64,000 bases of DNA, from NCBI GenBank assembly GCA_024613925.1, contig GCA_024613925.1_4713.1; one strand, 5' to 3'. The notes beneath the pieces were generated by a model. That model ran no database searches. It was not told the DNA's origin and saw nothing but the letters and a program-made list of their open reading frames with translations. Below, one piece after another: positions 1 to 64,000 of the stretch. The stretch comes from a phage. How positions within the stretch are numbered: the first letter of the stretch is position 1; every line of letters begins with the position of its first letter. The translations under genes were made by a program, and so were the position numbers.

Positions 1-41
1 GTAGGGAGGGCATTTATGCCGTCGTTCGATGACTTAATACA

Positions 42-1322
42 TCAGAAACGATTTACAGTACGTCCTGTCCACGCGCTCAGGATGTTGTTACGTTCCATCT
101 CAGCACGACGACGTAAACCGTTTGGCGACTGCGGTGCTTGCGGCATCCCCCATCCAGCCGGTTGCATACCCATGCCCGGCCAAGCAGCGTTATTGAACAT
201 CGTACCGTTACGTTCCGCAACACGGTTCATCAACGCATCAAACGTGCTATTACCTGCCGGTTGGTTACCGCCACTTTCCCACTGATTAGGTTGGACAGGT
301 GCGGTTTTACCTAACAGGTTATCGATCACACTGCTTGTTGCAGCAGGACGCGGTTGCATACCTTCATGTGCGGCTGCTGATGGATTTGGCTTAACCGTCG
401 GCTGTGGACGACTGTTCAGCGTTACACCCATGTTGTATTTCGCTGGCGGAATTTGACCACGATGTTGGTTAATCGGTTCAAAATCCTCGACCCAGGTAAC
501 ATCACAATAACCGTTTTCTTTACCGTCGTACTTATCACCAAACAGTTTGATAAGATTGTTCAGCGGTTCCATCAGCTTCGCGAAGCTGTGGATAAGACAA
601 TCGAAATACGGAGCATGAGGATCGCTTGACCCAGCATTGTACGTTTCGCTTACTTCACCCGCATGCGGGATAACGTACTCGACCAGGTTTCTCAGCATGT
701 TAAGATCTTTCTTGGAAATCTCAACACCACACCAGTACGTTTTCTTATCTTTCGTGCTGATGTGTTCTTCTTCCATGAACGGGAAAGTAACGACCGCAAC
801 GCGAGTCATCTTCTTACCCATGTAGGTTGCACCAGTACGACGAAGATAGATTTTGGACAGCGTATACGGCGTGTCGCGTTTCAGCCAAACAGTGACCAGT
901 TTACCCAGGGTCGTTAATGTTTTATCGCTGGCGTCCGCAAGGATGTTGAAGAACTCTTTTTGCTTCGGTCCGAAACGTTTTGCTTCTTTAGGATTGATTG
1001 CGGTTTCAACCATCCAAATCAGCATGGAGCATAGCGTGGCGTTAAAACGAACAACCATCGCACGACGCAGGAACTGAAGTACTTCCGATTCGCCGTTCAT
1101 CACGTCTTCACTTAGCGGATGGAACAGCACGCGTTCAGCCAGCTGATTTCCGGTACGAACTTCGGAAACCGGCATCAGCAACGGCATGCTTTCCACGGTA
1201 GCGGCAACCGCAACAACTTTACCATCCCCATCCGTAAAACGATATTCTAATTCGTGGGCGTCATTCTCAAAATAGTTAACGCTCTGTAGTGCTTTGCGAT
1301 AAGCTTCGATAAGCTTCGACAT
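42..1322 (-). CDS. hypothetical protein with Gln/Pro/Gly-rich C-terminal region
   Basis: 426-aa ORF; AGGAAA Shine-Dalgarno-like ~7 nt upstream of ATG; TTGACGTAAAG motif and GC hairpin just upstream. Confidence 0.55.
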   Translation of the reverse strand: MSKLIEAYRKALQSVNYFENDAHELEYRFTDGDGKVVAVAATVESMPLLMPVSEVRTGNQLAERVLFHPLSEDVMNGESEVLQFLRRAMVVRFNATLCSMLIWMVETAINPKEAKRFGPKQKEFFNILADASDKTLTTLGKLVTVWLKRDTPYTLSKIYLRRTGATYMGKKMTRVAVVTFPFMEEEHISTKDKKTYWCGVEISKKDLNMLRNLVEYVIPHAGEVSETYNAGSSDPHAPYFDCLIHSFAKLMEPLNNLIKLFGDKYDGKENGYCDVTWVEDFEPINQHRGQIPPAKYNMGVTLNSRPQPTVKPNPSAAAHEGMQPRPAATSSVIDNLLGKTAPVQPNQWESGGNQPAGNSTFDALMNRVAERNGTMFNNAAWPGMGMQPAGWGMPQAPQSPNGLRRRAEMERNNILSAWTGRTVNRF

Positions 1323-1349
1323 ATTGTATTTCCTTTTCTTTACGTCAAC

Positions 1350-1371
1350 GGTCCCCCTACAACAGGGGACC
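1350..1371 (-). terminator. GC-rich hairpin (GGTCCCC..GGGGACC) between consecutive minus-strand genes
   Basis: 7-bp inverted repeat seen in sequence; lies between stop of 1378..2964 and start of 42..1322. Confidence 0.35.
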
Positions 1372-1377
1372 TATGGA

Positions 1378-2964
1378 TTAGAAGTTGCCTTTGGTAGTTA
1401 CCGCATCCACCAGGTTAAACAAATCAACGCTCAGCTTGTACACCTCCTGCTGGCTACGGTTGAGCAGCGGGCTGTATGCAGATGGGTTGATGTTCGGCAT
1501 GGTGTACGGAATCGGTGCAGAACCGTCAACGCTGATCTTGAACTGGCTGTCCAGGAACAGGTTAATCGCGCCGCTCACCATAACCGCATTCGGGTTGTTA
1601 CCCAACATGGAGGGTAGGATATTGGTAATCATGTCAGAACGCATTTGTTCAGCAGCACGGTTACAATCGTATCCTTTAATGAACGGTACAGCGTCGGTAA
1701 CCGCAACAGCCCACTGACCAGGCATGATACCGAGTTCTGGGTGACCGTGGTTGTCAGCAATGAAACGGAACGACTCCAACATGCGATACGTCATCGCAGC
1801 AGGCATCATTGCAGCAAGCGATGAACAGTACAGCGTTGGATAATCGATCACGTCCCAGCTCTGGCTGTCGGTCGGCATCCAACCAAACTCGGTGGTTGCT
1901 GACGTACCGCGACGAGCTTCCACATACGGGAATAACGTTAAGACATCACGGATATGTTCACCAAACATCCGTTTCATGTCAGCCCAACTCAGGCTACCGC
2001 TGAAAGCGAATCCTTCATCACGCATAATCGCACCGAATACCGGATGTGCAACCAGCGGTTCTTCACGAACAGCTTGAGCAGCTTCTACGTAAATATCCTC
2101 GTTCTCTGCGCTACCTGGATGAGACCCGCTTTCGTACGTCTGACGAATAGCTCCAACATTATCGAAGGCTTTTCTTAGATAGATGGTTGGGATGTTCGTA
2201 TCAGCACTAGCTGGTTTGATTTTCTCCGTTGCGAAACACATTGCTGCTTCCACACCACGGAAAACCGGTTCCGGCTGCGGCGGATAGGATGTACGATGAA
2301 CCACGTCAGCGTAGGCGGGATCGAACTGTTGCATCACGTTCTGCATGGCTGGGTCCATGAACTGGTTATCAAAACCACCATTGCCTACCCAACGTGCTGT
2401 TGATGCATAAGTCAGCGTATCCTGAACACGAGTACTGAACTGAACATCACGATTAACAGGGTCGTATGCACCGGTCAACAGGTTCGTTGCATCCATCGGG
2501 GTTGCACGAACGATTTGCTTACCGAACATATCCGTTGTGGTTGTTTCGGTTACCTGGATTACGTTCGTGAAGAAGAACACCAGTTCATTCGGCAGATCGA
2601 TAGCACGCGTTGTAAACGCATCGAGGCTTACAGAATGGTCGGTGTATCCAGAAATGTAATGGACACGCTTGGTTCCTGGTGCGAGGGCCAAGGATTCTTC
2701 TACCGCCATCATGAAATGGAAACGGCGTGTACCCCAACCATTTGCAATCTCCGAAACCCCCTCAGGTTCTGCAGACTGTTGTAACAAACCGGTTGCAAGC
2801 TTGTTGATTGCTGATGGTGTTGTTGCCGTACCGAACCGCGTCGTGTTAATGAAGTCTTCGATGCTACGCATGCTATCTGCGTGGAATCGTAGCGGACGAC
2901 GTTGTACGTTGTTGTACGGTGCGGTTTCAACCATCAGTATTTCACGAACATTCATCGGGATCAT
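1378..2964 (-). CDS. hypothetical protein (possibly virion structural)
   Basis: 528-aa ORF; AGAGGAAAA RBS-like upstream; start abuts stop of upstream gene. Confidence 0.55.
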   Translation of the reverse strand: MIPMNVREILMVETAPYNNVQRRPLRFHADSMRSIEDFINTTRFGTATTPSAINKLATGLLQQSAEPEGVSEIANGWGTRRFHFMMAVEESLALAPGTKRVHYISGYTDHSVSLDAFTTRAIDLPNELVFFFTNVIQVTETTTTDMFGKQIVRATPMDATNLLTGAYDPVNRDVQFSTRVQDTLTYASTARWVGNGGFDNQFMDPAMQNVMQQFDPAYADVVHRTSYPPQPEPVFRGVEAAMCFATEKIKPASADTNIPTIYLRKAFDNVGAIRQTYESGSHPGSAENEDIYVEAAQAVREEPLVAHPVFGAIMRDEGFAFSGSLSWADMKRMFGEHIRDVLTLFPYVEARRGTSATTEFGWMPTDSQSWDVIDYPTLYCSSLAAMMPAAMTYRMLESFRFIADNHGHPELGIMPGQWAVAVTDAVPFIKGYDCNRAAEQMRSDMITNILPSMLGNNPNAVMVSGAINLFLDSQFKISVDGSAPIPYTMPNINPSAYSPLLNRSQQEVYKLSVDLFNLVDAVTTKGNF

Positions 2965-2965
2965 T

Positions 2966-4552
2966 TTATTTTTTTCCTCTTAAATTTACTACGTGTTCAT
3001 TTAATCGAACAACTAATTGCACAAGCTGCTGACGGATATCTGCTGGACAAAGCATCAATCCCTTACGGTCAGCTGGGACTTTCTCAAGGATTTCCGGGCC
3101 TGCTGCTGAAACATCCCAGTCCCATTCACAAAACGCATCGGCCACCATGTTAATACCGACAACCGGTAAAGTTGTACGTTCATCTTCATACATGGCGTGT
3201 GGATACAATTTATTGACAGTAATGATCTCCTGTGGTTTTAATTGGTGGATAATCTGATAAACATCGTCACGTTTAACCTGGATGCCTACGGTCAGCGCTG
3301 CCAGTTGAGGAAAACCCCAATGGTCTAATAAGCAAGCTGCAATCGCTAACGCTTTTGCCTGATGCACGGCTTCAATCGGTGCCAGACTTCTCGCCGGAAG
3401 ATGGCTATCAAGCAACCATTGTGCCAGTGCTCGGCATCCACGGTTGATTGGTTTTAACTCAACGGTGTCATCATGTTTAGCGTACGTGTATCCGTCGTAA
3501 CGTTTTGCGATACGCGCATACATGTCTTCAACTTTACCGTAAGGTGCTGTTTCGTCGACGTCGTGCAACACACGTTCCATCTGGGTAAGATACGCGATAT
3601 CAAGAATGAGTACACGCGGTGAACGTTTATCTTTCACCATCAACGCATCAATCACGCCTTGACTGTCTTCATCTTGCGCGTTCCCTCGTGGGGTTTTCTC
3701 ACGAATCGGTCCACTGAAACGTCGTTCCGTACAAAGGTTATTCACATAGCTAAAGATCAGTGTTACCAGATGCGTACAACTCACCAACACCCCATCTTTA
3801 ACGACAGGCTGTACGGCTTGGTCCAAGTCGCGTACGGCGAGACGACGGACGATGGCTTGTGAACGCAACCAACCGGGCACTTTCTCCGTCGACATGTAAT
3901 CCACGGTCATCGACAGCGTGATCTTTTTATCACCCGTCTGTGCGCGGATATAATCTTCCAGTCGGTCGTAAGCGGCGATATCATGAATGCGTGTTTTATA
4001 CATCAACGACATAGCCACTTCTTCTTTACGGACTGTCCCGTACGTTTTCCCTGCGTCAATCAGAAACTCTGCCCAAATCGGCACCATCAGACGGACGTAG
4101 ATCGCTAACGCCGTTAACTCAACGTAATCATTTCGTAAATAGGTTTTCTCAGGTATGTCATCCTCACCTAATGTTGTTTTCATGTCCGGTGGTAATTTTA
4201 CCCAACCTGGGGTATTACACAACGCCAGAATCTCTTCATACACAACCGGTTTGTAAATTTCACCAACAGCGCGACTCAACTCCTCCATTTGTTGTTGTGG
4301 AGCAATGTAGTTATCCATCGCTTCACGTGCTTTAACGAACCCTTCGAAGATGTCGTCAATTCGACGTGGGTTCTTTTGTTCTATCCAGGCGAGATACTTG
4401 TTAATCTCCCGCATCTGATTACTAGCCATATCCCCATCGATCTTGATATAACCCTGACCTGAAAATTCCACAGTACGTCCATCACGGTGTTTGATGAGGT
4501 AGTGATCCAGCTTTTCTTTTCCTTGCGTCGTAATGACGGGCACTATGTGCAT
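2966..4552 (-). CDS. hypothetical protein
   Basis: Track ORF 2966..4687 shortened to internal ATG (MHIVPV...) preceded by GAGG at ~6 nt; early-promoter motif ~55 nt upstream. Confidence 0.5.
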   Translation of the reverse strand: MHIVPVITTQGKEKLDHYLIKHRDGRTVEFSGQGYIKIDGDMASNQMREINKYLAWIEQKNPRRIDDIFEGFVKAREAMDNYIAPQQQMEELSRAVGEIYKPVVYEEILALCNTPGWVKLPPDMKTTLGEDDIPEKTYLRNDYVELTALAIYVRLMVPIWAEFLIDAGKTYGTVRKEEVAMSLMYKTRIHDIAAYDRLEDYIRAQTGDKKITLSMTVDYMSTEKVPGWLRSQAIVRRLAVRDLDQAVQPVVKDGVLVSCTHLVTLIFSYVNNLCTERRFSGPIREKTPRGNAQDEDSQGVIDALMVKDKRSPRVLILDIAYLTQMERVLHDVDETAPYGKVEDMYARIAKRYDGYTYAKHDDTVELKPINRGCRALAQWLLDSHLPARSLAPIEAVHQAKALAIAACLLDHWGFPQLAALTVGIQVKRDDVYQIIHQLKPQEIITVNKLYPHAMYEDERTTLPVVGINMVADAFCEWDWDVSAAGPEILEKVPADRKGLMLCPADIRQQLVQLVVRLNEHVVNLRGKK

Positions 4553-4599
4553 AACAACCTCTTTTCGCGGTTCCCTGTTAAAACGTCTTCTGTGACGTC

Positions 4600-4625
4600 T
4601 ACCACAAAGGTAATATAAGCGTGAA
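4600..4625 (-). promoter_or_regulatory. early-promoter-like motif (minus-strand TATATTACCTTTGTGG)
   Basis: One of four near-identical copies of ..TATATTACCT(A/T).G..TG preceded by an A/T tract; resembles recalled phiKZ early promoter consensus TATATTAC. Confidence 0.45.
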
Positions 4626-4640
4626 TAATTTTGGATTCCG

Positions 4641-4658
4641 GCTGAGTTATCGCTCAGC
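4641..4658 (-). terminator. hairpin GCTGAG-TTATCG-CTCAGC downstream of gene 4757..5545
   Basis: 6-bp inverted repeat in intergenic region, followed (on minus strand) by the early-promoter motif. Confidence 0.3.
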
Positions 4659-4756
4659 ATGCAAGGCATCCCGCCGAAGCGAGACACCTTGCACTAACGG
4701 AAAATATTCGCGTTACCTTCTGAATCGGAGACTCAGAATGCGATGCTAAAGCATGA

Positions 4757-5545
4757 TTAGAACGCTAAGCCATCAAAGGCTACGGACGGATCATCGTCGT
4801 CATTTGCGCTTGGCGCATCCCAACGGGTATCAGGGGCCGCTGAAGCCGAACTTGATGCGTTAGAGTTACCGTTGTACTGGCCGTTACCAGCATTACGGTT
4901 ACCGCCGCCGTTGTTATTGTTACGGTTATAGCTATTGTTGCCATTACTTACGCTACGGCTTTCACCGTCGAAATTGGTTGCGAGGATGCTCGGCAACACC
5001 GCACGATGAATACGTACAAATTCCAACGCACAGAGCGGAGAAACAACCCCGATCTGTAAAGGTTGACCGGACTCATCAACCAGAGCGTGGAAACGCGGTG
5101 GCTTGAATACGAATTGGATGTTCGGTTTTTGGTACGCGGTTACAGCGATATATACCGAACCATCATCGTTCTTACCAACCCATGTTGTACTTTCGGTAAC
5201 CTGTTTCTTCTTACCTGGGTTATTGCGATCGTCGATAACCTTTTCGTTCTTCATCGCAAAACGTTGGCCTGGTTTACCCTTAGCAACCTGCTCGAGGATC
5301 GCAAGCAGGTTATAGAACGCGTATGAGCTCATGCGTGCCCAAATGCTTTCAGCGCGACCCTGCTGGTCTTTACGACCAGTGTAAACCGTGATACGCGGTT
5401 GATTCTTAGCAACGCTAATTTTCAATGAGGGGATTGAATTACCGCCCTCAACCTTTTCGTCCGCCCACAGTTTCCAGTTGTTGTCGTCATACGCTGTAGG
5501 AATAATGTTTCCTTGTGGTTTACTGCCCGAATTCCAATTGCTCAT
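4757..5545 (-). CDS. hypothetical protein with Asn/Gly-rich low-complexity tail and acidic C-terminus (SSB-like tail?)
   Basis: 262-aa ORF; GAGG RBS 7 nt upstream; C-terminus ...NNNNGGGNRNAGNG...DDDDPSVAFDGLAF reminiscent of SSB linker plus acidic tip, fold not verified. Confidence 0.5.
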   Translation of the reverse strand: MSNWNSGSKPQGNIIPTAYDDNNWKLWADEKVEGGNSIPSLKISVAKNQPRITVYTGRKDQQGRAESIWARMSSYAFYNLLAILEQVAKGKPGQRFAMKNEKVIDDRNNPGKKKQVTESTTWVGKNDDGSVYIAVTAYQKPNIQFVFKPPRFHALVDESGQPLQIGVVSPLCALEFVRIHRAVLPSILATNFDGESRSVSNGNNSYNRNNNNGGGNRNAGNGQYNGNSNASSSASAAPDTRWDAPSANDDDDPSVAFDGLAF

Positions 5546-5618
5546 TTTCAGCCTCGTTACGTAGTGTGAATCAATTTCTGGTTCAGATGATAGTCAATAT
5601 TAGTTAAAAATTACAGCC

Positions 5619-6416
5619 TCAGCGGAACATGTCCAACAGAAAACGTTTTGCGAAGGGGTCACGTAACTGGTTGACACCAAAGCGTGTACGGTCTTCCGTT
5701 GTTAGTGGATTCCATTGACTCTGTTTCGCAAGATCTAATAGCATCCTTTTTATTTTCACCGGCCCACTGTTGAACTGTACGGCTTGGTCACCGAACGTTC
5801 CCAATGTCATCTTTGTAAATGGAAGGTTCGCAACCTCTGGACGATCCCCACCAGTAAGTTTGGTTGACCACTGATGTTTTCGTTTCAAAGTTCCGGTATG
5901 GCTTTCTACCAAAATAAGTTCACCAAAACCGGTTCTTGCCAACAAGTCAGAAACATAGTGCGTGGTGATATACGATGTCTTGGTTATCGCGGGTAATTTA
6001 CAATCCATCGATTCGATATTAGGGAGTCGATCTACAGACGCCATCAACCCACGATAAAGTGTAGCGAGTCCTTTTTGTTTTTCGGTGTGTGGCTCCTTAT
6101 GTATAGCGTGCGGATAAACACGCTTTATTGACGCATAGGTTGGCGCATATATCCGCAAGCGAATATGGGGAACGAGTTCATTCACCAGCTGCCTTAGCTG
6201 TAGTAACTCGTTTTGAAAATCCCCTGTTATCATCGATAATGGTAATTTATGTTGTTCAACGTCTTCAAAGCTTTCAACGAAATTGCGTGCTAAAGTACGC
6301 AGGTTGAACAACCAATCCATCGGTGTTTCTGGCTGTTGCTGTACGGCTGATAATGTTGCAGACGTACCTACCGATAAAGGATAATCACCTAACGTGCGGG
6401 CGTACATATTGCTCAT
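5619..6416 (-). CDS. hypothetical protein
   Basis: Track ORF starts at TTG (6452); internal ATG at 6416 has AAGGAG 9 nt upstream, taken as likely start. Confidence 0.5.
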   Translation of the reverse strand: MSNMYARTLGDYPLSVGTSATLSAVQQQPETPMDWLFNLRTLARNFVESFEDVEQHKLPLSMITGDFQNELLQLRQLVNELVPHIRLRIYAPTYASIKRVYPHAIHKEPHTEKQKGLATLYRGLMASVDRLPNIESMDCKLPAITKTSYITTHYVSDLLARTGFGELILVESHTGTLKRKHQWSTKLTGGDRPEVANLPFTKMTLGTFGDQAVQFNSGPVKIKRMLLDLAKQSQWNPLTTEDRTRFGVNQLRDPFAKRFLLDMFR

Positions 6417-6435
6417 ACCCCACAACTCCTTCTTA

Positions 6436-7578
6436 TCATGGCAACGTATCAAGCCAAGCAGAAACCTTTAAGGCATCAACGTTCGGGTATTTGTTACGAA
6501 TGCGTTCGACCAACAAACGCTTAACGTTGTCCTTTGTCAAGTCTCCACCTTTCTCGATAACGTTATTGACAAAACTGTTCTTTAATAGCGACTGGTTGTT
6601 CTTGGCGTCCGTTTTAATTGACCAGACAAAACCTGGATACAAAGAAGGGATAGAACGAAACGTTTTCGCCGCATCGTCTTCCTTATCACAGCGTATTCGG
6701 ATATGATCACCCTTCTTCAATGGAGCCAATTCCCGTTCCAACACGCGAATGATTTCATCTCCAACAAGACCATGCAGTTTTATCGTCTTGTAGACATCTG
6801 CTTTCTTGTTTTCAACAAATTCCCACTGGTCGTTAAACGTTTCCGTTAACATATAACGGAGGTATCCCTTCGGACCTTCTTCGCCGTGCGCCAAGCGACC
6901 AAATGAACCGCCAACCATGATACGTCCTTTCTGGGATTGTAAGTGGATATGTCCGCTCACAATCCATCCCTGGGTCTTCTCCACCATTGCGTTATACGCA
7001 TCGCTGCTATGAACACATGTTGCTTTTAACGCTTCTGGTGGAAGTTGATATTCAAACGCACCGTGCATCAGAATAAAGTCCGGCGATCCCTTCTCATCAA
7101 TAAGTCGGTTCACGGCCGACAACGTCACATCCGGGTCGTGGCTGTAGTTATCTGGAAGATAAAGTACTTTTAAACCAAAGTCTTCATCAACCATGCAGAG
7201 GTCATCGTAATAACGAACTTTCGCTCCTATCTCCATGACCTCGTTCTGTTCAACGAACCACTGACTTTGCTTCTGGTCGTGTAAATTGGTACCCTCAAGA
7301 AAGATCAATGTAATATCGTGTTTTCTCGCATACCGTAACAACCAGGTACCCCAGGCACGAACAGCAACCACGTCACTCGTCACAAATGTCGTAATACGAT
7401 CGAAGACATCGCCGCTGAACGTAATCACATCAAGCAGCGCAGGATCTTCTTTTGTAATGTAGTAACGTAGCTGACTAATCAGGTTTACTGTCGGCGTTTG
7501 ACGATGGATAAAGTGAATATCCGACAAGTTGATTCCACGTAATACCCCAGGCGTTTTATTTCGACTGAAGTCTCGCAT
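6436..7578 (-). CDS. calcineurin-like metallophosphoesterase (SbcD/Mre11-like nuclease or phosphatase)
   Basis: 380 aa; ordered motifs D-x-H (LSDIHFIH), GDxxD (FSGDVFDR), GxNxHD (EGTNLHD), H (LMHGAF), GHxH (SGHIHLQ) typical of metallophosphatase superfamily. Confidence 0.6.
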   Translation of the reverse strand: MRDFSRNKTPGVLRGINLSDIHFIHRQTPTVNLISQLRYYITKEDPALLDVITFSGDVFDRITTFVTSDVVAVRAWGTWLLRYARKHDITLIFLEGTNLHDQKQSQWFVEQNEVMEIGAKVRYYDDLCMVDEDFGLKVLYLPDNYSHDPDVTLSAVNRLIDEKGSPDFILMHGAFEYQLPPEALKATCVHSSDAYNAMVEKTQGWIVSGHIHLQSQKGRIMVGGSFGRLAHGEEGPKGYLRYMLTETFNDQWEFVENKKADVYKTIKLHGLVGDEIIRVLERELAPLKKGDHIRIRCDKEDDAAKTFRSIPSLYPGFVWSIKTDAKNNQSLLKNSFVNNVIEKGGDLTKDNVKRLLVERIRNKYPNVDALKVSAWLDTLP

Positions 7579-8360
7579 CAGAATTCCTCTAAGTTGCTGC
7601 TGCTAATAGTCCCCGTCGTAGACGGCACGTTTCTACTGCTTGCCGACGCTGTTGTTGAAGAAGTTCTGGCCAGATTCAATCCGTTTAATAACCCACGCTC
7701 TTTTACCGTACGACGTGAACCATCACGAACGTCGTAAAGGGGTACGTTATAATGGTCAAAAATCCGAAGCCATTGCACGTAATCAGCGACAACATGGTCT
7801 TTGCTTTCATTCGGGGCAAAGCGATCAAGCTGGTGGTCGACGTAAGCTTTAGCGCTTTCAGGATTGAAGTTATACTGTCGACGTGCTTTGTCCACCATCG
7901 CGAGGAAACATGTATTGGGGTCACGATTGATGTATGAACGCGTCCTGATAAAGATAGCCGGTACCGTAAACAGAACCTTGTTGTTATTCCCATCAGCAAC
8001 AATGTTAACGGCACGATGCGGTTGACCTGCTATCTTGCACCAATCGTGAACAATGGTACTGTTACTCAGCATCTCCGCGTATTCAGGATCCTGCGAAAAC
8101 ATTCCTGCGAACGGATACAAGAAATGTTTAACAAACAGCGATTCAGGCAGAATGTTGGGACGCGTCATCTCCTGTAAACCTTTTCGTAGAAGCTCGCTGT
8201 TGTCTACCAGCTCCTGCCACATATCCGGTCTTGTTTTCGGGATGGACGGGTCCTGAGCACGACGAATGCGTTCTTCTTCATTTACAACCACTACCCCAGC
8301 CGGATACCCCAATAAATCCGTTCCTTCGCTAACGTTGCTGTTAGTTTGGCGCGCCTTCAT
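7578..8360 (-). CDS. hypothetical protein
   Basis: 260-aa ORF in minus-strand gene array; start not verified. Confidence 0.45.
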   Translation of the reverse strand: MKARQTNSNVSEGTDLLGYPAGVVVVNEEERIRRAQDPSIPKTRPDMWQELVDNSELLRKGLQEMTRPNILPESLFVKHFLYPFAGMFSQDPEYAEMLSNSTIVHDWCKIAGQPHRAVNIVADGNNNKVLFTVPAIFIRTRSYINRDPNTCFLAMVDKARRQYNFNPESAKAYVDHQLDRFAPNESKDHVVADYVQWLRIFDHYNVPLYDVRDGSRRTVKERGLLNGLNLARTSSTTASASSRNVPSTTGTISSSNLEEF

Positions 8361-8748
8361 TTACTTCCTCCTGCCACTTGATAAAATTACCACGCTCGGA
8401 TCGCAGAACACCACCCAGATCGTACGATATACCTTTCTCTGTGACAATCCCACCAATCTGGAGATCGACACGTTCCGTCGTCGGATCGATATACTTGACA
8501 CGGACTTTCAATTCCACGCGATCGTAATAACGCATTAAATAATCATACAGCATCCGGTACGTCGCATCTTCCAATTTGGGTGCGCTATACTGCGATGTTG
8601 CAATGAGGTACGGTAGTGAAACGATAGAGCCTTGATAGCAATACGACTGGGAATAATTCGATATTGCGAAATTGGTCATTAACCCATCCAACTTTTTACC
8701 CGACGCGGTTAAAAAGCTCGACAGCCCAGGTAACGGATTCGATGCCAT
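8341..8748 (-). CDS. hypothetical protein
   Basis: 135-aa ORF; short overlap with upstream gene end. Confidence 0.4.
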   Translation of the reverse strand: MASNPLPGLSSFLTASGKKLDGLMTNFAISNYSQSYCYQGSIVSLPYLIATSQYSAPKLEDATYRMLYDYLMRYYDRVELKVRVKYIDPTTERVDLQIGGIVTEKGISYDLGGVLRSERGNFIKWQEEVNEGAPN

Positions 8749-8761
8749 GAGGAACTCCTCT

Positions 8762-9211
8762 TTAAGCGTAATTCATTCCAACCAATCTATCGTAGTTAGG
8801 CATATGCCCTAACTCCAGTTCGACGGGCATGGATACATTGGTGCGTGGTGCGTAAAATGTTCGCGTATGCATATCGATATACCCACAGTCCAAATAAACA
8901 ATATTGGACAACTCCGCTGGATGTTTAGGTGCGGGAATCTTTAGTCGATTATAACACTCAAGCTGCCACCAGGCATGAAAAAAGTTATTGTAGGCGTACG
9001 ATTTACTGTTGGCAACTTTAAGTCCGTAGATCACCCATAACGCCGCCATGAAGTTGGTTGCGTTAATTCGCATCGGTTGTTCATTATTGAGCATGTACGT
9101 GTAGGTAAACAACGGTGTGTTACCATCACCGAAACGCCCGACTAAGGTATTGTTCGTGTGTTCGACCTCGAAGGAAAAATGCTGGCTGCTATTGCCATCA
9201 AAATGGATCAT
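8762..9211 (-). CDS. hypothetical protein
   Basis: Track ORF 8762..9301 trimmed to ATG (MIHFDG..) preceded by GAGGAG at ~6 nt; track N-terminus overlaps a terminator hairpin. Confidence 0.45.
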   Translation of the reverse strand: MIHFDGNSSQHFSFEVEHTNNTLVGRFGDGNTPLFTYTYMLNNEQPMRINATNFMAALWVIYGLKVANSKSYAYNNFFHAWWQLECYNRLKIPAPKHPAELSNIVYLDCGYIDMHTRTFYAPRTNVSMPVELELGHMPNYDRLVGMNYA

Positions 9212-9288
9212 TCCGTTCTCCTCAAGCTTTTTCATTTCATAGAGTGGTGGAAATTCGTAGAAAGTTACAAAAATAAAAAAGAATGGGC

Positions 9289-9319
9289 AGCCTCTCCCCA
9301 CCCGAAGGTAGGGAGAGGC
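9289..9319 (-). terminator. intrinsic terminator-like hairpin with cUUCGg loop and U-rich tail (minus strand)
   Basis: GCCTCTCCC..GGGAGAGGC inverted repeat; on minus strand loop contains CTTCGG and is followed by TTCTTTTTTATTTTT. Confidence 0.45.
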
Positions 9320-9330
9320 CGCAAATATAT

Positions 9331-9795
9331 TTAAACCAAAGCTGCGATAACGTCGTTAACATTGCGGCCTCGCAACTCTGCCGCTAAACGAATAACTTCA
9401 TCCAGGGAACGGTTTGTACGAATCTTGGCCACTTTCCAATTTTCAGGATACTGTTCGAAGTTAAGCAACCAAGTCATTACCTTTGCTTGTTCCATACCGT
9501 TGAGTTTGATTGTCGTACGCGGATTGGCTTTGAACCACTTCTTGCTCAGCTGTGCCATACGGCGAACAGGGTAAGCGTAAGCGCGAGTCCAGTCTTTAGA
9601 CAGATTGTCGAGTAATTCACAGTAGCTGCTGTCGTAGTCTTTGTTGATACGACGTAATAACCAGTTGGCGGTCATCTGATAAAGTTTATCATCTTCGCGT
9701 AACCGCATACCTGCTACTGCTAAATAAATGATAAGACCTGCGCCCAGGATGAGAGACAGGATAAACAGAATTTGGGTTTCTTGTGCTAAAGTCAT
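9331..9795 (-). CDS. small membrane protein (one hydrophobic helix near N-terminus)
   Basis: ATG with GAGGA 7 nt upstream (MTLAQETQILFILSLILGAGLIIYLAV...); early-promoter motif ~90 nt upstream. Confidence 0.5.
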   Translation of the reverse strand: MTLAQETQILFILSLILGAGLIIYLAVAGMRLREDDKLYQMTANWLLRRINKDYDSSYCELLDNLSKDWTRAYAYPVRRMAQLSKKWFKANPRTTIKLNGMEQAKVMTWLLNFEQYPENWKVAKIRTNRSLDEVIRLAAELRGRNVNDVIAALV

Positions 9796-9879
9796 TTTAC
9801 TATCCTCGGATTTCATTAGGATTTAATTTCCAATATAAGGACTATGTGATATGCCTTATACAGTCGATTGATGTTGTAC

Positions 9880-9905
9880 ATCACCTAAGTAATATAGCCG
9901 TGAAA
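9880..9905 (-). promoter_or_regulatory. early-promoter-like motif (minus-strand GGCTATATTACTTAGGTG)
   Basis: Second copy of conserved TATATTAC-containing ~25-nt motif, upstream of gene 9331..9795. Confidence 0.45.
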
Positions 9906-9914
9906 AATGTTGGA

Positions 9915-10712
9915 TTAACGTGTTCTCCTATCCCGATGCGTATACGACTGAAGACCGATGTCCATATGCGGTAACGTTAGCGTCTGCCAGATCTGTCGTG
10001 CGTAGCGATCAAGCGTATGATCGTCAGTAACACAATCGACGGGTTCGATGAGGTGAGTCGTATACTGGCTTTTCTCAGAGAAAGGTTCGAGGTTAGCTGT
10101 ATCTCCTAATCCGCTTTTCACCGTGAAGACAAGACGTGTGACTATCATCGCTTTATGTTGCTGTTCATTATAACGAAGGCTGCGGTATACTGCATAGCTC
10201 CCTCCTTTTAAGCTTCGGGTATAACGAAGGTCGGAGGTCGTCTCGGAAATCTGATACAGCATCCAATCCAACGTATCTCGCCAGTACGCATCATCCACAT
10301 CAGGAACCGTAATACCGTACCGCGTAGGCAGCAATTCTAAAAGCAATTTATAAAGTCCGCGACGCAAGCCATGCTCTTCTGTTTCCGACAAGCCGTTTCC
10401 AACGTAACGTGAAATACGTGTACGTAAATACGTACGGATGAACATATTCGCCATCAGTGTTTTCACTCTGCTACTGGTATCCTCAAAGCGATCAACGCTG
10501 AAACTCGTTTCAATCAACCGTCCATTAAAATACAATGCGGCAACATACATCGCGTTATTACTATCACGTTCAATGTTTAAACGGCCGCAGATATTGGCTG
10601 CGTCGTTCATGGTAAATTCTAATTTATCGTGTTCGATACGATAGATAATATCCTCTTGGGTTGCTAGGCTCGCAATGCGACGATAGCCCGGAGAAGTACG
10701 TTTTACACTCAT
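9915..10712 (-). CDS. hypothetical protein
   Basis: Track ORF 9915..10751 trimmed to ATG (MSVKRT..) with AGGA 5 nt upstream; the track start ATG lies inside the TTTATGCCG motif. Confidence 0.45.
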   Translation of the reverse strand: MSVKRTSPGYRRIASLATQEDIIYRIEHDKLEFTMNDAANICGRLNIERDSNNAMYVAALYFNGRLIETSFSVDRFEDTSSRVKTLMANMFIRTYLRTRISRYVGNGLSETEEHGLRRGLYKLLLELLPTRYGITVPDVDDAYWRDTLDWMLYQISETTSDLRYTRSLKGGSYAVYRSLRYNEQQHKAMIVTRLVFTVKSGLGDTANLEPFSEKSQYTTHLIEPVDCVTDDHTLDRYARQIWQTLTLPHMDIGLQSYTHRDRRTR

Positions 10713-10754
10713 GATTGTCCTCGTTTTCAATTTTAAGATTGCATGCGGCATAAA

Positions 10755-10779
10755 CCCTCCCCGCCTTATGCAGGGAGGG
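10755..10779 (-). terminator. hairpin CCCTCCC..GGGAGGG followed on minus strand by TTTATGCCG
   Basis: Inverted repeat seen in sequence; member of hairpin+TTTATGCCG family. Confidence 0.4.
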
Positions 10780-10794
10780 TAGCCATTAAATGGA

Positions 10795-11433
10795 TTAACC
10801 TAATTTACCACCGGCGATATTGGTGAAATCTTCGCCATCAGGAACTTGCAGTAGGATACGTGCCATGTCCCAGTTGGTTAGTGTGATTGCTTTATCATCG
10901 ATACTCAGTTCTGGTAGGTCGAGTTCATGATCATCAAACTCGTAGGAAATACTCCACGTTTCGTCTGTTTTAGGATCGGTTATCAACACACCGTCTGTTA
11001 CACGCATGTAGTCCGGATGCAGTTCATTACTGAACGTGCTGAACGGATCGGTGTAACATTCAGCATACCCCTCGATCTGCTGACGTTGTGCCTTCGTACG
11101 TAATTCAGGGCACGCCATGATCAGTTGTCGAGATATACCGTTTGCCGCACGGAAGTCTTCCACGGTGATACATGGCATAACCACATCGTCATGGAAGATG
11201 TTCTCCGATTGTCTCAACAGCGTCTTACGGAGTTCAGCATAGTTTATCTGATTGAACGCATCGAACGTTGCTAACGATTCAGCGTAAAAATGCTTTACGT
11301 GTTCGCTTGCGCCGCCGAGGCTATTCATCAGCTTGTGGCCGTACTCCATAAAGCTTTTATCGAGACCGGAGGACATTTCTCCGAACCTCAGTGCACGATA
11401 ACTGTCTCGTCCACCTGTAAATATTTGCGCCAT
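10795..11433 (-). CDS. hypothetical protein
   Basis: 212-aa ORF with very strong AAAGGAGGA RBS overlapping the stop of the upstream exon/ORF. Confidence 0.55.
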   Translation of the reverse strand: MAQIFTGGRDSYRALRFGEMSSGLDKSFMEYGHKLMNSLGGASEHVKHFYAESLATFDAFNQINYAELRKTLLRQSENIFHDDVVMPCITVEDFRAANGISRQLIMACPELRTKAQRQQIEGYAECYTDPFSTFSNELHPDYMRVTDGVLITDPKTDETWSISYEFDDHELDLPELSIDDKAITLTNWDMARILLQVPDGEDFTNIAGGKLG

Positions 11434-11448
11434 TACAGGCGTCCTCCT

Positions 11449-11685
11449 TTAGCAATGGTTGTTAGTTGCTTCTATTTCGTCAAGATACGGTTCTACGTCA
11501 TCGCCCTCCACGAATTCGTTGAACCAACAGTCAATGGTAGAAATAACCGGCGACTGGTGTTCACATTTCTTAGATACCTTAAAAGGTACGTTATTATCCA
11601 TCATACCGAGTTCGGGTCGAAAACGCCCGAAATGTTTCGCAGTCCAAATATCTGGGACGATATGGTTGTTCATCGTAGTGTTCAG
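11449..11685 (-). CDS. RNA polymerase beta-prime N-terminal fragment (non-virion RNAP candidate), proposed exon 3
   Basis: Translation LNTTMNNHIVP.. resembles beta-prime segment (A)LMMSTNNILSP downstream of NADFDGD; in-frame stop 3 codons upstream of the track ATG and no need for own start if spliced to mini-exon; G of track ATG proposed as intron terminal G. Confidence 0.4.
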   Translation of the reverse strand: MNTTMNNHIVPDIWTAKHFGRFRPELGMMDNNVPFKVSKKCEHQSPVISTIDCWFNEFVEGDDVEPYLDEIEATNNHC

Positions 11686-12028
11686 CATGAGTCGCTACCT
11701 CATACCCGCAGCTTTACCTGCAGCTTCCGGTGTTACCGGAATGACCAGAATACATCTTATCCATATTCCAAATGGAACGTAGGACTTCCGCGCTGGATCT
11801 CGCTTGAGACCACGTATTCGTTGAACGTTCTCCTGAACGGAGCTTCGCTGCTGATCGAACATTGTCACGTACGGTAGGCGTCCCCGAAGGGATTGTCATT
11901 GAAGCCGCGTACATCCGCTACCTTGTTTCTACCTTATCGGTTCCTCTTACGAGGCGTAGCGGCCTTAGCCCTTCCCAGCAATTCACGGAATCCAAGCTCT
12001 TCCTTTCGGAAGGCAGGGCCTATGATTA
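11686..12028 (-). ncRNA. candidate group I intron B (second of tandem pair) in beta-prime gene
   Basis: Minus-strand elements in canonical order: P GAAUUGCUGGGAAGGG (~11966-11990), Q AUCAGCAGCGAAGC (~11846-11859), R GUUCAACGAAUACG (~11811-11827), S AAGAUGUAUUCUGG (~11743-11760); P/Q and R/S complementary (UUGCUG/CAGCAG; GAAUAC/GUAUUC); P9-like hairpin UCCGG-UAACA-CCGGA; 5' splice site pairing (P1) not found. Confidence 0.45.
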
Positions 12029-12041
12029 AGCGTCACCGTCG
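12029..12041 (-). CDS. proposed 13-nt mini-exon encoding (F)DGDA of the beta-prime catalytic NADFDGD motif
   Basis: Minus-strand CGACGGUGACGCU lies immediately after a G that follows the intron A S element; joined to exon 1 (..AAC GCA GAU UU) it reads N-A-D-F-D-G-D-A in frame; followed immediately by UAA. Confidence 0.4.
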
Positions 12042-12419
12042 CTGTTTATCGACTATATCTTCATCCTCGTTGCGAGGAGTCTCCCGTTTTGGTCTGTGTT
12101 TAACAGAGCCTACTCTACTCGACATCGCGTCTTTCGATAGTCTGTGAGCACACATCTTAACGAACATTCGTGGATTCCTAAACAGGTGAATGTTCTTGTT
12201 GAGATGCTTCGCTGCGGATTATTCCCGTCCTACCTCTTTTACCATATCCAGTTCATTACGCTGGCCCTCATCTGTGTCACCACGATGAGTTGGTGTGTAG
12301 TCCGATTACAGAAACTTCCCGTCAATTAGAGAGTTTTAACTATGTTCCTGTTACCAGAAACCAGATCCCGACGGTATCAATAAATCAACGTAAGTTATTG
12401 AATTTATTGAAAAAAACTG
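12042..12419 (-). ncRNA. candidate group I intron A in beta-prime gene, inserted within the NADF/DGD codons
   Basis: Exon ends in U; internal guide-like GAUCUG (~12361-12369) can pair with exon end CAGAUU including U-G wobble; P AAUUGACGGGAAG (~12315-12329), Q AAUCCGCAGCGAAGC (~12207-12223), R GCUCACAGACUAUCG (~12134-12149), S AAGAUAUAGUCGAU (~12049-12066) in order; terminal G at 12042; 3' region after S is unusually short (no obvious P9). Confidence 0.45.
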
Positions 12420-13675
12420 AAATCTGCGTTATAACCTTTGAGGATCATCACGCTTAACCCGATGGTGTTATCCTGCGGATCGCGTTTAACCTTGGTGATT
12501 TCAAGACATTGGTTACTGCTTCGGTCAAGTGATGGGTTTCGAACAAAACCACACACAATCCCATCGAACGGTGTATCAGCAATAAGCTCATCGTGCAGCT
12601 CGCTCATCATCGGATGATAATTACGGACATGTTCCGCAACGAACGCACGTGCTGCTCTCGGTGAATACCCACGATGGAATAGCTTGGATTGGATATGTTC
12701 TTTATTGGTTAAAGTAAATGGTGCGTATGGGAAATGCAGATGATAATAACGATGGTTCGCTGTTATCGAACTGATTACGGTACGCGTGGTGAATGGATGT
12801 AATGTACCTAATATGTTTTTACGTGTGATACCTTTCTTCTTACCGATGAACTCATCGAAAATCGCCGCATGGTATTGCAGCAGCTTCAATTGCACTTTCG
12901 CCATCCAGTTTTCTTTCTTTCTGGCGCTCAAAGGTGTTGTTGGATGATAGATGCTATTCAACGTACCGATAGCATCGATCGCACCTTCCATTTTGCTATC
13001 CGCATAACGACCGGTTGGCGTATTCTCGATAACGAACATCATGGCCGCAGGAAAGCTGATATACTGGCTGAAGAACTTATCACGATGGATACGGATGAAT
13101 TCTCGTAGTGTGTCAACTTTCTCCGTGTTCTTCGGTCCACGTAACGTCGGTCCTTTATACAAGATCTCCATGATGCGATCGAAGTTCTGTATAAAACTAT
13201 TTACGCCACGACGTATCCCGAATACATCGAATTGCTGCTCCAGATAGTTCTTGAGTTCGATGGGTCGTTTTACATTTGGACGGTAACTGGCATCAATGAG
13301 CCACGTCATCGTTTCAAAGCTTTTGATATTCAACTCGCTTGCCAGCACGAGATGGACCAACGGGTTAATGAACGCATCGATTCCTTCAGGAACGCGCGCC
13401 CAAACCGTCGAACGAATCTCTTGTTCTGCTGGGTAGGTTACAACCGTTTTACAGTTTGGACACACCGTGCCGAGCAGCTCACCACGATTGTAGAAACCAC
13501 AACCACATTGTGGTGTGATATCCAACGTATCGCTGGAGTAAACACGGGTGATAAAACTGTTTAATTTCTTCTTCTCTTCGACGACTTTTGTATCGTAATC
13601 GTTCAACAAAATCGGCGTAAAAGGAAGTTCTGCGAGCTGTCTATCGAAACTCACGATATCGAGCATGATGGCCAT
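12420..13675 (-). CDS. RNA polymerase beta-prime N-terminal fragment (non-virion RNAP candidate), exon 1
   Basis: Zn-ribbon CGCG..x13..CPNC like beta-prime N-terminus; GITRKNILGTLHPFTTRTVIS matches beta-prime [21 protein letters not shown]; unspliced ORF ends ...GYNADF-SFFQ-stop, i.e. stops inside the catalytic motif. Confidence 0.6.
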
Positions 13676-13717
13676 GGGGTATCTCCTACAAATGAAAAAG
13701 AACGTTAGGACGTATAA

Positions 13718-13741
13718 GGGAGGGAGGTTGCCCTCCCTCCC
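13718..13741 (-). terminator. hairpin GGGAGGGAGG-TTG-CCCTCCCTCCC downstream of chimallin candidate
   Basis: 10-bp perfect inverted repeat between stop of 13768..15663 and start of 12404..13675. Confidence 0.45.
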
Positions 13742-13767
13742 GTCAGATTACATCGAACGTTCTTCCA

Positions 13768-15663
13768 TTAGAACAGGTTGAATGCCCCACCCATGTTGTT
13801 ACCGCCAACATTCGGACGATCGCTACGTGCGTAGATGTTGCCGGAGATGTTACCCAGACCACGAGCACGTGCTGCCATGTTACCACGAACAGCGGTACCT
13901 GCCAGGTGCTGGATGTTCTCAGGACGGATGGTGAAGCCAGCATCAGCCGCAGCTTCGATCAGCGCCTGCAGTGCTAACGGATCGAAGTCGTAACGCATTG
14001 CCCAGCCGGTTTGTTCCCAGCTACCAGACAGAACACGATCAATGATTTCGTGACGAGCGACAACACGCTGAGACATCGTCATATCGGTACGGTCGAAGCT
14101 GTCTTCCCAAGCTTCTACGGTATCCGGGTTAGTGATGTTCATCATGTACAGATCGTCCATATCACGAATATCGTGACGGTGACCATCCTGGTGGTTGTAG
14201 TAACCCAGCGGGATACGGTTACCGGTAGCGTAGACCAGCGGTTGGCCGTATTGATATTTCTTGCTGAAGCAACCCAGGGTAGTATCATCGAAGGCACGGT
14301 AGAGTGCTTTGTAACCTTCGGAGATTTCTTGAACTTTACCGTCAACGTTGCCCGTAAAGATCTTCTCAGCCGCCGGGATCATACGCAGCAGCCAGCTATA
14401 CTCGCCTTCTTCCGGTACGTCGATAGAAATCAGCAGAGACGGATACAGAACCTGTTGCAGGAACTTGTAAATCTGCTCGTTGGTTTGCGTAGACAGATCC
14501 AGCGGTGCAGTCACTTCAGGATCCAGCACCATCGCCAGAGCACCTGGGTTATGCGGACCAATACCACGAGCCGCGTTGCTGATTAAAGACTGTGCCCATG
14601 CCATGCCGCTGTTCAGCGTAGCGATGGTACCAATCAGACCCAGCACGAAGCTGTTCGGTGTGAACGCATCCAGCTCCAGCGGGTAAACGCTGGTCATCAC
14701 GTAACGCGGCTGGTACTGTACAGTCGGCGGTACCGGATAGCCGTTAACCAGAACAGGGCCTTGGTTGAAGGTCGGGTTCTGCGGGCTGTAGGTCAGGTCA
14801 ATGTAACCGGTGGTGGCGACCAGACGCTGTTGACTATCGTAATCGCTCATCGCTTGACGGATGCGGTTAGAGATAGTTACAGTGATGTCAGAACGCACAG
14901 GGTTACCAACAATATCGCTGTCCTGCATACCGCTGGTGTTGTACTGAACGCTGCTGATTGGCTGATCGCTTGCCATCATGCCCAGGTTGAACTGCGGCAG
15001 ACCCAGTTTATCACCGAGACGGATTTCGATCGCGGTTTGGATTGCGTTATCTGCAGCAGACAGCAGGGTGGTTGCCAGATGCGCAGATTCAGCGGTGATT
15101 TCATTGGTCACCACAGCCAGACCAGCGATACGAACAGTACCGTTAGACTTACCGCCAATAGCTGAATACATTGCCGCCATGACTTCGTTGATGAACGTAC
15201 CGTTCAGGTTATCAACCCAGGTACGCGGTACCAGAATGTTACCATGCGGACCTTGTTCTTCACGACGCGGCAGCGGAGCCAGACCAGCAACCAGCGGCAG
15301 GACGTAACCGAAGAAGTGGTTATGATCACCAACTTTTGCACCGCTCATAACAACCAGGGTCGGATACGGTACGCTGTACTGGTTCGGGTCAACCGCAACA
15401 AAGATGAAGTCGTCTTTGAACTGGGTATCTTCCAGATATTTCTCCATCAGACGACGGAGATTCAGTACCTGCTCGGAGCCGGTATTACGGCTGATACGAC
15501 GGCTCAGTGTACGGTTGATCGTACGCATCGTATGAGTTACTTTAGGACGGTCGGCAAAATCTGCAGCGGTTTCCAGCGCCTCATCAGCACGTTGTGCGGT
15601 GCGGGTTTCAGCTGCACGAATTTCTACATTATCGTTACCGTTATTACGTACGTCTAAGCCCAT
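13768..15663 (-). CDS. chmA: candidate chimallin (phage nuclear shell protein, ChmA-like)
   Basis: 631 aa (the size recalled for chimallins); sits immediately upstream on the same strand of the beta-prime N-terminal gene, as phiKZ gp54-gp55; early-promoter motif and AAGAGGAA RBS upstream; assignment by size and synteny only, no alignment performed. Confidence 0.45.
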   Translation of the reverse strand: MGLDVRNNGNDNVEIRAAETRTAQRADEALETAADFADRPKVTHTMRTINRTLSRRISRNTGSEQVLNLRRLMEKYLEDTQFKDDFIFVAVDPNQYSVPYPTLVVMSGAKVGDHNHFFGYVLPLVAGLAPLPRREEQGPHGNILVPRTWVDNLNGTFINEVMAAMYSAIGGKSNGTVRIAGLAVVTNEITAESAHLATTLLSAADNAIQTAIEIRLGDKLGLPQFNLGMMASDQPISSVQYNTSGMQDSDIVGNPVRSDITVTISNRIRQAMSDYDSQQRLVATTGYIDLTYSPQNPTFNQGPVLVNGYPVPPTVQYQPRYVMTSVYPLELDAFTPNSFVLGLIGTIATLNSGMAWAQSLISNAARGIGPHNPGALAMVLDPEVTAPLDLSTQTNEQIYKFLQQVLYPSLLISIDVPEEGEYSWLLRMIPAAEKIFTGNVDGKVQEISEGYKALYRAFDDTTLGCFSKKYQYGQPLVYATGNRIPLGYYNHQDGHRHDIRDMDDLYMMNITNPDTVEAWEDSFDRTDMTMSQRVVARHEIIDRVLSGSWEQTGWAMRYDFDPLALQALIEAAADAGFTIRPENIQHLAGTAVRGNMAARARGLGNISGNIYARSDRPNVGGNNMGGAFNLF

Positions 15664-15727
15664 TTGGGATTCCTCTTTTCTTAAACTTTATTAAATGACG
15701 TCATTGAATCAGCTTCTACTCGCTCAT

Positions 15728-15752
15728 TCACCTAGGTAATATAACCCTGAAA
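15728..15752 (-). promoter_or_regulatory. early-promoter-like motif (minus-strand GGTTATATTACCTAGGTG) upstream of chimallin candidate
   Basis: Third copy of conserved motif, ~70-90 nt upstream of ATG at 15663; an ATGACGTCAT palindrome lies between motif and start. Confidence 0.45.
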
Positions 15753-15917
15753 TTTTTTTCAATATTGGTGTAACCACATTGAACGATATAAACCCCTAGG
15801 CGAACGCTGCCGAGAAGCAACATTCTTTCTACATATAATCAGGATATGTCTGTAAACTTTTACTTCTCTTATTGAGAGTAATGTCATATCCGTTTATTAC
15901 CTTCTTACGGAGTTCGT

Positions 15918-17012
15918 ATGTTTCGTGTTTTAAATAACCTCCCGCGAACATCATCGGGTGTGCAACCCGTCCCTCAGAAAGACTATCTAATACGCGAAGT
16001 TCAAAGAAACCTACAGACAATCCAGAACCACTATCAAGGTTTTACCTTCGCGGTTCAGAGCGATCACATCCTTGCGTTGCTGCTCGCACAGCTCCCTATG
16101 AGATACGACATCTCAGTACAAACTTACTACGACATGATTCTCGATCTTACCCCAGAATTGGGTAATCGTGTCAAGTTGACAACATCAAGATACGCGGGTA
16201 AGTTATTCGACGGTGCTTTCTATCCGGGATTGCACGAAGCTATTATCGCAACCGGTGAAAGTCGTCTTATTTCACGTGACATTCTTGACAACTGGCGTAA
16301 TTGGTCGCCGGTTAGAATCGTGACGCACCCGTACGCAAATCTTCGTTACATTCCTCTTCACCGAAAGCCGGTTGAAGAAGGACGAGGTTTTGCGGTCATT
16401 ATGGTTGATGTACCTTTATTAGCGCTACAGTATCGAATGTGGTCTTTGGTCATGGGTCATAACGTCGACGGTAAATGGGTGGTTAAAGAACCGGTTACAA
16501 GCTTCCTTGCGAGTTTTCCGTTGGTTAACGCATTATACTCACACAACGATGTTGTTATACGCAATCGTTGTTTATGGGTATCTCCGGCTAAGAATCCACT
16601 CAAATCACCCATTTACGTTAACGACCTTGATAACGTATTCAGCCAAGTCGTTCTGTCCGTACAGCATCATTTATTACGCAGAAGACGAAGCTACACCGAC
16701 ATGCTTAAACAGATACCGAGTTTATACGGGGATCAGTACCAAGCAACCCGAATGGGTTACACCGTCGATCTTCGACAAACACGATGGGCAAGGGATCTGG
16801 GTTGTCTGTCATTATGGCAACAACTCGTCACATTGCAAAACGTATCTGAAAGCGTCGGGTTCAGCAGTCAAGTCGATAATGACCTGTACCGTGCTGCCGA
16901 CCGGAGTCTAAAAGAAGGTAACTGGGAATCCTCTCCGTTACCTGGTGATTTAAGACGTGAAGTTATCGCACAGGTTGCCGACCTCTTAAAAATTCTTCCT
17001 GCTGGTGCATAA
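15918..17012 (+). CDS. hypothetical protein
   Basis: 364-aa ORF, GGAG 5-6 nt upstream of ATG; convergent with 17079..19232. Confidence 0.5.
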   Translation: MFRVLNNLPRTSSGVQPVPQKDYLIREVQRNLQTIQNHYQGFTFAVQSDHILALLLAQLPMRYDISVQTYYDMILDLTPELGNRVKLTTSRYAGKLFDGAFYPGLHEAIIATGESRLISRDILDNWRNWSPVRIVTHPYANLRYIPLHRKPVEEGRGFAVIMVDVPLLALQYRMWSLVMGHNVDGKWVVKEPVTSFLASFPLVNALYSHNDVVIRNRCLWVSPAKNPLKSPIYVNDLDNVFSQVVLSVQHHLLRRRRSYTDMLKQIPSLYGDQYQATRMGYTVDLRQTRWARDLGCLSLWQQLVTLQNVSESVGFSSQVDNDLYRAADRSLKEGNWESSPLPGDLRREVIAQVADLLKILPAGA

Positions 17013-17017
17013 TCACC

Positions 17018-17066
17018 TCCCTCTTCCCTCGCATCCTCCCAACCCGTAAGGGAAGGGAGGATGGGG
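17018..17066. terminator. GC-rich imperfect hairpin between convergent genes (bidirectional terminator candidate)
   Basis: CATCCTCCC..GGGAGGATG plus CTTCCCT/AGGGAAG complementarity seen in sequence. Confidence 0.4.
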
Positions 17067-17078
17067 TGGTGGATTATG

Positions 17079-19232
17079 TTACTCTGCGGTTTCTCGCTTC
17101 GGTAAATAACTTGCTGCGATGTCTTGGGCTAACAATGTATTGTTTTTATTCGAGATGAAAATACCGTAACTTTCCATTAACGCGTAATACGAACGAACGA
17201 GCGTAGAGATCAATCGACGAATATCCATACCTTGAATAAAGATATCAGGAAGCCCGGAGGCTTCGATCACCGGTAATGGTATCGTTAAGTTGCTTATCGT
17301 TTTCTTATCGTTACGTACAATCCAATCACGGAAACGTTGTTGTAACCCTTTATCCTCCCAGGAATCAATCCAATCGTTAAGAAGCGTTTTGTTCTTCGTC
17401 GCCAACGGCACACGAACCCCAACATAGGGTGGTTCCTGGCAATGGCCGTACGATTGAGCAAACACCTCTTCCCACATATCGTAAGACTGTTTCGTTACCG
17501 CAACATGTGGTTTCACTTTAACACGTGTTAAGAAATCAGGATCACCACGTTTCATGGACTCAACGATTTCGTTTTCTAACGAGATAATATCGTCAAGAAC
17601 CAATCGAATGCTGATCTTCTCATTACGTAACAGCTTATCCATGATACCGCACATCATGCGTTCAACACGTTTGACGATCATTTTTGGTGCTGACGCATCA
17701 CGCATAACCGGACCTTTCAATTCCAGCTTCGGTGGATTGATAGGAACCCCTTCACGCATGGTCATGTAACCGTAATAGTTTTTACCCATCGAGGTTAACG
17801 ACAGAATCAAGAACATATATTCGTTCTTCATTTCCATCACGTACATATGCTCTTTCGCTACACCGATATTACCAGAACACATCGCCATCAGATGAACCGT
17901 AATCTGCGTAACCAGATAGATAAGCGTGTTTGCTAAGCGCGTCGAAACTGGATTGATCTCCATATTTCCAAATCGCCACTGAACCCACTCCTGGCAGGTA
18001 AACACCGTCGAGTCGGTATCAGACAACACGCCCACTTCACGGATTGCCGACGGAAAAGCATAAACGCCAGCCGGTTGGTTCTCGGTACGCCAGAACGCCA
18101 TAATCAAGTCAGCATAACTTTGGATGCGTTGCAGCATTAATTTTGTTGTTGCTGCGGTAAGACGATAACCAAGCTCATTTCCTTTTTCTAGCGCTACGTA
18201 AATCGCTTCCCCATTCAAGAACTCCGTGCATTGTGCTGTAATCCAAGCGACCGTGTTGTTATCCATGGAAGCAATAATGGCTTTAGCCTCTTCCATCGTT
18301 TCAACAGGTTCGGATGCCAGCTCACACAACGAGTCAAGAAAATCTCGAACAAATTCAGGATTAAGCTCACGTAACGAGTACAGGTTATTGCTGTACATGT
18401 AGCAGGCGCGTTCCAACGGCGTTAAACCGGTAATTAACTCCCGGATAGTCAGTTCTTTCTCTGGGTCGAAAGTATACCGATGTAAGCATTTCGATACGTT
18501 AGCCCAAACCTCTTCCGGCGTAGGGTAATGCAGTTTGTATTTTACCATTACCTGCTCAATGGCTTTACGATCGCTGTTACGGACGATGCTTACGATGTTT
18601 TCAATTGCGATATCACAATCGTAATAATGGAAATTGCCCGCAAGGAAGCGTTCGTTGTTCGCATTGGCTGAACCTGAAGCACAGCGACATGTTGTCGTTA
18701 GACTCGGATGCGCAATCGGATTATAAAAAGGGTTGAACTTGGACGCCTGGGTTCCTGACAAACTGTTGTTGTCTAACTTGGTGTTGGTTTGTCGTTTATC
18801 GTGTAGCTCCGCTTCGTCTTTACGTCCGTGTGCTTGCGCTATCGACATTTGTTTCTTTTGTTTCTTACGCAACTTACCGTTTTCAACCGCAAAGTCGCTT
18901 AGCACACTGGAACGTGTTTCACGTGGATAACAGTTAGCCCACACCGGCGTGATAATTAAATTATTTTCTTTAATATCGTTGAAGTATTGGCTGAACTTGA
19001 TGACTTCTTTTTCTCGATTTCCTTCGGTACGCTGCGTTAGTACAAGGCAGTCGGGATCAACCATCCCGTATTTTCCACCAGGACGAACCGTTTCAAGAAC
19101 AAACTGCAACGCTTCCTGCTGAGATATCCCACGCATGCGCATTAAGAACAGGGTATAATCCTGTACCGCTTCTTTGGTCATATCCAACGTACGACCATAT
19201 CCGTTTTCATCGTAAAAGAACGGATTTTCCAT
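17079..19232 (-). CDS. hypothetical protein (717 aa)
   Basis: Long ORF; GGAGG 4-5 nt upstream of ATG; function not recognised. Confidence 0.55.
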   Translation of the reverse strand: MENPFFYDENGYGRTLDMTKEAVQDYTLFLMRMRGISQQEALQFVLETVRPGGKYGMVDPDCLVLTQRTEGNREKEVIKFSQYFNDIKENNLIITPVWANCYPRETRSSVLSDFAVENGKLRKKQKKQMSIAQAHGRKDEAELHDKRQTNTKLDNNSLSGTQASKFNPFYNPIAHPSLTTTCRCASGSANANNERFLAGNFHYYDCDIAIENIVSIVRNSDRKAIEQVMVKYKLHYPTPEEVWANVSKCLHRYTFDPEKELTIRELITGLTPLERACYMYSNNLYSLRELNPEFVRDFLDSLCELASEPVETMEEAKAIIASMDNNTVAWITAQCTEFLNGEAIYVALEKGNELGYRLTAATTKLMLQRIQSYADLIMAFWRTENQPAGVYAFPSAIREVGVLSDTDSTVFTCQEWVQWRFGNMEINPVSTRLANTLIYLVTQITVHLMAMCSGNIGVAKEHMYVMEMKNEYMFLILSLTSMGKNYYGYMTMREGVPINPPKLELKGPVMRDASAPKMIVKRVERMMCGIMDKLLRNEKISIRLVLDDIISLENEIVESMKRGDPDFLTRVKVKPHVAVTKQSYDMWEEVFAQSYGHCQEPPYVGVRVPLATKNKTLLNDWIDSWEDKGLQQRFRDWIVRNDKKTISNLTIPLPVIEASGLPDIFIQGMDIRRLISTLVRSYYALMESYGIFISNKNNTLLAQDIAASYLPKRETAE

Positions 19233-19307
19233 AAATCCTCCAAAAGTTATTTAGTCTGTCTACATCATCTCGTATATCTGTTAAAAAAGAAGGACGGCAT
19301 AAAAAAG

Positions 19308-19335
19308 AACCGATCCAGCCGAAGCCAGATCGGTT
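19308..19335 (-). terminator. intrinsic terminator (minus strand): hairpin with CUUCGG loop followed by CTTTTTTATGCCG
   Basis: AACCGATC..GATCGGTT stem; T6 run follows on minus strand; ~200 nt downstream of gene 19533..19946 and ~75 nt upstream of start of 17079..19232. Confidence 0.5.
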
Positions 19336-19532
19336 AAAAAAGGATAATAACTGACAGAAAGATATCGATGATGTTCGTGAAACAAGATCTTCTCTCGTGC
19401 ACAATGATGCTAGATCAGAGGGAGGTTGTAACACGAGAGGCGATTCGCCAAAGAAGGAATAAAAAACACGAATCTATCTTATTTCACTGATGGCACTAAC
19501 CACTCAAAATATATAGTACTGTATGTAAAAGT

Positions 19533-19946
19533 TTACTGATTAATCAAGTCGTTAGCAACAATCTTGGTGTAACCTGCCTGATTAAGAATTTGATTAATTT
19601 TCGTCACGTCGGTCGCATCCTCAATAACGATGCTGGGTTTATAGATCAGCGTCTTGGTAACGACGATTGTACTCTCCTTAATCCAAGGAATCCCTAGAAT
19701 CACATACTCGCCATCAGCTGTGATGACCTCGACGTAATTGTATTTCGTCGGATCGTTCGGTACACTGGACGGGAGCCGGGAATAAATCTGTTGATGAATA
19801 GCGTCTACATCACGGCCGTTGCGCACAGCCGTACGATAGTTGTACACGGCACTAATTTCTACTCCGTTGAAGTTAACCCCAAGTTCTGGGGCGTACACAT
19901 CAAAACTCACAACAGAGCCAATCTTTTCTAAATCAGAAGCTGGCAT
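19533..19946 (-). CDS. hypothetical protein
   Basis: 137-aa ORF; AAGGA 8 nt upstream of ATG. Confidence 0.5.
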   Translation of the reverse strand: MPASDLEKIGSVVSFDVYAPELGVNFNGVEISAVYNYRTAVRNGRDVDAIHQQIYSRLPSSVPNDPTKYNYVEVITADGEYVILGIPWIKESTIVVTKTLIYKPSIVIEDATDVTKINQILNQAGYTKIVANDLINQ

Positions 19947-19957
19947 AATAGCATCCT

Positions 19958-20356
19958 TTATTTAAAAATGTATTCGTATCCGAAGGTCGTCGCCGACCAG
20001 ACCCGGATAGATGATAGTGTTCCGCCACGATAAAACGTTTTTGTGAATTCCATATCCTGGGCAACACGATAATAAACACGTCCGATAATACGCACGATAA
20101 GGTTTCGTGATAACGATCTCTCCTCGCAGTATTCATCGATAAAGTCATCGTCGATATCCGATAAGACAACATCTGCAATTTCTTGCAGTAGATTCCTCAT
20201 CAGCATCTGCCTTCCTTCGGTACCCCACCCAGACAAACAGTAATCGTCTTCTGCCTGACTATAGATGTCGTTAACCGTCTGTTCGAGCAGTTGCTCAAGA
20301 TAGTAGTCATCGCGTTTTATAACGTGGCGACGGCGCTCAGTGGCGTATTTTTCCAT
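19958..20356 (-). CDS. hypothetical small acidic protein
   Basis: Track ORF 19958..20479 trimmed to internal ATG (MEKYATER..) to avoid overlap with 20317..20805; start uncertain. Confidence 0.3.
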   Translation of the reverse strand: MEKYATERRRHVIKRDDYYLEQLLEQTVNDIYSQAEDDYCLSGWGTEGRQMLMRNLLQEIADVVLSDIDDDFIDEYCEERSLSRNLIVRIIGRVYYRVAQDMEFTKTFYRGGTLSSIRVWSATTFGYEYIFK

Positions 20357-20805
20357 CCTGTGTTTCTCTTGTTCGGCGTATGTATTAACGACGCCACAGT
20401 CTTTTCTGGATCGTCCCACAATGCACGACGAAAACTGGATACTACCATAACGGTAGGATAGATTTGTACAACCTCCCATCCGTAACGATGTGCGTTAGTC
20501 GTACGTCCGACATTGAACAGACATAACTGATTTAAGAAACAGAGCTGCATCTTCGTAAACAACACCCTGTCTTCACGTTTAACGTATCCGAGGATATACG
20601 CATTCTCGAACGCCTCGCGTGACAAGACGGGTCGATTAAGATACCGTAACGCTAGTACCAACAACGTTGTTATACGCAACGGATCTTCTGGGTCATTCAT
20701 GGTGCTCAGCTCTGCTTGTAACCAGTCAGGGATAGTAACCGTCAGGCGATAGGTATCTGTTCCACGATCAACCACATTCAATGTTGAAAAAGGCAACATA
20801 TCCAT
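20317..20805 (-). CDS. hypothetical protein
   Basis: 162-aa ORF; C-terminal part overlaps next ORF in another frame. Confidence 0.3.
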   Translation of the reverse strand: MDMLPFSTLNVVDRGTDTYRLTVTIPDWLQAELSTMNDPEDPLRITTLLVLALRYLNRPVLSREAFENAYILGYVKREDRVLFTKMQLCFLNQLCLFNVGRTTNAHRYGWEVVQIYPTVMVVSSFRRALWDDPEKTVASLIHTPNKRNTGWKNTPLSAVATL

Positions 20806-21262
20806 GAATTCCTTCTAGCTCGAGGTTGTTCTCGCCGGTCTTCGGTAATAACCCACTGGCCGTTAACATCTGCGTCATCGAGTAGTCAAAGCACGGAAAT
20901 ATCAGGTTAACGGTTTCCTGGATCGCGTCAACATAACTATAAATGGCTTCATAATACTCACCGTCATGATCTACGCTAACCAGTTCCTGACACAGTTCTT
21001 CGCTTATCATTTCATATACCGGCGGATACCACGATTGAAATGGTCGCTGCATACGTAACGACCAGTACTCATACGTCGTATACTGAAGCACGTCATATGC
21101 CGATACGTTAATGCGGTCGAAGAAAGCATACTTGTCCATATGCTGATACAACATCGCCAGCACGGTTTCCAAGCACACCGATATCCGCACGCCGTCATCT
21201 TTCCCGTTAAGAAAATTAGGTTTCTGCCGATAACGCACAAATGCCGACGGCTTTGATTGCAT
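20768..21262 (-). CDS. hypothetical protein
   Basis: Track ORF 20768..21343 trimmed to ATG overlapping stop of upstream ORF. Confidence 0.35.
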   Translation of the reverse strand: MQSKPSAFVRYRQKPNFLNGKDDGVRISVCLETVLAMLYQHMDKYAFFDRINVSAYDVLQYTTYEYWSLRMQRPFQSWYPPVYEMISEELCQELVSVDHDGEYYEAIYSYVDAIQETVNLIFPCFDYSMTQMLTASGLLPKTGENNLELEGIHGYVAFFNIECG

Positions 21263-21945
21263 TATTCCACCACCAACCATAACGTCATACTCGTATCTAA
21301 CGTAAAATTGAAATGCCACCAATCTTCTACACGTGGAACCCACGTACGAAGGATTTGGTTAACTTCGCTTCGCATCACCGATAAACGACAACGAAAGTCG
21401 AACTTCTCATCATGGCCGTAGTCTTCATGCATGAAAACTTCATCCAGAACGAACTCAAGTTGCATGTCGACATCACGGCCAGAGATATTCCGTTTGTACA
21501 AATACAACTCAATCGTGTCGTAAAGCAACGTATGAATATCATAATTTCCGTTCGGTGAGAAATAAGGTAATCGCTCATCGAGCATCGAAAACAGATATTC
21601 ACTGTAGTTTAATAACGGGATGATGTACCGACGCCCTGTCTGTGGTGTGCGAATATGTATCGAAACCTGACTTGGGCGCGGAATAACCGATGGCTTAGAA
21701 TCGTCTCTCTGAAATTGCTCTAAAGATCGCAACAAAGGTGGCCGCATTGTAACTCTCCAACGCCCAATTGTAAGGCCCTTCCAACATGTGTTCCCATACG
21801 TGAATAAACTCACTACCGAAGACAGGCTCCAGCGCCATGGTGAGATTCGTAAGTTCTGACGCGGCCGCATGGTAAGCATCAACATGTCTTTCCATTGACG
21901 GATCGTCTTCATTGAAAATACGTTCTGTATCGCCAGCCCGTTCAA
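21262..21945 (-). CDS. hypothetical protein (N-terminus probably shorter than track ORF)
   Basis: 227-aa track ORF; first ~65 residues are Arg/Trp-rich and overlap the neighbouring gene, so real start is probably internal. Confidence 0.3.
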   Translation of the reverse strand: MNGLAIQNVFSMKTIRQWKDMLMLTMRPRQNLRISPWRWSLSSVVSLFTYGNTCWKGLTIGRWRVTMRPPLLRSLEQFQRDDSKPSVIPRPSQVSIHIRTPQTGRRYIIPLLNYSEYLFSMLDERLPYFSPNGNYDIHTLLYDTIELYLYKRNISGRDVDMQLEFVLDEVFMHEDYGHDEKFDFRCRLSVMRSEVNQILRTWVPRVEDWWHFNFTLDTSMTLWLVVE

Positions 21946-21988
21946 TAAGTTCGGTAATGAGATCTGTCCATGTCTCGTGACACGTCAT
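21695..21988 (-). CDS. hypothetical small acidic protein
   Basis: Track ORF 21695..22324 trimmed to MMTCHETW.. with AGGA upstream; upstream part of track ORF looks non-coding. Confidence 0.35.
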   Translation of the reverse strand: MTCHETWTDLITELIERAGDTERIFNEDDPSMERHVDAYHAAASELTNLTMALEPVFGSEFIHVWEHMLEGPYNWALESYNAATFVAIFRAISERRF

Positions 21989-22919
21989 CATTTCCTGTTC
22001 TCGACTTAGTATGCCGATGTCTGCGTGGACGCTGGACTCGAACCGGTCTAAAAGGACCCGAAGAACGTGCACCTTGTCGATGTATTTCACCGTTATCCAA
22101 GAAAGCGGTTGCCACCGACTCAGCATCCATCCGGTACTCGGGAACCCCAAACTCATATAGTACGGGTTGCACCGGACCGAAGACGGAGCGGCGTTGTTTA
22201 AATCGCTCCTTAAGGGCAAGGCCTTGTTTAATATAAACGGGTTCATTGGCGAGTTGTTCCGCTTTTCGTTTTGCGTGAGCCAATCGAAGTTCTTCCAATT
22301 GCCCAAGCCATTCAAATTGTTCATCTGTTAGCTCCTGGGGACGTTCAACAATCGCGCCAGACGGGCAGATATTGATCGTAATGTTAATTGACGGCATCGC
22401 CATCACTCGAGGATTACTATTACGTACGCGGACAACGTGTTCGGTTGCTGATTTACGATCGACGCAATACTCTGTTTCTTGGAACTCAAATGCTTTTAAC
22501 GGCGTTGGTTTTGTTTGACGTTTAGGAACGCGGCCAAGATCAACAATATAGGCATAATCGCACACACGTTCTATTCCGTAAATACGGTTATCCGACCAGT
22601 TCTTACCAAACAGCTTATTGTGATGATAAGACAGATATTCGGTTACCATACCCTGGACAACATCGAAGTCTTCTCGAAATTCAGGTTGGTACCAAATCGG
22701 GCCGAGAATATCTGCGAACGATTCATGACGATATCGAGGATCATGTCGAGTCCAGGTCATTCTCTGATTAAGATCGAAATCCACCAACAACTCGGTTAAT
22801 TGCAATTTTTCCTTCGGAGAAAGCTGGCGTTGATGATGCAAACTCAGACAATCGATAAGCGGTAATGAAACCCACGATGCTAATGTGTACAAATCGATCC
22901 TGGCTAATCTCTTGGTCAT
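21942..22919 (-). CDS. hypothetical protein
   Basis: 325-aa ORF; Arg-rich C-terminal tail overlaps next gene, so true C-terminus uncertain. Confidence 0.4.
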   Translation of the reverse strand: MTKRLARIDLYTLASWVSLPLIDCLSLHHQRQLSPKEKLQLTELLVDFDLNQRMTWTRHDPRYRHESFADILGPIWYQPEFREDFDVVQGMVTEYLSYHHNKLFGKNWSDNRIYGIERVCDYAYIVDLGRVPKRQTKPTPLKAFEFQETEYCVDRKSATEHVVRVRNSNPRVMAMPSINITINICPSGAIVERPQELTDEQFEWLGQLEELRLAHAKRKAEQLANEPVYIKQGLALKERFKQRRSVFGPVQPVLYEFGVPEYRMDAESVATAFLDNGEIHRQGARSSGPFRPVRVQRPRRHRHTKSRTGNDDVSRDMDRSHYRTY

Positions 22920-23009
22920 ACTCTTTTCCTAAGTCCCCATTGTTTATACACACGATATCTGGGAATAGTTAAAATATACGGCGTAAACGAAGCAGGAGAG
23001 TTTCTGACG

Positions 23010-23330
23010 TCATTTTCTCCCTCTTCGAATACCACCGATACCTCTTTCGTCTAAGACGTCCCAAGCACGCTTTATTTCATCCTCCGTTGCTCTGGTATCT
23101 GGAGGGACAACCATAACACAGTCGTGGAATGGCCAATGTGCGGGTCTGGGGCTCGCGAACAAATCATCCCATTCAAATGTCCATTCTTTCTTTGAGCGAT
23201 TGTAGTAGAGCGTAAGGTACGTGTTGGTATACGCTGGATAACCACGCATAACTTCAATATCCTTACGATCCCGCCGTTCCTGATCCCAATCGTTAAACCG
23301 CTTTCTTATTTTCTCCCACCACTTTCCCAT
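23010..23330 (-). CDS. hypothetical protein
   Basis: 106-aa ORF; AGGAGAAAGC RBS; hairpin+TTTATGCCG element immediately upstream. Confidence 0.5.
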   Translation of the reverse strand: MGKWWEKIRKRFNDWDQERRDRKDIEVMRGYPAYTNTYLTLYYNRSKKEWTFEWDDLFASPRPAHWPFHDCVMVVPPDTRATEDEIKRAWDVLDERGIGGIRRGRK

Positions 23331-23352
23331 GCTTTCTCCTACGCGGCATAAA

Positions 23353-23374
23353 AGCCTGCCCCGAAGGACAGGCT
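23353..23374 (-). terminator. hairpin AGCCTG..CAGGCT with CUUCGG loop, followed on minus strand by TTTATGCCG
   Basis: Inverted repeat seen in sequence between genes 23384..23584 and 23010..23330. Confidence 0.4.
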
Positions 23375-23383
23375 CGATAGAAC

Positions 23384-23584
23384 TTAACGACCATCCAATT
23401 TCAATGAAGGATGGTTGACGATATGTGCGTGTTTTGCTGGGTCATATAGCTGATATGGAAAATAGCCATGCCATTGACGGCCTTGGCATTTCGTACACAG
23501 AAACTGACCAACACCTTGTCGATTCTCGTAAGCGAGTTCGGTACTATCAACATGTTCGCAACGTTCGCAGATAAACAGCGACAT
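23384..23584 (-). CDS. small zinc-ribbon protein
   Basis: 66 aa with two CxxC pairs (CERCEH ... CTKCQG); GGGGA RBS-like; immediately downstream of PhuZ gene. Confidence 0.45.
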   Translation of the reverse strand: MSLFICERCEHVDSTELAYENRQGVGQFLCTKCQGRQWHGYFPYQLYDPAKHAHIVNHPSLKLDGR

Positions 23585-23621
23585 AGCGCATCCCCATTCA
23601 CTTGAACCTTTTGGTTCGGCA

Positions 23622-24602
23622 TTAGAAAAGCAAGAAACCGCTATTCTTCGCTTCTGCTACAGTTTCGTCACCGACTTTCGGTGCTTGTTGACGTGCGTTA
23701 CGGTGTTCGATGTAACGTTTCGCTTCGTCCGCGATTTGTTTGATAATACCCCCTAAACGATCAGTACTTAAAACAAACGACGTCGCTTCACGAATTGGGC
23801 TGCTTTCAGGCACAAAACCATCGCAGCTGTAAATAGCGCTAACGCCCATGACTTTTGTCGCGTCTTTCGGATAAAGCGTACAGAAAGCAATCGGGCTATC
23901 GTTCTCTTTCGTCCAATCGTATCCCATGAACGTATTCAGTTCGGTGATCGTTGGTTCCAAACCGGTAACACGTGGATGGTTTAAGAAGTTTTCCAGGTCA
24001 GCGCTGTCAAGACGGCGGTTCTCGCCAGAAAACAGAACACAAAGCTGGCTGATAACAACCTGCACGTCCAGGTTGACATCCTGCTCCGATTTCCCATTTT
24101 CGCCATTCATGTGATAGCTAACAATCACTGGACGTTTCAACCCTTCTGCAGCTGCCATCAGTCCTTTGAAGGTGCGATCGGCGTTGATCGTTTGACGCTC
24201 ATCATCGAACGAGGCAACGATGCAACACACCACACGTTCACCGCGTTCCAGCAGGTTAGCAACCAACGCAGGACCGGCAACAGAACCTGAACCACCGCTC
24301 AAACTAAAGACCACGATATTAAATTTACCTGGCGTATGCTTATTGAGAATACCTGGGATTTGTGAACAGATCAGTTCAGCGTTCTCGTCACGCTTCTTAC
24401 CAGAACCGTCTAACTCACGACCGGCTGCATCTTTAAAGATGTAAATATGATCGTCGCCCAGTGTGCTATCGCGTAGGTTAGCGCGGCTGGTATCGACATA
24501 CGTCATGCTGTGTAATCCTTTCGCGACTTCGCCTTCAAATGCCGAGCCGATTTCGCCACCACAACCACCGACAGCCCAAATATGTACTTGGTTCTCTTGC
24601 AT
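23622..24602 (-). CDS. phuZ: PhuZ-like phage tubulin (FtsZ/tubulin superfamily GTPase)
   Basis: 326 aa; segment FSLSGGSGSVAGPALVANLL matches the tubulin/FtsZ GGGTGSG-type signature and the PhuZ pattern YSLGGGSGSV.GP recalled from 201phi2-1; N-terminal IWAVGGCGGEIG glycine-rich loop; AGGAG RBS. Confidence 0.7.
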   Translation of the reverse strand: MQENQVHIWAVGGCGGEIGSAFEGEVAKGLHSMTYVDTSRANLRDSTLGDDHIYIFKDAAGRELDGSGKKRDENAELICSQIPGILNKHTPGKFNIVVFSLSGGSGSVAGPALVANLLERGERVVCCIVASFDDERQTINADRTFKGLMAAAEGLKRPVIVSYHMNGENGKSEQDVNLDVQVVISQLCVLFSGENRRLDSADLENFLNHPRVTGLEPTITELNTFMGYDWTKENDSPIAFCTLYPKDATKVMGVSAIYSCDGFVPESSPIREATSFVLSTDRLGGIIKQIADEAKRYIEHRNARQQAPKVGDETVAEAKNSGFLLF

Positions 24603-24666
24603 GTGAACTCCTAACTTAATATGTATTTAACGCACAATGAATCTTTCTTTGCTAAAGGGGTGACCC

Positions 24667-25509
24667 ATGGGTGCTATTGACTACAGTGTAGATCGTATCT
24701 GTCGTACAATACCGGCAGATATCCTACAGTATTGCTATATCGATCGTTACGACTGGCGTAATCGCTATCCTCGTTCCGTAGAAGACATCATTACCGATTG
24801 GGTAATCCGTAAACGGGTTATCGGCGACATCGATATCTACGGGGGACTACAAACCGTTATCCCCCTTGATGATGCAGGTGTCACTATCGAAGAAGTCACC
24901 ATTAACTGTTATGTTTTCCACATTCCGTTGGAAGCCACGCAAGGACGTTACATCACGTCTGCATTATCCATTATTTCAGGGAGCGTGAACAACTACGGAA
25001 TAAACTATAACGGGCAATGGGGTGCTTTCAACCAAACCCAGTTTCAACGTCAGCTTTGTGGGTGGAACCCCGCAAGCAACACGTTACAGCAAGGGATGAA
25101 CGCATTCGGTCCCATGAACGTTCTTAGTACAGCCAACGTTGATATCATCGCCCCTAACACCATCATGGTGAACAACGTCACGCCTGTACAATTTCCCCTG
25201 AGTCTACGTTGTTTCCTTGCCCACGATCCGGAACTTACCAACCTCAGCATGGAGGTTTGGAACGACTTCTACAAACTCTGTTTATACGCCACACAAAGCG
25301 ACATCTACAACAGAACCGTTATCCGTCTTGACAGAGGTGTTACAGCACAAGGACAAGAAGTCGGTGCATTCAAGGAATACATCGATCGCTTTGCTGATGC
25401 TGAAAACACATATCAGGAATTCCTGAACGAAACGTGGGCTGGCGTTGCTGCCTGGAACGACCCACAAACTAAACGTCGCGCCATTCGATTACAAACCGGT
25501 TACTTCTGA
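24667..25509 (+). CDS. hypothetical protein
   Basis: 280-aa ORF divergent from phuZ; AAAGGGGTGA upstream of ATG. Confidence 0.5.
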   Translation: MGAIDYSVDRICRTIPADILQYCYIDRYDWRNRYPRSVEDIITDWVIRKRVIGDIDIYGGLQTVIPLDDAGVTIEEVTINCYVFHIPLEATQGRYITSALSIISGSVNNYGINYNGQWGAFNQTQFQRQLCGWNPASNTLQQGMNAFGPMNVLSTANVDIIAPNTIMVNNVTPVQFPLSLRCFLAHDPELTNLSMEVWNDFYKLCLYATQSDIYNRTVIRLDRGVTAQGQEVGAFKEYIDRFADAENTYQEFLNETWAGVAAWNDPQTKRRAIRLQTGYF

Positions 25510-26036
25510 TTAACAACAGCTTCCTCCCTCGGTGTTTTCGAGGGAGGTATTTGCCGTTTGAACACTTTCAGCACGTTCGCAAAATCAGCAGCAATAATAC
25601 AGGCCGAGGCTGATAGCTTATTGCTGAAAATGAGATCGTCCGGTAAACAATCGAACTGAATACCATATTGCGTCTTTGTCTCATCAACGATCAGTGACGG
25701 TGTCGATCCTGTCTTCGCGATGTCGGTGATATACAAACGTAAAAATAATTCACCGTCTTCGCTATCCATAAAACGATAGGCGTTACCAGAAAACGCAACA
25801 CTTGGCGTAACGATAAATTGAACACGATCGTCGGTCGGATGGATATTTAACCAACGTTCGATATCACTGCTACTCACATTCCGCATATTTACTACGGTAA
25901 AAGCAAATAGCGTATCGTGATGTTTGGAATAATGCAGCACATACGCCGCACCTTTCTTTTTGTGAATCCCTTCAATGTATTCTATTGTCGTATAGCCGGA
26001 TTTATATAGCTTTACTTGCGGTTTATCACTCATCAT
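25500..26036 (-). CDS. hypothetical protein
   Basis: Track ORF 25500..26117 trimmed to ATG overlapping stop of upstream ORF (ATGATGA coupling). Confidence 0.35.
   Translation of the reverse strand: MMSDKPQVKLYKSGYTTIEYIEGIHKKKGAAYVLHYSKHHDTLFAFTVVNMRNVSSSDIERWLNIHPTDDRVQFIVTPSVAFSGNAYRFMDSEDGELFLRLYITDIAKTGSTPSLIVDETKTQYGIQFDCLPDDLIFSNKLSASACIIAADFANVLKVFKRQIPPSKTPREEAVVNQK
25523..25547. terminator. hairpin CCTCCCTCG..CGAGGGAGG at convergent gene ends
   Basis: 9-bp inverted repeat just after stop of plus gene 24667..25509; lies within 3' end of minus ORF. Confidence 0.35.
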
Positions 26037-26332
26037 AACAACCCTTCCCGTTTCATCGCAGCACGCATACTTGCGTAAAGCGCATTCTTCATTGCACCTG
26101 GACGCAACGGATAACAAATCTCATATCGACGTCCTTGTTTTACAGCAATTTTCCTTCCGTTCAGAAACAACGTACCATTATCCAGCAACAACTCACCTTG
26201 TAGTACCATGAGTCCTGCTTTAACATGACGTCCTTCTTCTTTCGTTAAGACCTTATAGCCGTGTTTATCCAATAACCACAATTCGTAGATACCATGCGCA
26301 GCCTTCGGCATTACTTTCTTCTTCGTCGTCAT
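26033..26332 (-). CDS. hypothetical small basic protein
   Basis: 99-aa ORF in operon-like array. Confidence 0.4.
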   Translation of the reverse strand: MTTKKKVMPKAAHGIYELWLLDKHGYKVLTKEEGRHVKAGLMVLQGELLLDNGTLFLNGRKIAVKQGRRYEICYPLRPGAMKNALYASMRAAMKREGLL

Positions 26333-26344
26333 GGAAGATCCTCC

Positions 26345-26719
26345 TTAAACTCCTTGTCGGATCATCACCAACCGGAGCATGTTGTATTCCAATGTAGCGC
26401 TTTCTAATTCGAATTCATATCGATACCAGAAATTCGGCTCTAATTGACCTACAACACATTTACGAACATCTGTCTGCACCTTCCTCGACAACACCTGTAA
26501 CAGTTGTGTTATCTCCGGCTTGAAGTAATACGCCAAACCTAACTGATCAGAATAAAACAGGCCACAATCAAAGATGGCCTGTAAAATAACATATTCAACC
26601 ATCAGGTGACGCGCATCGGGGTCAGGGAATGGTGAACGTAAAGCGAGATCTAACACATCGACAATTGGGCCGACATAAATGGCGGCACGGTACTCACGAA
26701 TAACACTGATGTTATCCAT
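26345..26719 (-). CDS. hypothetical protein
   Basis: 124-aa ORF. Confidence 0.4.
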   Translation of the reverse strand: MDNISVIREYRAAIYVGPIVDVLDLALRSPFPDPDARHLMVEYVILQAIFDCGLFYSDQLGLAYYFKPEITQLLQVLSRKVQTDVRKCVVGQLEPNFWYRYEFELESATLEYNMLRLVMIRQGV

Positions 26720-26732
26720 GATAACCTATTCG

Positions 26733-27557
26733 TTAACTGTCGCTTTCTGATGTATCAACGTAGTTGAAAATACGATCCCGTAAACACTCATAACGAGGCA
26801 ACGCACTAAGAATGATCATCTTCAACTGCATCGCGATCGATATGCGTTCTTCATCCGATGCATCATCTCCCCATTTACCCGGCTTAACCTGAATAGGTTC
26901 ATGCGGATCCTGCGGGAATATAAAACTTAACAACAGATAATCCGTACGGAACTCCCACACTTCTCGACCGTCGTTATCGGTTTCCTTACGCAACGTGAAG
27001 AGTTGACGTTCGGTGGTTGGATCCAGCATCAGCGGTCGACCACGAACAATCTCCAGTTTACGTGGGCTGACGAACGTTGTACGTTCCGGAAGGTATTTTT
27101 CAACATCATCCGTATCCAGCAAGAACAAAATGATGTCGTCGAAATACTTCGGTGCGTACGTGTGTATCGGTTCACCATCGCTATACGAAGAGATCTCTTG
27201 GAGTATTGGTGTCTTACACGAAAAGTTCTGGCATGAACCACGGGTGATCGGTAAGGTGGCCCATTGGTGTTCTGTAGACAACTCAACTGGCACCAACGGA
27301 TAATCATCGATGAAGACCACGCACGTTGTGCTAATGGGTATTCTTCCATCATTACCTGGTTCAAAAACCAAACGTATCTTACCGGTAATCAGCGCCATCT
27401 CGTCCGGCATTAAATGGCTTGCTGAACGGGCAAGCCTGAAACCGGCCGCCTGTTTATAAGGTTCAGGTTTATAGCCACGGACAATAAGAGAGACATCCGC
27501 AAGTTCAACGCTCACGAATACATCTTTGGTGTCTTCATTGTTCGTCGTTAACGTCAT
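26733..27557 (-). CDS. hypothetical protein
   Basis: 274-aa ORF. Confidence 0.45.
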   Translation of the reverse strand: MTLTTNNEDTKDVFVSVELADVSLIVRGYKPEPYKQAAGFRLARSASHLMPDEMALITGKIRLVFEPGNDGRIPISTTCVVFIDDYPLVPVELSTEHQWATLPITRGSCQNFSCKTPILQEISSYSDGEPIHTYAPKYFDDIILFLLDTDDVEKYLPERTTFVSPRKLEIVRGRPLMLDPTTERQLFTLRKETDNDGREVWEFRTDYLLLSFIFPQDPHEPIQVKPGKWGDDASDEERISIAMQLKMIILSALPRYECLRDRIFNYVDTSESDS

Positions 27558-28572
27558 TGTTCATTTTCTCCATTGCAACGAATCGTTCAAGCTCGCGTAA
27601 TAAACGCTCTTTTAACGCAGGATCAACTTCCGGAGCATGTTTATCGCGATACCATTCGGTCCCGTTGTATTGCAGGCTAACATGCCATGTTCCTAACGGG
27701 CTTTCCTCTGCAGCGGCGATGAAATTCTTAACGCCGGTTTTGGTAGGATACTCCATGATAGGAACGGCCTGCTTCAGATCCATTACGGTAAGATCCTGGA
27801 AGTTATAATCCAGAAGCGTTAATGCGCGTTTGTCGCGTAGCAGTAGCCCGCAATCTAAGATGGTGAAATCGATACCCCAGAAACGTAACTTGCCTCCAAC
27901 CCCAACAGGGGTATGGCCACGATAAACCGCGAGATAAATCTCACCTTTATCGGTTTCTTTGTTGTACCCAGCAATAAAAGCAGCTGTGATTAATGGTTGG
28001 TGTCCTTTCGCTAAGAAGGCAGGGTGGTTATGATACAACCAGTCACTACGAATCAGATCGGTAACCTGACCTAAACGTGCTGTTGGTACCATCACCGATC
28101 CCAGAGTTTCATCAACAGGAACCTGGTAATATTCAAACAGAACACCATCAATTTCTTCGGTAGCGTAAGGCGTACGTGTGGGATCGTTAAGGAGTTTACG
28201 GAGTTTTGTGTCGATTTCGTTAACACGGCTACCCTGTTCTTTCTCGCGGCTTCCGATAACAAAAGCAACAAGATTGCGTACGCTAACAAAAACATCATCT
28301 TTCTCGGTGTCGCTAAGATCAGCTTCATCAGGCATTGTTGTCCAATGTAGTGGACCTTCAACAACCTTAAGCCATTTATCTTCGCGTTCAGGATAAACAA
28401 AAGGCTTATGCACAGGAACACTGGTGTGCTGAACACGTAATAACAGATTGCATAACGATGGTAATGTTTTCTCTAGAGGCGGCACTATACCACTCGTGAC
28501 AGCGATGACGTGACGATTAAGAACAAGAGAAGCTGAATAGGTGATGTTATCTAATCCTGGTAATTGATCCAT
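27535..28572 (-). CDS. hypothetical protein (first gene after long AT-rich leader)
   Basis: 345-aa ORF preceded by ~350-bp AT-rich non-coding region. Confidence 0.5.
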   Translation of the reverse strand: MDQLPGLDNITYSASLVLNRHVIAVTSGIVPPLEKTLPSLCNLLLRVQHTSVPVHKPFVYPEREDKWLKVVEGPLHWTTMPDEADLSDTEKDDVFVSVRNLVAFVIGSREKEQGSRVNEIDTKLRKLLNDPTRTPYATEEIDGVLFEYYQVPVDETLGSVMVPTARLGQVTDLIRSDWLYHNHPAFLAKGHQPLITAAFIAGYNKETDKGEIYLAVYRGHTPVGVGGKLRFWGIDFTILDCGLLLRDKRALTLLDYNFQDLTVMDLKQAVPIMEYPTKTGVKNFIAAAEESPLGTWHVSLQYNGTEWYRDKHAPEVDPALKERLLRELERFVAMEKMNNDVNDEQ

Positions 28573-28873
28573 GATAGAAATCCTTATTGGTTGCGATTAA
28601 CATATTAAGTTTAAAAGAGGTTATGTTTTACGTCATATTCGATGTATGTATTAATGAATTAGAATACTTGTATTTTTAAGTGAGTATAATAATAGTAATA
28701 AACCTAAATTAATCTCTATTGCTTATTGTTCTATCTAAAGATAGTAAACAGATATAATGCTCCCCACCTCCCCATTCTCCCAAGTAATACTGGCCTACCG
28801 GCCCTCTCCTTTTTAAGGGAGAGAGTAAGCATTCAGTATTGCTCAAATGAATAAGCAAAACAGTATAAACTTA

Positions 28874-28897
28874 CCGTCTCGAGATAACTCGAGACGG
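28874..28897 (-). terminator. perfect palindrome CCGTCTCGAG-ATAA-CTCGAGACGG downstream of gene 28927..29280
   Basis: 10-bp stem, 4-nt loop; start of long AT-rich intergenic region. Confidence 0.4.
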
Positions 28898-28926
28898 CGT
28901 AGTAGTATCTGTTTATCTCTTTTATG

Positions 28927-29280
28927 CTAACAGCCTATTTCTGCATGAACCTTTAACGATTCGAATACATCTTCCTTCTTTATCATCGTCTTGTATAAAC
29001 GTGATTGAGCAATGATCTTTATCCATTGTTGCGGATCGCGTAAATTCACATTTTCAAAACGGGGTGGGGTATTAGCTCCGTCGAGTCGGATATACCCTAA
29101 GAGCAATCCTTCATGGTCTCCTCGACGGATTTCGATATGCGGTTTGAGGAAGACACGATTGTCTGGTGGATACCAGCTTACGGTGTAGTAATGGTTTCCT
29201 GAAACAACGAATTCGTGAACGGTTTTTGTCTCGTCATCAATGACCGCATTTACGCTGGGAATCATTAATTTTTGAAGCAT
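28927..29280 (-). CDS. hypothetical protein
   Basis: 117-aa ORF. Confidence 0.4.
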   Translation of the reverse strand: MLQKLMIPSVNAVIDDETKTVHEFVVSGNHYYTVSWYPPDNRVFLKPHIEIRRGDHEGLLLGYIRLDGANTPPRFENVNLRDPQQWIKIIAQSRLYKTMIKKEDVFESLKVHAEIGC

Positions 29281-29864
29281 GGGACATAAACCTCCATCAA
29301 CATCGCATAAAGCGCACCAAGCCCATGCAGGACTTGGTTAGGTGCAAAGGTCGGAGTGTAACATACTTGTTCGGTCGGTGCTTGTTGACGTAAGTCTAAC
29401 GGATCTCCGTTAATAAGCATCTGCAGGAGATCAGCATCATCTTGCAATGTGTCTTCATCGATATACGCATCAACACAAAGCAGTCGGTGTAACTGTTCTG
29501 GTTTAATTGAAATACCGACAACCATGCAGTTGTTGTAAGTGGCGTTGTCCAGAAAGAAGTGAATGACGCCCGCTTGAGGATCGCCACCGTAGTGAAGCCA
29601 ACGCGTAAAACCGGCCGACATCATCCATAGCGGGTTGTGTTGTAACGCGCTGACGACGCGGGTCTCGAAATCCAAACCAAACTTCTGGAAGATTGCACCC
29701 ATCTGGAAACGATCTTCATCGAGACGGTAGCGGAATATACAGGCATCCGAACCGGTTGAATTATCATACACCGAAAGATACCCACGATGGATTTCCACGG
29801 TAACATTGTTGTCGTCAAGCGTAGCGCTCGCAACGCCGTTAGAAAAGGTTGGAACAAAGCTCAT
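29265..29864 (-). CDS. hypothetical protein
   Basis: 199-aa ORF. Confidence 0.45.
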   Translation of the reverse strand: MSFVPTFSNGVASATLDDNNVTVEIHRGYLSVYDNSTGSDACIFRYRLDEDRFQMGAIFQKFGLDFETRVVSALQHNPLWMMSAGFTRWLHYGGDPQAGVIHFFLDNATYNNCMVVGISIKPEQLHRLLCVDAYIDEDTLQDDADLLQMLINGDPLDLRQQAPTEQVCYTPTFAPNQVLHGLGALYAMLMEVYVPCFKN

Positions 29865-30412
29865 CTTGTAATCCTTAATTTACCTGAATGAATTATCGTT
29901 GATGGGTCCACGACGCGACCGTATTTCGCGTTACGTAATACACGATGCCCAAAGAAGTCAGCGGTTTCCAAAACAACCGTATAACAACCCAGCTGGTGTT
30001 GGTGTCCCCAAAACCGTTCAATGGGGATCCAGCAGGGCGACATACCTTTGTGTCGCCAATCCGTAACACAGCCGAATTCAGCAAACTGTTCAGTAAACCA
30101 CTCGTCAATGTCGGTATCCGTAAAGAGAAACACGTGGTTTTTAACCAGATAAGCGAACCCAGGATAAAAAAGCTGAGGGTCATCCGGGTCACGTAGATAA
30201 ATACGAAGTTTGTCTAGCGTACCCTCGACAACGATTGTATCGGGTAATCCTGGCGGCGTGAACCGAAGTTGGAAGTTATCCTCGTTTGCCGAGGCGTTAA
30301 CCAAATACCCCAGTTGAAGGGGTCGATGCAGTTCGAAAAGGTTAAACGTTAATGCATATTCGATATACTCTAATCCTATATTCATGTCTGGCCTATGTGG
30401 TATGGTCGGCAC
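29861..30412 (-). CDS. hypothetical protein
   Basis: 183-aa ORF; ATGA-type overlap with next gene. Confidence 0.45.
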   Translation of the reverse strand: MPTIPHRPDMNIGLEYIEYALTFNLFELHRPLQLGYLVNASANEDNFQLRFTPPGLPDTIVVEGTLDKLRIYLRDPDDPQLFYPGFAYLVKNHVFLFTDTDIDEWFTEQFAEFGCVTDWRHKGMSPCWIPIERFWGHQHQLGCYTVVLETADFFGHRVLRNAKYGRVVDPSTIIHSGKLRITR

Positions 30413-30523
30413 TGCATTGCCTTCCGCGAGTGTAATCAGGAAGGTAATGTAGGTTTATTTTAATCTCCATTTCGCGATGATATGACAGTCTTTATTACGT
30501 TTACCATCTGAGGGAGCATGCTC

Positions 30524-31762
30524 ATGTCTTCTATTTTACAGGTGTTTAATGCGCATGCGGAAGGCATTGACATCGACGAGTATTTTGTTAATCAGGTTAT
30601 CCGTTACGCGACGCGCTTCCGTACGCAAGACCAAGAACATATGCGTTTTTTCGGTGGGGTTCTGTTAGGTGTACAAAAAATCCGATTCACAACAAGACAT
30701 AACGATATGTGGTTTTCCGACGTCTTGATGATGGATGAAGAAAGCTTACGGCGCGATTTGAGTAAACTGCCCTTTTACAATACGCAGACCAACCGTGTCG
30801 CCTCAAACGCCTTTAACCTAAGTTGCTGTTGGTTGCTTTATGCGATCTTCCACAGCAAACAAATCAAAAAAGAAAAGGTTCGTGAAGCCGGGATGCTTGC
30901 AGCAATGCAAGTCCTCCATTATAAATTTATTTGTGGTCTGGTAGCACGACGTTATCCTTATAACGCCGATCCGGCTATCGCCATTAAGGCGTACGATGAG
31001 TTAACACTCAAATCAGGCATCAAGCGCATGAATAGCTGGAATGAGTACATCGACGAACGCTGTAATGCCATCATTGCGCGTAATAGTACACATTTCAGTC
31101 GTTGGTCAACCCTGGAACCTGATAGCGTCGCCGAACGTTTTGTACGTGATGTGAATACCGGAATCCGTAAGGTTATCAACCGTATCACCGATACGTACTA
31201 TGCGATGTATGAAGAGGGTAAGAAGATAGGCACGTCCTCTCAAACTGTAGAGTTAGACGATGGTCTCGCTGTCCGCGATATTAAACGCAACGAAACCACT
31301 TATCGTCAATATCTGTTCGAAATCGCTTATGACCGAACAAGTTTCGTTAAACGTGAACTCATGGTCGTCATACTCGACGTGCATCATACGACCAATCTTT
31401 TATCCCTTGAGCGAGCGTTAAGCTATATCAGCGCTAACGTAGAACGACCGACAAGAGACGGAAAACAGGTCTCTCAGATGTTGCGGCTTGTAATGGAGCA
31501 TGCTATCGAGTATATCATCTTGAATAAGGTCGATATGCGCGATCTTACGTTCTTATTCTACATGCGTAACGTGTACACGTCTAACCGTACCAGCAACCCG
31601 AAACTGTTGGAACTGCGTAAAATTGGCTCTGAAGTCATTAAGAAAGCAACCAACGCGAGAAACGACGCTGAAGCTGCGGCGACGCGCACCGGTGTCTTTC
31701 TGTATATCCTGCTTCGTGTGTTTAGCCGTAACTATTACGTTCGACGTGCGATGTCACGTTAA
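30524..31762 (+). CDS. hypothetical protein
   Basis: Track start 30518; second ATG at 30524 has GAGGGAG at better spacing. Confidence 0.5.
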   Translation: MSSILQVFNAHAEGIDIDEYFVNQVIRYATRFRTQDQEHMRFFGGVLLGVQKIRFTTRHNDMWFSDVLMMDEESLRRDLSKLPFYNTQTNRVASNAFNLSCCWLLYAIFHSKQIKKEKVREAGMLAAMQVLHYKFICGLVARRYPYNADPAIAIKAYDELTLKSGIKRMNSWNEYIDERCNAIIARNSTHFSRWSTLEPDSVAERFVRDVNTGIRKVINRITDTYYAMYEEGKKIGTSSQTVELDDGLAVRDIKRNETTYRQYLFEIAYDRTSFVKRELMVVILDVHHTTNLLSLERALSYISANVERPTRDGKQVSQMLRLVMEHAIEYIILNKVDMRDLTFLFYMRNVYTSNRTSNPKLLELRKIGSEVIKKATNARNDAEAAATRTGVFLYILLRVFSRNYYVRRAMSR

Positions 31763-31914
31763 CAATGTAACGGTAAAACTTTACTGACGTTGGTTATTAT
31801 TTGAAGCATAGGGCTTCACCCAGGAGTACCATCCCTTTAAGTCGTTTGTCCTCTCCTGGTTAACTGTCGTTCTCTCACAGTGCTCGACAGACCAAAAATG
31901 CTCAGGCCTCATAG

Positions 31915-31943
31915 CCTCCTCTGGGAATGGAACCCAGAGGAGG
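31915..31943. terminator. strong hairpin CCTCCTCTGGG-AATGGAA-CCCAGAGGAGG between convergent genes
   Basis: 11-bp perfect inverted repeat. Confidence 0.45.
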
Positions 31944-31955
31944 ACTATGTTTGCC

Positions 31956-32264
31956 TTAAAATTCAATGCGACCTTTTGTCGTAAACAATACACCTCTTTG
32001 CCAACAGAAAAGATCCTCCGATTGAGCGCAAACACGAATACCCGCATCGAATAGATGTTTTGTTCTAGCGCTTAAACAATCAGGATCTTCTACATACAAC
32101 AGAAGACGTTGGCATTTATTTTGAATGCGTTCGACAAGGATATTCTTATCGCTTAAAATAAAGTGCGCGTTATCTGTTAAGTTATCGTCGGTTTCCAGCT
32201 GCTTGACGAGTTTGATTAAAATACGTAATTGCTCAAGTGTGTCATGATCAAGTGAATCACCCAT
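31956..32264 (-). CDS. hypothetical protein
   Basis: Track ORF 31956..32276 trimmed to ATG with GAGG 6 nt upstream. Confidence 0.35.
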   Translation of the reverse strand: MGDSLDHDTLEQLRILIKLVKQLETDDNLTDNAHFILSDKNILVERIQNKCQRLLLYVEDPDCLSARTKHLFDAGIRVCAQSEDLFCWQRGVLFTTKGRIEF

Positions 32265-32349
32265 GGCGTACCTCAACGTTATACGTCGTTTGTATTATAA
32301 TACGCTATCGTCTCCCCGCCTGTATTAACGGGGAGTCTGCAGACTACTC

Positions 32350-34581
32350 TTAGAAAAAACCGCCCGGACGGTATTGACCCATCGTCATCCACGCATTACG
32401 AGAAATATTCCGTTCATTCGAAGAGCGGCTTATTTGACGATAAGTATTCGCTCGTTCCTCCCTTGCTTTCGTGATCATCGCATCAATAGAAACAGCCGCT
32501 GAATCCTCCCCACGTATTTTTCCTTTATACGTAAGAAGCTCTGCCTCCAATCGATCCAAGATAAGGCCGTTGGTTTCGGTCTTAAGCAACTCATAGATTT
32601 CAGCAACGCGTTGACGTAGCTTCGCTTGCTGTTGGTTAAGATACGCTTCATACGGATCGATTTCACCCGTCACAGATGCTGGTAAACGACTCATGACTTT
32701 AAGCGGATCGATACCGTAATGAATCTGTTTCTTAGCACGCTTGATGAACCACATCGCTAACATCCATGCGAACGTCATGTCGTCGTGCATTCCATCCTGG
32801 TGGTCAACACGCCCATCTTTAATAACCAACCCAAGAATCTCTGAACACAACATCTTGTCGCGTAACTGCCCGCGGGTTTCTACAATACCTTCCATCAAGA
32901 TGTCGGAATACAACTCCATACGTTTGCGTGCATCCGTTGTGAAGCCCAAATGCCGTTTACGTTGAGCGTACCAACTTTCATCACGCATGCTCAATGGCAG
33001 TTTCAGGTCTTCGAACATCGCTGGGTTATCAGCATGTCTGTCCACAATCGTGTTGTATACACGTTTGAACACGTCGATGCCCGCTTGTCTCAGGAACTCT
33101 TCGATCGCGTCTAACAACATGATCGCACTGCTTTTACGTTCAGGAATCAACGTAACGTTCTTAAAACGCATCATGAAGTTGGCCATCCAACGAGCAAAAG
33201 AAAGCAGGCTCAGTTTATTAAAACGTCCTGTCGCGACAACTTCTGCTGTTTCCACATCCACCATCACCAAACCGATAGCGTCACGACCTATTGCGTCGCT
33301 GGTGTCTAGACCAGCAACCACCTTATTGTTCTGCATGTATGTCTCGATTTTACCTCGGGGTATATACCAGTTAATGCAGTAGCCTTCAGGTGAGATCTCG
33401 ATATGGTCGATTTCACGTTGTCCTGCCATGATCATCTCAACCATCTCAGCGGTTAACGGGCTTTCTGCTGAACCGTTGGTCCAGATGTTCATGTAGTCAC
33501 GGTCTTTCTGAAGTTTATCACCTTCCGTTTCGTTCATGGTTTTTGCTAACCATTCATCACTGAAGCCCAGCTGAGCATGGTTCCATTGTGCCCCGATCCT
33601 GACGGTCGCTTTGCTGAGCTCGCACGGTACGTTGTTCAATACCGTCTGATGCAGATGCTTTTCGTTACGGCAGTCAAAGAAACTTTCAGAGAACGGCGCT
33701 GAACGCATGAAAACTTCATAAGCCCATTTGCCTTCGCGTTTATCCAATTCACCTGCTGTTGTCGTATAGATGATACTTGTCAGGTCGCCGTTGCTTAATG
33801 CTTCATCGCGTGCCGCACCCATTGCACCGATACCAGCAGGAACAATGATTTCGATGTATTTCGTAAACGCGGTTTCGTCGCTATGGAATAGCGGGGTTGT
33901 TAGACCACGACCGATGTTTGTTGCTTGTTTCTTATCCGAACGTGGAATCTTTACCGATAACTTGTTCTTAAACCGCGTGTAGGTCACGTTCTCTTTGTTC
34001 GATGAATCCCGGCTATCCAGCGTCCAGAGATACGCAGGCAACAGATCGCGTATACTACGCACGTCTTCTACCGTTTTCGTACGGGCGTCACCGTCTTTTG
34101 TTAATTGAATAACCTCGGTGTTTCGACTACGAACATAGGTTAGATAACAGAACAACCCTAACATGGTCATGGATTTACCCGTCTGACGTATCTGTATCTG
34201 ATACCAGTTCGTTCGGGTAAATATCCCCCAGAGCATCGGAATGTTACCGCGGTTAGCACGGAATGAAATTTTGTTATCACCCGCTTTAGCCGGAACACGC
34301 ATCACTTCACGGAAGAAGTACCACGGATTAAGATAGCATTCCGCACTGATCATCTGAATCTGTTCTGACGTCAAATTCGGTGCGTGGGGATCGACACCAA
34401 TCAATCTTGGGTTTAATAACGCCATGAAAAACGCAGAGTTCCGGACACCGAATTCACGACGATACAAGATCGCTAAATCACGCCAACTTGTGTTTGTTGT
34501 TTCCCAATGTGGAACAGCCTGAGGAAAATAATCCCAATCTTCCTCAAACAGGATGATTTTCTTCGGATCGACAATCGACAT
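32350..34581 (-). CDS. terL: terminase large subunit (candidate)
   Basis: 743 aa; Walker A-like IRQTGKS and Walker B-like FHSDETAF resembling T4 gp17 SRQLGKT / YIDECAF (recalled); Asp-rich C-terminal half consistent with a nuclease domain. Confidence 0.55.
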   Translation of the reverse strand: MSIVDPKKIILFEEDWDYFPQAVPHWETTNTSWRDLAILYRREFGVRNSAFFMALLNPRLIGVDPHAPNLTSEQIQMISAECYLNPWYFFREVMRVPAKAGDNKISFRANRGNIPMLWGIFTRTNWYQIQIRQTGKSMTMLGLFCYLTYVRSRNTEVIQLTKDGDARTKTVEDVRSIRDLLPAYLWTLDSRDSSNKENVTYTRFKNKLSVKIPRSDKKQATNIGRGLTTPLFHSDETAFTKYIEIIVPAGIGAMGAARDEALSNGDLTSIIYTTTAGELDKREGKWAYEVFMRSAPFSESFFDCRNEKHLHQTVLNNVPCELSKATVRIGAQWNHAQLGFSDEWLAKTMNETEGDKLQKDRDYMNIWTNGSAESPLTAEMVEMIMAGQREIDHIEISPEGYCINWYIPRGKIETYMQNNKVVAGLDTSDAIGRDAIGLVMVDVETAEVVATGRFNKLSLLSFARWMANFMMRFKNVTLIPERKSSAIMLLDAIEEFLRQAGIDVFKRVYNTIVDRHADNPAMFEDLKLPLSMRDESWYAQRKRHLGFTTDARKRMELYSDILMEGIVETRGQLRDKMLCSEILGLVIKDGRVDHQDGMHDDMTFAWMLAMWFIKRAKKQIHYGIDPLKVMSRLPASVTGEIDPYEAYLNQQQAKLRQRVAEIYELLKTETNGLILDRLEAELLTYKGKIRGEDSAAVSIDAMITKAREERANTYRQISRSSNERNISRNAWMTMGQYRPGGFF

Positions 34582-34631
34582 ATAAACTCCTCCGATGGAG
34601 GGTGCTCGGCACCCTCCATCGTTGTATTACC

Positions 34632-36371
34632 TTATGCGACTTTACTAATAACGACTGCTGTGATACCGAGATGTAGGTCGACGCCATTCTGTACTTTAAC
34701 CCAGCGGATATACAGGTTAGCGTTATCCTGTCCCGTACCACCTGGGACGTTATTGTTCCTATTCCACTGCGAGATTTCGAAACGTTTCTGCACGTTAGGA
34801 CCAACCATGATTTCAAAGTGGGTCGGTTCTGGTGCTTTCGATTCCGTTTTCTCAAGATAGAGCGGATGTATCGGGTAGTAAAGCTGCTTCAACCATTCAC
34901 CCAGATCTGAGTGTTTGTTCGTCAAGTCAACATACGCGTTACCAGCAACATCGTAAGTAAACAACGCTTTCGTGTTACGACCGTACACATCCGTTGTCGT
35001 CGGCGTTGTTTGCGAGCTGAACGTTACTGTCCAGTAGTCACCGGATGTTGCCGAACCTGCTTGCAGTAGCGTCATTCGAATAGTCTGCGTATGACGTACG
35101 CGTTTGTAAACAGTAGGATCGACTTCATCTAACCAGATGTTGTACGCAAATTCCTGAGGTTGTCCGTATTTCTTCGGATTAAACTCAGGGCTGTTCAGCG
35201 CTAATTGTACTTTATCGGTTACGTTGTAGTATCGTTCACGGTCAACGTTATACAACCAGAACACCAGCTCGTATCCCACTGCATCAGATACCCATTGTGG
35301 ATAGCAGAACAGTTTAACACTGTAAGCCCCTTTCGCTTCTTTAGAAACGACGGTATAAGGTACGCTGATGTGTTTCACTGCGCCAGGTAACGCGTAGGAT
35401 GTGTCCTCATCATCATCCAGGTAGTAGTGTAACGCCAGCGGATGTTTGCTGTTGATGACCTGGGACGTGAAGACGTTAAGGCCGTCCAACACAACCTTGT
35501 TGCCAGTAACCGGCCAATGTTTAATGGAGCCGTCGCTGTAGGTGACTTCAGCCTGAAGGTCAACGGAATCCAGGTTGACGTTAATCGGCAACTCAAGCAG
35601 TTTGGTATCGCTGCTGCTCAGCCACGTTGATTTCAGTCGTACCCCGTCTTCCAGAATATATTTAATACCCTGATCTGGTGTGCGTACATAGTCGGTGATA
35701 CGAACAATCATACGTTTCATGGATAGCGGCTGTGGACCATCGCCATAACCTACTACCATCACCTGCTCAAAATCTTCGACGGGCTTAATGCAGTAACCTT
35801 CACGGGGTGCCCAGATGGCTTTATTTGTTCCGTCTTTGTAAGCGATAAGCTGACACGGAATGAAATCGCTGATCTTATTCCCGCTGTTATCATACATCGC
35901 ACTGATGATTTCGCCTTTAGCGCTGATGTCGGAACCGCGGAACACTGCGATACGTCGAATATCCGAGCCATGCAGATGGAAACGACGATCGATATTCATC
36001 GTAGCTGGGATCGTGTTCGTATTAATCAATACGCGCCACGTATCGTACGACCATGTCGGATCAATACCTTCGAAGGTTGTCGTCCCATCGTCCTGACCAT
36101 CGAACGGAGCAGAAAGCTGACCGATAAGTTTAAGGGTACTTAGTTTAGTGCGATCGTCTACGGCGATAACACGGTATACTGCGTTGGTATCCCAGTCTTC
36201 AACTTTATCGTCCACGTTGGGGACGTAAAGTTTCCAGTCTTCTTCAACGCCATTATAGATCTCTTTATACGCATAGGTGGTATAGCGTCTGTCGAGATCC
36301 TGAATAGCGAGTTTATCCGGATGCTGTTGTGCATAAAGCACCGGATTGGTAATCTCTCTTCCCATTATCAC
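34632..36371 (-). CDS. hypothetical protein (probable virion/morphogenesis protein)
   Basis: 579-aa ORF immediately upstream of terminase candidate. Confidence 0.5.
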   Translation of the reverse strand: MIMGREITNPVLYAQQHPDKLAIQDLDRRYTTYAYKEIYNGVEEDWKLYVPNVDDKVEDWDTNAVYRVIAVDDRTKLSTLKLIGQLSAPFDGQDDGTTTFEGIDPTWSYDTWRVLINTNTIPATMNIDRRFHLHGSDIRRIAVFRGSDISAKGEIISAMYDNSGNKISDFIPCQLIAYKDGTNKAIWAPREGYCIKPVEDFEQVMVVGYGDGPQPLSMKRMIVRITDYVRTPDQGIKYILEDGVRLKSTWLSSSDTKLLELPINVNLDSVDLQAEVTYSDGSIKHWPVTGNKVVLDGLNVFTSQVINSKHPLALHYYLDDDEDTSYALPGAVKHISVPYTVVSKEAKGAYSVKLFCYPQWVSDAVGYELVFWLYNVDRERYYNVTDKVQLALNSPEFNPKKYGQPQEFAYNIWLDEVDPTVYKRVRHTQTIRMTLLQAGSATSGDYWTVTFSSQTTPTTTDVYGRNTKALFTYDVAGNAYVDLTNKHSDLGEWLKQLYYPIHPLYLEKTESKAPEPTHFEIMVGPNVQKRFEISQWNRNNNVPGGTGQDNANLYIRWVKVQNGVDLHLGITAVVISKVA

Positions 36372-38962
36372 TCACCTTTGATTGTGTAAAACTTCGTGAA
36401 GTCCACGCGATCTTTCAAGAACTCACGACTGACGCGTTCTAAGAACCGCAGTTGTTTAACCGTAACTTCAAGCGGCGTCCAACTGTCGTGTGGATGAATA
36501 GAGACCATCCGCCAATCGTAATTACGTAACGCAGGATCGTAGTCATAGAACCATTTATACGGCTCCATGAAATCCATCAGTTTAACGTCCTGCATATCGG
36601 GATCGGGATCGATAACACCGTTGATAAGATCGTACGTTACCGCCATCAACGTTGGGCTGATAAGCTGGTATTTGTTTTCAATCGTTACCGGCGTATCATA
36701 CTTCACACGAGGGAAATACAAGGACATATAGTCTTCAACGCGTTTATCGGTTTCAAGACTTTTGTCGCGTAGATAATACGTGTCTGTGTTCACGAGACCA
36801 CGGATAGGGGCAATAACATGGTAAATCGCATAAGGCACCCCATCGTTGACTTTGATGTCGGCAGGGTATTGCGTGTCCTCTGCGGTAACCACTTCGCTAC
36901 GATCGTAAATACGTCCACCAACCACAATACGAACAACATGGTCATCACGAACATTGAACACGTCGTCGTAAGAAAGCTGATTATGCATCGTCCAACCGGT
37001 ATCGTAAACGGTTTCGCCGGTTAAGTCCGTACGTGGAAAACCGGTGCATCTCACGGTAACCGTGTGTGTGTTCCCTTCACTGAAATACCGTTTCGCGTTG
37101 ATTACGATCGTTGGCCATTTTACGATATAATCAATATCGCGTACCAAGCTGTAGCTTTTGGTTGCTCGCTCGTCACCTAACCATACTTCGATTTGACCGG
37201 GTTCGAAAGGCAGCGGATATTCAACATCAATACCCGTCGTAACATCCAACCATACGGTATGGTTACGATGTTGTATTGTGGTCTTATACGCTAAGAAGTA
37301 GGTGTCGAACAATACTAAACCGGTTTGCTTTCTTCCATCCAACGACCATTTTATTACCCCGTTCTCTTCCGTTACCACAGAAGCATCGTCGGTAACATCC
37401 TTCCATGTGTTCGCAACAGGTTGTCCGTTACGAAGGTTTACGCTATAACAGCGGTAACTCGCCCATTCACGGATTGGGACGTCGGCAACACCCATCACGT
37501 AATCAAGCGTTCTTCCACCAACACCCGATCGACCCTCAACATAGGACGTGGTTTCATATTGCGGATAAAAATGCCGACCTGCCGGATGTTGCGTGATACC
37601 CAATAATAGACCATCACTGTCGTACTCGAAGAACGTCGCATTTGCACGCAAACCCCATGGTACTTCAGCGGTAGGTGTACCCATATCGTCAGTAACGCGT
37701 TGTGGACTATCTGCAACCAGTTTTGCCATCGCGTTATACCCGTAAGCGGAGGTCACCATGTCGATCGTGATATTGCTTTCCTTATTACGCATGATGCGCG
37801 TATAATCACTGGCTTCAAGGGTACGTGCAAAGAACTCAGGTATATTAGCGTTCTGTTCTAACATCGCACCGACGATGACGTCGTCTGGAAGTTTATACAA
37901 CTCGTGGATGCGGTTATGTTCAAAGGTTAACTGCGTTTTCAAACCGCTATCACGGACAACCACTTCCAGGGTTAAATCACGAAGCGATTCTGCCCCATCA
38001 ACCCGTTCAACGAAGTAGCTGACATAATCAACAGGAATCCCGTAATCACGATGTGTGAGCATGCGGATACTATTTTCCTGGTTGGTATGGTAATAACGTC
38101 CTTTTCCGTTAGGCCCTTTCACGTAGATATCAACGTCATCACGATACCGGATCTTGGTATCCACTTCATCTTTCGGTGGATGAATAAGGTACTTGACTTT
38201 TTTGTCCAGATCGCTGTTGTACGTTTTAAGATCTTCTACACGGAAGCTGTACCGATGAACAACCGTACCGTCATAGACGACCTGAATGCTATCGCCGATC
38301 TTAAAACTTGACGGTGGGATGTCTTCAACCGCCTCGCCGTTGATACTGCAGTGCGTCCAGCCGATACCGGTTTCCTGGATCTTTTTACGCCAGGCGTATA
38401 GCTGACGCTGCCACTGTAGAACCTGCGTTGAACTGGTTACAATCCCCCCAAGGACATGCACTTCACGCCCCGTCGGTTTCGTGTATGATGGATAGCCTTC
38501 TGCGAAGTCAGCATTGAGATAAGTGCGCCAGTAATAATCACCAACGCCAAGGTCAGCGATATTCGGCTGGTCTAGCACACAGACCAGCATCGTTTCGTTT
38601 TCCAGATTACCCGTCCACGTTAATGTCAACGGGAATTCTTTACCGTCCTCGGTATAGATGTTGTAATACGATCCCTTCACCTCACAGAACTTGCTGAGTT
38701 CTCGCCACCACAACCGCCCAGCCCCGACATTAAAATCCTCTCCCATATGTCGTCCAATAACAAACACATGGAACGTATTCGTATCGTCAGGAAGATTGAA
38801 TGTACGATGCCAAGCCGTAAAGTTTTTTACTGCGCCGGTCTTTCCGGTAATACGACGCATCTTGATACGATGCTGGTTGTCCATTAATGGACGGCAGTTC
38901 ACATTCAGCGCAGCATGATTTATCAAGTATTGCGCTGTAGGATTAGAAGCGTTCAACACCAC
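36368..38962 (-). CDS. hypothetical large protein (possible portal or other structural protein)
   Basis: 864-aa ORF in terminase-proximal block; no motif recognised. Confidence 0.5.
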   Translation of the reverse strand: MVLNASNPTAQYLINHAALNVNCRPLMDNQHRIKMRRITGKTGAVKNFTAWHRTFNLPDDTNTFHVFVIGRHMGEDFNVGAGRLWWRELSKFCEVKGSYYNIYTEDGKEFPLTLTWTGNLENETMLVCVLDQPNIADLGVGDYYWRTYLNADFAEGYPSYTKPTGREVHVLGGIVTSSTQVLQWQRQLYAWRKKIQETGIGWTHCSINGEAVEDIPPSSFKIGDSIQVVYDGTVVHRYSFRVEDLKTYNSDLDKKVKYLIHPPKDEVDTKIRYRDDVDIYVKGPNGKGRYYHTNQENSIRMLTHRDYGIPVDYVSYFVERVDGAESLRDLTLEVVVRDSGLKTQLTFEHNRIHELYKLPDDVIVGAMLEQNANIPEFFARTLEASDYTRIMRNKESNITIDMVTSAYGYNAMAKLVADSPQRVTDDMGTPTAEVPWGLRANATFFEYDSDGLLLGITQHPAGRHFYPQYETTSYVEGRSGVGGRTLDYVMGVADVPIREWASYRCYSVNLRNGQPVANTWKDVTDDASVVTEENGVIKWSLDGRKQTGLVLFDTYFLAYKTTIQHRNHTVWLDVTTGIDVEYPLPFEPGQIEVWLGDERATKSYSLVRDIDYIVKWPTIVINAKRYFSEGNTHTVTVRCTGFPRTDLTGETVYDTGWTMHNQLSYDDVFNVRDDHVVRIVVGGRIYDRSEVVTAEDTQYPADIKVNDGVPYAIYHVIAPIRGLVNTDTYYLRDKSLETDKRVEDYMSLYFPRVKYDTPVTIENKYQLISPTLMAVTYDLINGVIDPDPDMQDVKLMDFMEPYKWFYDYDPALRNYDWRMVSIHPHDSWTPLEVTVKQLRFLERVSREFLKDRVDFTKFYTIKGE

Positions 38963-39890
38963 GGCATGCCTCCAGGAGGTATTTCATGTTGGCTTGGAAA
39001 TCATTGACGTCACGCGCCATACGACGCTGATCCGCCATGAGACGAGCCAACACGGTATCACGGTAACCACGATCGTGGTCGGCAGCAGAGCATAAAAGAA
39101 TAAATGTTGGTGGATGCTCTAAAGCAATCCCAGCAACTTCTTTACTATAACCCCCAACCCAACTGTAAGCGGTGATTTCAAACAACAACGCCTGGGTTAA
39201 CGTGTTCAAACGGGGACTAATATTACTTTCTTTTAATGCTGTTACGAAAGCTGCCATGTTAGGGATATAACCCAGGTTTTCGGTTACGATACCGATGCTC
39301 GCAAAATCGTAACGAAGCGTTGTCTGGATGGTGCGCACCATAGTTAGTCTTTCATTATTTGTAAGGCTATCTTTAAACAAGCAAAGATAATACCATGCTG
39401 TTATGATGGCAACATCACGACGTTGTTGAAGGTCCAGCCCTAAACGTTGTGTGATTTGTCCGCTAATCCAATCACAAAAGACACGCATCGGGATAGGGCC
39501 AAGACGTTCAAAAGGACGTGTGCCCAAGGATTCCCATCCTACCTGAAGATACGCACGTGATTGAAGAAAGTTATATTCACGTTCGTTAACAACGGTAGTA
39601 CGCGATCCTGGGCGTGAAGTATCTGTTGGGGTGCGTGCGTAAGCGCGTTGGTCGATAACAACGCGCTGTCCGTCCATCACTGTTTTAATGACCAACGGAT
39701 GGCCGAAAGAAGGGATATCGTCCAACGTATTTTTGTTGCCGATGACTTCGAGAACGGGAGTGTTTACGCCACTTTCTTCACCGGGTGCACTTAACAATCC
39801 GCCGACGTAAGCAACTTCGATAGCGGTTCGGATACGGTCAATGCCTTTTAGTTTTGTTCCAACAGTTGTGTCGTAAGGAGAGATGAACAT
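38943..39890 (-). CDS. hypothetical protein
   Basis: 315-aa ORF; TTATATGCCG ~20 nt upstream of ATG. Confidence 0.45.
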   Translation of the reverse strand: MFISPYDTTVGTKLKGIDRIRTAIEVAYVGGLLSAPGEESGVNTPVLEVIGNKNTLDDIPSFGHPLVIKTVMDGQRVVIDQRAYARTPTDTSRPGSRTTVVNEREYNFLQSRAYLQVGWESLGTRPFERLGPIPMRVFCDWISGQITQRLGLDLQQRRDVAIITAWYYLCLFKDSLTNNERLTMVRTIQTTLRYDFASIGIVTENLGYIPNMAAFVTALKESNISPRLNTLTQALLFEITAYSWVGGYSKEVAGIALEHPPTFILLCSAADHDRGYRDTVLARLMADQRRMARDVNDFQANMKYLLEACRGVERF

Positions 39891-40033
39891 ATGTAATTCC
39901 TTTATTACGGCATATAAGAAAACGGGTTAAGCACACAGATTTACGCATAATTGTAATATTTTACGTTATGCCTATGACATTGTGTCACGTGTGCAATTAT
40001 GTCATACAATTTCCTTAAATTAAGGAGAGTTCC

Positions 40034-42106
40034 ATGAGGCTTAAGAATAGCACGCCTCGCGCGATTTTTACGGGCTTTAAAGAGGGTCTTACCACGGATC
40101 CGGTTACAGCCCCAGAGATCACGCCCATTCACCTCCCGTATGTTTTCATTCAGGGTGGTCGTGGTAAAGAGGACACCTTGCTGTTAACAGGGGACGCCCT
40201 GTCTACAGTCTACGGTGAAGATATGCTGAACTACCGCAGTAAGTACGCTTCTCCAGCAACACTGATTGCTCGCCAGGCTGCTTCTACAGGTAGCGCGATC
40301 TTCACAAAACGTTTGGTTGCACCGGATGCAACGGCAGCACGCATCCGTATCGGTGTTGAAGTGGTCGCCGATAAACTGGTCGTTTACCAGCGTAACGCTG
40401 ACGGGTCTTTCAAAAAGGACACCGGCGGCAACAAAATCCCTGACGGCGATAAAACCGTTGACGGGTTGAAAATGCGTTGGGTTGTTAACCACGACAAAGA
40501 TGCCGAAACACCGAATGCTTTCGGTAAAGATGAAGTGGTTCTCGGACAACTGACTGCAACAGGTGGTGCCCAGAGCAACTACTATCCTATTCTGGATGGA
40601 TTGGTGAGCTGGCGTGGTGCTGACGGGGACAACATCGGCTTACGTCTGGAAGCACCGACCGCGCTGAGCAGTAACCCTACCCGTACCGATATTATCGAAC
40701 GCATCGGTGCTTTCCTGTACCGCATTCAGTTCGTGGAACGCAAGTCTTCACGAACTGCGCCGACGGTCATTCGTACGATCGGCGGTATGGAACAAGAAAC
40801 CTTCGCGTTGCAGGAAGGTGTTATCCAGCCTGATGACGAAACCGATCTGTCCTTCGGTAAAGTGGTCGTTGATGCCTACGAGTATAATGAAACGGGTAAC
40901 ACCCCAATCTTTGCTCCAATGGATCAGATGCATCTTTATCAGAAGAACATCGATGACGTCGTCAAGATGCTGTACGAATCTGAAAGCAAAGTTAACAACG
41001 ATCTGTTAACCGACGTCGAATTCGTCGAAGGTCAGATGAACATCTTCACCGGTGTCGATTACAACGGCATTCCGTATCAAACCATCGAAGTTCTCGATGC
41101 GGATCAGGGCGGTGCTATCTTCGACGGTACCAGCACCTTCTACGCGATCGATGGTAGCGACGGCGACGTCAGCTGGGATACCTTCGATGCGTTAGCGAAG
41201 CAGCAGTTCGAATCGTTCGGCAACATGGGCGAAGATCTGGAAGACATGGCTTTCTATCCGTTCTCTATCGTGTATGACATTGGTTACAAAGTCGACACGA
41301 AGAAAGCGATGGCAAACGTCTTGTCTCTGCGTCCGGATGTCATGATCATTGCGTCAACCCATACCTGGAAGGGTGTGGAACTGAATGTCGATGAAGAAAG
41401 CTCCATGGGCGCAATGCTGCGTAACTACTATCGTCTGCATCCAGAAAGCGTGCTTTACAATACCCCAGCCTGTCGTGCTGCCGTATTCATGCAATACGGG
41501 GAGAGCATCGAAGCGCCAAGCCTGGGTAAAGTTCCGTTGACGCTGGAAGTTGCGAATAAACTGGCAACTTACATGGGTGCTTCGGATGGTGTTATCCGTG
41601 GTACTCGCATCGATAACAACCCTGGTAACGTTGTCACAACGATGCGTAAAATCAACAAGACGTATCGTAACGCAACGGTCCGTGATCGTGATTGGGAAAA
41701 CGGCTTGAACTATGTTCAGACCTACAACCGTAATTCCAACTTCTTCCCGGCTTGGGGCACGATCTACAATAACGACCGTTCGGTATGGCGTTCGTTGATC
41801 AACGTGATCATCGGTTGCGATCTGACTCGTGTCTGCTATCGTCTCTGGGCAGAAACCACCGGTACCACAGGAATGGATGAAGCGCTGTTCCTGAAACTGA
41901 TGGGCGAACGTTTCCTGGAATACACCACGGGCCGTTACAACGACCACGTGACTGTTAAGGGGCGTTTCTACCTGGATAAAGAAGACGGCTATAACGGCTT
42001 CAGCTATCACGGCGATATCAGCCTGATCGGCGATCCAGGCATGACCGTGGGTACGTTTACCATCACCGGGCTGCGTCGTAACACCGAAGCAGCAGAAGCG
42101 GCGTAA
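40034..42106 (+). CDS. tail sheath protein (candidate)
   Basis: 690 aa, close to recalled phiKZ sheath gp29 size; strong AAGGAGAG RBS; codon usage dominated by CGT/CTG/GGT suggesting high expression; followed by ~296-aa gene as in sheath-tube pairs; no alignment done. Confidence 0.45.
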   Translation: MRLKNSTPRAIFTGFKEGLTTDPVTAPEITPIHLPYVFIQGGRGKEDTLLLTGDALSTVYGEDMLNYRSKYASPATLIARQAASTGSAIFTKRLVAPDATAARIRIGVEVVADKLVVYQRNADGSFKKDTGGNKIPDGDKTVDGLKMRWVVNHDKDAETPNAFGKDEVVLGQLTATGGAQSNYYPILDGLVSWRGADGDNIGLRLEAPTALSSNPTRTDIIERIGAFLYRIQFVERKSSRTAPTVIRTIGGMEQETFALQEGVIQPDDETDLSFGKVVVDAYEYNETGNTPIFAPMDQMHLYQKNIDDVVKMLYESESKVNNDLLTDVEFVEGQMNIFTGVDYNGIPYQTIEVLDADQGGAIFDGTSTFYAIDGSDGDVSWDTFDALAKQQFESFGNMGEDLEDMAFYPFSIVYDIGYKVDTKKAMANVLSLRPDVMIIASTHTWKGVELNVDEESSMGAMLRNYYRLHPESVLYNTPACRAAVFMQYGESIEAPSLGKVPLTLEVANKLATYMGASDGVIRGTRIDNNPGNVVTTMRKINKTYRNATVRDRDWENGLNYVQTYNRNSNFFPAWGTIYNNDRSVWRSLINVIIGCDLTRVCYRLWAETTGTTGMDEALFLKLMGERFLEYTTGRYNDHVTVKGRFYLDKEDGYNGFSYHGDISLIGDPGMTVGTFTITGLRRNTEAAEAA

Positions 42107-42121
42107 TGAGAGGAGTCCATA

Positions 42122-43012
42122 ATGCGTCCTGATAATACCCTACTCGGTGAACAGGGTGTTGGTGCTCTTAGCAACGCGGCTATGGTCGATATTCGTGCGG
42201 GTGCCCAAAACGGGTACATCAGCAATATCGGTACGTACGTTGCTAACGCCAACTACATTCCGAACCAAATGTTCTGTCTCCTGCTGGAGGCACCACGTGG
42301 TTTCAACTATCTACCTAACCCGGATGTACAGATTGGTTATCTGAAGGCGCTGGTAGAAGAGGTTGCGCATTCGATTACCGGTCTGCAACGCGGACTGGAA
42401 GTTGAATTCGTTAGCGTCCCGGTTTCTGGTTCCGGTGAAATCCAGGAAGAAGTCTCTGACGTTAAACGTCCTCGCTCTAACCCGACTTTCGGGATCTATG
42501 AGAAAGAAGGTCGTTCCGTTAGTTACTTCCTGGAACAATGGATCACGTATCTGTTGATGGATCCGGATGCCAAATATCCGATGTTGTCGTCTATCGTATC
42601 CACCGGTGGTCCAACCGACCTGCTGGCGGATTATCGTAGCGCAACAATGCTGTTCGTTGAGCCAGACCGTCAACACAAGAAAGTGGTTAACGCCTGGCTG
42701 TGCACGAACATGATGCCTCACGGTACCGGTGACTGGACATCACGTCGTAACAAGAACGATGCGCCAAACGTGGTAGAATTGAGCATTCAGTTCACTGCGT
42801 TAACACAGACCAACTATGGCGTGCGTGCTTTTGCACAACGTCTGCTGGATAAGATGAACCTGCTTAAAGTGAACCCGGATTTCCGTCCGGCTTATCTGAG
42901 TGACATCGATCCGGCTGTGGCAGCGCAGAAGGTTGGCTATACCTTCGACTTTGATAACAACGATACCTTTGAGGTACCGAATACTTATCAAAACGTAACA
43001 CCTCGCGTGTAA
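42122..43012 (+). CDS. tail tube protein (candidate)
   Basis: 296-aa ORF 15 nt downstream of sheath candidate, GAGGAG RBS, followed by strong terminator. Confidence 0.4.
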   Translation: MRPDNTLLGEQGVGALSNAAMVDIRAGAQNGYISNIGTYVANANYIPNQMFCLLLEAPRGFNYLPNPDVQIGYLKALVEEVAHSITGLQRGLEVEFVSVPVSGSGEIQEEVSDVKRPRSNPTFGIYEKEGRSVSYFLEQWITYLLMDPDAKYPMLSSIVSTGGPTDLLADYRSATMLFVEPDRQHKKVVNAWLCTNMMPHGTGDWTSRRNKNDAPNVVELSIQFTALTQTNYGVRAFAQRLLDKMNLLKVNPDFRPAYLSDIDPAVAAQKVGYTFDFDNNDTFEVPNTYQNVTPRV

Positions 43013-43039
43013 CGTAAAAAAAAAAAGCATATTAACCTC

Positions 43040-43076
43040 CCTTCCTTCCCTAGCCGTCAAGGCCGGGGAAGGAAGG
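43040..43076. terminator. bidirectional terminator: A11 tract, hairpin CCTTCCTTCCC..GGGAAGGAAGG, TTTATGGTTTATTT
   Basis: 10-bp stem flanked by A-run (5') and T-rich run (3') between convergent genes. Confidence 0.55.
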
Positions 43077-43088
43077 TTTATGGTTTAT

Positions 43089-43628
43089 TTACTGTGTGTT
43101 CTTAGCTTCACGAATGAAAATGACATCAGGATATTCTTGGGATTCAATGAATTCAGGATTACGATAACGACGAATATGACGCATCGTTGTACAAGCAAGT
43201 TTGTAAAGATGTTCCTCCTCACGTTGTGTTAATAACATCAGTTGCGCGTCTGGAATCACGAACGGGAGTCTTTCACGCACATATTCCTGAAGGTCATCGA
43301 GATCATCGTGATGAATGCCCTCTGAGAGCTTATATAACGCTTCCAGCAATTCTAATCCACCGAACTGGTAACTTCCTATTGTTGTCTTAAACAGTGCGCC
43401 AGAACGCGTGGTGGATGCTCTATCGGCGACATCGTATTGTTCTAACATATATCCGTAGACCATGCTACGTCGATCCAGTGTATCCGTAACGAGATTACGC
43501 CACCGTTCCAATCTTTCGAGCGCTTTGTCGATAGAGTAAACGATCATGCCATGTTCATCCAACTCTTCCGCAATACCCAATAGTTCGTTGTTGTTAGGTT
43601 TTGCTGCACCGATAAGAAAAACACTCAT
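43089..43628 (-). CDS. hypothetical protein
   Basis: 179-aa ORF; ATGA overlap with upstream ORF. Confidence 0.45.
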   Translation of the reverse strand: MSVFLIGAAKPNNNELLGIAEELDEHGMIVYSIDKALERLERWRNLVTDTLDRRSMVYGYMLEQYDVADRASTTRSGALFKTTIGSYQFGGLELLEALYKLSEGIHHDDLDDLQEYVRERLPFVIPDAQLMLLTQREEEHLYKLACTTMRHIRRYRNPEFIESQEYPDVIFIREAKNTQ

Positions 43629-44041
43629 TACTCAAACTCCTTATTCCAAAACTCGATTAATGAATCGAGCTGTTCCTTACTGGTTATCTCACCTCCCCTA
43701 ACAAAATGAAATCGTTCTTGAATGGCGATCTTTTCCAGGATATCGGTAAGCAAATGACGGTGACAGAAATTTCCTGCAGGACAATAACACCCTAACACCA
43801 CAACCGGATGGGAGAATAAAGCCAGCCACTCCGATGTATGATCAACAAAGCTTTTGCGCATAAGCGTGTAATAGCCTGAGGTATATTCATCCTCGGTTAA
43901 CGTTTTTGATTTGATTCCTGTAACAAGTTCCCACGATGGTGCGAAGAGTGGGTTACCTGTTTTCACCGTCGTGTCCAGTAGGAACGCTCGTGTGTCTGAA
44001 AGCCAACGATATTTGGCTAATTGAAGGGTGTATAAAAACAC
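43628..44041 (-). CDS. hypothetical protein (Cys/His cluster CYCPAGNFCHRH)
   Basis: 137-aa track ORF begins at GTG; true start uncertain. Confidence 0.35.
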   Translation of the reverse strand: MFLYTLQLAKYRWLSDTRAFLLDTTVKTGNPLFAPSWELVTGIKSKTLTEDEYTSGYYTLMRKSFVDHTSEWLALFSHPVVVLGCYCPAGNFCHRHLLTDILEKIAIQERFHFVRGGEITSKEQLDSLIEFWNKEFE

Positions 44042-44144
44042 AGCGCTAACCCCAAAGGATAAAAATAAAACCTTGACATAACCACCACCGCAACCCCATA
44101 CAGGGCTACGGTGGGGTCATACAGAGAGACGTGTTAGGTTACAA

Positions 44145-44624
44145 TCAGTCTTTCAGCAGCTCAGCCGCATACGCACTGATGTTGTCGCGAATATGCTTAA
44201 CCTGAGTTGTCGGGAAAGATTTCTTATACGCGGTGGTCAGGCGTCCGTAAACCTGTTTCTTCTCGTTAGAGCCGAAACCAACTTCAGCGCTACGTTGAAC
44301 CGTTGCGGACACAACGTCTTTGCCCAGCGGCAGGGTTACAGAAACAACGTCAACCTGTTTGTTATCCGCCATGAACTGCGCGCCAACGCGGCCAACCGCC
44401 AGACCGTGAGCCAGACCGATATCGGTGGTCAGTTTCTGTGCTTTTTCCAGGATTTCTTTTTCTTCCGGCGTTACCAGAGTACCCAGGAAATCACTACCTA
44501 ACTTCTGGCTACCAGATTCGTCCAGTTTAATACCAGCGGCGATTTTATCAGAAAGAGCCTGAACTTCCGGACGTACGTTAGAAGTGGTTTCAGTCGCTAC
44601 GGTGGTTTCTACAGCTTCAGACAT
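44145..44624 (-). CDS. hypothetical abundant early protein
   Basis: 159 aa; GGAG 7 nt upstream; early-promoter motif ~125 nt upstream; codon usage looks highly optimised. Confidence 0.5.
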   Translation of the reverse strand: MSEAVETTVATETTSNVRPEVQALSDKIAAGIKLDESGSQKLGSDFLGTLVTPEEKEILEKAQKLTTDIGLAHGLAVGRVGAQFMADNKQVDVVSVTLPLGKDVVSATVQRSAEVGFGSNEKKQVYGRLTTAYKKSFPTTQVKHIRDNISAYAAELLKD

Positions 44625-44739
44625 GTTAATACTCCAATTAGTTTTTTCGATCGATCAAAAGGATAAAATCAGAAGATTCTTTCTTCATAGGGAAAACACA
44701 AGTCGGTTAAGGTTTACTTCTTAAACTCCTTGCGTTCTA

Positions 44740-44762
44740 TCAGTTAGGTAATATAGACCTCA
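44740..44762 (-). promoter_or_regulatory. early-promoter-like motif (minus-strand GTCTATATTACCTAACTG)
   Basis: Fourth copy of conserved motif; overlaps stop codon of upstream gene 44760..45560. Confidence 0.45.
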
Positions 44763-45560
44763 ACTTTTTTCCAATAATGCCGCAACGTTCCGCGCGAAAC
44801 GAATTACCTTGTAATTGCGGGTCTGTTTGATATCTTCTTCCCCATCACTGTCACCTTCTGACGGATCTTCCCACATGAAGTCTTGTTCGTCCGCTTTCTG
44901 TAAGTAGCGGTATAACTGCACCATGCTGCGTGCGGTCGGAGAGATAGCGCGAAGCTCATCCAATTCTTCATCCGTCAACAGAACGTGCGATGAACGCAGC
45001 GGCTCCATTGTCGTATTACACAACAGACGAATCAGCAGATCGACGCACGGAATAACAGAACCTGGCGATGCGATTTCTGGATGTAACGTATAACCCCAAT
45101 ATACGGTGTTAAAATACGTCAAAACAGCAGGTAGTGACGGATGTTCCATCGCACGGCCAATTTGTTGTCTTACGATAGATGCACGATCGTTCAACACATC
45201 GAAAGTAATCTGCTGCGGTTCCATAACCGCAAGTGAAATACCGTACGCGTCAGCCACGCCCAGGATTTCATGAAGGGTCGAACGTTCTTCTTCGGCGGAT
45301 ATTGTCCCGATTGCTTTACGCCCTGCAAGGTCAATCAGCATCGGTGAAACAGCTTCTTTAACCGCATTAAAAGAAGCCTGGTAAGCGTGTTTGTGAATAT
45401 ACAGTGTCCACGCTAATGCGCGCTCAGCCGCATGAAGCAGATCGACATAAGACAGTTCTTGATGGCATGGGCCATACACACTCACAGCAAGCTTGGTGGC
45501 TTTCTCAGAGGCTTGCATAATAACATCTGGTGATTTAGGCATATCGCGTTCTTCTTGCAT
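44760..45560 (-). CDS. hypothetical protein
   Basis: 266-aa ORF; hairpin+TTTATGCCG element ~100 nt upstream. Confidence 0.5.
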   Translation of the reverse strand: MQEERDMPKSPDVIMQASEKATKLAVSVYGPCHQELSYVDLLHAAERALAWTLYIHKHAYQASFNAVKEAVSPMLIDLAGRKAIGTISAEEERSTLHEILGVADAYGISLAVMEPQQITFDVLNDRASIVRQQIGRAMEHPSLPAVLTYFNTVYWGYTLHPEIASPGSVIPCVDLLIRLLCNTTMEPLRSSHVLLTDEELDELRAISPTARSMVQLYRYLQKADEQDFMWEDPSEGDSDGEEDIKQTRNYKVIRFARNVAALLEKS

Positions 45561-45663
45561 CTTTTTAAATTCCTACTTAACAATAAAGTTCATATACGGC
45601 GTATGTATCCGTAGAATAATGGGTTCTGGTAAGATCTTACATCAAAATGACGGCATAAAAAGT

Positions 45664-45691
45664 ACCTCCTTACCCACATGGGTAAGGAGGT
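45664..45691 (-). terminator. hairpin ACCTCCTTACCC..GGGTAAGGAGGT followed on minus strand by ACTTTTTATGCCG
   Basis: 12-bp stem; T5 run on minus strand. Confidence 0.5.
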
Positions 45692-45842
45692 TCGTCCATC
45701 ACGACGAAAGGACGTTATGTGACGCGGTGTCCATAACGGCCCTGGTAGCAGGCATTAAAGATAACAAAAAGGATGTAAGTTGAGCTAAACCACCTAAATA
45801 CGGTAACGATTACTTCCGTACACAATATAACGCAACATCTTT

Positions 45843-46652
45843 TTACCAATGATTAAAGCTGCCCGCTTTAACGACGTCGCAACGCAGATGGTTACGTAAC
45901 TGATCCAGGAAGACAACCGGACTGTCGCCAGACAACATAGCCAGCGCGTGTTGACCGCCTGAACGAACAACAAGCTCATCAACCATTGGTGCTGTAATCG
46001 GGAGATCATACGCATCCATGATTGCTTTAGCTTGTTGTTCTACGTCTTTCTGGAACCCTTCCATCGTCGGAGAGTCATATTTGGTTGCAAACTCGATCCC
46101 TGGCAAGTTAACGTAATCATAAGTCATGACGCGGGTCATAACACGACGGCGCTCACGTTGCCAGATCTGAGGATCGGTTAACGCGCGAACCGAAAAACAC
46201 ACGTTCACCAGCGGCGTTTCAAAATCTTTACGTAATGGATCGCCGTACGGCCCGCAAGGAATAACATCCCCCATCACCATCACGACAGGACGCCCACGAC
46301 GATCACGTCCAGCTTCTTCTAACCAAATCTTAGAAAAACAGTGGCTCACCTTCGTTTCTTCGATTCGTAATGCTCGCTGCAAAAAGCTGGTTGCATCCTG
46401 ACCGATCTCTGGTTTAGGGTGACCGTATTCCCCTTTCAACGAACGATTGCGTGCGTTTGTTTGCAATAAGCTGTTTTCCAGGAACAACGGTTTCGAACGC
46501 TCAAGTTCGTAATACTCTTCGGTATTGTTAAAACAGTTAAATCCGCCTATAACACAGGTGTAGGCACCGTCAGCATTAGGACGGATAATACCTTTCTTAT
46601 TCACACCAAGATAACTGGTGCAAACAAGATTACTAATTGGTGGTTGCATCAT
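45843..46652 (-). CDS. hypothetical protein
   Basis: 269-aa ORF; AAAGGGG upstream; TTGACGTAAAAG motif ~45 nt upstream. Confidence 0.5.
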   Translation of the reverse strand: MMQPPISNLVCTSYLGVNKKGIIRPNADGAYTCVIGGFNCFNNTEEYYELERSKPLFLENSLLQTNARNRSLKGEYGHPKPEIGQDATSFLQRALRIEETKVSHCFSKIWLEEAGRDRRGRPVVMVMGDVIPCGPYGDPLRKDFETPLVNVCFSVRALTDPQIWQRERRRVMTRVMTYDYVNLPGIEFATKYDSPTMEGFQKDVEQQAKAIMDAYDLPITAPMVDELVVRSGGQHALAMLSGDSPVVFLDQLRNHLRCDVVKAGSFNHW

Positions 46653-46731
46653 AACCCCTTTATAAGCAACTGAGTGAAAAAAGCGTTACATTCCCGCTTT
46701 TACGTCAAGAAGGTGACGCGTAAGCGTTATA

Positions 46732-47463
46732 TCACCATTCATACGATCCGGCGCACTGATGCCCCAATAGTACCAACGCGTCGTCTTTGGCCGCCAGATA
46801 TTTTTCTAACGTTATCCGTGAAACAGACACATTAGAGAAATCCATCACCCCTAAGCGATGATCGTAATGGTTAATTTGCATCCGGTAATAACCTTTCTTT
46901 ACCACCAGAAACTCACCTTGACGCAACCATAGCGGAACGTTATCAACCTCCGCATGGATATAAAACACCGGACATTCTGTCGTAACGGAGTTTTCCTTCC
47001 CATCGCTATCTGTAATCTTCCCTTTGGGAACAGCCGCGATAAAACATTCTCCGATACGCTCGGTTTGGTACCCGTTTGGATAGCGCGGATCGTGAAATAA
47101 CCAATGTTCGTCGCTAATATCAACATCGGATAATAACGTACGATGCGGACGTAGGGCGATATCAAACGGAACACGATAGATAACGTACCCACCTAACCAA
47201 TGGGCTAAATGACCACCAGAATAGTACTGCTTGATTGCGGTACTGTATCCGTATATACAACCCATCAAACTGCTAGATACACAGATCCTTGGAAACGACC
47301 CGTCTTCCATACGCAAGGTACGTTGTGGGATACGCGGCATCATCGTTTTCAGTTCGGTATCGGTGCTAATATGCAATAAACCGAAAGGAAGCGTTTTACT
47401 CGGCACCCACGCGCAACGTTCCATAATCGCTCTTGGGACAATAGTCTCGATAGACGATAACAT
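46732..47463 (-). CDS. hypothetical protein
   Basis: 243-aa ORF. Confidence 0.45.
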   Translation of the reverse strand: MLSSIETIVPRAIMERCAWVPSKTLPFGLLHISTDTELKTMMPRIPQRTLRMEDGSFPRICVSSSLMGCIYGYSTAIKQYYSGGHLAHWLGGYVIYRVPFDIALRPHRTLLSDVDISDEHWLFHDPRYPNGYQTERIGECFIAAVPKGKITDSDGKENSVTTECPVFYIHAEVDNVPLWLRQGEFLVVKKGYYRMQINHYDHRLGVMDFSNVSVSRITLEKYLAAKDDALVLLGHQCAGSYEW

Positions 47464-47464
47464 A

Positions 47465-48175
47465 TCACCCCCTCAGAATCGCTTCTGTTTCGCTGATCGT
47501 ATCCGCAGGATAAACCAAACTACTATCGATTGCGTTATTCACGTAACCACCCATTAAGTTGGTGATGGTGTTTGTACCACTATCGATAATGTTTCGTAAT
47601 CCGATATCGATGGCTTTTAAGGTGCTGCGTTCCTCATCCGAAAGCAGACGCCACGCTCGACGACGATCGTTGGGGTCACGTGTGGTGATAGACGCCAGAA
47701 CAGAATAGATGCTGCTGTCTGCGTTCAATTTAACGCCCGCCAATTTCGCTGACGTATAGAGCAGCTGATATTTTTCTTTTTCGGTGTACCACCATGGCAC
47801 CTTACCGAGCGTATAGATCTCGTTATACATCAGCCATGGGAAAGAGTTTCGCATCACGACATCGGTTGACACCAACACCGTGTCGCCGGGAAGAAACACA
47901 AATTCATAAAACGGCTGACCATCCATGGTAATCTCACGGATGTCAGACGGGTCGATATGGAGCTGGGTCAATGCGTGGCTGACACCATACTGACCATCGG
48001 GAAGAATAATCGGGCAGCACGCACAAACCCGGTTCTCACTCCCGATGATAGATAAACCCAATCCCTCGTAACGGACGGGTGTCAGAATCGAACACCCGCC
48101 ACGAGTAACAACAGATTTATCTTCTTGTATGTCCCAGTCCGCAAGCACCGCAGCACCGTTGCGGACAAGCGCCAT
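47465..48175 (-). CDS. hypothetical protein
   Basis: 236-aa ORF, 1-nt gap to neighbours (operon-like). Confidence 0.45.
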   Translation of the reverse strand: MALVRNGAAVLADWDIQEDKSVVTRGGCSILTPVRYEGLGLSIIGSENRVCACCPIILPDGQYGVSHALTQLHIDPSDIREITMDGQPFYEFVFLPGDTVLVSTDVVMRNSFPWLMYNEIYTLGKVPWWYTEKEKYQLLYTSAKLAGVKLNADSSIYSVLASITTRDPNDRRRAWRLLSDEERSTLKAIDIGLRNIIDSGTNTITNLMGGYVNNAIDSSLVYPADTISETEAILRG

Positions 48176-49699
48176 TTACACCTCGCTAACCTGGATAACG
48201 TAAAGCTGTTGGGCCACGTAATCGGTGGTCAGATGCATTGTTGCGATGGTCGCAGCTTCGAATACCGTGAGTTCAGGACGTTCACGCATAATCAAATCGA
48301 TCTCGTCGATGAGACGGTTAACGCCTTGAGCGTCTTCGTGATGCATGGTTTTCACGTACAGCGTACGGAAATACTGCTGGAAGTTAGCTACGTCGGTATC
48401 GGTAAGGGTAGCAACTTCACCACGTACGATTTCCATAACCTTCTTACGGGTATCTTCATCGAGGTCCACTGTAATCAGGTCAGCAAATACGCCCTGCAAT
48501 GCCAACGCGTATGCACGTAAACGGTTTGCAGCTTGCTGGCTGGCTTTCATGTTGATGTAGTTACGGTAATGTTGCATGAAACCAGCACCGTTAGCCAACA
48601 GTTCGTCTTTACTGATGAGTTCGCGTTCTAACAGGACAGCTGCGGTCAGTGCTTCCGGCGAACCACCTTCTTGCAGATAACCCATGTAGACATCTGCGTT
48701 AACGAAAATCGTCATCGCTGACGCGTCTTCAGCACGTTGAATCTGAGAAGCTGACGGTGCAGAAAGAATCAGTTCACCACGCTCCATACGCAGGATACGA
48801 TCACGACCGACGCGGGCCATCCCGTTGATCGCCGCAGCACGAGCTTGTTGCATTTTAGCGCGGTAGTTTTCAAGCATCATGTCGTTGCCGTCCTGGATAT
48901 CTTCCAGCAGGTTAACGGCCCACATATAGCAGAGGAATGCAGGAGTTGCCGCAGCGCGGGAACCGTGGAATGCAACATTATCGCTATCCGGATATGTAAT
49001 CAGATAAGCGGTGTTGTTTGAAGAAGGAGCAGAACCACGGAAGAAATAGTTGTAGATGTCTTCCAGTGCCTGATCGCTCATCCCTTCCGTCGCTTGCTGC
49101 ACAAAACGATCCAGGTTTTCATTACCGGTATACAGCAACGTACGCAGCTTATCACCGGTGATAAACGCAAGCTTTCCGGTTGGGGTGAAATCGTTATTAA
49201 TCGAAATCAAGCCGTTGAGGTCGTAATCGCTAACTAAGGTCTGGTACTCTTCGGAGTTATAAAACTCAGGATAGTAACTCAGACTTACTGTCGGGATCAG
49301 TTTCGGTGCCAGGATGATCGAATCGATACGTTTTTCCAGTTCCGGGTACAGCGCACGGCATTTCGGCAGGATGGTATTACGCGCCAACTCTTTGGCATAC
49401 ACCACTTTTTCCACCACGTCTTGAACTGCGGTCTGTAAAACTTCATCGTGGATATAAACCTCGCGTTCGCTGGCAGGTGCTACAGCGCCATCTTCGGTTT
49501 CATCAAGTGTTTCAGCAACAACCATACGTTCAGCACTAAGCTGCACCAACGCATCCGCGTCTTCCGGTGGCTGGTTCCAATGCATGGTTTCACAAACCGC
49601 GGCTAACGGCGTACCTGGAATGGCTGCGACGATTTGGTTACGTTTGATAAACCCTTCGACAATGGGTTCAACGGCATAAACGGTTTTATTGGTGATCAT
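48176..49699 (-). CDS. hypothetical protein
   Basis: 507-aa ORF. Confidence 0.5.
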   Translation of the reverse strand: MITNKTVYAVEPIVEGFIKRNQIVAAIPGTPLAAVCETMHWNQPPEDADALVQLSAERMVVAETLDETEDGAVAPASEREVYIHDEVLQTAVQDVVEKVVYAKELARNTILPKCRALYPELEKRIDSIILAPKLIPTVSLSYYPEFYNSEEYQTLVSDYDLNGLISINNDFTPTGKLAFITGDKLRTLLYTGNENLDRFVQQATEGMSDQALEDIYNYFFRGSAPSSNNTAYLITYPDSDNVAFHGSRAAATPAFLCYMWAVNLLEDIQDGNDMMLENYRAKMQQARAAAINGMARVGRDRILRMERGELILSAPSASQIQRAEDASAMTIFVNADVYMGYLQEGGSPEALTAAVLLERELISKDELLANGAGFMQHYRNYINMKASQQAANRLRAYALALQGVFADLITVDLDEDTRKKVMEIVRGEVATLTDTDVANFQQYFRTLYVKTMHHEDAQGVNRLIDEIDLIMRERPELTVFEAATIATMHLTTDYVAQQLYVIQVSEV

Positions 49700-49932
49700 T
49701 ACTGCGCTCCCTCCAACGCATTACTACCTACGGGTTCTTTGGTTTCCAGACGGCTGTTTAAGCGCGCAGCAACCGCATCTTCCAATCCCAACGGCATAAC
49801 CTTTTTGTTCACGTCAGGATCGGCGGCATCATTACCAACGGTTTGACGTACGACCTCAGCAACCAACGTTACCGCGTTCGTCAGCGCAACAAAGCTCGCT
49901 GCCCGAGCTGTGTTAAGTTGTTCTTGGTTCAT
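49699..49932 (-). CDS. hypothetical small protein
   Basis: 77-aa ORF with AGGAAAAG upstream and the palindrome CTTGACGTACGTCAAG ~35 nt upstream. Confidence 0.35.
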   Translation of the reverse strand: MNQEQLNTARAASFVALTNAVTLVAEVVRQTVGNDAADPDVNKKVMPLGLEDAVAARLNSRLETKEPVGSNALEGAQ

Positions 49933-50007
49933 TCACTTTTCCTTTTAATGTCAGAGCATCGCATTCTTGACGTACGTCAAGAAGGTATTGCGTTCAGCGA
50001 AATAAAC

Positions 50008-50033
50008 GAGCAGGGGCATGAAGCCCCTTGCTC
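50008..50033 (-). terminator. hairpin immediately downstream of beta-subunit stop codon
   Basis: GAGCAGGGGC..GCCCCTTGCTC inverted repeat. Confidence 0.4.
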
Positions 50034-51143
50034 TTATTTAGCGTCGTTAAAGTAAATATCAACAGCTCGTTCCGTTGCGTAGAGGAGACCAAGATTCACA
50101 GTCCCAACCACTTCCGGTGAACCGATGATACGGTTAGCGATACTGGTGCCACTGAAGATAGCATCAAGGGTGTGCCCGTCTTCGGTTTTGTTCACACCAT
50201 GACCCACGGAAGAGACAACGGATTTCGCTTGTGCTGCGAAGGTACCTTTATCACCCATCCCCGCACCAAGGTCGTAACGCATGAAAATACGGATAGCGAT
50301 CTGGTTCTCGCCTAACGGATTGCCGTCTATTCTCACGTTACTATTGTTGATACGCCCTGTTGCTGCCTCGTTGAGTTTCAGTTCCTTAACGCGTTTAGCT
50401 CGCGCTTTATCCGCTTCACCGACGAGCGCCGCCATGGTTTCACTCATATCCTCAATCTGAGCACGGTACAGTACATCGATCTGTACAACTTCACCATGAA
50501 CGTCAGCACGTGGGTTATACTGACTCATACGACGTAATGCTTCAACGGCTTCCTGACTCTCATCACTCAGATCGGTTGCAATCGGTTCTTCCAGTGTTGC
50601 AAGAATCGTTCGTGGTTCAACGTGATCACCGATTTTCACAAGACCACGAATATTGAGATGGGCGTCAACGATGAGCGTACGGCTCTTAATCGATGGTGTT
50701 ACGAGACGATCGGCAAGATTGTCGAAGATATACGAACTGTCCTCGTGCGTCTCTGGAATATCCAGAATACCGACAAGAGACAGCACACCTGCGCGCCAAA
50801 CAACCTGGCCTGGGTTCCACCAATCGCGTTTGAAATAAAGACGATGGAAAACCACCACATCCTGATCCTTAACGCGATCCCCGACTTTATAATCGGTAAT
50901 GAGATCGTGAGGATAATACTTACCTGGCCCTTTCCCGATTATCGTACCGAGCTGGAAAACCTCTTCCCCTAACTCTGGATCGTCGTATTGTATCGTAAGC
51001 GCAGTTTTGGTGACCTTCTTAACAACACCATCGCCTTGGGCGGCGGCCGCGAAGAGTTTACCAACACGATGCGCGATAACAGTCTCACCGCCGGTGCGCC
51101 ACGGTTGTACATCGTAACCCTCAGCGGCAATCATGCGGTTGTG
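50034..51143 (-). CDS. RNA polymerase beta subunit (virion RNAP candidate), proposed exon 2
   Basis: Track ORF 50034..51164 starts at TTG with no RBS; from HNRMIAAEG it resembles beta ANRALMGANMQRQ, then TGGETVIAHRVGKLFAAAAQGDGVVKKV vs [26 protein letters not shown], and GDKGTFAAQAKSVVS vs GDKMAGRHGNKGVIS (E. coli beta recalled). Confidence 0.5.
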   Translation of the reverse strand, partial: HNRMIAAEGYDVQPWRTGGETVIAHRVGKLFAAAAQGDGVVKKVTKTALTIQYDDPELGEEVFQLGTIIGKGPGKYYPHDLITDYKVGDRVKDQDVVVFHRLYFKRDWWNPGQVVWRAGVLSLVGILDIPETHEDSSYIFDNLADRLVTPSIKSRTLIVDAHLNIRGLVKIGDHVEPRTILATLEEPIATDLSDESQEAVEALRRMSQYNPRADVHGEVVQIDVLYRAQIEDMSETMAALVGEADKARAKRVKELKLNEAATGRINNSNVRIDGNPLGENQIAIRIFMRYDLGAGMGDKGTFAAQAKSVVSSVGHGVNKTEDGHTLDAIFSGTSIANRIIGSPEVVGTVNLGLLYATERAVDIYFNDAK

Positions 51144-51656
51144 CTGTATACCTATAAATACCAATCTCTTGGGCGAATTTAGTTCTTATTCAACATAATC
51201 GTACTATTACCAGAATAAGACTGAGATTAGATTGTTCAGATAAGGTCGTTAATCTTATCCCGGAGGCGACGATAGGCACATCACCTCCCGCTTGCGCTCT
51301 CACGCAAGAGCAGACTATATCACATCTCGTTTCAAACGGTGCTTCTTCAGCACCTCAACGAGAGTTCACTTCTTCCCAGCGCATCCAGCGCCATTCTCTT
51401 ATCCAAGGAGAATGCCTCACTCGAGGGGTACAGGGGGATGAATCCCTTAGTCGTTGAACCTTTACCTTAGAACGCTTCACAGCGATCCTTAGGTACTTGG
51501 CTGCGGATTGTCCTTAAGCTATTATCTGTTTTTATAACCATACCGTCTTTCTTTTCAGAATCCGTTTTGGTCGATAACAGCGATGGATGTCTTCGCAATT
51601 CAGTGAATCTCATCTACATGTCGCCACATAGACGGACCCTGCTATTAAAAGCGTTA
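51144..51656 (-). ncRNA. candidate group I intron in RNAP beta gene, inserted at conserved HDD/ANR motif
   Basis: 513 nt with no ORF; minus-strand P AAUUGCGAAGACAUCC (~51583-51602), Q AAUCCGCAGCC (~51495-51513), R GUUCAACGACUAAGG (~51436-51466), S GUGAUAUAGUCUG (~51305-51326) in order; UUGCG/CGCAG and GACUA/UAGUC complementary; exon 1 ends in U followed by UAA; G precedes exon 2; splice keeps frame (..DRDD-HNRM..); P1 pairing not identified. Confidence 0.5.
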
Positions 51657-54600
51657 ATCATCTCTATCAGCAGCAGGTACTGCAAGCGCCGACGTACTCA
51701 TTATTGACGAGCTACCATCCGTTTTCTCGTCGTAAGGTTTCGTTTCACCGTATACAGACACAATGTTTGCGTTAGGTGCGAGGTAAGCAGAAATACCTAC
51801 GTCCCCACTATCCTTCGTACCTTCGGATACAACACCAATGTCCGACTTGTCGTATTCACGATCGCGTGCGCGTCGAAGCGATGTCTTTGAACGACCCCCG
51901 ATACCGGTCATCGTCGCTTCTTCACCCTGCTTGATATCCAGCATCGGGTTGGTTTCATCGATTACGATGGAAGCGCTGTCGTCGAGAATCTGGTTCCAGA
52001 CGCTTACCGGACTGATTGAGATTTTCTGGCGGTTTCCTTGACTGCTGTTCTCATTCTGACGAATAGCGCCAACCAGATCCTTATACACCAACTCAGCGAA
52101 CTTATCGTACGTTTTAAAACGTTGGTAGTTCACATCGTTCGTGTTAGGTGCCCAATCATCCAGAAGCAGTTCGACGGCACGCAGTAACAACATGGCGAAA
52201 TCGGTAGGTTCTCCCATGTTCTGCAGCAACGTACGGCTTACCGGATCAACGAAAAGACGCTCCATGAGTTCAAGTTCGCGTAAATGGCGAACCTTAAGTC
52301 CAGCCCCATCGACAACGTTAAAATAGATATCTCGATTGTCAAAAGCGCCGCGAGCGTAACCAATGTAGTTACGGTATTCGTTAAACCCACCCAGCAACAA
52401 CGTCGTCATGCGATCGTCTTTACTGAAGATCAGACTTTCGTCGTCAAAGCTCACCGCGAATTCATCGGGTGCTAACCCCATACGAGAGCCGCGAGGTACC
52501 GTACGATAGTTCGCTTTAAGATGTTCTAATAACGGGGTAAGCCCACCCAGATAACTTAGAACAACACCGACCGGAATACGTACACCCATGAATTCAAGAT
52601 CGGCGGCTTCGATCGGCATCTTAGCCGCATTGATACCGAAGAAATCAGGGAACGTCCCTACAGGTGTTGGTGTTTGTCCTGACTGACAGATATAGAGCTG
52701 ATTGCGTTTATCGATTGCTAAGAATTCACCCAGCGTGTTACGCGCAAACGTCAGGAGTCCTTCGGCTAACTGTTCGTTGAACCGATCTTCCCCAATGAAC
52801 TCCGGCAATGTCTTTGTATCGAGACGTATATCCCAATCAGCAAATTGGATTTGGGTATAGTTGCGTGCAAGCACAGCGAAGTAATACGGAACTTTGACAG
52901 CTGGATCAAAGACGTTACCACGTTTCAACGTGGTTAAGGGTGAGGACTTATCGTAATACATCGCCGTAAGTTGACGTGTTAGCCAACGACCCGCATTATT
53001 AACGACACGCTCTGAACGTTTAACAAACACCTTACCGTAGGCGGTACTCAACGCAACTTCAGATGACGATACCTTTCTAATAGGTTTATCAACACGTTGT
53101 TTACGCATCCGGTATTTGATGCCGTTAACGACATAAATGCCGTCCTTACGAACCTTCGGCAACATCACCGGGAACGTGGTCGGGACACCGCCTACAGGAG
53201 CCAGTTTAATCGTGATGACTTGATAATCCCCCATCACGTCAACAACATCTTCAACTTTATATCCCGTGACAGGGTAACCTGCCTGCTGTACCGCAACGAC
53301 GGCAGCTGCGATGTCCTTTTGCATTACGTGTTCAACGTAATGTTTATCCCACACCGCAAGCGTCGATTTACACAGGCTCTTATCGACGATAACATCCGCT
53401 TCCGGCATAACCTTTGCAGGCGCTAATTTTGCGGCTTTTGGTTTAACTTCAACATACTCAGCAAGTGTTAATCCAGAACCGTCGGGTGCTTCGATTTCAT
53501 GGATGGCGTCAGCATTACGCATCGCTGCTTTATATTGGACACCGCTTAACTGACCCGCATCCGCCAGATCGCTCGCGCGTACCAACACCGCATCCGATAA
53601 CGACTGAATATATTCGCCATGCGTTTTCGGTAACGTTGCCGCGTCAAAGACATCAACCTTTTCTTCTTCGGTATCGTCGGTAACGACTTCGAAGAGATCG
53701 TCGGTAATGTCCTGATCTTCATCGGGCTGGAAATCTGGTTGTACTTCTACCCCGGGTACTTCACGGACATCTTCGAACGAGCGTTCTACAATGGCGTTCC
53801 ACGCATCGGCATCATCGTCTTCATCCGACCCACCGACCAACTCCGCTTCTAACTCGTCGGGATCAAGAACGGTAGCGAGATCCTCACCGTTAGGAAGCAC
53901 GACGTCGCGATCATCATACTCCGCATCCGGGCTGTCCGCAAGAATATCTCGCTCTTGACGAAGAACCTGTTCCTCTTCTTGTTTCTGTTCTTCTTCATTC
54001 GCGCTCTGCGACCACAGACGTGTTACCGCCATCATCCAACGACGTTGGAAGGTTTCAAGTGTCGTTTTATCGAGTTCTTCCCCTTCCTTCACAAGTCCGG
54101 TACGCCATTCTTCCAGCAGGCCGAGATTCAGCGTAAAGAAGTACACACCGTCTGTAAATACGATGTTAAGCTTATCCAGCGTGGCTCTGTCTAACGAAGC
54201 CATCGTGCTGTTCTCACGATCGGTTCCCAACCAGCGGAAGAAGTCAAAGAACGACAGCTCCTCCGGTGTGGCGAAATTCATGAGGTTATTACGGGTCGGT
54301 GCCTGTTGCGTGGTACGCATCAACGAAATCTTCGGCAATGTTGACGGTATACGGAACAACAAAAAGTGTTGGCGATCGCTTTGCTGTGCGATTTCGTTGG
54401 CTTTCGACCAAATTGTTTTACGTACGTTGAACCATTCATCATACCAACGGGTGAGCGTTGGACGATAAATGTACATGTGGTTAAGATGCGCGTAGTTAGC
54501 AACGATCTGAGCGTTGATGTTTTTCTCCACCGTGCTTAGATCGGTAACCAAACGAAAACGACGATGTGATGCACGATAATCCAATTTCGCTCGTGGGAGT

Positions 54601-54863
54601 TGGAATCGTTGATCACGTCGAGGTGCACCCTGTTTGGTTGCGAGATCATCAGCAAACGAAATCCATAGTTGAGCACTTTCTTTACTCAGCATGTATTCGT
54701 TTTCTGGAGGACCTATCAATGAAGGATCCGTTGCGGTGTAATGATAGACAGCATAACGCGGCAGCTGCAATAGCTGCACTAAACGTAATCTTGGTGATAG
54801 TAACTCTTGGTAGCGTCTGACACCAAACTGTCGGTAGTAATCAAGGTATTTAAGTTTTGCCAT
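51657..54863 (-). CDS. RNA polymerase beta subunit (virion RNAP candidate), exon 1
   Basis: 1069 aa; C-terminal DETNPMLDIKQGEEATMTGIGGRS resembles beta Rif-region [24 protein letters not shown]; ends ..SALAVPAADRDD like ..ASLIPFLEHDD; AGLKVRHLRELELMERL resembles VGLVRVERAVKERL; GGAG RBS; long acidic insert. Confidence 0.5.
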
Positions 54864-54866
54864 GGG

Positions 54867-56513
54867 TTAGGCTCCACGAGGTCCCGTTAAGTTGCGTAAT
54901 AGGAACGCAACCGTATCGTAACCAATATCAATGTTGAATTTATTTTTACCACTTACCCAGAAAGCTCGCTTCTTGTGCGAGTTGGTAATTTCGTCAATAG
55001 CTTCCATGGAATAAAGAACGTTAACCGAGACCGTATCACCGTCGAAGTCCGCCCCGAGGCCAGCTAGAAACACCTGGCCGACTTGGGTCGTTTCTACAAA
55101 TGACGCTTTCAATGACCAATCTGGGTATTCCCATGCCATATACCGATCGCCTTCTAACGGTTGCCAATCGACACCGAGTTCTCTTCTTGGCTTCGTGTTA
55201 ACTGTCGTCCGCACATAGCAGGTTAACGGTATAACTGATTGCATTCCCGATACTGGATAACGTGTCACCATCGCACCGAGTTTATTCCAAAGATGATAAC
55301 CGCTCAGATAAACCAATTCGCAGTATGTAACCGGATGAACATTAGCGCCAGGTTTGTTCAGCATCTCTGGGGGTATTTCACTCATGCCACGGAATAACCG
55401 AAACGAATCGTTGTTCACATAGACGAGGCAAAGATAACGCCCATTAACCATGATAGGTTCGTTACGCACACCAGGATCGCTTAGCGTGTTCAGTAAACGT
55501 TCGATACCGTCCCACGTTGTAAAGTCATCGATGGTATCTGGGTCTAACGTGACGCGTTCACGTTCCATCGTTTCGGTATCGATAAGCTCAGCTTCAGTAA
55601 CATCACGAACAAATATTTCCTGCAAAATCCCCGTACGTAATGCGTGCTGTGTGATAGGAAGAGCAGCCTTGCTCATCTGATATAGACCAAGTTGTACTGA
55701 TGTACACGAAGTCTGGTTCGGTGAGCCGAGAACCTCTGTAGTTGGGATGACAGCCGAAATAACGTTACGGGTTGAGTTCCAAACGCGACGTGAACCGAAC
55801 TTCCCTTGGAAGATCCCTTTCTTACCTTGGAACATATCCAACAACAAAGCGTAGATATCGTTGAATGTTCTCTGTAAGCTCCAGCGCTGGCCGTCGTAAA
55901 CGGGATCGGAATAATCTTTTAATCCATCAGGGACGGTGTTAGAAATTGCAAGGAAACGACGATACAACTCCGTGATTTCTTGCTCGCTTTCATACCCGCC
56001 TTCTTTTACTTCTATTTCACGTAAGCCTGCAGGTAATACCAGTAAGTGACGGGTCATCGCTTTGAACATGTTCTCTTCGACAACTTTAATTCGTAGCTCT
56101 CGTTGAGCTGAACCCGTTGAAACGAACTTGATATCCGCGACGTGTTGTGCAAAGAACCCGTATCCTGTTTGTCCTGTTAACGCATCAGACGCAACGAAGT
56201 CGCGTTGTTCAGGATCCCAACGAGCATACGCCTTTCCCGACATGATATCACCATAGAGGTGTTTTAGTCGAATGAGGCGGTCGTAAATGACAGGGTGCAG
56301 GATTTCAACCTTGCATTCAATCACCGCAAATCGACGGTCTCGATCTTCACTACCTGCACTACCAAAGATGGTGTAAGAATAGAAACCATCATCGTGGAAA
56401 TTACCGGTGCTTGGGTCACGAATGCTCATGCTCGTGATCTTGGGGAGAAAACGTAACTGCTGTTTATCGAGGTGTAAAATACTAATGTTAAACGGCTCTC
56501 TGACTTTAGCCAT
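54867..56513 (-). CDS. RNA polymerase beta-prime N-terminal fragment (virion RNAP candidate)
   Basis: Contains intact catalytic motif GADFDGDTVSV (NADFDGD family) and GKKGIFQGKFGSRRVWNSTRNVISAVIP matching [24 protein letters not shown]; track ORF trimmed to ATG (MAKVRE..) with GGAG 8 nt upstream; adjacent and divergent to giant lysozyme-domain gene as phiKZ gp180/gp181. Confidence 0.6.
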   Translation of the reverse strand: MAKVREPFNISILHLDKQQLRFLPKITSMSIRDPSTGNFHDDGFYSYTIFGSAGSEDRDRRFAVIECKVEILHPVIYDRLIRLKHLYGDIMSGKAYARWDPEQRDFVASDALTGQTGYGFFAQHVADIKFVSTGSAQRELRIKVVEENMFKAMTRHLLVLPAGLREIEVKEGGYESEQEITELYRRFLAISNTVPDGLKDYSDPVYDGQRWSLQRTFNDIYALLLDMFQGKKGIFQGKFGSRRVWNSTRNVISAVIPTTEVLGSPNQTSCTSVQLGLYQMSKAALPITQHALRTGILQEIFVRDVTEAELIDTETMERERVTLDPDTIDDFTTWDGIERLLNTLSDPGVRNEPIMVNGRYLCLVYVNNDSFRLFRGMSEIPPEMLNKPGANVHPVTYCELVYLSGYHLWNKLGAMVTRYPVSGMQSVIPLTCYVRTTVNTKPRRELGVDWQPLEGDRYMAWEYPDWSLKASFVETTQVGQVFLAGLGADFDGDTVSVNVLYSMEAIDEITNSHKKRAFWVSGKNKFNIDIGYDTVAFLLRNLTGPRGA

Positions 56514-56758
56514 GGAGACACTCCTCTTTACCACCACCGGCTGCGGCGGTATCATCTGAACACACGAGAGACGTAATGGGTGATGGCGTCACCCATCGCT
56601 TCCTTGCCTGATGCCAGGAAGTTATTAGGTTACGTGCCTGCTTGATAAAATCAAGCAGGCGATGTGTGAAGTTACGCTTCAACATTATCAATGCCGAAGG
56701 TAAGCTTCGTGCATCACGTTCCAACGTAACATGGGAACGTATCGAACTGGAGGTATAC

Positions 56759-59700
56759 ATGGTAGATAAAACCCGTGTTGAGGGTGATGATAATTGGGAT
56801 AACTGGGATGATGACTTCTCCCTGGATCTCGATTTTGATGAGCCTAAAGACGATCGTAAGCCAATAACACGCTTTGCGGTAGGGGCGGTTAAAGGTGCTG
56901 CTGAGGATCTTACTTCCTACGAAAGAATGAAGGAGATCGCCAGAAACGCATTGCCTAAGGGCTACAGCGACGGTATGGATCTTATTGATTCCGCCGTCGG
57001 ATCCACGAAGGAACTATACAATGAAGCCGTTCGTGACGTTCTTCCTAAGGTCCAAAGCTCAAAACGGTTAGCAGCACAACTAACCAAGAAATACCGTGCG
57101 AGCATGCCCGATTTCTCGAAGAAAATTCTCGAGCAATGGGAGCGAGAAGCCAAGGAAGAAGACGAACGTAAACAGGCTGAAGCAGAACTCAAGCAACGCA
57201 TGGCGAGCGCGGGAGATAATGAAATCGCCCGTAAGGTTGCCGAAGCGTTAGGCGAATCAGCAAACCAAAGCGCGGATCAGTTTGCCGAACAGCAAGCAAA
57301 AGAAAGTATCCGTGACGATATCGCTGACAAACGGTACGCTGTAACCAACAAACAAATGAGTGCGATGCAAGAAGGCGTCGCCAAGATGGTTGGTTTCAAC
57401 AATGAATTCGCTGCGCGCTACATGCGTAAAAGCCTGGAACTGAAATATCGTTCCTTAGCGATTCAACGTGCAAGTTTTGATCAGCATAAAAAGTTAGCCG
57501 AAGTCTATATCGGTTTATTACAAAACATCCAGAAGAACACGGCTTTACCTGATGCGGCTAAAGCGAAAATGTCGGAAGAATTCCGTCGTAGTGCATACCA
57601 ACGTTTCTTTGGTAATACGTTAGATGCGATGAGTTCTTTCGAGAACCGTTTCTTTGCCGATGTTAAGAAAAACCTATCCAGGAACATCGTCGGAGCTTTA
57701 TCGGGATTCGCTGAAAGCAGTCGAGACGCACTGTCTGGCCTCGCCGAAGTGAAAGACGGTATGTCCATGATGGATGGAATTGGTTCGGAAGGCGATATAA
57801 AGGAGATGAAGGGGAGAATGCTGGGCCAGCTTATCGGCACGGCAGTAACCCCATGGCTTGCCGAGAAAGGATCGACAGCACTACGTGATTTTGCAAAACG
57901 CCATCCTAACTCAAAAATCGCATCCGCAATAAAAACCATTGATGCTGGTGGCGATGCGGCCGCATTTACCAGTCGTAACATCGGTAAAATTCTTCAAGAG
58001 GACATTCGGAAAAACCAGTTTAATCTCAGCGATCCGTGGTATAAACGTTTCTTACGGGATACCGGAAGCATGATGTTCAACATGGACACCGGACGTAACT
58101 TCCGTGTGATGAACGACACCGCTGAAACACTGGCGGAGCAAACGTCTTTCGACGGTTTAACTTACCGCAGCATCAATGAAGTTATTCCTGGTTTTCTTGC
58201 ACGCATTCTGAAAAGCAGTGAAGGCATCCGTACGGGAAACAGCGATCCTGACTACGAGGTCTATGACAGCATCAGCGGGCAATTCGTGGCTCAGCGCACG
58301 CGTGAACAAAGCGTCAATGACACGCTGTTTAACAAACGTACATTTGGTTATTACGCCAGCCGTTTCAACGAGGTTATCTCGGTCATCGATCCCGATAAGA
58401 AATTATCGGATAACGCAAGAAAAGGATTAGCAAAACAGCTAGCTCGTGACAGCGACGCAAACATTGCATTCGACCCGGCTCGTTTTACGGATGAAAGCAA
58501 CTTCGATCGTAGTATCGACCGTGACGCTATTAAGGAACTTTCTAATTACTTCCGTAACCGTTACGGTATCGACTACGTACCCGATGAAAAAGGACAACGC
58601 CATCAGGTCATTGGAAACCGCGGGCAATATTACACGGAACGTAACCGAGCTGACCTTCGCTACGGTAATTTGAAATCGTTACAACCGGATATCCAGCGTA
58701 ACCTTAACCTACTGAAACGTACTGGTGACGTCCAATATCTGGAACGGATTGGGATTGTAACGAGAAATAGCGACGGAAGCTACTCGGTTAATCACGATCG
58801 GTATTTCTCTGAAATCGATCGATACATCGACCGACCGGAGTACGCTGAACGCAGTGATGTTAATACGCGATTAACCGCTCAGGAAACAAGAGCGCTGGCG
58901 CTGGGTTATCGTGACGCAAAACCATCAGTTGATGACGTGCAAAATGCGGGTCGGCCACACATCGATCGTAAGGCTGTTGGAACAGTAACCGTTGATGAAA
59001 ACATCGGTTACGATAAATGGTGGAACGACACAGGTGTTATCACCACATCGCTTGAAGAACAGAATCGAGCGTGGCAAGAGCTTTATCTCGAAGCGTTATC
59101 TGAAGCATCCGAACAACGTACTGAAATGCTTGCGTTGCTGAAAGCCATTTCTGAGAAAGACTGGTCTAATAACGTTTCGTTGGATGGCGAAGATGTACCT
59201 GAAGGTGCGGCACCCATTTCATTTATCGATCGCGCCAAACAAAAACTCGGTGCACGCAACCTCTTTAAAGGCGGTCGTAATCTCCTCTGGAAAGGAATTA
59301 AAAATACCGCACGTCTGGGTGTTAAAGGCGCACGCTGGGGTGCAGAACGCACGTTGGGCAGTTTGGTAAATTCTGGCCGACGCATTATCAATTTCAACCG
59401 TTTTGTGTTCGGTGCATTATCCAAGGTTGATCAGGTTCCGTTTGACATTTACGTTAAAGGGGAATCCCAGCCACGCATATTGGCTGCCAAACTTCGTCAG
59501 GGGTTATACTTCGACGAAGCGACAGGAAAAGCTGTAAAACGGATGAAGGATATCAAAGGTCCACTCGTTGATGCGGATGGAAATATCGTAATCAGTAACG
59601 AGGATATCGAGAAAGGGTTGGTCACTCGCGCTGGTCGTGCCTTTGAGAATTCAGGACTTAAGGCGTGGGCACGTGAAGGTCTTAATGGAATCACAACGGT

Positions 59701-62700
59701 ATTAAGTCTGCCACGGATGTTAAAACGCGGTGCGGTCGAGATCTACAAACAGCTTGACAAAACACCCGACGTTTACGTCAAGGGAGAATCAACGCCTCGT
59801 CTGTTGTCCACGGTGTTAGCAGCGGGTGGGTATTTCCGTCGGTCGGATGGACAAGTCATCAAAAATCTTGAAGACATCGATGGTGATGTTGTTGATGCAC
59901 AAGGTAACGTCGTACTTACGCTTGCCGATATGCAGAAAGGACTTGTCGATAAATACGGTAAAGCGGTTCGTCGCTTAAAAGAAAAGCTCATCAACTTCGG
60001 TGTAAAAGCTTTTACGTTACCGTTAACGCTGCTGCGTAAGACGAAGGACATCCTTAAAGCCCTTCCAGGTAAAACCGTTAACGGTCTACGACGGATGGGA
60101 TTAAATTTCCAATCACCTGACGCATTACTGGTGGGAACAACGTCGAGCATGGTAGATCGTCTCGATGCGATTTATAAGCTCCTCGACCAGCGTATGCCGG
60201 GAGGCGATAAGGATTACCGCGATTGGAATGGCGATGGTGTTCGAGAAGGATCGTTGGAAGACCTGAAACGTAAGCGCGCGGCCAAGGAAAACGGTAAGGA
60301 TGACACCGGCAAAGATTCCGGTAAAGGAGAAGAAAAGGAGAAGAAACGAGGATTACTCGGAAGCCTTTTCGATATGCTTGGCGATACCGCATTAGGTAAA
60401 CGACTCATGGCGAGTCCGCTTGGAAAAATTCTAGGTGGTCTTGGGGCGGTGTTAAGCGGCGGAGCATCGTTAACCGGATTGTTGGGTAAGGGTCTCATTA
60501 GTGGAACCGGCGCGCTAGTCAAGGGAGGACTAAGTGTGGCAGGATGGTTAGGACGTGGTGCGTTAATGGCGGGCGGGGCCGCATTGAACGCCGTTGGTGG
60601 GTTATCGGGATTAGGTGCATTCCTCATCTCACCTGTTGGGCTTGCTATTGCAGGTGGTGCATTGGCTGCTTATGCTGGATGGAAGATCTATCAGCATTTC
60701 GCCGAGAAGCCTGACCCGATGCAGAAGCTCCGTCTTATTGCATACGGTGCAAAAGGGGACGATAAAGACTTCAATAAGAAGCTGCTTGCGACAGAAACAT
60801 ACCTCACCGACCATGTGGTTATGACCGGGGATACCATCGGATTCGATCCGAAAGCCGATTCTGAAAAGATTCTCGAAATCTGGGAATTGTCCCTGGAAGA
60901 TTCCGACCGAATGAACGAATGGAAACGCTGGTATCTGCATCGTTTTATTCCTGTTTTCGCTCGCGCGTACAAACTCTGGAAAGAGCATATGCCGGACGAG
61001 AAGAAATACATGGAAATGGATAAATATCCAAACGGTGAGAACAAAGTGAAATGGTCGGAAGCGTTTATCTGGCCTTCCGATAGTCCTGACGGTCCGTATT
61101 ACGTCGAAGCTAACCCGTTGGGTTCTTCTGGTGCGACGCGTTATATTGCTGGTCAAGACGTCAAAACCTTGATGCTGAAACAACTCGAAGCCATCAAGAA
61201 AGAGTACCAGAATCAGATCAAACAATACACTCATGATGAGGCTATTGCTGATTGGTCACGGATGTCTGACACACAACGTAAATCCGTTGCGCCTAACGCA
61301 TTACGCGGTCAGAAAGCGTCGTTACGTTTTAACGATAAGCGTTACAACAGCGCTGGCGCTAAAGGACGACAGAAGCTTGACGCAACCGCCGTTATTGAAA
61401 GCGTAGACCGCCGTGGTAGGAAATGGGTTGCTGGTGGATACATCGATGAACTCACCAGTCTCCGTGTTCGCGCGTACGGTATCAAGGTTCCGTTGTTAAG
61501 TCAGATAAAAGTGCTGATGGAACTTGAAGACGCCGTAGAACCCGGCGTTGTCGCTGAAGGTAAAGGTGTTAAATACGGTGGCGATCTTGTTGCGCTCTAC
61601 AAGAAATTCGCGACGAAGTTCGGAAGAGACGTTAACAGCAAGCGGGATCAGGATATCTGGTTTGCTTGGATGAATAACCGTTTCCTACCCGTCTTTTTAA
61701 CCTACTACCAACAAGTTAGCGAAATGGGCGGTCAAGGTCTTCTGTCCGACGTGGTACAGAACCTGAAAGACAGCCAACGTTGGGAAATCGGTGAAGCACT
61801 TGTCGCAACGCAATACCGTGATGAGAAAGGTACACTGCAGCCTGTATGGTCCTGGAATAGTTGTGGTTTCTCCGGTACTGAAGCTAACACCATCAGCAGT
61901 TCAACAAAGAGCCAACTCGATCTGTTAAAAGAATATGCGGATAAAGAGAAGGTTCGTGAGAAGAACGCGGAAGCATCGCAAGAGGATACCGATAAATTAT
62001 CGAAGATCCAAGAGCTGATGATGAAGCAGGCTGGGTACGAGAAGAAAGACGGTGTCTGGCAGAAGAAATCTCGCATTACCGGCGGGATGAGTAACTCCGA
62101 AGCGAATTACAACCCCAGTGGGAATAGGGTGGGTGAAAGCAGCTTTACGGCTTCGGCTACCTCCAATGCGGGATTAGGGTCAACCGGCGATGTTACTGGA
62201 TTGCCTAACATGGGCTTACAGAAACCTGCAACGGGACCAGGTCCTGAAGCTGGACGTCGTGCGCTTGTTAAATCCGCTGTAAAACGCGGCATTACCGATC
62301 CAATGGAAATGGCGATGTTCCTTGCGAATATCGAACATGAATCGGGGAACTACACTCACGTACGTGAGGGGAACTATAAGACACCAGAGCGTCTTAAACA
62401 GGTCTTCCCTTACAAATTCCGTGATGTGCAGGATGCCGCACAGACGATCAGCATGGGGCCGGAAGCGGTATTCGAACGTGTGTACGGTAATCGTAAAGAT
62501 CTCGGAAACACACAGAAAGGGGACGGGGCGAAGTATTTAGGGCGTGGCTTCATTCAGGTTACCGGTAAAGCTAACTACGCTCGTTTGTCTAAGACCTTGA
62601 ATAAGGATCTTGTCAGCGATCCGACCTACCTGGAAACGCCGGAAGGTGCAGCGGAAGGTAGTGTTGCATGGTGGCTCAACCGAGGTAACGTATTACGCGA

Positions 62701-63424
62701 TCCCGCAAAACGGGGTGACGTACGCCAAGTTCGTTATCTGGTTAACGGCGGCTATAACGGATTACGTGATGTTGAACAACGTTCTGCTTATTGGATTCAG
62801 GCGGCTAAGAACGGCACCCTGAAGAAAATGATGGACGAGTTATCAGGGTCAACATCGGACGATCAAGCTGAAGGACCGACCACTGCCGAACAGGTGAAGA
62901 ACGAAGCAGCACAAGAGGCAAACGGAACACCTGCTGTAAGCAACGATCCGCAAGCTCCAGCGCCTTCTACCACCCCTGAAGCTAAACCGTCTGCGGCTGC
63001 CGGGACGGCTCCAGCGCCAGGAGAAGCATCGCCGACACCTGGAAGTTTCGAAACAGCAAAAGCCGCGGCAGGACAACCGACATCAACTCCAGCACCTAGC
63101 GATTTGCCGTCAAACCCGGGCGCAAATCGAGGGATATCGGTTCCGAATACGCCTGCACAGGTTGCGCAGTCTGCGACACAAACATCGGTTGCAAGTGAGA
63201 ACTTCTACGGCAGCGCAGGTGAAATTCTCCGACAGCAGCTGACCACACAGCAGAACATCGAGAAGAACACCGGTAGAACCAATGAACTTATTTCGGAATT
63301 AATCCAAGCCGTTAAAGGTTCTTCTATCGGTAAGGGTTCTGCAGGTCCTTCTCAACAACAGACGATGTCGCTACCTAATCGTCCGCAAGGAATCTCTCCA
63401 ACACGGACAAGGTACGCACAGTAG
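56759..63424 (+). CDS. giant virion-associated protein with glycine-rich membrane-like segment and GH19-type lysozyme domain (phiKZ gp181-like; tape-measure/cell-puncturing candidate)
   Basis: Track ORF begins at TTG (56642); ATG at 56759 has GGAGG 6 nt upstream; ~2221 aa; lysozyme motifs FLANIEHESGNY ... GDGAKYLGRGFIQVTGKANY; Gly/Ala-rich hydrophobic stretch ~100 aa; internal ~106-aa tandem repeat (YVKGES.PR.L...); Pro/Thr/Ala-rich linker near C-terminus. Confidence 0.6.
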   Translation: MVDKTRVEGDDNWDNWDDDFSLDLDFDEPKDDRKPITRFAVGAVKGAAEDLTSYERMKEIARNALPKGYSDGMDLIDSAVGSTKELYNEAVRDVLPKVQSSKRLAAQLTKKYRASMPDFSKKILEQWEREAKEEDERKQAEAELKQRMASAGDNEIARKVAEALGESANQSADQFAEQQAKESIRDDIADKRYAVTNKQMSAMQEGVAKMVGFNNEFAARYMRKSLELKYRSLAIQRASFDQHKKLAEVYIGLLQNIQKNTALPDAAKAKMSEEFRRSAYQRFFGNTLDAMSSFENRFFADVKKNLSRNIVGALSGFAESSRDALSGLAEVKDGMSMMDGIGSEGDIKEMKGRMLGQLIGTAVTPWLAEKGSTALRDFAKRHPNSKIASAIKTIDAGGDAAAFTSRNIGKILQEDIRKNQFNLSDPWYKRFLRDTGSMMFNMDTGRNFRVMNDTAETLAEQTSFDGLTYRSINEVIPGFLARILKSSEGIRTGNSDPDYEVYDSISGQFVAQRTREQSVNDTLFNKRTFGYYASRFNEVISVIDPDKKLSDNARKGLAKQLARDSDANIAFDPARFTDESNFDRSIDRDAIKELSNYFRNRYGIDYVPDEKGQRHQVIGNRGQYYTERNRADLRYGNLKSLQPDIQRNLNLLKRTGDVQYLERIGIVTRNSDGSYSVNHDRYFSEIDRYIDRPEYAERSDVNTRLTAQETRALALGYRDAKPSVDDVQNAGRPHIDRKAVGTVTVDENIGYDKWWNDTGVITTSLEEQNRAWQELYLEALSEASEQRTEMLALLKAISEKDWSNNVSLDGEDVPEGAAPISFIDRAKQKLGARNLFKGGRNLLWKGIKNTARLGVKGARWGAERTLGSLVNSGRRIINFNRFVFGALSKVDQVPFDIYVKGESQPRILAAKLRQGLYFDEATGKAVKRMKDIKGPLVDADGNIVISNEDIEKGLVTRAGRAFENSGLKAWAREGLNGITTVLSLPRMLKRGAVEIYKQLDKTPDVYVKGESTPRLLSTVLAAGGYFRRSDGQVIKNLEDIDGDVVDAQGNVVLTLADMQKGLVDKYGKAVRRLKEKLINFGVKAFTLPLTLLRKTKDILKALPGKTVNGLRRMGLNFQSPDALLVGTTSSMVDRLDAIYKLLDQRMPGGDKDYRDWNGDGVREGSLEDLKRKRAAKENGKDDTGKDSGKGEEKEKKRGLLGSLFDMLGDTALGKRLMASPLGKILGGLGAVLSGGASLTGLLGKGLISGTGALVKGGLSVAGWLGRGALMAGGAALNAVGGLSGLGAFLISPVGLAIAGGALAAYAGWKIYQHFAEKPDPMQKLRLIAYGAKGDDKDFNKKLLATETYLTDHVVMTGDTIGFDPKADSEKILEIWELSLEDSDRMNEWKRWYLHRFIPVFARAYKLWKEHMPDEKKYMEMDKYPNGENKVKWSEAFIWPSDSPDGPYYVEANPLGSSGATRYIAGQDVKTLMLKQLEAIKKEYQNQIKQYTHDEAIADWSRMSDTQRKSVAPNALRGQKASLRFNDKRYNSAGAKGRQKLDATAVIESVDRRGRKWVAGGYIDELTSLRVRAYGIKVPLLSQIKVLMELEDAVEPGVVAEGKGVKYGGDLVALYKKFATKFGRDVNSKRDQDIWFAWMNNRFLPVFLTYYQQVSEMGGQGLLSDVVQNLKDSQRWEIGEALVATQYRDEKGTLQPVWSWNSCGFSGTEANTISSSTKSQLDLLKEYADKEKVREKNAEASQEDTDKLSKIQELMMKQAGYEKKDGVWQKKSRITGGMSNSEANYNPSGNRVGESSFTASATSNAGLGSTGDVTGLPNMGLQKPATGPGPEAGRRALVKSAVKRGITDPMEMAMFLANIEHESGNYTHVREGNYKTPERLKQVFPYKFRDVQDAAQTISMGPEAVFERVYGNRKDLGNTQKGDGAKYLGRGFIQVTGKANYARLSKTLNKDLVSDPTYLETPEGAAEGSVAWWLNRGNVLRDPAKRGDVRQVRYLVNGGYNGLRDVEQRSAYWIQAAKNGTLKKMMDELSGSTSDDQAEGPTTAEQVKNEAAQEANGTPAVSNDPQAPAPSTTPEAKPSAAAGTAPAPGEASPTPGSFETAKAAAGQPTSTPAPSDLPSNPGANRGISVPNTPAQVAQSATQTSVASENFYGSAGEILRQQLTTQQNIEKNTGRTNELISELIQAVKGSSIGKGSAGPSQQQTMSLPNRPQGISPTRTRYAQ

Positions 63425-63435
63425 TCATTAGTTAA

Positions 63436-63454
63436 GGGCGGGAGATTCCCGCCC
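63436..63454 (+). terminator. hairpin GGGCGGGA-GATT-CCCGCCC after giant gene
   Basis: 7-bp GC stem followed by TCTTCTTG. Confidence 0.4.
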
Positions 63455-63473
63455 TCTTCTTGAGGAATGTTAC

Positions 63474-64000
63474 ATGGGTATTCTTGTTCAAAACGCCCTA
63501 ATAACCAAACAAGCGTTTTTATTACCTGGCGATAGCAGCACGCTTAGTGCTGACATGATTAAAGCGAGACATACACCGTATTCCTACGATAACGTCGATG
63601 ATACCACCTTAGGTGGGAACTGGGTGCTTAACCCGCCACCGCAATACACCAAATTTGCCGACATCAAAGAACGCCGACGTGCGGTTATGCCGGGATCAAC
63701 AGGCATGGGTCGAGGCTACAGTGAAAGCATTAACAGCTTTAAAGAAGTCGTTACGTTACGATTCGGTAAACCTCGCTTTACAGGCGCAAGTATCTTCTTT
63801 ACTGATTTCTACGATGCGGATGTTGCCGTAACGGTTAAAACCGGTCGCGATCCCGGTATTCTTTATTACGCAGCCAAAGCGTATACCACCGTTCTTTCTT
63901 ACCTCACGCCTCTACCTTACCTGTATATGGTTGGACGTATTGGTCGATATTTCCTGGGTAAACCTACCAGTCAATATTACTATCAAGTACCAACCATGCA
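63474..64000 (+). CDS. hypothetical protein, 3' end truncated by window edge
   Basis: ATG at 63474 with GAGGAA upstream; open frame (MGILVQNALITKQAF..) runs to end of window without stop; absent from ORF track because incomplete. Confidence 0.45.
   Translation, partial: MGILVQNALITKQAFLLPGDSSTLSADMIKARHTPYSYDNVDDTTLGGNWVLNPPPQYTKFADIKERRRAVMPGSTGMGRGYSESINSFKEVVTLRFGKPRFTGASIFFTDFYDADVAVTVKTGRDPGILYYAAKAYTTVLSYLTPLPYLYMVGRIGRYFLGKPTSQYYYQVPTM

Follow-up and report, generated by a model that had tools for sequence, protein, structure and literature searches.

What does a phage keep in a long gap between tightly packed genes? The question is raised by 354 nt (28573-28926) within a 64,000-nt stretch of phage DNA (GCA_024613925.1, contig GCA_024613925.1_4713.1; the whole stretch is called the window here), which is 95.5% identical overall to Escherichia phage Goslar and thus represents a Goslar-like relative. 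Goslar is a nucleus-forming jumbo phage and serves as the E. coli model chimallivirus. The gap lies between the minus-strand ORFs 28927-29280 (117 aa) and 27535-28572 (345 aa), with genes of the same orientation and tight packing on both sides. Upstream of it lies the three-gene unit Goslar_00210-00208 (RefSeq gp225-227), and downstream the five-gene unit Goslar_00207-00203 (gp228-232).

An earlier note on this DNA had singled out the gap as the longest outside the introns, and proposed that it could hold several promoters, a small RNA, or a packaging or replication-related site. With the Goslar annotation transferred, the claim about length holds, with the intron-associated gap 11689-12042 tying at 354 nt, and all literal sequence elements listed in the note occur where it placed them. 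The gap is located amid accessory orphan genes. The labels gp207 and gp208 of a 2026 virion paper follow RefSeq numbering and denote different genes; the gap flanks are RefSeq gp228 and gp227, which are not mentioned there. No map of Goslar promoters, terminators or non-coding RNAs was found in the searchable literature, and the published RNA-seq for this phage gives values by gene. The features discussed below are collected in Table 1.

Table 1. Features of the gap and the adjoining start codon, in the order in which a minus-strand transcript would meet them
Feature	Position	Strand	Description
Extended stem-loop (hairpin A)	28858..28914	-	57 nt, about -27 kcal/mol; U-rich stretch UGCUUAUUCAUUU after the stem
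Perfect 10-bp palindrome CCGTCTCGAG-TTAT-CTCGAGACGG	28874..28897	-	Top of hairpin A; arms 28874-28883 / 28888-28897
Single-copy non-coding core	28727..28862	-	136 nt, near-unchanged in all 15 related sequences
Predicted imperfect hairpin (long hairpin)	28771..28855	-	85 nt, G·U-rich: U/C-rich 5' arm, CUCUCC/GGAGAG apical stem, G-rich 3' arm
G-rich block GGGAGAAUGGGGAGGUGGGGAGC	28759..28781	-	5' half is the 3' arm of the long hairpin; 3' half unpaired in the predicted fold
Mini-hairpin CTATCT-TT-AGATAG	28731..28744	-	3' edge of the core
Exchangeable AT-rich cassette	28634..28726	-	Present in the window as the long haplotype, which has a 58-nt insertion; GC 16-26%
Promoter-like word TTTATTAC	28695..28702	-	Best of the cassette; 7/8 match to the TATATTAC core; 4 nt upstream of TATTATACTCAC
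TATTATACTCAC, the "early-promoter variant" of the earlier note	28680..28691	-	Inside the 58-nt insertion of one haplotype only
Conserved proximal block ACGTAAAACATAACCTCTTTTAAACTTAATATGT	28600..28633	-	34 nt; TATG at 28604-28601; both haplotypes
Short leader	28570..28599	-	Shine-Dalgarno AAGGA 28585-28581; ATG 28572-28570 of the 345-aa gene

Conservation of the core

The comparison set comprised 15 related sequences, with an overall identity spanning only about 83-98%. A first impression that 205 nt identical to Goslar were remarkable was dropped, since the window and Goslar commonly share perfect runs of 200-577 nt on a background of 95.5% identity. Because of this high background, a conservation test required more divergent relatives, and such relatives were found. 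Three contigs ending inside the spacer (L012-L014) were considered as possible transcript ends and rejected. In L012 and L013 the sequence breaks off about two bases short of an A/G polymorphism within the cassette, hence the ends are most likely assembly breaks.

The core is identical in 6 of the 15 sequences. In the divergent lineage it differs at no more than 14 of 136 positions (at least 90% identity), and the flanking genes of that lineage are 79-89% identical. Neutral evolution would be expected to produce 35-58 differences, and the probability of the observed conservation under neutrality is at most 1e-6. The 29 nt directly past the stop codon are identical at 10 positions in the divergent lineage, unlike the adjoining core. 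The earlier note had named poor conservation, together with transcriptional silence, as the mark of simple spacer; the core is well conserved, whereas the AT-rich middle part is poorly conserved. Sequence comparison argues that the core is constrained at the nucleotide level, probably by purifying selection.

The core could nevertheless be functionless, with its identity stemming from recent recombination or hitch-hiking in a mosaic phage population. In addition to the common long identity runs, about 3% of background 205-column windows in a four-genome alignment are equally conserved, and the region lies at recombination breakpoints. As these phages are highly mosaic, close relatives owe part of their identity in the core to recent common ancestry and not to selection. 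The divergent lineage speaks against such a plain spacer, however, as the conserved core is embedded between poorly conserved adjacent non-coding sequence and synonymous sites that are 57-74% identical on both sides. Furthermore, differences between lineages are spread over the whole core, which was thus not simply transferred along with the neighboring cassette. We regard a functionless core as unlikely.

The core carries no coding signal. Its identity at codon positions 1/2/3 is flat (0.91/0.93/0.91), whereas third-position identity in the flanking genes is 0.57-0.74. A protein of 44-49 aa might be encoded from a TTG start at 28858 (MLIHLSNTECLLSPLKRRGPVGQYYLGEWGGGEHYICLLSLDRT...). Of the six frames, no other stays open in all 8 haplotypes. 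A pair of indels (+1/-1) brings this frame back, several changes are synonymous in it, and one gene caller predicted the ORF in a Goslar-like contig (P0012). The lack of codon periodicity stands against this reading, as do the TTG start without a Shine-Dalgarno sequence, a C-terminus differing between haplotypes, and the fact that the ORF is uncalled in all 11 contigs compared. A search of 1.84 billion representative proteins yielded no homolog outside the clade, matching only the ORF itself and two unrelated repeat proteins. We consider a small protein very unlikely. A 33-aa ATG ORF was also rejected, with its ATG lost in two lineages, a stop in L016 and mostly non-synonymous changes.

Across viral, metagenome and genome collections, matches to the core are confined to Goslar-like contigs and to this locus alone. 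Neither sequence searches nor covariance-model searches retrieved a paralog in Goslar or the window, and no match was found in E. coli. A host-derived or mobile origin was rejected, given the missing E. coli match and 18-mer matches in bacterial genomes that are due to chance. A MITE-like mobile element was likewise rejected, as its 10-bp inverted repeat is not conserved and the element is single copy at one locus only. A weak covariance-model match at 17005-17111, considered as a structural paralog, is another hairpin with a CU-arm and a G-arm, located between convergent genes. The covariance scan against Rfam suggested by the earlier note matched no family at the gap. At gathering thresholds, the sole match in the whole window is a group I intron at 51291-51658, and a permissive Rfam 15 scan of 28000-29500 (E<=10) yielded only chance snoRNA matches far below threshold. 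A tRNA/tmRNA scan found none.

Predicted structures on the sense strand

The CTCTCC..GGAGAG hairpin described in the earlier note is present (arms 28804-28812 / 28815-28823) and caps the longer predicted hairpin of the core. The long hairpin has a predicted energy of -33.2 kcal/mol on the minus strand (z = -4.3) and -26.9 kcal/mol on the plus strand (z = -3.9), the lower minus-strand energy being due to G·U pairing. Folding of the whole core on the minus strand gives z = -3.7. The gap region as a whole folds strongly on both strands (z = -5.2 minus, -5.7 plus), but high foldability is not special, being common to about half of the window's intergenic gaps of at least 100 nt (z <= -3.5 in the larger gaps).

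The long hairpin was recovered in three ways, namely from the single sequence before variation was seen, by RNAalifold, and by folding every variant alone. RNAalifold on the core alignment returned the same helices with zero broken pairs. In the predicted hairpin, helices H1-H3 add up to about 20 bp and are interrupted by two 1x1 mismatches. All core variants retain the hairpin, and a GAA->GGU change strengthens it. In helix 2, 19 of 20 pairs are invariant; the core has three wobble-preserving single changes and no pair changed on both sides. No pair-breaking substitution occurs outside the indel-shifted apical stem of the L010 lineage, and the fold of L010 itself still forms the hairpin. About 8 substitution events fall in unpaired columns versus the 3 wobble-preserving events in paired columns, which constitute 63% of columns (p about 0.02-0.07). 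Since most core pairs never vary, covariation is essentially nil and the case for the structure is built on thermodynamics and the placement of substitutions.

By G4Hunter score, the G-rich run GGGAGAATGGGGAGGTGGGGAGC of the earlier note (28781-28759) ties for first place in the 64 kb. Two words within it, GGGAGRNNGGGG and GGTGGGGAG, are shared with terminator-type hairpins at 17055 and 9294, and 6 of 9 words of this class are intergenic. One position of the block occurs in three states (A/C/U). The mini-hairpin varies as well, with its loop inverted from TT to AA in L016 and a U-A pair changed to U·G in L010. Overall, loops, bulges and the G-rich tail are near-invariant, which a simple terminator would not require, so something more sequence-specific may operate. 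A terminator/anti-terminator switch in which CUCUCUCCC would alternate between a local partner and the distal G-run was rejected because natural variants break it. The switch folds are near-isoenergetic in the window (-41.6 vs -45.2 kcal/mol) and 9-10 kcal/mol worse in L015 and L016.

An independent small RNA, as the earlier note had envisaged, would explain why nucleotide-level constraint extends to loops and the G-rich tail of a single-copy, clade-specific core with strong predicted structure. Such a trans-acting RNA gene (about 140-200 nt) might act by base-pairing or as a protein decoy, for example if a host RNA-binding protein recognized its several GGA/GGAG motifs. In ϕKZ and 201ϕ2-1, short structured RNAs from intergenic regions or 5'UTRs, delimited by conditional terminators, have been described (PMC10914365, PMC11512511). 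The core resembles the 141-nt TU237 RNA of ϕKZ and sRNA005 of 201ϕ2-1 in size (about 70-250 nt), in its intergenic position upstream of a gene, in its strong predicted structure, and in being conserved among related jumbo phages. The core has no sequence or Rfam relationship to these RNAs, however. The known RNAs are defined by a mapped start site and a terminator. The core, by contrast, has no evident promoter on its 5' side, and the downstream gene's candidate promoter lies 3' of it. The 50-70 nt upstream lack conserved promoter-like sequence, with 10/29 identity and a deletion of hairpin A in one lineage. Moreover, no U-tract terminator follows the core, and a search for trans targets found no complementarity of at least 11 nt between the core and the rest of the 64-kb window. 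The small-RNA proposal is compatible with a core that is constrained and predicted to be structured, but an independent gene seems improbable for want of a conserved promoter and an Rfam family.

Since the plus strand also folds well, a DNA-level role is conceivable. The core could serve as a binding platform for a protein regulating the downstream promoters or, jointly with the AT-rich tract, as an R-loop replication origin. The inner helices are true DNA palindromes, and palindrome loops occur in flipped states (TTGT to ACAA, TT to AA), suggesting hairpin extrusion or template switching in DNA. On the transcribed-sense strand, the joint-top G-rich run immediately precedes about 95-150 nt at 16-26% GC, and this tract varies in sequence while keeping its AT-richness. 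Origin mapping for chimalliviruses was not found in the searchable literature. In the long hairpin, though, the outer 13 pairs rely on G·U pairing, which is unavailable in DNA, and the three changes at paired sites can all be accommodated by minus-strand RNA only. A repeat search found no iterons and no tandem or direct repeat families of note; the site shows no GC-skew inflection, and its accessory-orphan-gene surroundings give no hint of replication. The AT-rich tract is the one feature present that would fit the packaging or replication-related site of the earlier note, and this suggestion was left unsupported. We judge a DNA-level element to be quite improbable. Its most specific form, in which the core and the AT-rich tract together would make up a transcription-primed (R-loop type) replication origin for this nucleus-forming phage, appears extremely unlikely. 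There, the G-run GGGAGAAUGGGGAGGUGGGGAG of a read-through transcript would form a persistent RNA:DNA hybrid or a G-quadruplex just upstream of the easily melted 95-150 bp.

Hairpin A begins 13 nt past the stop codon of the upstream gene. The perfect 10-bp stem reported in the earlier note is confirmed (-20.5 kcal/mol, z = -6.5), but the loop given as ATAA is the plus-strand reading and corresponds to TTAT on the minus strand. Perfect hairpins of at least 10 bp are non-random in the window, with 6 observed versus a mean of 0.47 expected (maximum 2 in 30 dinucleotide shuffles). The palindrome loop occurs as TTAT, TTGT and ACAA (the reverse complement of TTGT), and as AATC/GATT in variants with a 9-bp stem; the stem next to the loop is shortened or mismatched in L015 and L017. 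Two of the 23 pairs of hairpin A show compensatory C-G->U-A changes, both in the L016/L028 lineage alone, and the covariation score was reached by 4 of 500 shuffles. Loops free to vary or invert and two compensated pairs are signs of selection on pairing over sequence, with support from this one lineage. Hairpin A is missing from the L010-L014/L032 lineage. A long-range 10-bp inverted repeat (28915-28906 / 28754-28745) was weighed as a closing helix and as the ends of a transposon, and was rejected because L016, L028, L033 and the L010 lineage do not keep it. Within extended hairpin A, its 5' arm has a closer partner, and the compensation is found there.

In ϕKZ and 201ϕ2-1, many hairpin terminators with shared motifs are known (PMC10914365, PMC11512511). 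As in these chimalliviruses, where GC-rich stem-loops mark the ends of transcription units and long stems are typical, hairpin A is a stable GC-rich stem-loop directly past a stop codon, a position and make-up expected of intrinsic terminators. It also resembles other GC hairpins at gene ends in the window, where shared words recur as CUCCC and GGGAG-type arms at 9.2, 13.7, 17.0, 25.5, 32.3 and 45.7 kb. Unlike the known terminators, neither hairpin A nor the long hairpin is followed by an uninterrupted U-tract, and clean U-tracts are present at other junctions in the window. The tail reads UAAGUUUAU after the top stem of hairpin A and UGCUUAUUCAUUU after the extended stem, and hairpin A itself went uncalled in a consensus scan (at least 5 U in 8), which picked up just a weaker 10-pair stem overlapping it. 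The core differs from terminators further in being conserved in its loops and tail, far longer than termination requires, and reliant on G·U. Hairpin A looks like a leaky terminator or a 3' stabilizer for the upstream three-gene unit.

The AT-rich cassette and candidate promoters

The AT-rich stretch of about 150 nt reported in the earlier note has 16-26% GC in 50-nt windows over 28575-28749. The cassette within it exists in two haplotypes flanked by the same conserved blocks. Cassette identity to the window is 79-82/86 in full-length L010-type sequences (L010, L011, L032) versus 20-21/86 in Goslar-type sequences.

ϕKZ uses early AT-rich, middle AAanTTACc and late TATG promoters (PMC4666361, PMC8244752). 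Recurrent intergenic words of the window include TTTATTAC and four sites with ...TATATTAC(C/T)T and common flanks. The T[AT]TATTAC class of TTTATTAC is enriched in intergenic DNA, where 8 of its 14 copies lie. TTTATTAC is found only in the long haplotype, however, and Goslar-type sequences have GTTATTAAC at the homologous position and also lack TATTATACTCAC. Conservation of ϕKZ-early-type words at the orthologous position in relatives was not found. TATTATACTCAC matches the recurrent TATATTAC core at 6 of 8 positions, and similar words in the window (at most 2 mismatches) occur at chance level (4 observed vs 5.0 expected). The second word of the earlier note, TGACGTAAAAC, is present at 28635-28625. 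A σ70 promoter in the gap was rejected, with one weak match versus 4.3 expected.

The proximal block is a better conserved candidate region, with 3 variable columns among the 13 sequences covering it and an invariant TATG (13/13). An identical copy of its 12-mer AACTTAATATGT lies upstream of another gene at 24613-24624. The ϕKZ late promoter consists of TATG with G as +1, and TATG is necessary but not sufficient (PMC4666361). The TATG at 28604-28601 has both the motif and a typical leader distance (PMC4666361, PMC8244752), being located 29 nt before the ATG in the window and 41 nt in relatives, near or within the typical 31-40-nt leaders of ϕKZ. The difference stems from a 12-nt indel in the short leader, missing in the window. 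Across the window, TATG is in excess 13-57 nt upstream of starts, with 9 of 27 leader regions having it at -13 to -57 versus a background of 11.5%; the motif is nevertheless frequent by chance. Based on motif, spacing and conservation, the TATG is a candidate ϕKZ-late-type (nvRNAP) promoter and start site for the 345-aa gene. Several promoters, as the earlier note proposed, are plausible through TTTATTAC and the conserved TATG, but not through TATTATACTCAC, given its restriction to one haplotype, 6/8 match and chance frequency.

A proposed composite operon junction

We suggest, with about an even chance of being right, that the gap is an ordinary composite operon junction on the minus (sense) strand that includes a cis-acting, so far unclassified RNA element. 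Coming from the upstream unit, transcripts would meet the GC-topped stem-loop and its U-rich stretch first, which might act as a leaky terminator or a barrier to 3' exonucleases. The 136-nt core would follow and act as RNA in cis, folding into the 85-nt G·U-rich hairpin with a G-rich tail. The style of this hairpin, with a CU-rich arm and a G-rich arm, would be that of the phage's other 3'-end hairpins. Likely roles of such a core would be in defining, stabilizing or processing the upstream mRNA's 3' end, or in keeping the two units insulated from each other. What remains may be a stable, structured 3'UTR-derived RNA of about 140-200 nt. Further downstream, the recombination-exchanged AT-rich cassette and the conserved TATG block would supply the promoter(s) for the next gene.

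The polycistronic mRNAs of the coliphages T7 and T3 carry RNase III processing hairpins between genes. The predicted long hairpin is similar in being a conserved intergenic, interrupted helix of about 20 bp in the sense transcript of an E. coli phage, and cleavage here would leave a protective 3' stem. The stems here are G·U-rich, though, and form a single site rather than a series. Also unlike in T7 and T3, chimallivirus mRNA is made inside a proteinaceous nucleus.

The finding is modest and lineage-restricted, and it does not overturn current views. Should the core prove to be a functional RNA, Goslar would gain a first defined cis-regulatory or 3'UTR RNA element and, with it, a target for investigating how mRNA ends are made and protected inside the phage nucleus. 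The two-haplotype promoter cassette with its conserved borders neatly illustrates how near-identical jumbo phages exchange regulatory modules. Annotation and engineering of Goslar-like phages could draw on hairpin A, the core and the words TATATTAC, TTTATTAC and TATG as candidate parts.

Genomic setting and relatives of the spacer

Searching a phage collection with the 3-kb neighbourhood of the spacer returned Escherichia phage vB_EcoM_Goslar as the sole match. Goslar is a nucleus-forming jumbo phage of the Chimalliviridae, and a comparison of all 64 kb found the window to be collinear with Goslar 156-223 kb at 95.5% identity. Goslar genes 210-209-208 and likewise 207-203 are tightly packed or overlapping within each group, so that the 354-nt gap divides a same-strand block of eight genes. 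With the Goslar annotation transferred to the window, the spacer is the longest gap outside introns, as the earlier note had it. Pfam and PHROGs gave no families for the flanking genes or their neighbours, barring a divergently transcribed 414-aa gene in phrog_2921, a family without assigned function; two Pfam hits were sub-threshold chance matches. Recent Goslar papers number genes by RefSeq (HOV27_gpNNN), which differs from the GenBank tags (Goslar_00NNN). The virion proteins gp208 and gp209 of a 2026 structure preprint were ruled out as the flanking genes, which are RefSeq gp227 and gp228. Close homologs of both flanking proteins (P0003, P0011) carry names from assemblies of Salmonella enterica serovars Newport and Typhimurium, in agreement with Goslarvirus genomes reported as hidden within bacterial assemblies (PMC12768965).

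Features of the spacer and its flanking genes in transcriptional order
Feature	Coordinates	Strand	Remarks
Goslar_00208 (RefSeq HOV27_gp227)		minus	117 aa, upstream of the spacer, annotated hypothetical
Linker	28926-28915	minus	poorly conserved, between stop codon and hairpin A
Hairpin A	28914-28858	minus	extended stem-loop, -27 kcal/mol, topped by the 10-bp palindrome
Core	28862-28727	minus	136-nt conserved block
Long hairpin	28855-28771	minus	85 nt, imperfect, predicted by single-sequence fold (-33.2 kcal/mol, z = -4.3)
AT-rich cassette	28726-28634	minus	two haplotypes, 58-nt insertion in the window's version
Proximal block	28633-28600	minus	34 nt, conserved across both haplotypes, 3' end AACTTAATATGT
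Short leader	past the proximal block	minus	12-nt indel, Shine-Dalgarno AAGGA, ATG
Goslar_00207 (gp228)		minus	345 aa, downstream of the spacer, annotated hypothetical

Introns and endonuclease genes are polymorphic for presence among these near-identical phages. At 11689-12409 the window lacks Goslar_00186, an HNH/NUMOD1 homing-endonuclease gene that adjoins the group I intron of an RNAP beta'-like gene in Goslar, and the non-coding part alone remains. At 51291-51658 on the minus strand, a group I intron (56.2 bits to Rfam RF00028) lies in a stretch without Goslar counterpart (51164-51670). Goslar 211,754-213,837 (~2.1 kb), with intron Goslar_00229 and Goslar_00230 (ϕKZ ORF179-like), gives way to 40 nt in the window (55047-55086).

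The first alignment to Goslar found about 205 nt past the stop codon identical save for one loop base. Runs of 200-577 identical nt are common background between the two phages, and the identity was dropped as a remarkable feature. Against three IMG/VR relatives (~95% identical) the block was only among the top three conserved stretches of an 8.4-kb neighbourhood. More divergent relatives were therefore sought in two ways: contigs were fetched via flanking-protein homologs in a large protein collection, and words invariant within the conserved block were used to scan collections of viral, metagenome and genome sequence. The comparison set held 15 sequences representing eight core haplotypes, including a divergent lineage (L010-L014 and L032) with flanking genes just 79-89% identical to those of the window.

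A conserved core with a predicted long hairpin

At most 14 of 136 aligned core positions differ from the divergent lineage, amounting to about 8-10 events including one +1/-1 indel pair. Identity to the same lineage is 10/29 in the non-coding 29 nt directly past the stop codon and 57-74% at third codon positions of the flanking genes, and neutral drift would be expected to leave 35-58 differences in the core (p <= 1e-6). The differences are distributed over its full length, hence the core was not simply carried along with the recently exchanged cassette. The core appears to be functional, under a constraint other than protein-level. Only one of six frames stays open across every haplotype (44-49 codons, TTG start), and four facts count against its translation. 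Codon positions 1, 2 and 3 have nearly equal identity (0.91/0.93/0.91), with real neighbour genes at 0.87-0.99 for positions 1-2 and 0.57-0.74 for position 3; no Shine-Dalgarno sequence precedes the TTG; the C-terminus is not alike between haplotypes; and among 1.84 billion representative proteins, searched exhaustively with HMMER, just the frame itself and two unrelated repeat proteins matched. The core is single-copy in both Goslar and the window and has no match in E. coli. Its only occurrences in three public collections are in Goslar-like jumbo phages, always at this locus, which rules it out as a mobile or host-derived sequence.

The long hairpin is predicted to have a lower part of three helices (7, 6 and 7 bp) with 1x1 mismatches between them, then a 3-nt bulge and the apical stem CUCUCC/GGAGAG. 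Eleven G·U pairs give the minus-strand fold an advantage of about 6 kcal/mol over the plus-strand fold, and RNAalifold recovers the same helices. These are kept in every natural variant, with a GAA->GGU change gaining pairs, and 19 of 20 pairs in the lower helix block are invariant. Outside the indel-shifted apical stem, all paired-site changes preserve pairing through wobbles (two from C-G to U·G, one from U-A to U·G); changes on both sides of a pair were not seen, most pairs being invariant. Unpaired columns, 37% of all columns, hold about eight substitution events (p ~0.02-0.07, varying with the way of counting events). An alternative fold joining the CU-run with the distal G-run is near in energy for some variants and lost in others. 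The modelled long hairpin remains a plausible, uncontradicted prediction.

Hairpin A, the AT-rich cassette and candidate promoters

All sequence features listed in the earlier note were found in the spacer, including the palindrome, although the ATAA given for its loop is the plus-strand reading, the minus strand having TTAT. The window holds six perfect hairpins of at least 10 bp against 0.47 in shuffles. On either strand the spacer's folding energy is far lower than that of shuffled controls, but such foldability is nothing special here: about half of the larger gaps between genes reach z <= -3.5. The loop of hairpin A takes several states across relatives, among them TTGT and its reverse complement ACAA, and the stem is shorter or mismatched beside the loop in two lineages. 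Two pairs change from C-G to U-A in the L016/L028 lineage (a covariation score reached by 4 of 500 shuffles), and the divergent lineage entirely lacks the hairpin, its remnant folding at just -5.3 kcal/mol. Given the loop variation, the compensatory pairs and the loss in one lineage, hairpin A seems to behave as a terminator-type or stabilising hairpin, selected for its pairing yet dispensable. It is similar to GC hairpins that lie at gene ends elsewhere in the window, several of which pass a U-tract rule that hairpin A fails; it otherwise shows most terminator hallmarks. Two palindrome loops are exactly inverted in relatives (L006, L016), TTGT to ACAA in hairpin A (28884-28887) and TT to AA in CTATCT-TT-AGATAG (28737-28738), an apparent signature of hairpin-mediated template switching in DNA.

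The window's cassette shares 79-82 of 86 positions with full-length sequences of the divergent lineage and about 21 of 86 with the Goslar-type haplotype, so that the window is recombinant here. Poor conservation, which the earlier note named as counting against a function of the region, applies to the cassette but not to the core. A deeply diverged allele module covers the initial ~255 codons of the 345-aa gene (27808-28572, minus), with third-position identity to Goslar and L017 of 0.54-0.55 against 0.91-0.93 in the last 90 codons; the window's allele is nearest to those of L016 and of UViG_3300011560. Module and swapped cassette together mark this stretch as a hot spot of recombination, the genome being 96-97% identical otherwise.

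The supposed early-promoter variant TATTATACTCAC is no more frequent in the window than expected by chance and, like the better word TTTATTAC, is restricted to the long cassette haplotype. TTTATTAC lies at 28702-28695 in the cassette and 18-125 nt before three plus-strand genes (15893, 30491, 39901), and 8 of 14 words of its class are intergenic. An extended motif, A/T-tract...TATATTAC(C/T)T, is common to four intergenic minus-strand sites (4617, 9896, 15743, 44755). Both site types are likely ϕKZ-type promoter cores of this phage. In ϕKZ, a TATG whose G is +1 marks late promoters and AAanTTACc marks middle promoters, and a typical leader measures 31-40 nt (PMC4666361, PMC8244752). Of 27 leader regions in the window, 9 carry TATG 13-57 nt ahead of the start codon; with a background of 11.5%, the enrichment before leading genes is roughly 3-fold. 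The TATG of the proximal block is invariant, 29-41 nt ahead of the ATG, and the 12-mer AACTTAATATGT recurs identically at 24613-24624 (plus), 44 nt upstream of the Goslar_00202 homolog. We infer a separate candidate ϕKZ-late-type start for the downstream gene inside the proximal block, and the cassette may add a candidate early- or middle-type promoter in one haplotype.

Proposed role of the core

G-rich words of the core are found again in further intergenic hairpins. GGGAGRNNGGGG occurs at just two sites in the window, the core and 17055. Six of nine GGYGGGGAG-like words are intergenic, though intergenic sequence makes up 6.3% of the window. In the other hairpins such words supply the 3' arm of a long stem whose 5' arm is of the CUCCC type. 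A hairpin of this kind at 9.2 kb is followed by a clean U-tract. Another, a 70-nt palindromic C-rich/G-rich hairpin between convergent genes (17010-17080; -41 to -44 kcal/mol on either strand, joint-top G4Hunter score for the window) is probably a bidirectional terminator. As modelled, the long hairpin would follow the general build of this phage's 3'-end elements, which favours a role of the core in 3'-end formation, stabilisation or processing. In contrast to these elements, its U-rich 5' arm pairs via G·U, no U-tract follows, and loops and tail are also conserved in sequence. These departures suggest a putative additional sequence-specific partner, protein or RNA. In the lineage without hairpin A the core is the sole structured element separating both gene groups, which fits a role tied to the upstream mRNA 3' end.

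There is a small probability that the spacer instead acts as DNA, as a transcription-primed origin or protein-binding platform. Its G-rich run, joint-highest by G4Hunter in the whole window, adjoins an AT-rich tract conserved in composition rather than sequence, palindrome loops are inverted among relatives, and the searchable literature yielded no chimallivirus origin mapping. However, neither iterons or tandem repeats nor a GC-skew inflection were found at the spacer, leaving the suggested packaging or replication site without positive support. T7-type RNase III sites provide a functional analogy. The closest known counterparts come from chimalliviruses: hairpin terminators that have motifs in common and, in ϕKZ and 201ϕ2-1, short structured RNAs from intergenic regions or 5'UTRs (PMC10914365, PMC11512511). 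The core falls outside every described family. The spacer is best read as an ordinary operon junction with terminator and promoter functions, and it holds one unclassified, clade-restricted and conserved element, the core.

Follow-up and report, generated by a model that had tools for sequence, protein, structure and literature searches.

Between two genes at positions 45650 to 45691 of the window (the whole 64-kb stretch of phage DNA that was analyzed), a GC-rich hairpin is closely followed by a short tail that recurs elsewhere in the same DNA. What is this composite element, and why does its tail recur? A first-pass annotation had counted at least four such sites on the minus strand and left three readings open: a terminator with a specific 3' tail, a late promoter, or a processing site. 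It also proposed motif enrichment across the genome as a check. We conclude that a hairpin followed by a TTATGCCG tail is a well-supported jumbo-phage terminator signal. The element is probably (at a probability of roughly 0.8) the Goslar-lineage form of a terminator conserved among the phiKZ-like jumbo phages (Chimalliviridae), and termination at the window's own sites is predicted from motif homology. It is an ordinary regulatory element of an already-known kind, not a new type.

The window matches positions ~156,175 to 222,751 of Escherichia phage vB_EcoM_Goslar at about 93 to 97% identity, block by block. Goslar is a 237-kb nucleus-forming jumbo phage of E. coli in the genus Goslarvirus, and across the window's span its record holds several RNA polymerase (RNAP) beta-type subunit fragments, the nuclear shell protein (ChmA), and the tubulin PhuZ. 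Goslar encodes split beta/beta' RNAP subunits. This identity and annotation place the window among the phiKZ-like phages with their own virion and nonvirion multisubunit RNAPs.

Exact copies of TTTATGCCG occur six times in the window (at 13 on the plus strand and at 10746, 19295, 23344, 45651, and 49672 on the minus strand), versus 0.62 expected from dinucleotide shuffles, and none of 100 shuffles reached six. Five of the six are intergenic and start 0 to 4 nt 3' of a GC-rich hairpin on the transcribed strand. The window contains 120 strand-specific hairpins with a ΔG of -10 or lower, and by our own arithmetic a random position has a chance of about 0.7% of lying 0 to 6 nt after a hairpin. Therefore, finding five of six copies there is far beyond chance. 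The hairpins before the complete sites have ΔG values of -17 to -22 kcal/mol. The exact copies and their surroundings are as follows.

45650 to 45691, minus strand: full element, reading ACCTCCTTACCCATGTGGGTAAGGAGGT-ACTT-TTTATGCCGT from 45691 to 45650; the hairpin is at 45664-45691 (ΔG -21.8), the spacer is ACTT, and the tail is at 45650-45659.
23343 to 23375, minus strand: full element; hairpin GAGCCTGTCCTTCGGGGCAGGCTT at 23352-23375 (ΔG -17.4), followed directly by the tail TTTATGCCGC with no spacer.
19294 to 19335, minus strand: full element; hairpin AACCGATCTGGCTTCGGCTGGATCGGTT at 19308-19335 (ΔG -17.8), spacer CTTT, tail TTTATGCCGT.
10745 to 10780, minus strand: full element; hairpin ACCCTCCCTGCATAAGGCGGGGAGGGT at 10754-10780 (ΔG -22.0), followed directly by the tail TTTATGCCGC.
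1 to 22, plus strand: element truncated by the window edge; 3' arm GTAGGGAGGGCA at 1-12, tail TTTATGCCGT at 13-22.
49672 to 49680, minus strand: chance match; the gp209 homologue has an exact TTTATGCCG within its first codons, and no hairpin accompanies it.

All five hairpin sites have TTTATGCCGT or TTTATGCCGC as their tail, which fits YTTATKYYGT. The number of T residues before ATGCCG varies (six at 19294, five at 45650, and three at 10745, 23343, and 13-22). Arms that are C rich and G rich occur at 1-12, 10754-10780, and 45664-45691, and the stems at 19308-19335 and 23352-23375 are GC rich with other sequences. The copy at 49672 is considered a chance match because it is coding, lacks a hairpin, and is not exact in Goslar. 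All four minus-strand sites that had been described (near 10746, 19295, 23343, and 45651) are present in the sequence, as is the plus-strand copy near 13 after a truncated arm, for which Goslar supplies the complete hairpin, CCCTCCCGCAACGTAAGGCGTAGGGAGGG. The first-pass annotation missed the sixth exact copy at 49672 and underestimated the scope of what is a genome-wide, family-level signal.

The neighboring genes vary. The element at 45650-45691 separates the homologues of the head-maturation-protease gene (45843-46652) and gp213 (44760-45560). The start codon of the gp236 homologue is 14 nt 3' of the element at 23343-23375. The element at 19294-19335 is 5' of the DNA polymerase homologue (17079-19232), and the one at 10745-10780 has the gp184 homologue on one side and the gp183 homologue on the other. 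The first-pass annotation had placed the element upstream of a start codon. That holds for the four minus-strand sites, where a gene starts 14 to 90 nt downstream. It does not hold for 1-22, which is 3' of gp172 (plus) and faces the 3' end of the convergent gp173 (minus), with no same-strand gene downstream.

For genome-wide enrichment we took the whole Goslar genome and listed all intergenic hairpins with a ΔG of -10 or lower. Goslar has nine exact copies of TTTATGCCG; eight adjoin GC-rich hairpins, and every stem is different. Near variants (TTTATGCTG, TCTATGCCG, CTTATGCCG, and TTATGCTG) follow dozens of sense-strand hairpins. A TATG tail was found after 34 of 79 sense intergenic hairpins, compared to 3 of 38 antisense and 10 of 318 coding ones, and for TATGYYG the corresponding fractions were 19/79, 0/38, and 1/318. 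Together with the six copies against 0.62 expected in the window, this bears out the enrichment that had been proposed as a check. TATG is present in all 42 TATG-anchored Goslar tails, which have T (22) or C (10) at -4, C (25) or T (10) at +2, T (18) or C (15) at +3, G (26) at +4, and T (24) at +5. The consensus tail is YTATGCYGT, and the stem mostly ends 1 to 5 nt 5' of TATG. Therefore, TTTATGCCG is the best-conserved subset of a wider element, a hairpin followed by (T/C)TATG-C-Y-G-T. Hardly any intergenic TATGCYG in Goslar lacks a hairpin, and hairpin-less TATGYYG matches are mostly plain start codons; this speaks for termination as the function under selection.

The type of gene junction is informative. 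At tandem junctions, 25 of 67 hairpins carry the TATG tail; at convergent ones, 16 of 32 do. Convergent copies without a same-strand gene downstream are found after gp007, gp030, gp063, gp083, gp172 (the window's 13-22), and gp187 (the genome end). Many convergent units are symmetric, reading CATA-stem-loop-stem-TATG, so that each strand carries a tail. The element is as frequent where no gene follows, and it matches the mapped phiKZ motif described below, both of which support the suggestion of a terminator with a specific 3' tail, the one of the three readings that the evidence bears out. A run of five or more T residues within 12 nt follows only 7 of 101 post-gene hairpins in Goslar. Because canonical U-tracts are so rare, the tailed hairpin appears to be this phage's main terminator type. 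About half of the Goslar sense hairpins go without TATG; therefore, the tail is not obligatory. Among the few canonical-looking intrinsic terminators in the window is one at 9287-9322 (minus), with a 16-bp GC-rich stem (ΔG -34) followed by CCATTCTTTTTTATTTTTG and no TATG tail.

Looser and variant members of the family were also found in the window, along with one hairpin-less copy.

31905 to 31953, both strands: bidirectional unit at the convergent ends of the gp224 (plus) and gp223 (minus) homologues; hairpin at 31915-31943, ΔG about -22 on each strand.
43024 to 43086, both strands: bidirectional unit at the convergent ends of the gp217 (plus) and gp216 (minus) homologues; hairpin at 43040-43076, ΔG -28 and -27.
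44071 to 44114, minus strand: looser member 3' of the gp214 homologue; hairpin CCACCGTAGCCCTGTATGGGGTTGCGGTGG at 44085-44114 (ΔG -23.3), then TGGTTATGTCAAGG.
13708 to 13741, minus strand: variant 3' of the nuclear-shell (ChmA) gene; hairpin GGGAGGGAGGGCAACCTCCCTCCC at 13718-13741 (ΔG -22.4), then TTATACGTCC.
28860 to 28898, minus strand: variant member; hairpin GCCGTCTCGAGTTATCTCGAGACGGT at 28873-28898 (ΔG -19.7), then AAGTTTATACTGT (variant tail TTTATACTGT).
39905 to 39917, minus strand: TTATATGCCGTAA without a hairpin, in the gap that separates the divergent gp219 and tail-sheath homologues.

The looser tails of the unit at 31905-31953 are ACTATGTTTG (plus) and CTATGAGGCC (minus), and the whole unit is identical in Goslar. 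Those of the unit at 43024-43086 are TTTATGGTTT (plus) and GAGGTTAATATGCTTTTTTT (minus). In the variant after the nuclear-shell gene (TTATACGT), the G of TATG is replaced by A. At 39905-39917, the G of TATG is 21 nt 5' of the start codon of the gp219 homologue, and the TATGCCG is conserved in Goslar. This site is a candidate late-type promoter start rather than a terminator. Hairpin-less variants had been described on both sides of this region, and both are there: TATGCCG at 39908 and TTATGCC near 39966, the latter in the sheath-side promoter region.

Comparison of the window with Goslar revealed which parts of the element are held constant. The tails are unchanged, and substitutions fall in the hairpin tops with pairing kept. 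At 45664-45691 the only difference is a TG<->CA flip in the loop. At 44085-44114 there are six substitutions, all within the hairpin, whose stem still pairs, and the tail does not differ. The element at 10745-10780 is identical in Goslar. The differences at the tops of the 45664-45691 and 44085-44114 hairpins look as if the center had been reverse complemented (TG<->CA; CCCTGTATGGGG versus CCCCATACAGGG). The Goslar record itself marks two of the hairpins as a putative transcriptional terminator, at 180588-180607 (the 23352-23375 hairpin) and 176545-176568 (the 19308-19335 hairpin), with the tail unannotated. One and the same terminator, ...GGAGGAGGGT-TATGCCGT with a long A-run after it, stands at both ends of that record (1-60 and 237250-237307), which points to a terminal repeat or to an assembly join made at a terminator.

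The same pattern extends to much more distant phages. After the head-maturation-protease gene, IMG/VR relatives with 37 to 43% protein identity all keep a strong hairpin with a TTATGCC/TTATGCYG tail, and their stems are mutually unrelated. The junctions between stem end and tail read ...GGGGGC-TTATGCCC, ...GGG-TTATTATGCCAG, ...CCCA-TTTATGCTGA, ...GGGGCC-CTATGCCGTC, ...GGCAA-TTATGCCCT, and ...GTGTC-TTATGCCGC. Three of the relatives (L016, L018, and L020) also share conserved blocks ~25 to 110 nt after this terminator: ACATATC (~25 nt past the tail), AAATTTAT, and GTTGCTATAGYCTAAG. These blocks lie within a ~175-nt noncoding gap before the next gene, are absent from the Goslar lineage, and could be a promoter or a small RNA.

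We also used an annotation-free approach by ranking the 4-mers enriched just 3' of hairpins with a ΔG of -12 or lower in stretches of ~35 to 50 kb. TATG ranked top in phiKZ (6.4-fold), Erwinia phage RAY (5.5-fold), and Goslar (4.8-fold). In Ralstonia RSL2 it was third (5.6-fold), behind CCTA (5.9-fold) and CTTA (5.7-fold). It was not enriched in the stretches tested from a SPN3US-like Salmonella phage, Vibrio BONAISHI, Aeromonas ZPAH34, and the Bacillus AR9-like outgroup, where T-runs or TTAT(T) prevail after hairpins. Among the phages sampled, the tail thus spans several genera and hosts and yet is lineage restricted, not universal in the family.

Published transcript maps from two Pseudomonas phages supply the functional counterpart. 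The 3' ends of phiKZ RNAs were mapped by ONT-cappable-seq, and 61 termination sites share the motif BCCYCCCCHWWDGGGRRGGBYTTATKYYGT (Putzeys et al. 2024, microLife, PMC10914365). In 201phi2-1, terminator "motif A" (n = 59) "strongly resembles" the phiKZ motif, and eight of its terminators were functional in vivo in reporters in uninfected Pseudomonas, with no phage proteins (PMC11512511). We saw the arrangement directly in phiKZ DNA, as GGCCTTCCCTCAGGGGAAGGCT-TTATGTCGT and, 3' of the major head protein gene, as AGGCCCTCCCTTCGGGGAGGGCTT-TATGTTGT. The literature searched yielded no Goslar transcriptome, promoter map, or transcript-end data for a Goslar-like phage. The sequence features of the phiKZ-type terminator were found here: a stable GC-rich stem-loop, the YTTATKYYGT tail, and a mostly intergenic position at the 3' ends of genes or transcription units on the sense strand. 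Of the sites that it covered, a generic scan for sigma-70 promoters and intrinsic terminators detected just the 19308-19335 hairpin, and overall it did no better than on shuffles. Since the scan caught only this one, canonical models miss such terminators.

How the element might act can be outlined. On the transcribed strand, the GC-rich hairpin, whose 5' arm is often rich in C and whose 3' arm is often rich in G, is followed within 0 to 5 nt by (T/C)TATG-C-Y-G-T in place of a long U-tract. Formed in the nascent RNA, the hairpin may release the phage (and host-type) multisubunit RNAP within or just past the tail. The A/U-rich UUAU would provide a weak proximal hybrid, and the conserved G-Y-Y-G-U might serve as a pause or another polymerase-specific signal in place of the U-tract. 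The bacterial elemental-pause consensus has G at -10, Y at -1, and G at +1. By that consensus, a pause is conceivable at the Y-G step, ~7 nt past the G-rich 3' arm.

Termination alone gives no account of why the tail contains TATG. In phiKZ, the late promoter core of the nonvirion RNAP (nvRNAP) is 5'-TATG-3' with G as +1 (Yakunina et al. 2015, PMC4666361), so the first-pass annotation was right that these promoters center on TATG. TATG is necessary there but not sufficient, and undefined downstream sequence contributes ~30-fold (PMC4666361). A 2026 structure has the beta-like subunit bound to the nontemplate TATG (structures: PMC7618050 and PMC12809450). One proposal is a dual function, in which the hairpin stops transcription and TATG, with G as +1, is a late-type nvRNAP start that reinitiates it at once for the downstream gene, CCGT being a favored initial transcript. 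We regard this as unlikely. The gene starts 14 to 90 nt downstream at four window sites fit it, as does the copy of TATGCCGT that stands, with no hairpin, in a divergent promoter gap 21 nt 5' of the gp219 start codon. However, the tail is as frequent or more so at convergent ends, and it also stands at the genome end; at neither is anything left to transcribe. The late-promoter context is different, too. The phiKZ reference late promoter p119L has AT-rich sequence upstream and no hairpin, and reads TATGTAGAC. The published late-promoter logo has no conservation past TATG (PMC4666361). In 20 divergent Goslar intergenic regions, the TATG candidates are followed by variable sequence, not CYGT, with the sole exception of the one 5' of gp219 (window 39908). 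Furthermore, the downstream genes include DNA polymerase and thymidylate synthase and form no clear late class, and at 45651 a second, hairpin-less TATG is nearer the gene.

A promoter-only reading was rejected. The tail is equally common at convergent ends, promoter regions lack the hairpin and CYGT that the element has, and the downstream genes are of mixed classes (e.g., DNA polymerase). The late-promoter suggestion thus fails as an explanation of the element: the copy at 13-22 and 15 other convergent copies in Goslar have no same-strand gene downstream and drive nothing. The embedded TATG could have a promoter function at some copies, the most plausible being the hairpin-less one at 39908, but such a function is not what maintains the element.

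We examined whether TATG is avoided within genes. On the sense strand of Goslar genes, TATG occurs at 0.69 of the expectation from synonymous-codon shuffles (z about -15 to -18), making it the 12th most depleted of 256 tetramers. By the same measure, AATG, CATG, and GATG are at 0.89 to 1.06, TATC is at 1.24, and the reverse complement, CATA, is at 0.73. GGAG, CCCC, and CCCT are also depleted on this strand. Measured against codon shuffles, TATG is depleted in the genes of all chimallivirus samples (0.51 to 0.86) and not in those of the Bacillus AR9-like outgroup (1.02), which suggests a live signal and is a point for the dual function. Across lineages, the depletion did not track the presence of the tail, and tail-less chimalliviruses are depleted too. 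This suggests a family-wide polymerase signal that is not specifically one of termination.

A second role of the tail, in restart or pausing, is possible on this sequence evidence. More specifically, the nvRNAP pocket that reads late-promoter TATG on the nontemplate strand might also read the terminator tail, either as a pause that replaces the U-tract or for restart at the G. We offer this tentatively and think it improbable. If it were true, a single 4-nt signal would control both where transcription units begin and where they end in these phages. TATG occurs 0 times in the main text of PMC10914365 and 0 times in that of PMC11512511, and as far as those main texts go, the link between terminator tail and TATG promoter appears not to have been drawn before.

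The third reading is that the hairpin and UUAUGYYGU form an RNA tag or processing site, bound by a nuclease, a 3'-end protection factor, or a phage-nucleus mRNA export factor, and that the mapped 3' ends are processed or protected ends and not termination points. Some of the published 3' ends at the motif might conceivably be products of processing. The conservation of the tail goes further than a generic intrinsic terminator requires, and nucleus-forming phages must export mRNA and encode RNA-binding proteins. However, this reading has no positive support, and the RNA-binding protein ChmC yielded no sequence motif. The 201phi2-1 terminators work in uninfected Pseudomonas reporters (PMC11512511), and termination fully accounts for the placement and strand bias. 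We therefore judge a processing site to be very unlikely. A mobile or REP-like repeat or chance recurrence is hardly credible, because although a subset of Goslar hairpins has similar arms (CCCTTCCCT..GGGTTGGGAGAGGG), the five window sites have stems of unrelated sequence, conservation is limited to the tail and the pairing even at the orthologous site in very distant relatives, the transcribed-strand bias is strong, and the enrichment is far above that in shuffles. A REP/MITE-like element in particular was rejected, as the copies do not share sequence over their whole length.

Some observations concern the annotation of these genomes. The annotated starts of Goslar gp183, gp111, gp047, and gp167 are the ATG within a tail TATG, and the window counterpart is at 10751 (open reading frame 9915-10751). 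In gp183, an in-frame ATG lies 39 nt downstream, with a GAGGA ribosome-binding site. These four starts are probably miscalled, and gp047 and gp167 may be spurious. An Rfam scan of the window found no family covering the hairpin and tail; its sole match was a group I intron (RF00028, 56 bits; window 51164-51670, Rfam match 51291-51658, minus) that splits the gene for a large RNAP beta subunit (gp207 homologue, open reading frames 50034-51164 and 51654-54863). The corresponding Goslar interval measures just 24 bp, and the intron insertion is therefore particular to the window phage. Conversely, two stretches of Goslar are missing from the window, one being the HNH endonuclease gene gp186 and the other a group I intron with the endonuclease-like gp206 (window ~12043-12046 and ~55046-55200 versus Goslar 168217-169281 and 211754-213950). 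Therefore, the window phage and Goslar differ chiefly in which introns and homing endonucleases their RNAP genes contain.

A separate box, TATATTAC, occurs four times in the window, always on the minus strand, which is the gene strand (4610-4617, 9889-9896, 15736-15743, and 44748-44755); the copy at 15736 is 5' of the nuclear-shell gene. Four copies against 1.9 expected in the window is not significant on count alone. The box recurs in divergent Goslar gaps as C(A/G)GG(C/T)TATATTAC(T/C)T, and we take it to resemble the phiKZ early (virion RNAP) promoter box.

If the element is merely an ordinary terminator, the finding is routine. It provides an annotation rule: a sense-strand hairpin followed by YTATGCYGT marks transcription-unit ends in Goslar-like, Erwinia (Agricanvirus), and Ralstonia (RSL2-like) jumbo phages. 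The rule also flags start codons misplaced on the ATG of the tail. A tail described in two Pseudomonas phages is shown to be conserved across hosts and genera and to be missing from SPN3US-like, Vibrio, and Aeromonas relatives. This terminator tail embeds the polymerase's own start-site tetranucleotide, which is avoided inside genes. It poses the question of how sigma-less split RNAPs terminate without a U-tract, and whether a recognition pocket is common to termination and initiation.

The element can be set beside three known systems. Like a phiKZ late promoter, its tail holds TATG, and the copy at 39908, which has no hairpin, sits at an expected promoter position; unlike one, it has an upstream hairpin and CYGT, and it sits at convergent ends too. 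Like a canonical intrinsic (Rho-independent) terminator, it has a GC-rich hairpin right after a gene and depends on orientation; unlike one, its U-tract is missing or short, the usual 7 to 9 nt being replaced by UUUAUGCCGU. The differences from the phiKZ and 201phi2-1 terminators are smaller. The host is E. coli and the genus Goslarvirus. The Goslar tail is more GC rich (TATGCCGT/TATGCTGT, versus mostly TATGTYGT in phiKZ), and the window stems at 19308-19335 and 23352-23375 depart from the CCYCCCC/GGGRRGG arms of phiKZ. In other respects the element is like the terminators of those two phages. It is a GC-rich stem-loop whose 5' arm is rich in C and whose 3' arm is rich in G, directly followed by YTTATKYYGT, and it is found at the 3' ends of genes and transcription units, on the transcribed strand, in dozens of copies per genome, in a host-RNAP-independent jumbo phage with two split multisubunit RNAPs.

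Follow-up and report, generated by a model that had tools for sequence, protein, structure and literature searches.

A probable ORF-less, td-like group I intron within the N-terminal beta-like gene of virion RNA polymerase in a Goslar-like E. coli chimallivirus

The window analyzed here, the whole 64-kb stretch of phage DNA, carries two open reading frames on its minus strand that read as parts of an RNA polymerase (RNAP) beta subunit gene. A 1069-aa ORF (51654..54863) ends ...AADRDD-stop, and a TTG-initiated ORF (50034..51164), reading MVFIGIQHNRMIAAEG..., lies downstream. The gap between the two beta ORFs contained no ORF longer than 49 aa in the ORF list, and a sequence scan of its coding strand found no promoter or terminator signal. 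The original prediction had described this arrangement and explained it by a group I intron interrupting the beta gene. The arrangement was confirmed, apart from the 3' boundary of the element, and the explanation was supported, the latter by the Rfam match, the intron-less Goslar allele, the contiguous profile coverage and the introns at the same site in the phages PhiPA3 and 201phi2-1 (PMC11620839, PMC11512511) that are described below. The parts of the interrupted gene are:

51657..54863, minus strand: exon 1 of the virion RNAP (vRNAP) N-terminal beta-like gene, 1069 codons, the last two GAU GAU (Asp-Asp)
51174..51656, minus strand: group I intron, ORF-less, 483 nt, delimited by the RF00028 match and the net insertion relative to Goslar
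50034..51173, minus strand: exon 2, 379 codons and a stop, the first codons being CCC AAG AGA UUG (PKRL)

Exon 1 covered positions 2-1050 of the profile phrog_3148, 'RNA polymerase beta subunit' (E=1e-290), and exon 2, when read from PKRL, covered positions 1051-1420 (E=5e-120), contiguous with exon 1. A segment of 200 aa across the junction aligned in one piece with phiKZ gp178 (tblastn, 46.5% identity), and about 280 other jumbo-phage records also aligned unbroken over the same segment. In Goslar, the closest sequenced phage (95% nucleotide identity to the window), the 4347-nt gene gp207, annotated as 'RNA polymerase beta subunit', is uninterrupted at the intron site and reads DD-GKRLVFVGIQHNRM at the corresponding position. 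The host gene is thus the homolog of phiKZ gp178 and Goslar gp207 and encodes the N-terminal portion of the virion RNA polymerase beta; in phiKZ, gp178 is a virion-packaged RNAP beta-like subunit (PMC11620839). The spliced product had been expected to be a single beta chain unlike that of phiKZ, an expectation that was not supported, since the gene encodes the N-terminal piece and not a complete single-chain beta. Splicing would restore a normal gp178-type protein, so that no unusual single-chain beta is created. Pfam matched no family to the spliced beta protein or to the neighboring beta' protein and a PDB sequence search with the C-terminal 479 aa returned nothing at E<=1; the gene is therefore identified by PHROGs, tblastn and published work.

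Pairwise BLASTP with E. coli RpoB yielded weak colinear HSPs (E of 0.088 and 2.9) that were used solely to place the counterpart of the ANR motif. In this ungapped and statistically weak alignment, DRDD-PKR faces EHDD-ANR, with the Rif region just upstream, so the counterpart of ANR is PKR directly after DD and not HNR, as had been supposed. In keeping with this register, the second Asp was aligned with RpoB D675 by Birkholz et al. (PMC11620839). The intron is located directly after the conserved Asp-Asp codons, equivalent to E. coli RpoB D674-D675, and the TTG at 51164 is an internal Leu codon rather than a start. The residue at the junction is Pro in the window and in three other intron-bearing alleles, Gly in Goslar and Met in the Pseudomonas phages.

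The Rfam scan that had been recommended with the original prediction gave a match to the group I intron model RF00028 at 51658..51291 on the minus strand (56.2 bits, E=1.4e-11, full model 1-253), about 6 bits above the gathering score of 50. It was the sole match at the gathering threshold in the whole 64-kb window. The structural check that had also been suggested gave a fold energy z-score of -5.1 for the 483-nt segment versus shuffled sequence and allowed the core helices P3-P8 to be assigned.

The boundaries were set by comparison with Goslar. BLAST and local alignment showed that the net insertion in the window is exactly 483 nt, and a single placement, 51656..51174, leaves a U before the 5' splice site (U51657, the U predicted at this junction) and a G before the 3' splice site (G51174). 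The 3' boundary originally placed at 51144, for an intron of 513 nt, was 30 nt too far downstream. The intron begins UAACGC, its first codon being an in-frame UAA stop, and its last bases are ...UAAAUUCG (AAAUUCG), with the omega-G at 51174. Removal of the 483 nt gives a coding sequence of 4347 nt, equal in length to Goslar gp207, and a product of 1448 aa instead of the approximately 1438 aa first estimated, with 98.7% amino acid identity to gp207 and no gaps. Removal of the 483-nt intron keeps the frame, as had been claimed for the element, and leaves the product colinear with Goslar; the proposed 513-nt removal would delete ten conserved residues. The predicted protein junction is ...AADRDD|PKRLVFIGIQHNRM (...AADRDD-PKRLVFIGIQ...) and the predicted ligated RNA junction is GAU|CCC, i.e. 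...GAGAUGAU|CCCAAGAG; as read from the sequence, the guide GGGUC is complementary to the joined exon sequence GAU|CC.

Two readings of the insertion other than an intron were rejected. An intein was ruled out, since the first codon is UAA and stop codons are present in all frames, and translational bypass was considered and then discarded.

The intron was also found in three further Goslar-like genomes. IMGVR_UViG_3300011560_000001 (L007/L010, hereafter L007) has a 1583-nt intron with a 403-aa NUMOD1/HNH ORF located in the P1 loop, which is closed by a 13-bp stem. The introns of IMGVR_UViG_3300045988_173921 (L011, 461 nt) and of the metagenome contig OGZS01000006.1 (L014, 503 nt) are ORF-less. 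Thus, five Goslar-like genomes comprise one intron-less allele (Goslar), one endonuclease-bearing allele (L007) and three ORF-less alleles (the window, L011 and L014). The L007 HNH protein is 36% identical to PhiPA3 gp210 (E=1e-55). A tblastn search of the whole window with three HNH proteins for an endonuclease gene or a remnant of one found just a 35-aa overlap with the ribozyme core (E=3e-4), a similarity that arises because the L007 HNH ORF reads through the ribozyme core. The overlap is compatible with an endonuclease gene that was either lost or never gained.

The elements of the ribozyme, in the order of transcription, are:

51635..51659, minus strand: P1, exon GAU (51659..51657) and intron U51656 with the guide GGUC (51638..51635)
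51611..51634, minus strand: P2 hairpin, 10 bp, with a GCGA (GNRA) tetraloop
51458..51607, minus strand: P3 5' strand (51607..51602) and the P4-P5-P5a-P6-P6a/b domain
51448..51452, minus strand: P7 5' strand GACUA, the end of R, pairing with UAGUC (51317..51313) in the S element
51379..51446, minus strand: peripheral insertion between P7 and P3' with P7.1, P7.2 and two extra hairpins
51313..51370, minus strand: P3 3' strand (51370..51365), P8/P8a (51363..51325), J8/7 and P7 3' strand (51317..51313)
51238..51308, minus strand: P9 (51308..51291), P9.1 (51288..51262) and P9.2 (51260..51238)
51182..51221, minus strand: extra 3'-terminal hairpin, designated P9.3, GUCUUAUUC ... GAAUAAGA(A)C
51163..51228, minus strand: helix of the intron tail with exon 2, AAUCUC (51228..51223) with GAGAUU (51168..51163)

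In P1, the splice-site U51657 forms a U.G wobble with G51637. The helix is short, 4 bp of which three involve the exon, with a 3-bp extension, GCU/AGC (51652..51650 with 51643..51641), and a 6-nt loop; all four pairs are kept in the four alleles. The P1 of the Rfam alignment itself (ACGCUUUUA/AGGGUCCGU), which was mismatched, was dropped in favor of exon GAU|U with GGUC. C51173 and C51172 of exon 2 can pair with G51638 and G51639 to form a P10 of just 2 bp.

The P, Q, R and S elements were present in order, as predicted: P (AAUUGCGAAGAC, 51600..51589), Q (AAUCCGCAGC, 51509..51500), R (GUUCAACGACUA, 51459..51448) and S (GAUAUAGUCU, 51321..51312), all on the minus strand. The complementarity claimed for P4 and P7 was also found, with 5/6 and 5/5 pairs, respectively, and the other core helices in the window were P3 6/6, P6 3/3 and P8 7/7. 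P3 is UUCACU/AGUGAA and P4 is UGCGAA/UCCGCA with one A.C mismatch. The mismatched pair is A.C in the window and L011, G-C in L007 and A-U in L014, a series that is a textbook covariation path. P7, where the guanosine-binding site of group I introns is generally located, was invariant across all the same-site introns compared. The peripheral segment separating P7 from P3', in which the four Goslar-like alleles do not differ, contains P7.1 (GGGA/UCCC, 51446..51435), P7.2 (CCUC/GAGG, 51426..51415) and two further hairpins, CAUUCUC/GAGAAUG and GCGC/GCGC. P7.1, P7.2, P9.1 and P9.2 are typical of IA2 introns such as T4 td, and the intron is IA2-like (T4 td type) as assigned by this anatomy alone.

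Formal pair counting was limited to the four closely related Goslar-like alleles, among which 97.7% of the cells of the 122-pair structure were paired and 10 pairs were changed on both sides. In the controls, slid alignments gave 0-2 such pairs and none of 500 shuffles reached the observed value. P2 was paired in 100% of cells, with five one-sided changes and one two-sided change, and one pair of P9.1 was flipped in L011 (A-U to U-A). P9.3 was found in the window alone; the siblings have another, shorter hairpin in this position.

The intron tail forms a further helix with exon 2. The intron side consists of the six bases just past P9.2 and the exon side is nt +6..+11 of exon 2, so that the helix encloses a hairpin (P9.3 in the window) and about 12 nt of single strand containing the 3' splice site. 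The helix was included in the minimum free energy folds of all three alleles folded (the window, L011 and L007), and the tail and exon bases of L014 are the same as those of L011. The pairing is AAUCUC/GAGAUU in the window and AGACGC/GCGUCU in the other three alleles. Consequently, three of the six pairs are changed on both sides and 100% remain paired in the four alleles, while the changes on the exon side are synonymous (Arg AGA vs CGU, Leu UUG vs CUC). The Goslar-like introns extend 37-59 nt past P9.2, whereas in td, PhiPA3 and 201phi2-1 about 9 nt follow it (CUGAA...G). The helix, peculiar to the Goslar-like intron lineage, probably helps to present or position a 3' splice site that is remote and for which P10 offers only 2 bp.

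Group I introns in the RNAP genes of chimalliviruses, and this insertion site, have already been published. The gp210 intron of PhiPA3, which interrupts gp211/209, the beta gene of its vRNAP (Birkholz et al., Science 2024, PMC11620839), has the identical insertion point, after GAU GAU; the PhiPA3 site is equivalent to phiKZ gp178 D1072 and E. coli D675, matching the Asp-Asp of the window. The ORF-less intron of 201phi2-1 gp273/274, 336 nt long, is at the same site. These two genes were annotated as a joined CDS that had been found by mass spectrometry, and two exactly spliced ONT reads were reported (PMC11512511). The RF00028 scores of the two same-site introns were 67.8 bits (PhiPA3) and 87.4 bits (201phi2-1). 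Features common to both and to the window are the position of the internal guide sequence, P2 with its GCGA cap, R and S, and the P9.2 loop, which is UAACGA in the window and PhiPA3; in PhiPA3 and 201phi2-1 the guide at this position pairs with GAU|UGU. Compensatory changes relative to the window were found in P2, P3, P4, P6 and P9.2, with P3 covarying in both introns; the helices of these two were assigned by hand because the MAFFT alignment was unreliable in the 3' half.

The three introns also differ. The intron of the window has 483 nt and no endonuclease gene, in contrast to 1352 nt with the gp210 HNH gene in PhiPA3, the protein that nicks the intron-less site (PMC11620839). The window has extra P5, P7.2 and 3'-tail hairpins and the helix of the tail with exon 2 that PhiPA3 does not have, and both PhiPA3 and 201phi2-1 have just two short hairpins in the region between P7 and P3'. 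Compared to the window, the peripheral elements of 201phi2-1 are shorter, its P1 has 6 bp and a long loop that is non-coding, and its 3' tail is short as in td and forms no helix with the exon. The host is E. coli for the window and Pseudomonas for PhiPA3, and the junction residue is Pro versus Met.

The T-even td intron (IA2, thymidylate synthase) resembles that of the window in P7.1/P7.2, P9.1/P9.2, the UAA start and the tail CUGAACA. A run of 32 nt at 51264..51233, in the P9.2 region, is identical to T-even td introns, as are 15 nt over S/J7-9. However, td interrupts another host gene, it carries I-TevI (GIY-YIG) in P6 rather than an HNH gene in P1, and the remaining sequence is dissimilar. 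In the Mosigvirus phage G2469, where the ribozyme is split by the I-TevI ORF, the 3' half of td scored 36 bits against Rfam.

The two introns annotated in Goslar (HOV27_gs001 and gs002) are, like that of the window and within the same phage genus, group I introns at catalytic motifs of RNA polymerase subunit genes. They are located in different genes, vRNAP beta' (GAD|FDGD) and the non-virion (nv) RNAP beta' (NADF|DGD), and the beta intron is absent in Goslar. What is new here is the occurrence in Goslar-like E. coli phages, the set of intron-less, endonuclease-bearing and ORF-less alleles, and the helix between the tail and the exon.

A separate observation concerns the beta' genes of the window. 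Two group I introns in tandem appear to interrupt the nvRNAP beta' gene (ORF 12404..13675, with GYNADF-SFFQ* at its end), A at 12419..12042 (44.6 bits) and B at 12028..11674 (17.6 bits, E=0.067 in an 851-nt scan; P7 GAAUA/UAUUC). The 13-nt micro-exon between them, CGACGGUGACGCU, would encode the catalytic DGD, and the predicted junctions are GAUUU|CGACGGUGACGCU|AUGAAC. The ligated GAUUU|CGAC has 9 bp of complementarity to the intron A guide (GUCG-GGAUC), and the modeled product, NADF-DGDA-MNNHIVPD, gave a gap-free alignment with NADFDGDQLNLTLMPD of the BRkr homolog, which is uninterrupted. The same micro-exon is present in Goslar, along with a 1-kb HNH gene in the tail of intron A that is absent from the window. 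The vRNAP beta' gene of Goslar has an intron and an HNH gene at GAD|FDGD, and that of the window is intact.

Several traces bear on the mobility of the beta intron. In the 60-nt intervals that span -120 to +60 relative to the junction, mismatches to Goslar numbered 16, 15 and 15, compared to a mean of 3.15, so that the divergence at the junction is about 5-fold above the gene-wide mean. The flanking exon sequence is common to the intron-bearing alleles. The raised divergence with shared flanks is the pattern expected of co-conversion during homing from a diverged donor. The intron itself is a mosaic: its identity to L007 is 97-100% from P6 to P9.2, and the divergence is far greater in P1-P5 and in the 3' tail. 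Lacking a homing endonuclease gene, the intron is unable to move alone; however, the sibling L007 has the same intron with an HNH gene of the I-HmuI/gp210 type, and the element therefore belongs to a mobile lineage. The candidate target of the L007 HNH protein in the intron-less Goslar gp207 is GACCGTGACGAT|GGAAAACGTCTG. The occupied site would no longer be cleavable by the endonuclease, and the allele would presumably be immune. We regard as possible, but doubtful, a further proposal in two parts. The helix of the tail with exon 2, maintained through covariation of synonymous Arg and Leu codons with intron bases, would be a hitherto undescribed element of chimallivirus introns by which the 3' splice site is defined or gated, and may compensate both for the 2-bp P10 and for splicing in a ribosome-free phage nucleus. 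The ORF-less intron would persist as a 'vaccinated' allele, protected from the HNH nickase of its Goslar-like siblings.

Taken together, the sequence very probably represents an ORF-less td-like (IA2-like) group I intron, predicted to splice, that interrupts the gene for the N-terminal beta-like vRNAP subunit in a Goslar-like chimallivirus of E. coli. According to general group I intron chemistry, from which the steps are derived, the pre-mRNA would fold into P1-P9.2 and an external guanosine bound at P7 would attack after U51657, held in the U.G wobble of P1. The freed 3'-OH of exon 1 would then attack after the omega-G51174 to join the exons as GAU|CCC, giving a single mRNA for the 1448-aa protein. 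The unspliced RNA would be translationally dead because of the in-frame UAA at the start of the intron. Experimental support for splicing and nicking comes only from the homologous introns of 201phi2-1 and PhiPA3.

It is conceivable, but unlikely, that splicing requires a trans-acting protein or is regulated, for example with the helix of the tail and exon 2 as a switch, so that production of a virion polymerase subunit is gated. The weak P1 and P10, the P4 mismatch and the conserved, covarying helix would be consistent with such assistance. According to Sandegren and Sjoberg (2007), as cited in PMC10914365, T4 introns need translation for efficient splicing, whereas chimallivirus transcription is separated from translation (PMC12908238). 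However, there is no maturase-like ORF in the intron or nearby and nothing in the sequence specifically points to a switch. IA2-type phage introns, moreover, generally self-splice in vitro, which also argues against a requirement for assistance.

It is considerably harder to sustain the view that the insertion is a decayed, non-splicing relic, with two polypeptides made, exon 1 ending at the UAA and exon 2 starting from the TTG at 51164. The in-frame stop directly after DD followed by a TTG ORF, the A.C mismatch in P4 and the short P1 of the window allele would fit this view, and a division of RNAP subunits into several polypeptides is known from jumbo phages (PMC7598289). In addition, phiKZ introns have been predicted by genomics, and for some of them one ONT study found no splicing (PMC10914365); a predicted intron is therefore not necessarily active. 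Several observations oppose a relic, 1) every core helix is intact and kept by compensatory changes, 2) the three codons for PKR that precede the TTG have been kept as coding sequence in Goslar and in the sibling genomes, 3) the break would fall inside a catalytic-site motif that about 280 homologs carry unbroken, 4) the coding strand of the gap lacks the promoter or terminator signal sought there, 5) AAGAGA abuts the TTG without spacing and is a poor ribosome-binding site and 6) the 201phi2-1 intron at the same site gives a joined protein (PMC11512511). Finally, the 513-nt intron (51656..51144) with DD joined directly to HNRM, although suggested by G51144 before CAC, by 513 being a multiple of 3 and by the resemblance by eye of HNR to the E. 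coli ANR, is scarcely credible, as it would lose PKRLVFIGIQ, ten residues with conserved counterparts in Goslar, phiKZ, PhiPA3 and 201phi2-1, only the 483-nt intron gives contiguous PHROG coverage and the Goslar CDS length, and the guide pairs with the CC at 51173 and not with CAC.

With the 483-nt group I intron as the preferred reading, the gene model of an essential virion enzyme is corrected from two ORFs to one 1448-aa protein. The helix between the intron tail and exon 2 provides a hypothesis for the choice of the 3' splice site that is open to mutational testing. Moreover, the lineage of 'weaponised' RNAP introns of the PhiPA3 type is extended from Pseudomonas to E. coli jumbo phages, and the Goslar-like alleles constitute a natural system, in a tractable host, in which intron interference and immunity between co-infecting nucleus-forming phages can be tested.

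Two tandem group I introns seem to interrupt the β′-like gene of the non-virion RNA polymerase (nvRNAP) on the minus strand (window 11673..12420), with a very short exon between them. The modelled parts are:

12404..13675, minus strand: nvRNAP β′-like ORF, ending GYNADF-SFFQ at its stop
12419..12042, minus strand: putative intron A (Rfam, 44.6 bits)
12041..12029, minus strand: 13-nt micro-exon CGACGGUGACGCU, supplying the catalytic DGD in the model
12028..11674, minus strand: putative intron B (Rfam, 17.6 bits, a weak match)
from 11673, minus strand: exon 3, first codons AUG AAC AAC

The homolog in Pseudomonas phage BRkr was uninterrupted and gave an ungapped alignment with the modelled NADF-DGDA-MNNHIVPD. 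The annotation of the closest sequenced phage, Escherichia phage Goslar, differs in that only a single Intron_gpI was assigned to this site and the exons were entered as separate genes. Moreover, the 3′ tail of intron A in Goslar carries a 1065-nt insertion with the HNH endonuclease gene gp186, located immediately 5′ of the micro-exon (Goslar locus L008 1955..3019 versus window 11640..12450). This insertion was absent in the window, so that introns A and B are both free of endonuclease genes.

The two phages also differ at the virion RNA polymerase (vRNAP) β′-like gene, which in the window is intact and adjacent to the vRNAP β gene:

54867..56555, minus strand: vRNAP β′-like gene, 562 aa, with GADFDGDT

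In Goslar the gene was split at GAD|FDGD by a group I intron of about 2.2 kb (locus L001 758..2954; Rfam, 67.7 bits) encoding a 490-aa HNH protein, gp206. Consequently, the neighbouring polymerase genes show reciprocal intron occupancy. The upstream β′ exon was just 83-87% identical between window and Goslar, while the 180 nt downstream were 100% identical. On the plus strand, window 57490..57595 gave a weak Rfam hit for the ribosomal S15 leader, below threshold (25.8 bits, E=0.075; gathering score, 39.5) and probably due to chance.

The vRNAP β intron, ORF-less in the window, occurs with an HNH gene in the Goslar-like sibling IMGVR_UViG_3300011560_000001. In this version of the intron (locus L007 2976..4558), the 403-aa HNH ORF runs on through the ribozyme guide, P2, P3, P4 and P5 and ends at the J5/4 UAA (GGGUAAUCC), and a perfect 13-bp stem (UUGUAAACAGAAU/AUUCUGUUUACAA) closes the ORF-containing loop.

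Two Vibrio jumbo phages, vB_pir03 (L003 3806..4185) and C-ZP2022, have a group I intron (Rfam, 54.7 bits) in a region where ORFs annotated "RNA polymerase beta prime subunit" are fragmented. Along 85 nt it shares 77-79% identity with window 51429..51513. This suggests that there are additional, unannotated RNAP introns.

Within the vRNAP β intron, 32 nt (UCCGGGAUAAGAUUAACGACCUUAUCUGAACA, window 51233..51264, minus strand), comprising P9.2 and the beginning of the intron tail, match td introns from about 40 T-even-like coliphages with 100% identity, and another 15 nt (GAUAUAGUCUGCUCU) are likewise identical. In contrast, the P9.2 stems of related introns covary freely. These identities hint either at intron exchange between unrelated phages that share E. 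coli or at a very strong constraint.

Follow-up and report, generated by a model that had tools for sequence, protein, structure and literature searches.

Giant virion proteins that carry a lysozyme-like domain and are encoded divergently from a virion RNA polymerase (vRNAP) gene are already known and are ordinary in the chimallivirus family. In phiKZ, gp181 (NP_803747.1, 2237 aa) is a structural peptidoglycan hydrolase and a muralytic enzyme of the virion, and its gene lies divergent from gp180 with gp182 as the next gene. SPN3US gp239 (259 kDa), a member of the same family, was named the tail tape measure protein; it is missing from tailless particles, and its tail association was established by proteomics of tailless mutants, the tape-measure function being an assignment and not the outcome of a length-determination experiment. 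The closest described relative is gp204 of Escherichia phage Goslar (YP_009820915.1), which was detected in virions by mass spectrometry with 34 peptides, is labelled 'Tail protein' (Table S4 of that study) and was estimated at 3.4–8.0 copies, about 5 per virion.

Gene order and the neighbouring polymerase gene

The stretch of DNA analysed here (64,000 nt, "the window") belongs to a jumbo phage of the Goslar type and is approximately 93–95% identical to Goslar. On its plus strand a reading frame is open from 56642, and the ATG at 56759, preceded by GGAGG, yields a protein of 2221 aa (56759..63424; 245 kDa, pI 9.0) orthologous to Goslar gp204, phiKZ gp181 and SPN3US gp239. It shares 95% amino acid identity, its length from this ATG and its neighbours with Goslar gp204; RefSeq places the start of the latter at a GTG 31 codons further upstream, for a length of 2252 aa. 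Beginning 11 nt past the giant-gene stop codon is a G+C-rich hairpin, AGGGCGGGA-GAT-TCCCGCCCT (63435..63455, plus strand), with no T-run behind it. The next gene (63475..64000, plus strand) is present only as its 5' part, since it runs off the window end; collinearity with Goslar identifies it as the ortholog of Goslar gp203 and phiKZ gp182, which cryo-EM studies have assigned to the tail-tube initiator complex and to a spacer ring, respectively. The order RNAP beta (minus), beta-prime N (minus), giant gene (plus), tube-initiator gene (plus) is kept in phiKZ, SL2, Special G, Salmonella phage 1252 and four metagenomic relatives. SPN3US-type synteny is likewise shared, as checked in the SPN3US-like phage 1252, where a 2373-aa protein is encoded divergently from the beta-prime gene. 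The resemblance to phiKZ gp180/gp181 that had been noted from the sequence alone is thus one of true homology with conserved synteny.

The divergent neighbour (54867..56513, minus strand) encodes the 548-aa N-terminal half of the vRNAP beta-prime subunit, the ortholog of Goslar gp205 and phiKZ gp180. It matches phrog_2986 (8e-178), aligns over its full length with SL2_159, a phiKZ-type gp180 ortholog, at 39% identity (E = 3e-120), matches the AR9 beta-prime N-terminal chains in the PDB, and contains the catalytic DFDGD motif at aa 489–493 (55035..55049, minus strand). Goslar gp205 is listed among five vRNAP subunits present in virions. These results confirm the sequence-only reading of the neighbour as a virion RNAP beta-prime gene and show that it encodes the N-terminal beta-prime subunit of the virion RNA polymerase that is packaged and injected. 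Just upstream of the DFDGD codons (window 55047–55086) a group I intron is found in Goslar, phiKZ and the relatives L005 and L007; the Goslar intron is 2.1 kb long and bears an endonuclease-like ORF, whereas the beta-prime gene of the window has no intron at this site.

An ORF scan extends this gene to an ATG at 56555 (54867..56555, minus strand, 562 aa), the start that had been adopted earlier. The ATG at 56513 is the more likely start: it has the ribosome-binding site AGAGGAG, is the annotated start in Goslar and is retained in relatives whose protein is 46% identical, and the ATG at 56555 falls within a conserved non-coding motif (56543–56561). With this more likely start, the spacer shared with the giant gene measures 245 nt and not the 200 previously given.

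Domain architecture of the giant protein

The giant protein matches phrog_3201 (5e-291) and gives collinear BLASTP alignments with the SL2, phiKZ and Special G proteins. As judged from these comparisons, it is homologous lengthwise to phiKZ gp181, to an Erwinia phage protein and to the SPN3US-type protein, the last being matched only over aa 29–572. With phiKZ gp181 it shares a collinear N-terminal region, repeat A, the Gly-rich segment and repeat B, as well as the position of the muralytic domain (aa ~1880–2040 in phiKZ), although the identity is only 24–25%, gp181 has three copies of repeat A against two here, and it carries an SLT-type lytic transglycosylase (PF01464) where the giant protein has a GH19 domain. 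With SPN3US gp239, the similarity seen by tblastn is confined to the N-terminal ~570 aa (25% identity).

An AlphaFold2 model suggests that the protein begins with a long α-helical region (aa 35–492, 56861..58234; 86% helix, low to moderate confidence), followed by a globular α/β domain (aa 493–700, 58235..58858). The N-terminal model has low overall confidence (mean pLDDT 54.7), and this globular domain is the best-predicted portion of the N-terminal half (10-residue block pLDDT 65–91 over aa 501–690); it has no fold match in the PDB. The most conserved sequence of the family, EVIPGFLxRIL...IRTG, occupies aa 474–493 at the N-terminal edge of the domain. A tandem duplication detected by self-comparison and in the model (repeat A, aa 889–1102, 59423..60064) comprises two units of ~108 aa (aa 889–960 against 998–1068, 46% identity, E = 4e-19), each predicted to hold a small β-rich module. 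Its units begin at nt 59441 and 59765, within a few nucleotides of the 59446 and 59764 noted earlier. The Gly/Ala-rich hydrophobic segment is also borne out (aa 1197–1307, 60347..60679): G+A reaches 42% in aa 1201–1300, Kyte–Doolittle windows exceed 1.4 at aa 1224–1242 and 1272–1307, at least two stretches resemble membrane spans, and the G-rich pattern is conserved family-wide. A second duplication (repeat B, aa 1319–1770, 60713..62068) consists of two α/β domains (aa ~1320–1485 and ~1560–1770) that are related at 28% identity by self-BLAST (E = 1e-3) and each carry the motif R..YG...E...W..RF.P, both copies of which are almost invariant throughout the family. Their 10-residue block pLDDT values are 69–89 (aa ~1321–1480) and 65–95 (aa ~1561–1770), and neither has a fold match in the PDB. 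Towards the C-terminus, the Pro/Thr-rich linker of the sequence-only reading corresponds to a disordered Pro/Thr/Ser/Ala-rich region (aa 2031–2150, 62849..63316; P+T+S = 30%), after which comes a family-conserved helix (aa 2152–2186).

The GH19-fold domain (aa 1835–2020, 62261..62818) contains the lysozyme-type motifs that had first drawn attention to it, HESG (aa 1860–1863), HVRE (aa 1867–1870) and GRGFIQVTGKANY (aa 1928–1940). It matches a PHROG endolysin family at 1e-53 and solved GH19 endolysins at 1e-22, and in Foldseek searches its predicted structure hits GH19 endolysins and chitinases with probability 1.0; the Pfam GH19 model scores below threshold on the giant protein (18.2 against 25.5 bits). 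The fold, the 27–31% identity and the motif spacing (HES, a Glu nine residues on, then GRG..Q.TG) are shared with the phage endolysins of SPN1S (4OK7), P. aeruginosa (9EOI) and KTN6 (gp46, 8P8E), and E1861, E1870 and T1935 correspond to the Glu-Glu-Thr catalytic residues of the phage GH19 muramidases. Together, the sequence and model matches establish a GH19-fold domain with this catalytic set, a predicted peptidoglycan hydrolase. In contrast to those endolysins, which are free lysis enzymes of ~200 aa, it forms part of a virion protein, close to the C-terminus; Goslar has a separate lysis endolysin, gp024. At the same position relatives carry SLT, M23, VanY, CHAP, amidase or tail-lysozyme domains, which suggests that this enzymatic module can be exchanged as a cassette.

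Virion location and competing roles

Peptides of Goslar gp204 map to aa 393–406, 739–753, 771–787, 969–986 and 2102–2124. The 95%-identical ortholog is present in purified virions, at roughly 3–8 copies and with peptides from both halves, which answers the virion proteomics check that had been suggested for the giant protein. Taken as a whole, the evidence is well explained by a tail-associated virion protein of 245 kDa, present in few copies, that represents the Goslar clade within the chimallivirus gp181 family, and we consider this reading probable.

Where in the tail the protein resides is a matter on which two cryo-EM atlases from 2026 bear, both of which leave the Goslar gp204/phiKZ gp181 protein unmodelled and assign other proteins to the spike, hub and initiator. 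Since they do so, we infer a position in the lumen of the tail tube, where the protein would resemble a tape measure or serve in ejection; neither atlas mentions a tape measure, and no structure puts the protein in the lumen. The tape-measure likeness suggested earlier agrees with the SPN3US gp239 literature. Several observations count against a strict tape measure. Protein length does not simply track tail length (2237 aa for 43 tube layers at 37.7 Å in phiKZ; 2221 aa for 46 layers at 39.2 Å in Goslar), and at 1.5 Å per residue the protein would span about twice the tube, while much of it is globular. Space in the tube speaks for the lumen reading: with a lumen of ~68 Å (phiKZ) over a 180-nm tube (Goslar), 3–6 copies would fill only 14–27%. 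T5 Pb2, mycobacteriophage TM4 Tmp and staphylococcal phage TMPs are tape measures of a comparable build: long helical proteins of the tail lumen that have hydrophobic segments, contain a cell-wall hydrolase and are ejected to open the envelope. The giant protein differs from them in having no detectable sequence or significant fold relationship, in being two to four times longer and in containing several globular domains; its N-terminal model gave only non-significant matches to canonical tape measures in BFVD (E = 5e-3, probability ≤0.28).

A role as the central cell-puncturing needle or spike below the baseplate was first proposed for phiKZ gp181, for which a review that summarises the work of Briers et al. 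(2008) gives the description 'needle-like cell-puncturing device' and a putative trimeric state, and the estimate of ~3–8 copies would fit a trimer. Both atlases contradict this identity: all hub and spike density goes to gp13, gp48, gp203 and gp62 in the Goslar baseplate map and to gp164, gp163.1, gp101, gp182, gp88 and gp174 in phiKZ. As the giant-protein models also have no β-helix or OB-fold spike features, we regard a needle as very improbable. Equally improbable is a tail fibre or receptor-binding protein: although Goslar gp204, phiKZ gp181 and phrog_3201 all bear the label 'tail fiber protein' in RefSeq and PHROGs, this appears to be automatic annotation, and the low copy number of gp204, the hydrophobic membrane-like segment and the muralytic domain speak against it, as does the lack of fibre-like repeats and of carbohydrate-binding domains in the giant protein. 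Many head proteins are injected by chimalliviruses, and the giant gene adjoins the packaged vRNAP genes, so that a head-packaged ejection protein comparable to T7 gp16 or inner-body cargo deserves somewhat more weight; it is still unlikely, given that tailless SPN3US particles have little or none of the ortholog, which is grouped among tail proteins, that the downstream genes encode the tube-initiator and baseplate wedge (gp203 and gp202), and that Goslar gp204 was itself listed as a tail protein. Under the preferred tail-lumen reading, contraction of the sheath and loss of the spike would let the giant protein exit the tail tube, the GH19 domain would then cleave glycan strands locally, and the Gly/Ala-rich segment might enter the inner membrane and help build a DNA conduit, the last two activities being predicted.

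Stem-loops and a conserved element in the divergent spacer

The 245-nt spacer (56514..56758) is unusually structured, with folding energy z-scores of −5.07 (plus strand) and −5.56 (minus strand) against 200 shuffles; in distant chimalliviruses the same spacer is only 30–107 nt, and that of phiKZ (75 nt) differs in having no hairpin leader. Two palindromes had been noted here as possible operators. Both are real and beyond chance: among 2000 dinucleotide-preserving shuffles of the spacer, a stem of at least 10 arose in 0.15% and two stems of at least 8 in 0.05%. They are part of a set of at least four stem-loops. Stem-loop 1, ATGGGTGA-TGGCG-TCACCCAT (56576..56596, 8-bp stem, 5-nt loop), has an invariant stem, with the loop altered in L007. 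An imperfect stem-loop, CTTCCTTGC-N5-GCCAGGAAG (56599..56621), has a mismatch that is replaced by a U-G pair in Goslar, L005 and L007. Stem-loop 2, GCCTGCTTGAT-AAA-ATCAAGCAGGC (56636..56660), has an 11-bp stem and a 3-nt loop. The fourth, ACGTTCCAACGT / ACATGGGAACGT (56716..56740), lies just upstream of the ribosome-binding site and is missing in L007 through a 63-nt deletion. All are given in plus-strand orientation.

Perfect dyad symmetry well above chance and a location between divergent genes are what operators for a dimeric DNA-binding regulator of divergent promoters would present. Among five distinct relatives, however, the sequence of stem 2 shifts while pairing is kept, with compensatory double changes at three pairs and one-sided G-U changes at two that are valid only on plus-strand RNA, and the loop takes three different sequences. 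Because pairing persists while loop and sequence vary, the palindromes appear to behave as RNA stem-loops and not as sequence-specific operators. The strong folding of both strands, the presence of comparable hairpins in other intergenic regions of the window, and the absence of the palindromes from the 46%-identity relatives and all distant chimalliviruses further lower the operator reading, the one weak item among the earlier proposals, whose main claims otherwise hold, to an unlikely one.

The sole deeply conserved intergenic element of the spacer is a 19-nt sequence, GCGGCGGTATCATCTGAAC (56543..56561, plus strand), of which 17–18 nt do not vary among the six relatives, even in those with only 46% protein identity. 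It occurs just twice in the 64-kb window and is absent from the first 50 kb of Goslar, so it does not represent a general promoter consensus; it is probably the promoter, or a transcript start/5'-end element, of the giant gene. In the Goslar clade only, this element would be followed by a leader of stem-loops of ~200 nt acting at the RNA level. The further copy in the window, of the 12-nt core, has the sense orientation and is found 36 nt ahead of the ATG of the chmC (Goslar gp176) ortholog.

A Goslar-like divergent gene pair

Over 98% of its length the segment from 54867 to 63424 aligned with the genome of Escherichia phage Goslar (NC_048170.1), with a nucleotide identity of 93.4%, and it had no other nucleotide-level match in the phage collection. 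The surrounding 20 kb were 95% identical to Goslar. By this identity the window comes from a phage closely related to a published nucleus-forming jumbo phage (Chimalliviridae). Both divergent ORFs described in the sequence-only reading are present: a plus-strand gene (56759-63424) for a giant protein of 2221 aa and 245 kDa, whose Goslar counterpart gp204 is annotated as 'tail fiber protein' or 'putative chitinase' with the conserved domain COG3179, and a minus-strand gene (54867-56513) whose counterpart gp205 is annotated as 'RNA polymerase beta subunit'. The gene pair differs little from one annotated in a published phage, and its family has been characterised. For a specialist there is little new here, the Goslar gene being annotated, the family founder phiKZ gp181 biochemically characterised and the ortholog seen in virions. 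The observation made in the sequence-only reading was confirmed and its interpretation supported, with the exception of the palindromes.

The giant gene starts at the ATG at 56759, six bases after a GGAGG. This start is backed by two relatives with 46% identical giant proteins (2222 and 2225 aa), which begin at the equivalent Met, and by a relative's locus (L007) in which most of the upstream in-frame extension is deleted. Upstream starts (TTG 56642 and the RefSeq GTG) were rejected on three grounds: the GGAGG-ATG arrangement, the N-terminus shared by the 46% relatives and the deletion in L007. The polymerase gene had been recognized correctly, and only its proposed start at 56555 fails, as it lies within a conserved non-coding motif. 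The gene almost certainly starts at the ATG at 56513, which has the ribosome-binding site AGAGGAG, agrees with the Goslar annotation and is kept in distant relatives. With this start the divergent spacer measures 245 nt, and not the 200 bp first proposed.

The 548-aa product of the minus-strand gene contains the sequence LGADFDGDTVS, with the Mg-binding motif DFDGD at aa 489-493. Its PDB matches include the N-terminal beta-prime chain of the AR9 phage polymerase as well as cyanobacterial and plastid beta-prime/gamma chains. SL2_159, an uninterrupted phiKZ-type gp180 ortholog, shares 39% identity with it over the full length (E = 3e-120). The gp180 orthology and the DFDGD motif place it in the phiKZ gp180 group, and together with the AR9 match they bear out the earlier call of a virion RNA polymerase (vRNAP) beta-prime gene, which is more precisely the N-terminal half of beta-prime. 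The phiKZ virion polymerase subunits are gp80, gp149, gp178 and gp180, and gp180 enters the cell along with the DNA; the Goslar virion study detected five vRNAP subunits in virions (gp78, gp196, gp205, gp207 and gp210). By analogy with these published results for Goslar gp205 and phiKZ gp180, the product encoded in the window is probably packaged and injected.

Group I introns recur among these polymerase genes. One without an ORF (RF00028, 56.2 bits) interrupts the vRNAP beta subunit gene of the window, the Goslar gp207 ortholog, at 51164-51670 on the minus strand (Rfam match 51291-51658). The end of exon 1 is near 51671 and exon 2 is at about 50034-51163. In Goslar the gene at the same place is uninterrupted and encodes 1448 aa; in the window, a mechanical ORF list splits this beta subunit into separate ORFs of 1069 and 376 aa. 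The beta-prime gene of the window is intron-less (55047-55086, minus strand). In Goslar, phiKZ and the loci of two relatives (L005 and L007) a group I intron lies in the beta-prime gene, at a site encoding aa 476-489, at the catalytic DFDGD. The Goslar intron (2.1 kb; 6181-8264 of its locus, L001) contains the gp206 ORF and that of phiKZ (5397-5718 of its locus, L016) contains gp179. No beta-prime intron was detected at the locus in SL2, Special G and Salmonella phage 1252, where the genes are intact single ORFs. The distribution of this intron across the family is sporadic and of the homing type.

Scaffold and lysozyme domain of the giant protein

A search against PHROGs assigned aa 11-1174 to phrog_3201 (5e-291) and aa 1836-2057 to an endolysin family (1e-53). 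In BLASTP searches the giant protein recovered the phiKZ and SL2 proteins with E-values of 1e-42 to 1e-43, in collinear segments running through aa ~1650. The proteins of phiKZ, SL2 and Erwinia phage Special G (2237, 2237 and 2238 aa) are all collinear with it at 24-28% identity (E = 1e-42 to 2e-67), over the N-terminal region, a tandem duplication (repeat A), the Gly-rich segment and a second duplication (repeat B). The homology with phiKZ gp181 thus extends outside the enzymatic domain. The gene context is also that of the gp181 family, namely divergence from vRNAP beta-prime and a tube-initiator/spacer gene following; the phiKZ order is PHIKZ178 (-), 179 (-), 180 (-), 181 (+). The arrangement of four genes, RNAP beta (-), beta-prime N (-), giant gene (+) and tube initiator (+), recurs in phiKZ, SL2, Special G, the SPN3US-like Salmonella phage 1252 and four metagenomic relatives. 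The resemblance to phiKZ gp180/gp181 noted from the sequence hence reflects both collinear homology and shared gene order.

Homologs of the giant protein numbered 107, with lengths from about 1300 to 3850 aa and mostly between 2000 and 2900 aa. Four full-length homologs (P0006, P0054, P0056 and P0060) are deposited as Caballeronia or Paraburkholderia, on contigs that measure 143-493 kb, and one of them is called 'cell pole-organizing protein PopZ'; these are probably jumbo-phage genomes inside isolate assemblies, with mis-named proteins.

The Gly/Ala-rich hydrophobic segment (aa 1197-1307), the duplicated module and the Pro/Thr-rich region of the sequence-only reading were all recovered. The two copies of the module, repeat A (aa 889-999 and 998-1102), are 46% identical (E = 4e-19). 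While the window protein has two copies (59423-60064), phiKZ gp181 (L016 8335-15048) has three, so that the number of repeats differs between family members although their total length stays nearly the same. Repeat B is the weaker of the two duplications (aa 1319-1405 and 1563-1651 are 28% identical, E = 1e-3), with a motif R..YG...E...W..RF.P that occurs twice and is nearly invariant across the whole family.

AF2 models were built from alignments of 31-32 homolog sequences and are of modest confidence. In the model of aa 1-1200 (mean pLDDT 54.7), aa 35-492 form long helices (86% helix, low to moderate confidence), aa ~500-700 a globular domain that is modelled with confidence and adjoins the most conserved sequence of the family (EVIPGFLxRIL...IRTG, aa 474-493), and repeat A two small beta modules. 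That of aa 1181-2221 (mean pLDDT 62.5) shows repeat B as two confidently modelled alpha/beta domains, followed by a GH19 domain and a terminal helix; the Gly-rich segment was unmodellable and the Pro/Thr region disordered. A Foldseek search of the N-terminal model found no PDB match at E below 0.7, and against BFVD it drew in family members only, and then non-significant tape-measure matches. Both duplicated modules of the scaffold are conserved, and its core domain folds with confidence but has no match among solved structures.

The lysozyme motifs had also been located correctly, and the domain search proposed at that time found GH19 through PHROGs, a PDB sequence search and a fold search. 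An NCBIfam search of the giant protein gave no match, and the Pfam GH19 model PF00182 scored 18.2 bits against a gathering cut-off of 25.5, whereas the domain of the Special G ortholog passes with 47.1 bits; this plant-chitinase-centred model fits the phage branch poorly. By sequence the domain matched the solved endolysins 9EOI (1.3e-22), 7R6S (3e-21) and that of SPN1S, 4OK7 (1.2e-17). Its modelled fold at aa ~1827-2030 (pLDDT of 53-92 in 10-residue blocks, mostly 66-92) resembles, at a Foldseek probability of 1.0, both GH19 endolysins and the GH19 chitinases of Streptomyces and plants. The Glu acid/base pair and Ser/Thr of GH19 catalysis are in place, with E1861 (HES), E1870 (HVRE) and T1935 (IQVTG) aligning with the same catalytic residues of 9EOI and 7R6S. 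Given its sequence and fold matches to GH19 endolysins, 'chitinase' is here a family label and the nearest relatives are peptidoglycan hydrolases. The domain is therefore predicted, from sequence and model, to be a peptidoglycan hydrolase of the phage muramidase branch.

Special G shares the GH19 domain, whereas phiKZ-type proteins have an SLT domain (PF01464, aa 1885-1978) at its position. Precomputed and re-scanned domains of the 107 homologs also included Peptidase_M23, VanY with SLT, Phage_lysozyme2 with CHAP, and Amidase_2, always in the C-terminal fifth. To judge by these sequences a conserved scaffold carries an exchangeable wall-degrading module, which makes the family a clear case of hydrolase-cassette exchange (GH19, SLT, M23, VanY, CHAP, amidase) at a fixed position of a giant scaffold, and useful for lysin mining.

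Place in the virion and possible role in ejection

The virion proteomics proposed for the giant protein finds its answer in published mass spectrometry, which detected the 95%-identical Goslar ortholog (YP_009820915.1, labelled 'Tail protein') in virions with 34 peptides and 24.5% coverage, at an estimated 3.4 to 8.0 copies per virion. The peptides map to aa 393-406, 739-753, 771-787, 969-986 and 2102-2124, so both ends of the protein are in the particle. The orthologs phiKZ gp181 and SPN3US gp239 are likewise virion components, and Goslar has a separate lysis endolysin, gp024.

The texts of the Goslar virion study and the phiKZ atlas mention neither the giant protein nor a tape measure. In both, other proteins are assigned as the spike, the spike cap or hub and the two rings of the tube initiator, which removes the older idea of gp181 as a cell-puncturing needle; that placement is no longer tenable. 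A tape measure has been proposed for SPN3US gp239 (259 kDa), which was called the tail tape measure protein and is absent or depleted in tailless particles. As to a place in the lumen, the copy estimate would allow 3 or 6 copies and there would be room for them, since 3-6 copies would fill only 14-27% of it (on the Goslar tube length and the phiKZ lumen of ~68 A); neither atlas models the protein. Composition and gene position agree with a tape measure: the protein combines 86% helix at aa 35-492, at low confidence, with the hydrophobic Gly/Ala-rich segment, and its gene directly precedes the orthologs of gp203 (tube initiator) and gp202 (wedge). Length speaks against a simple ruler: at about 1.5 A per residue 2221 aa would span ~333 nm, against a Goslar tube of ~180 nm (46 layers at 39.16 A), and phiKZ has a longer protein but a shorter tail. 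At most a part of the giant protein could act as a ruler. Given the virion peptides, the assignment of the spike to other proteins, the SPN3US data and the lumen space, the best-supported reading is that of a tail-lumen, tape-measure-like ejection protein.

The tail-lumen placement rests on the orthologs, and in the mechanism that we infer the GH19 domain would open the murein locally and the hydrophobic Gly/Ala segment would engage the inner membrane. Goslar-type phages inject into a membrane vesicle, and a role after ejection would matter most for this conserved segment. It is conceivable, though we consider it quite improbable, that this tail-lumen component absent from both 2026 atlases uses the ejected Gly/Ala segment not just to line a channel for the DNA but to remodel the inner membrane and to seed or anchor the early-infection (EPI) vesicle, which takes in the genome and the co-injected virion RNA polymerase. 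If so, the conserved back-to-back arrangement with the vRNAP genes would reflect a shared 'entry module'. The text of the phiKZ EPI-vesicle preprint does not mention gp181.

The divergent spacer

The spacer was aligned between the window, Goslar and relatives with giant proteins 89% and 85% identical, along with two at 46%. One block, GCGGCGGTATCATCTGAAC (56543-56561, 19 nt), was essentially invariant in all aligned relatives. In the 46% relatives about 50 nt separate it from the ATG, and in the Goslar clade about 200 nt consisting of at least four stem-loops come after it; in chimalliviruses further removed the spacer is just 30-75 nt long and lacks these features. The 12-nt core TATCATCTGAAC has exactly one more copy in the 64-kb window, against about 0.008 expected, at 5581-5592 on the minus strand, where it lies in sense orientation and precedes the ATG of the gp176 ortholog by 36 nt. 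The product of this gene (4757-5545) is in Goslar ChmC, a nucleus-associated RNA-binding protein. The second copy suggests a regulatory element common to the chmC ortholog and the giant tail gene. A general promoter consensus was rejected, since the 64 kb contain two exact copies of the 12-mer and Goslar 1-50 kb contains none. A sigma-70-like TTTACC-17-TATCAT match was set aside, as chimalliviruses rely on polymerases of their own for transcription and the match overlaps the conserved motif.

The two perfect palindromes of the sequence-only reading (56576-56596, with an 8-bp stem, and 56636-56660, with an 11-bp stem) are both exact and far beyond chance: in 2000 dinucleotide-preserving shuffles a stem of at least 10 arose in 0.15% and two stems of at least 8 in 0.05%. 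The leader also folds more stably than shuffles, with z = -5.1 for the plus strand and z = -5.6 for the minus strand. These palindromes had been proposed as possible operator sites, for which a half-site conserved among close relatives would be expected. The second palindrome instead occurs in five distinct versions from six relatives, with 87% of cells paired, and its loop is AAA, TTT or GGCC-like. Three pairs have changed on both sides, and two became G-U, read on the plus strand; 10 of 500 shuffles reach the observed value. As the stem varies with compensation and the centre has three versions, the palindromes are better read as RNA stem-loops. For the second, modest comparative evidence favours a plus-strand RNA structure in the giant-gene mRNA leader over a sequence-specific operator. 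Terminators were rejected, as no T-runs follow the hairpins and the flanking genes diverge, and so was a repeated mobile element, no other copy of the hairpin block being found in the window or the phage collection.

Other intergenic regions of the window contain hairpins of comparable strength. A recurrent intergenic motif consists of TACCTTCT, a short hairpin and then AGAATGCGATGCT (~4700-4750 on the plus and ~49940-49990 on the minus strand; in Goslar at ~9965-10030 of locus L010), and one copy precedes the Goslar spike gene gp013. The 8-mer TTTATTAC is found in five intergenic regions, and both this and the preceding motif may be promoter or terminator signals of the phage. A G+C-rich 9-bp hairpin without a T-run (63435-63455) lies 11 nt after the giant-gene stop and before the ribosome-binding site of the tube-initiator gene, the gp203 ortholog, which starts directly downstream at 63475. 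This hairpin is one of only nine perfect stems of at least 9 bp in the window, seven of which are intergenic.
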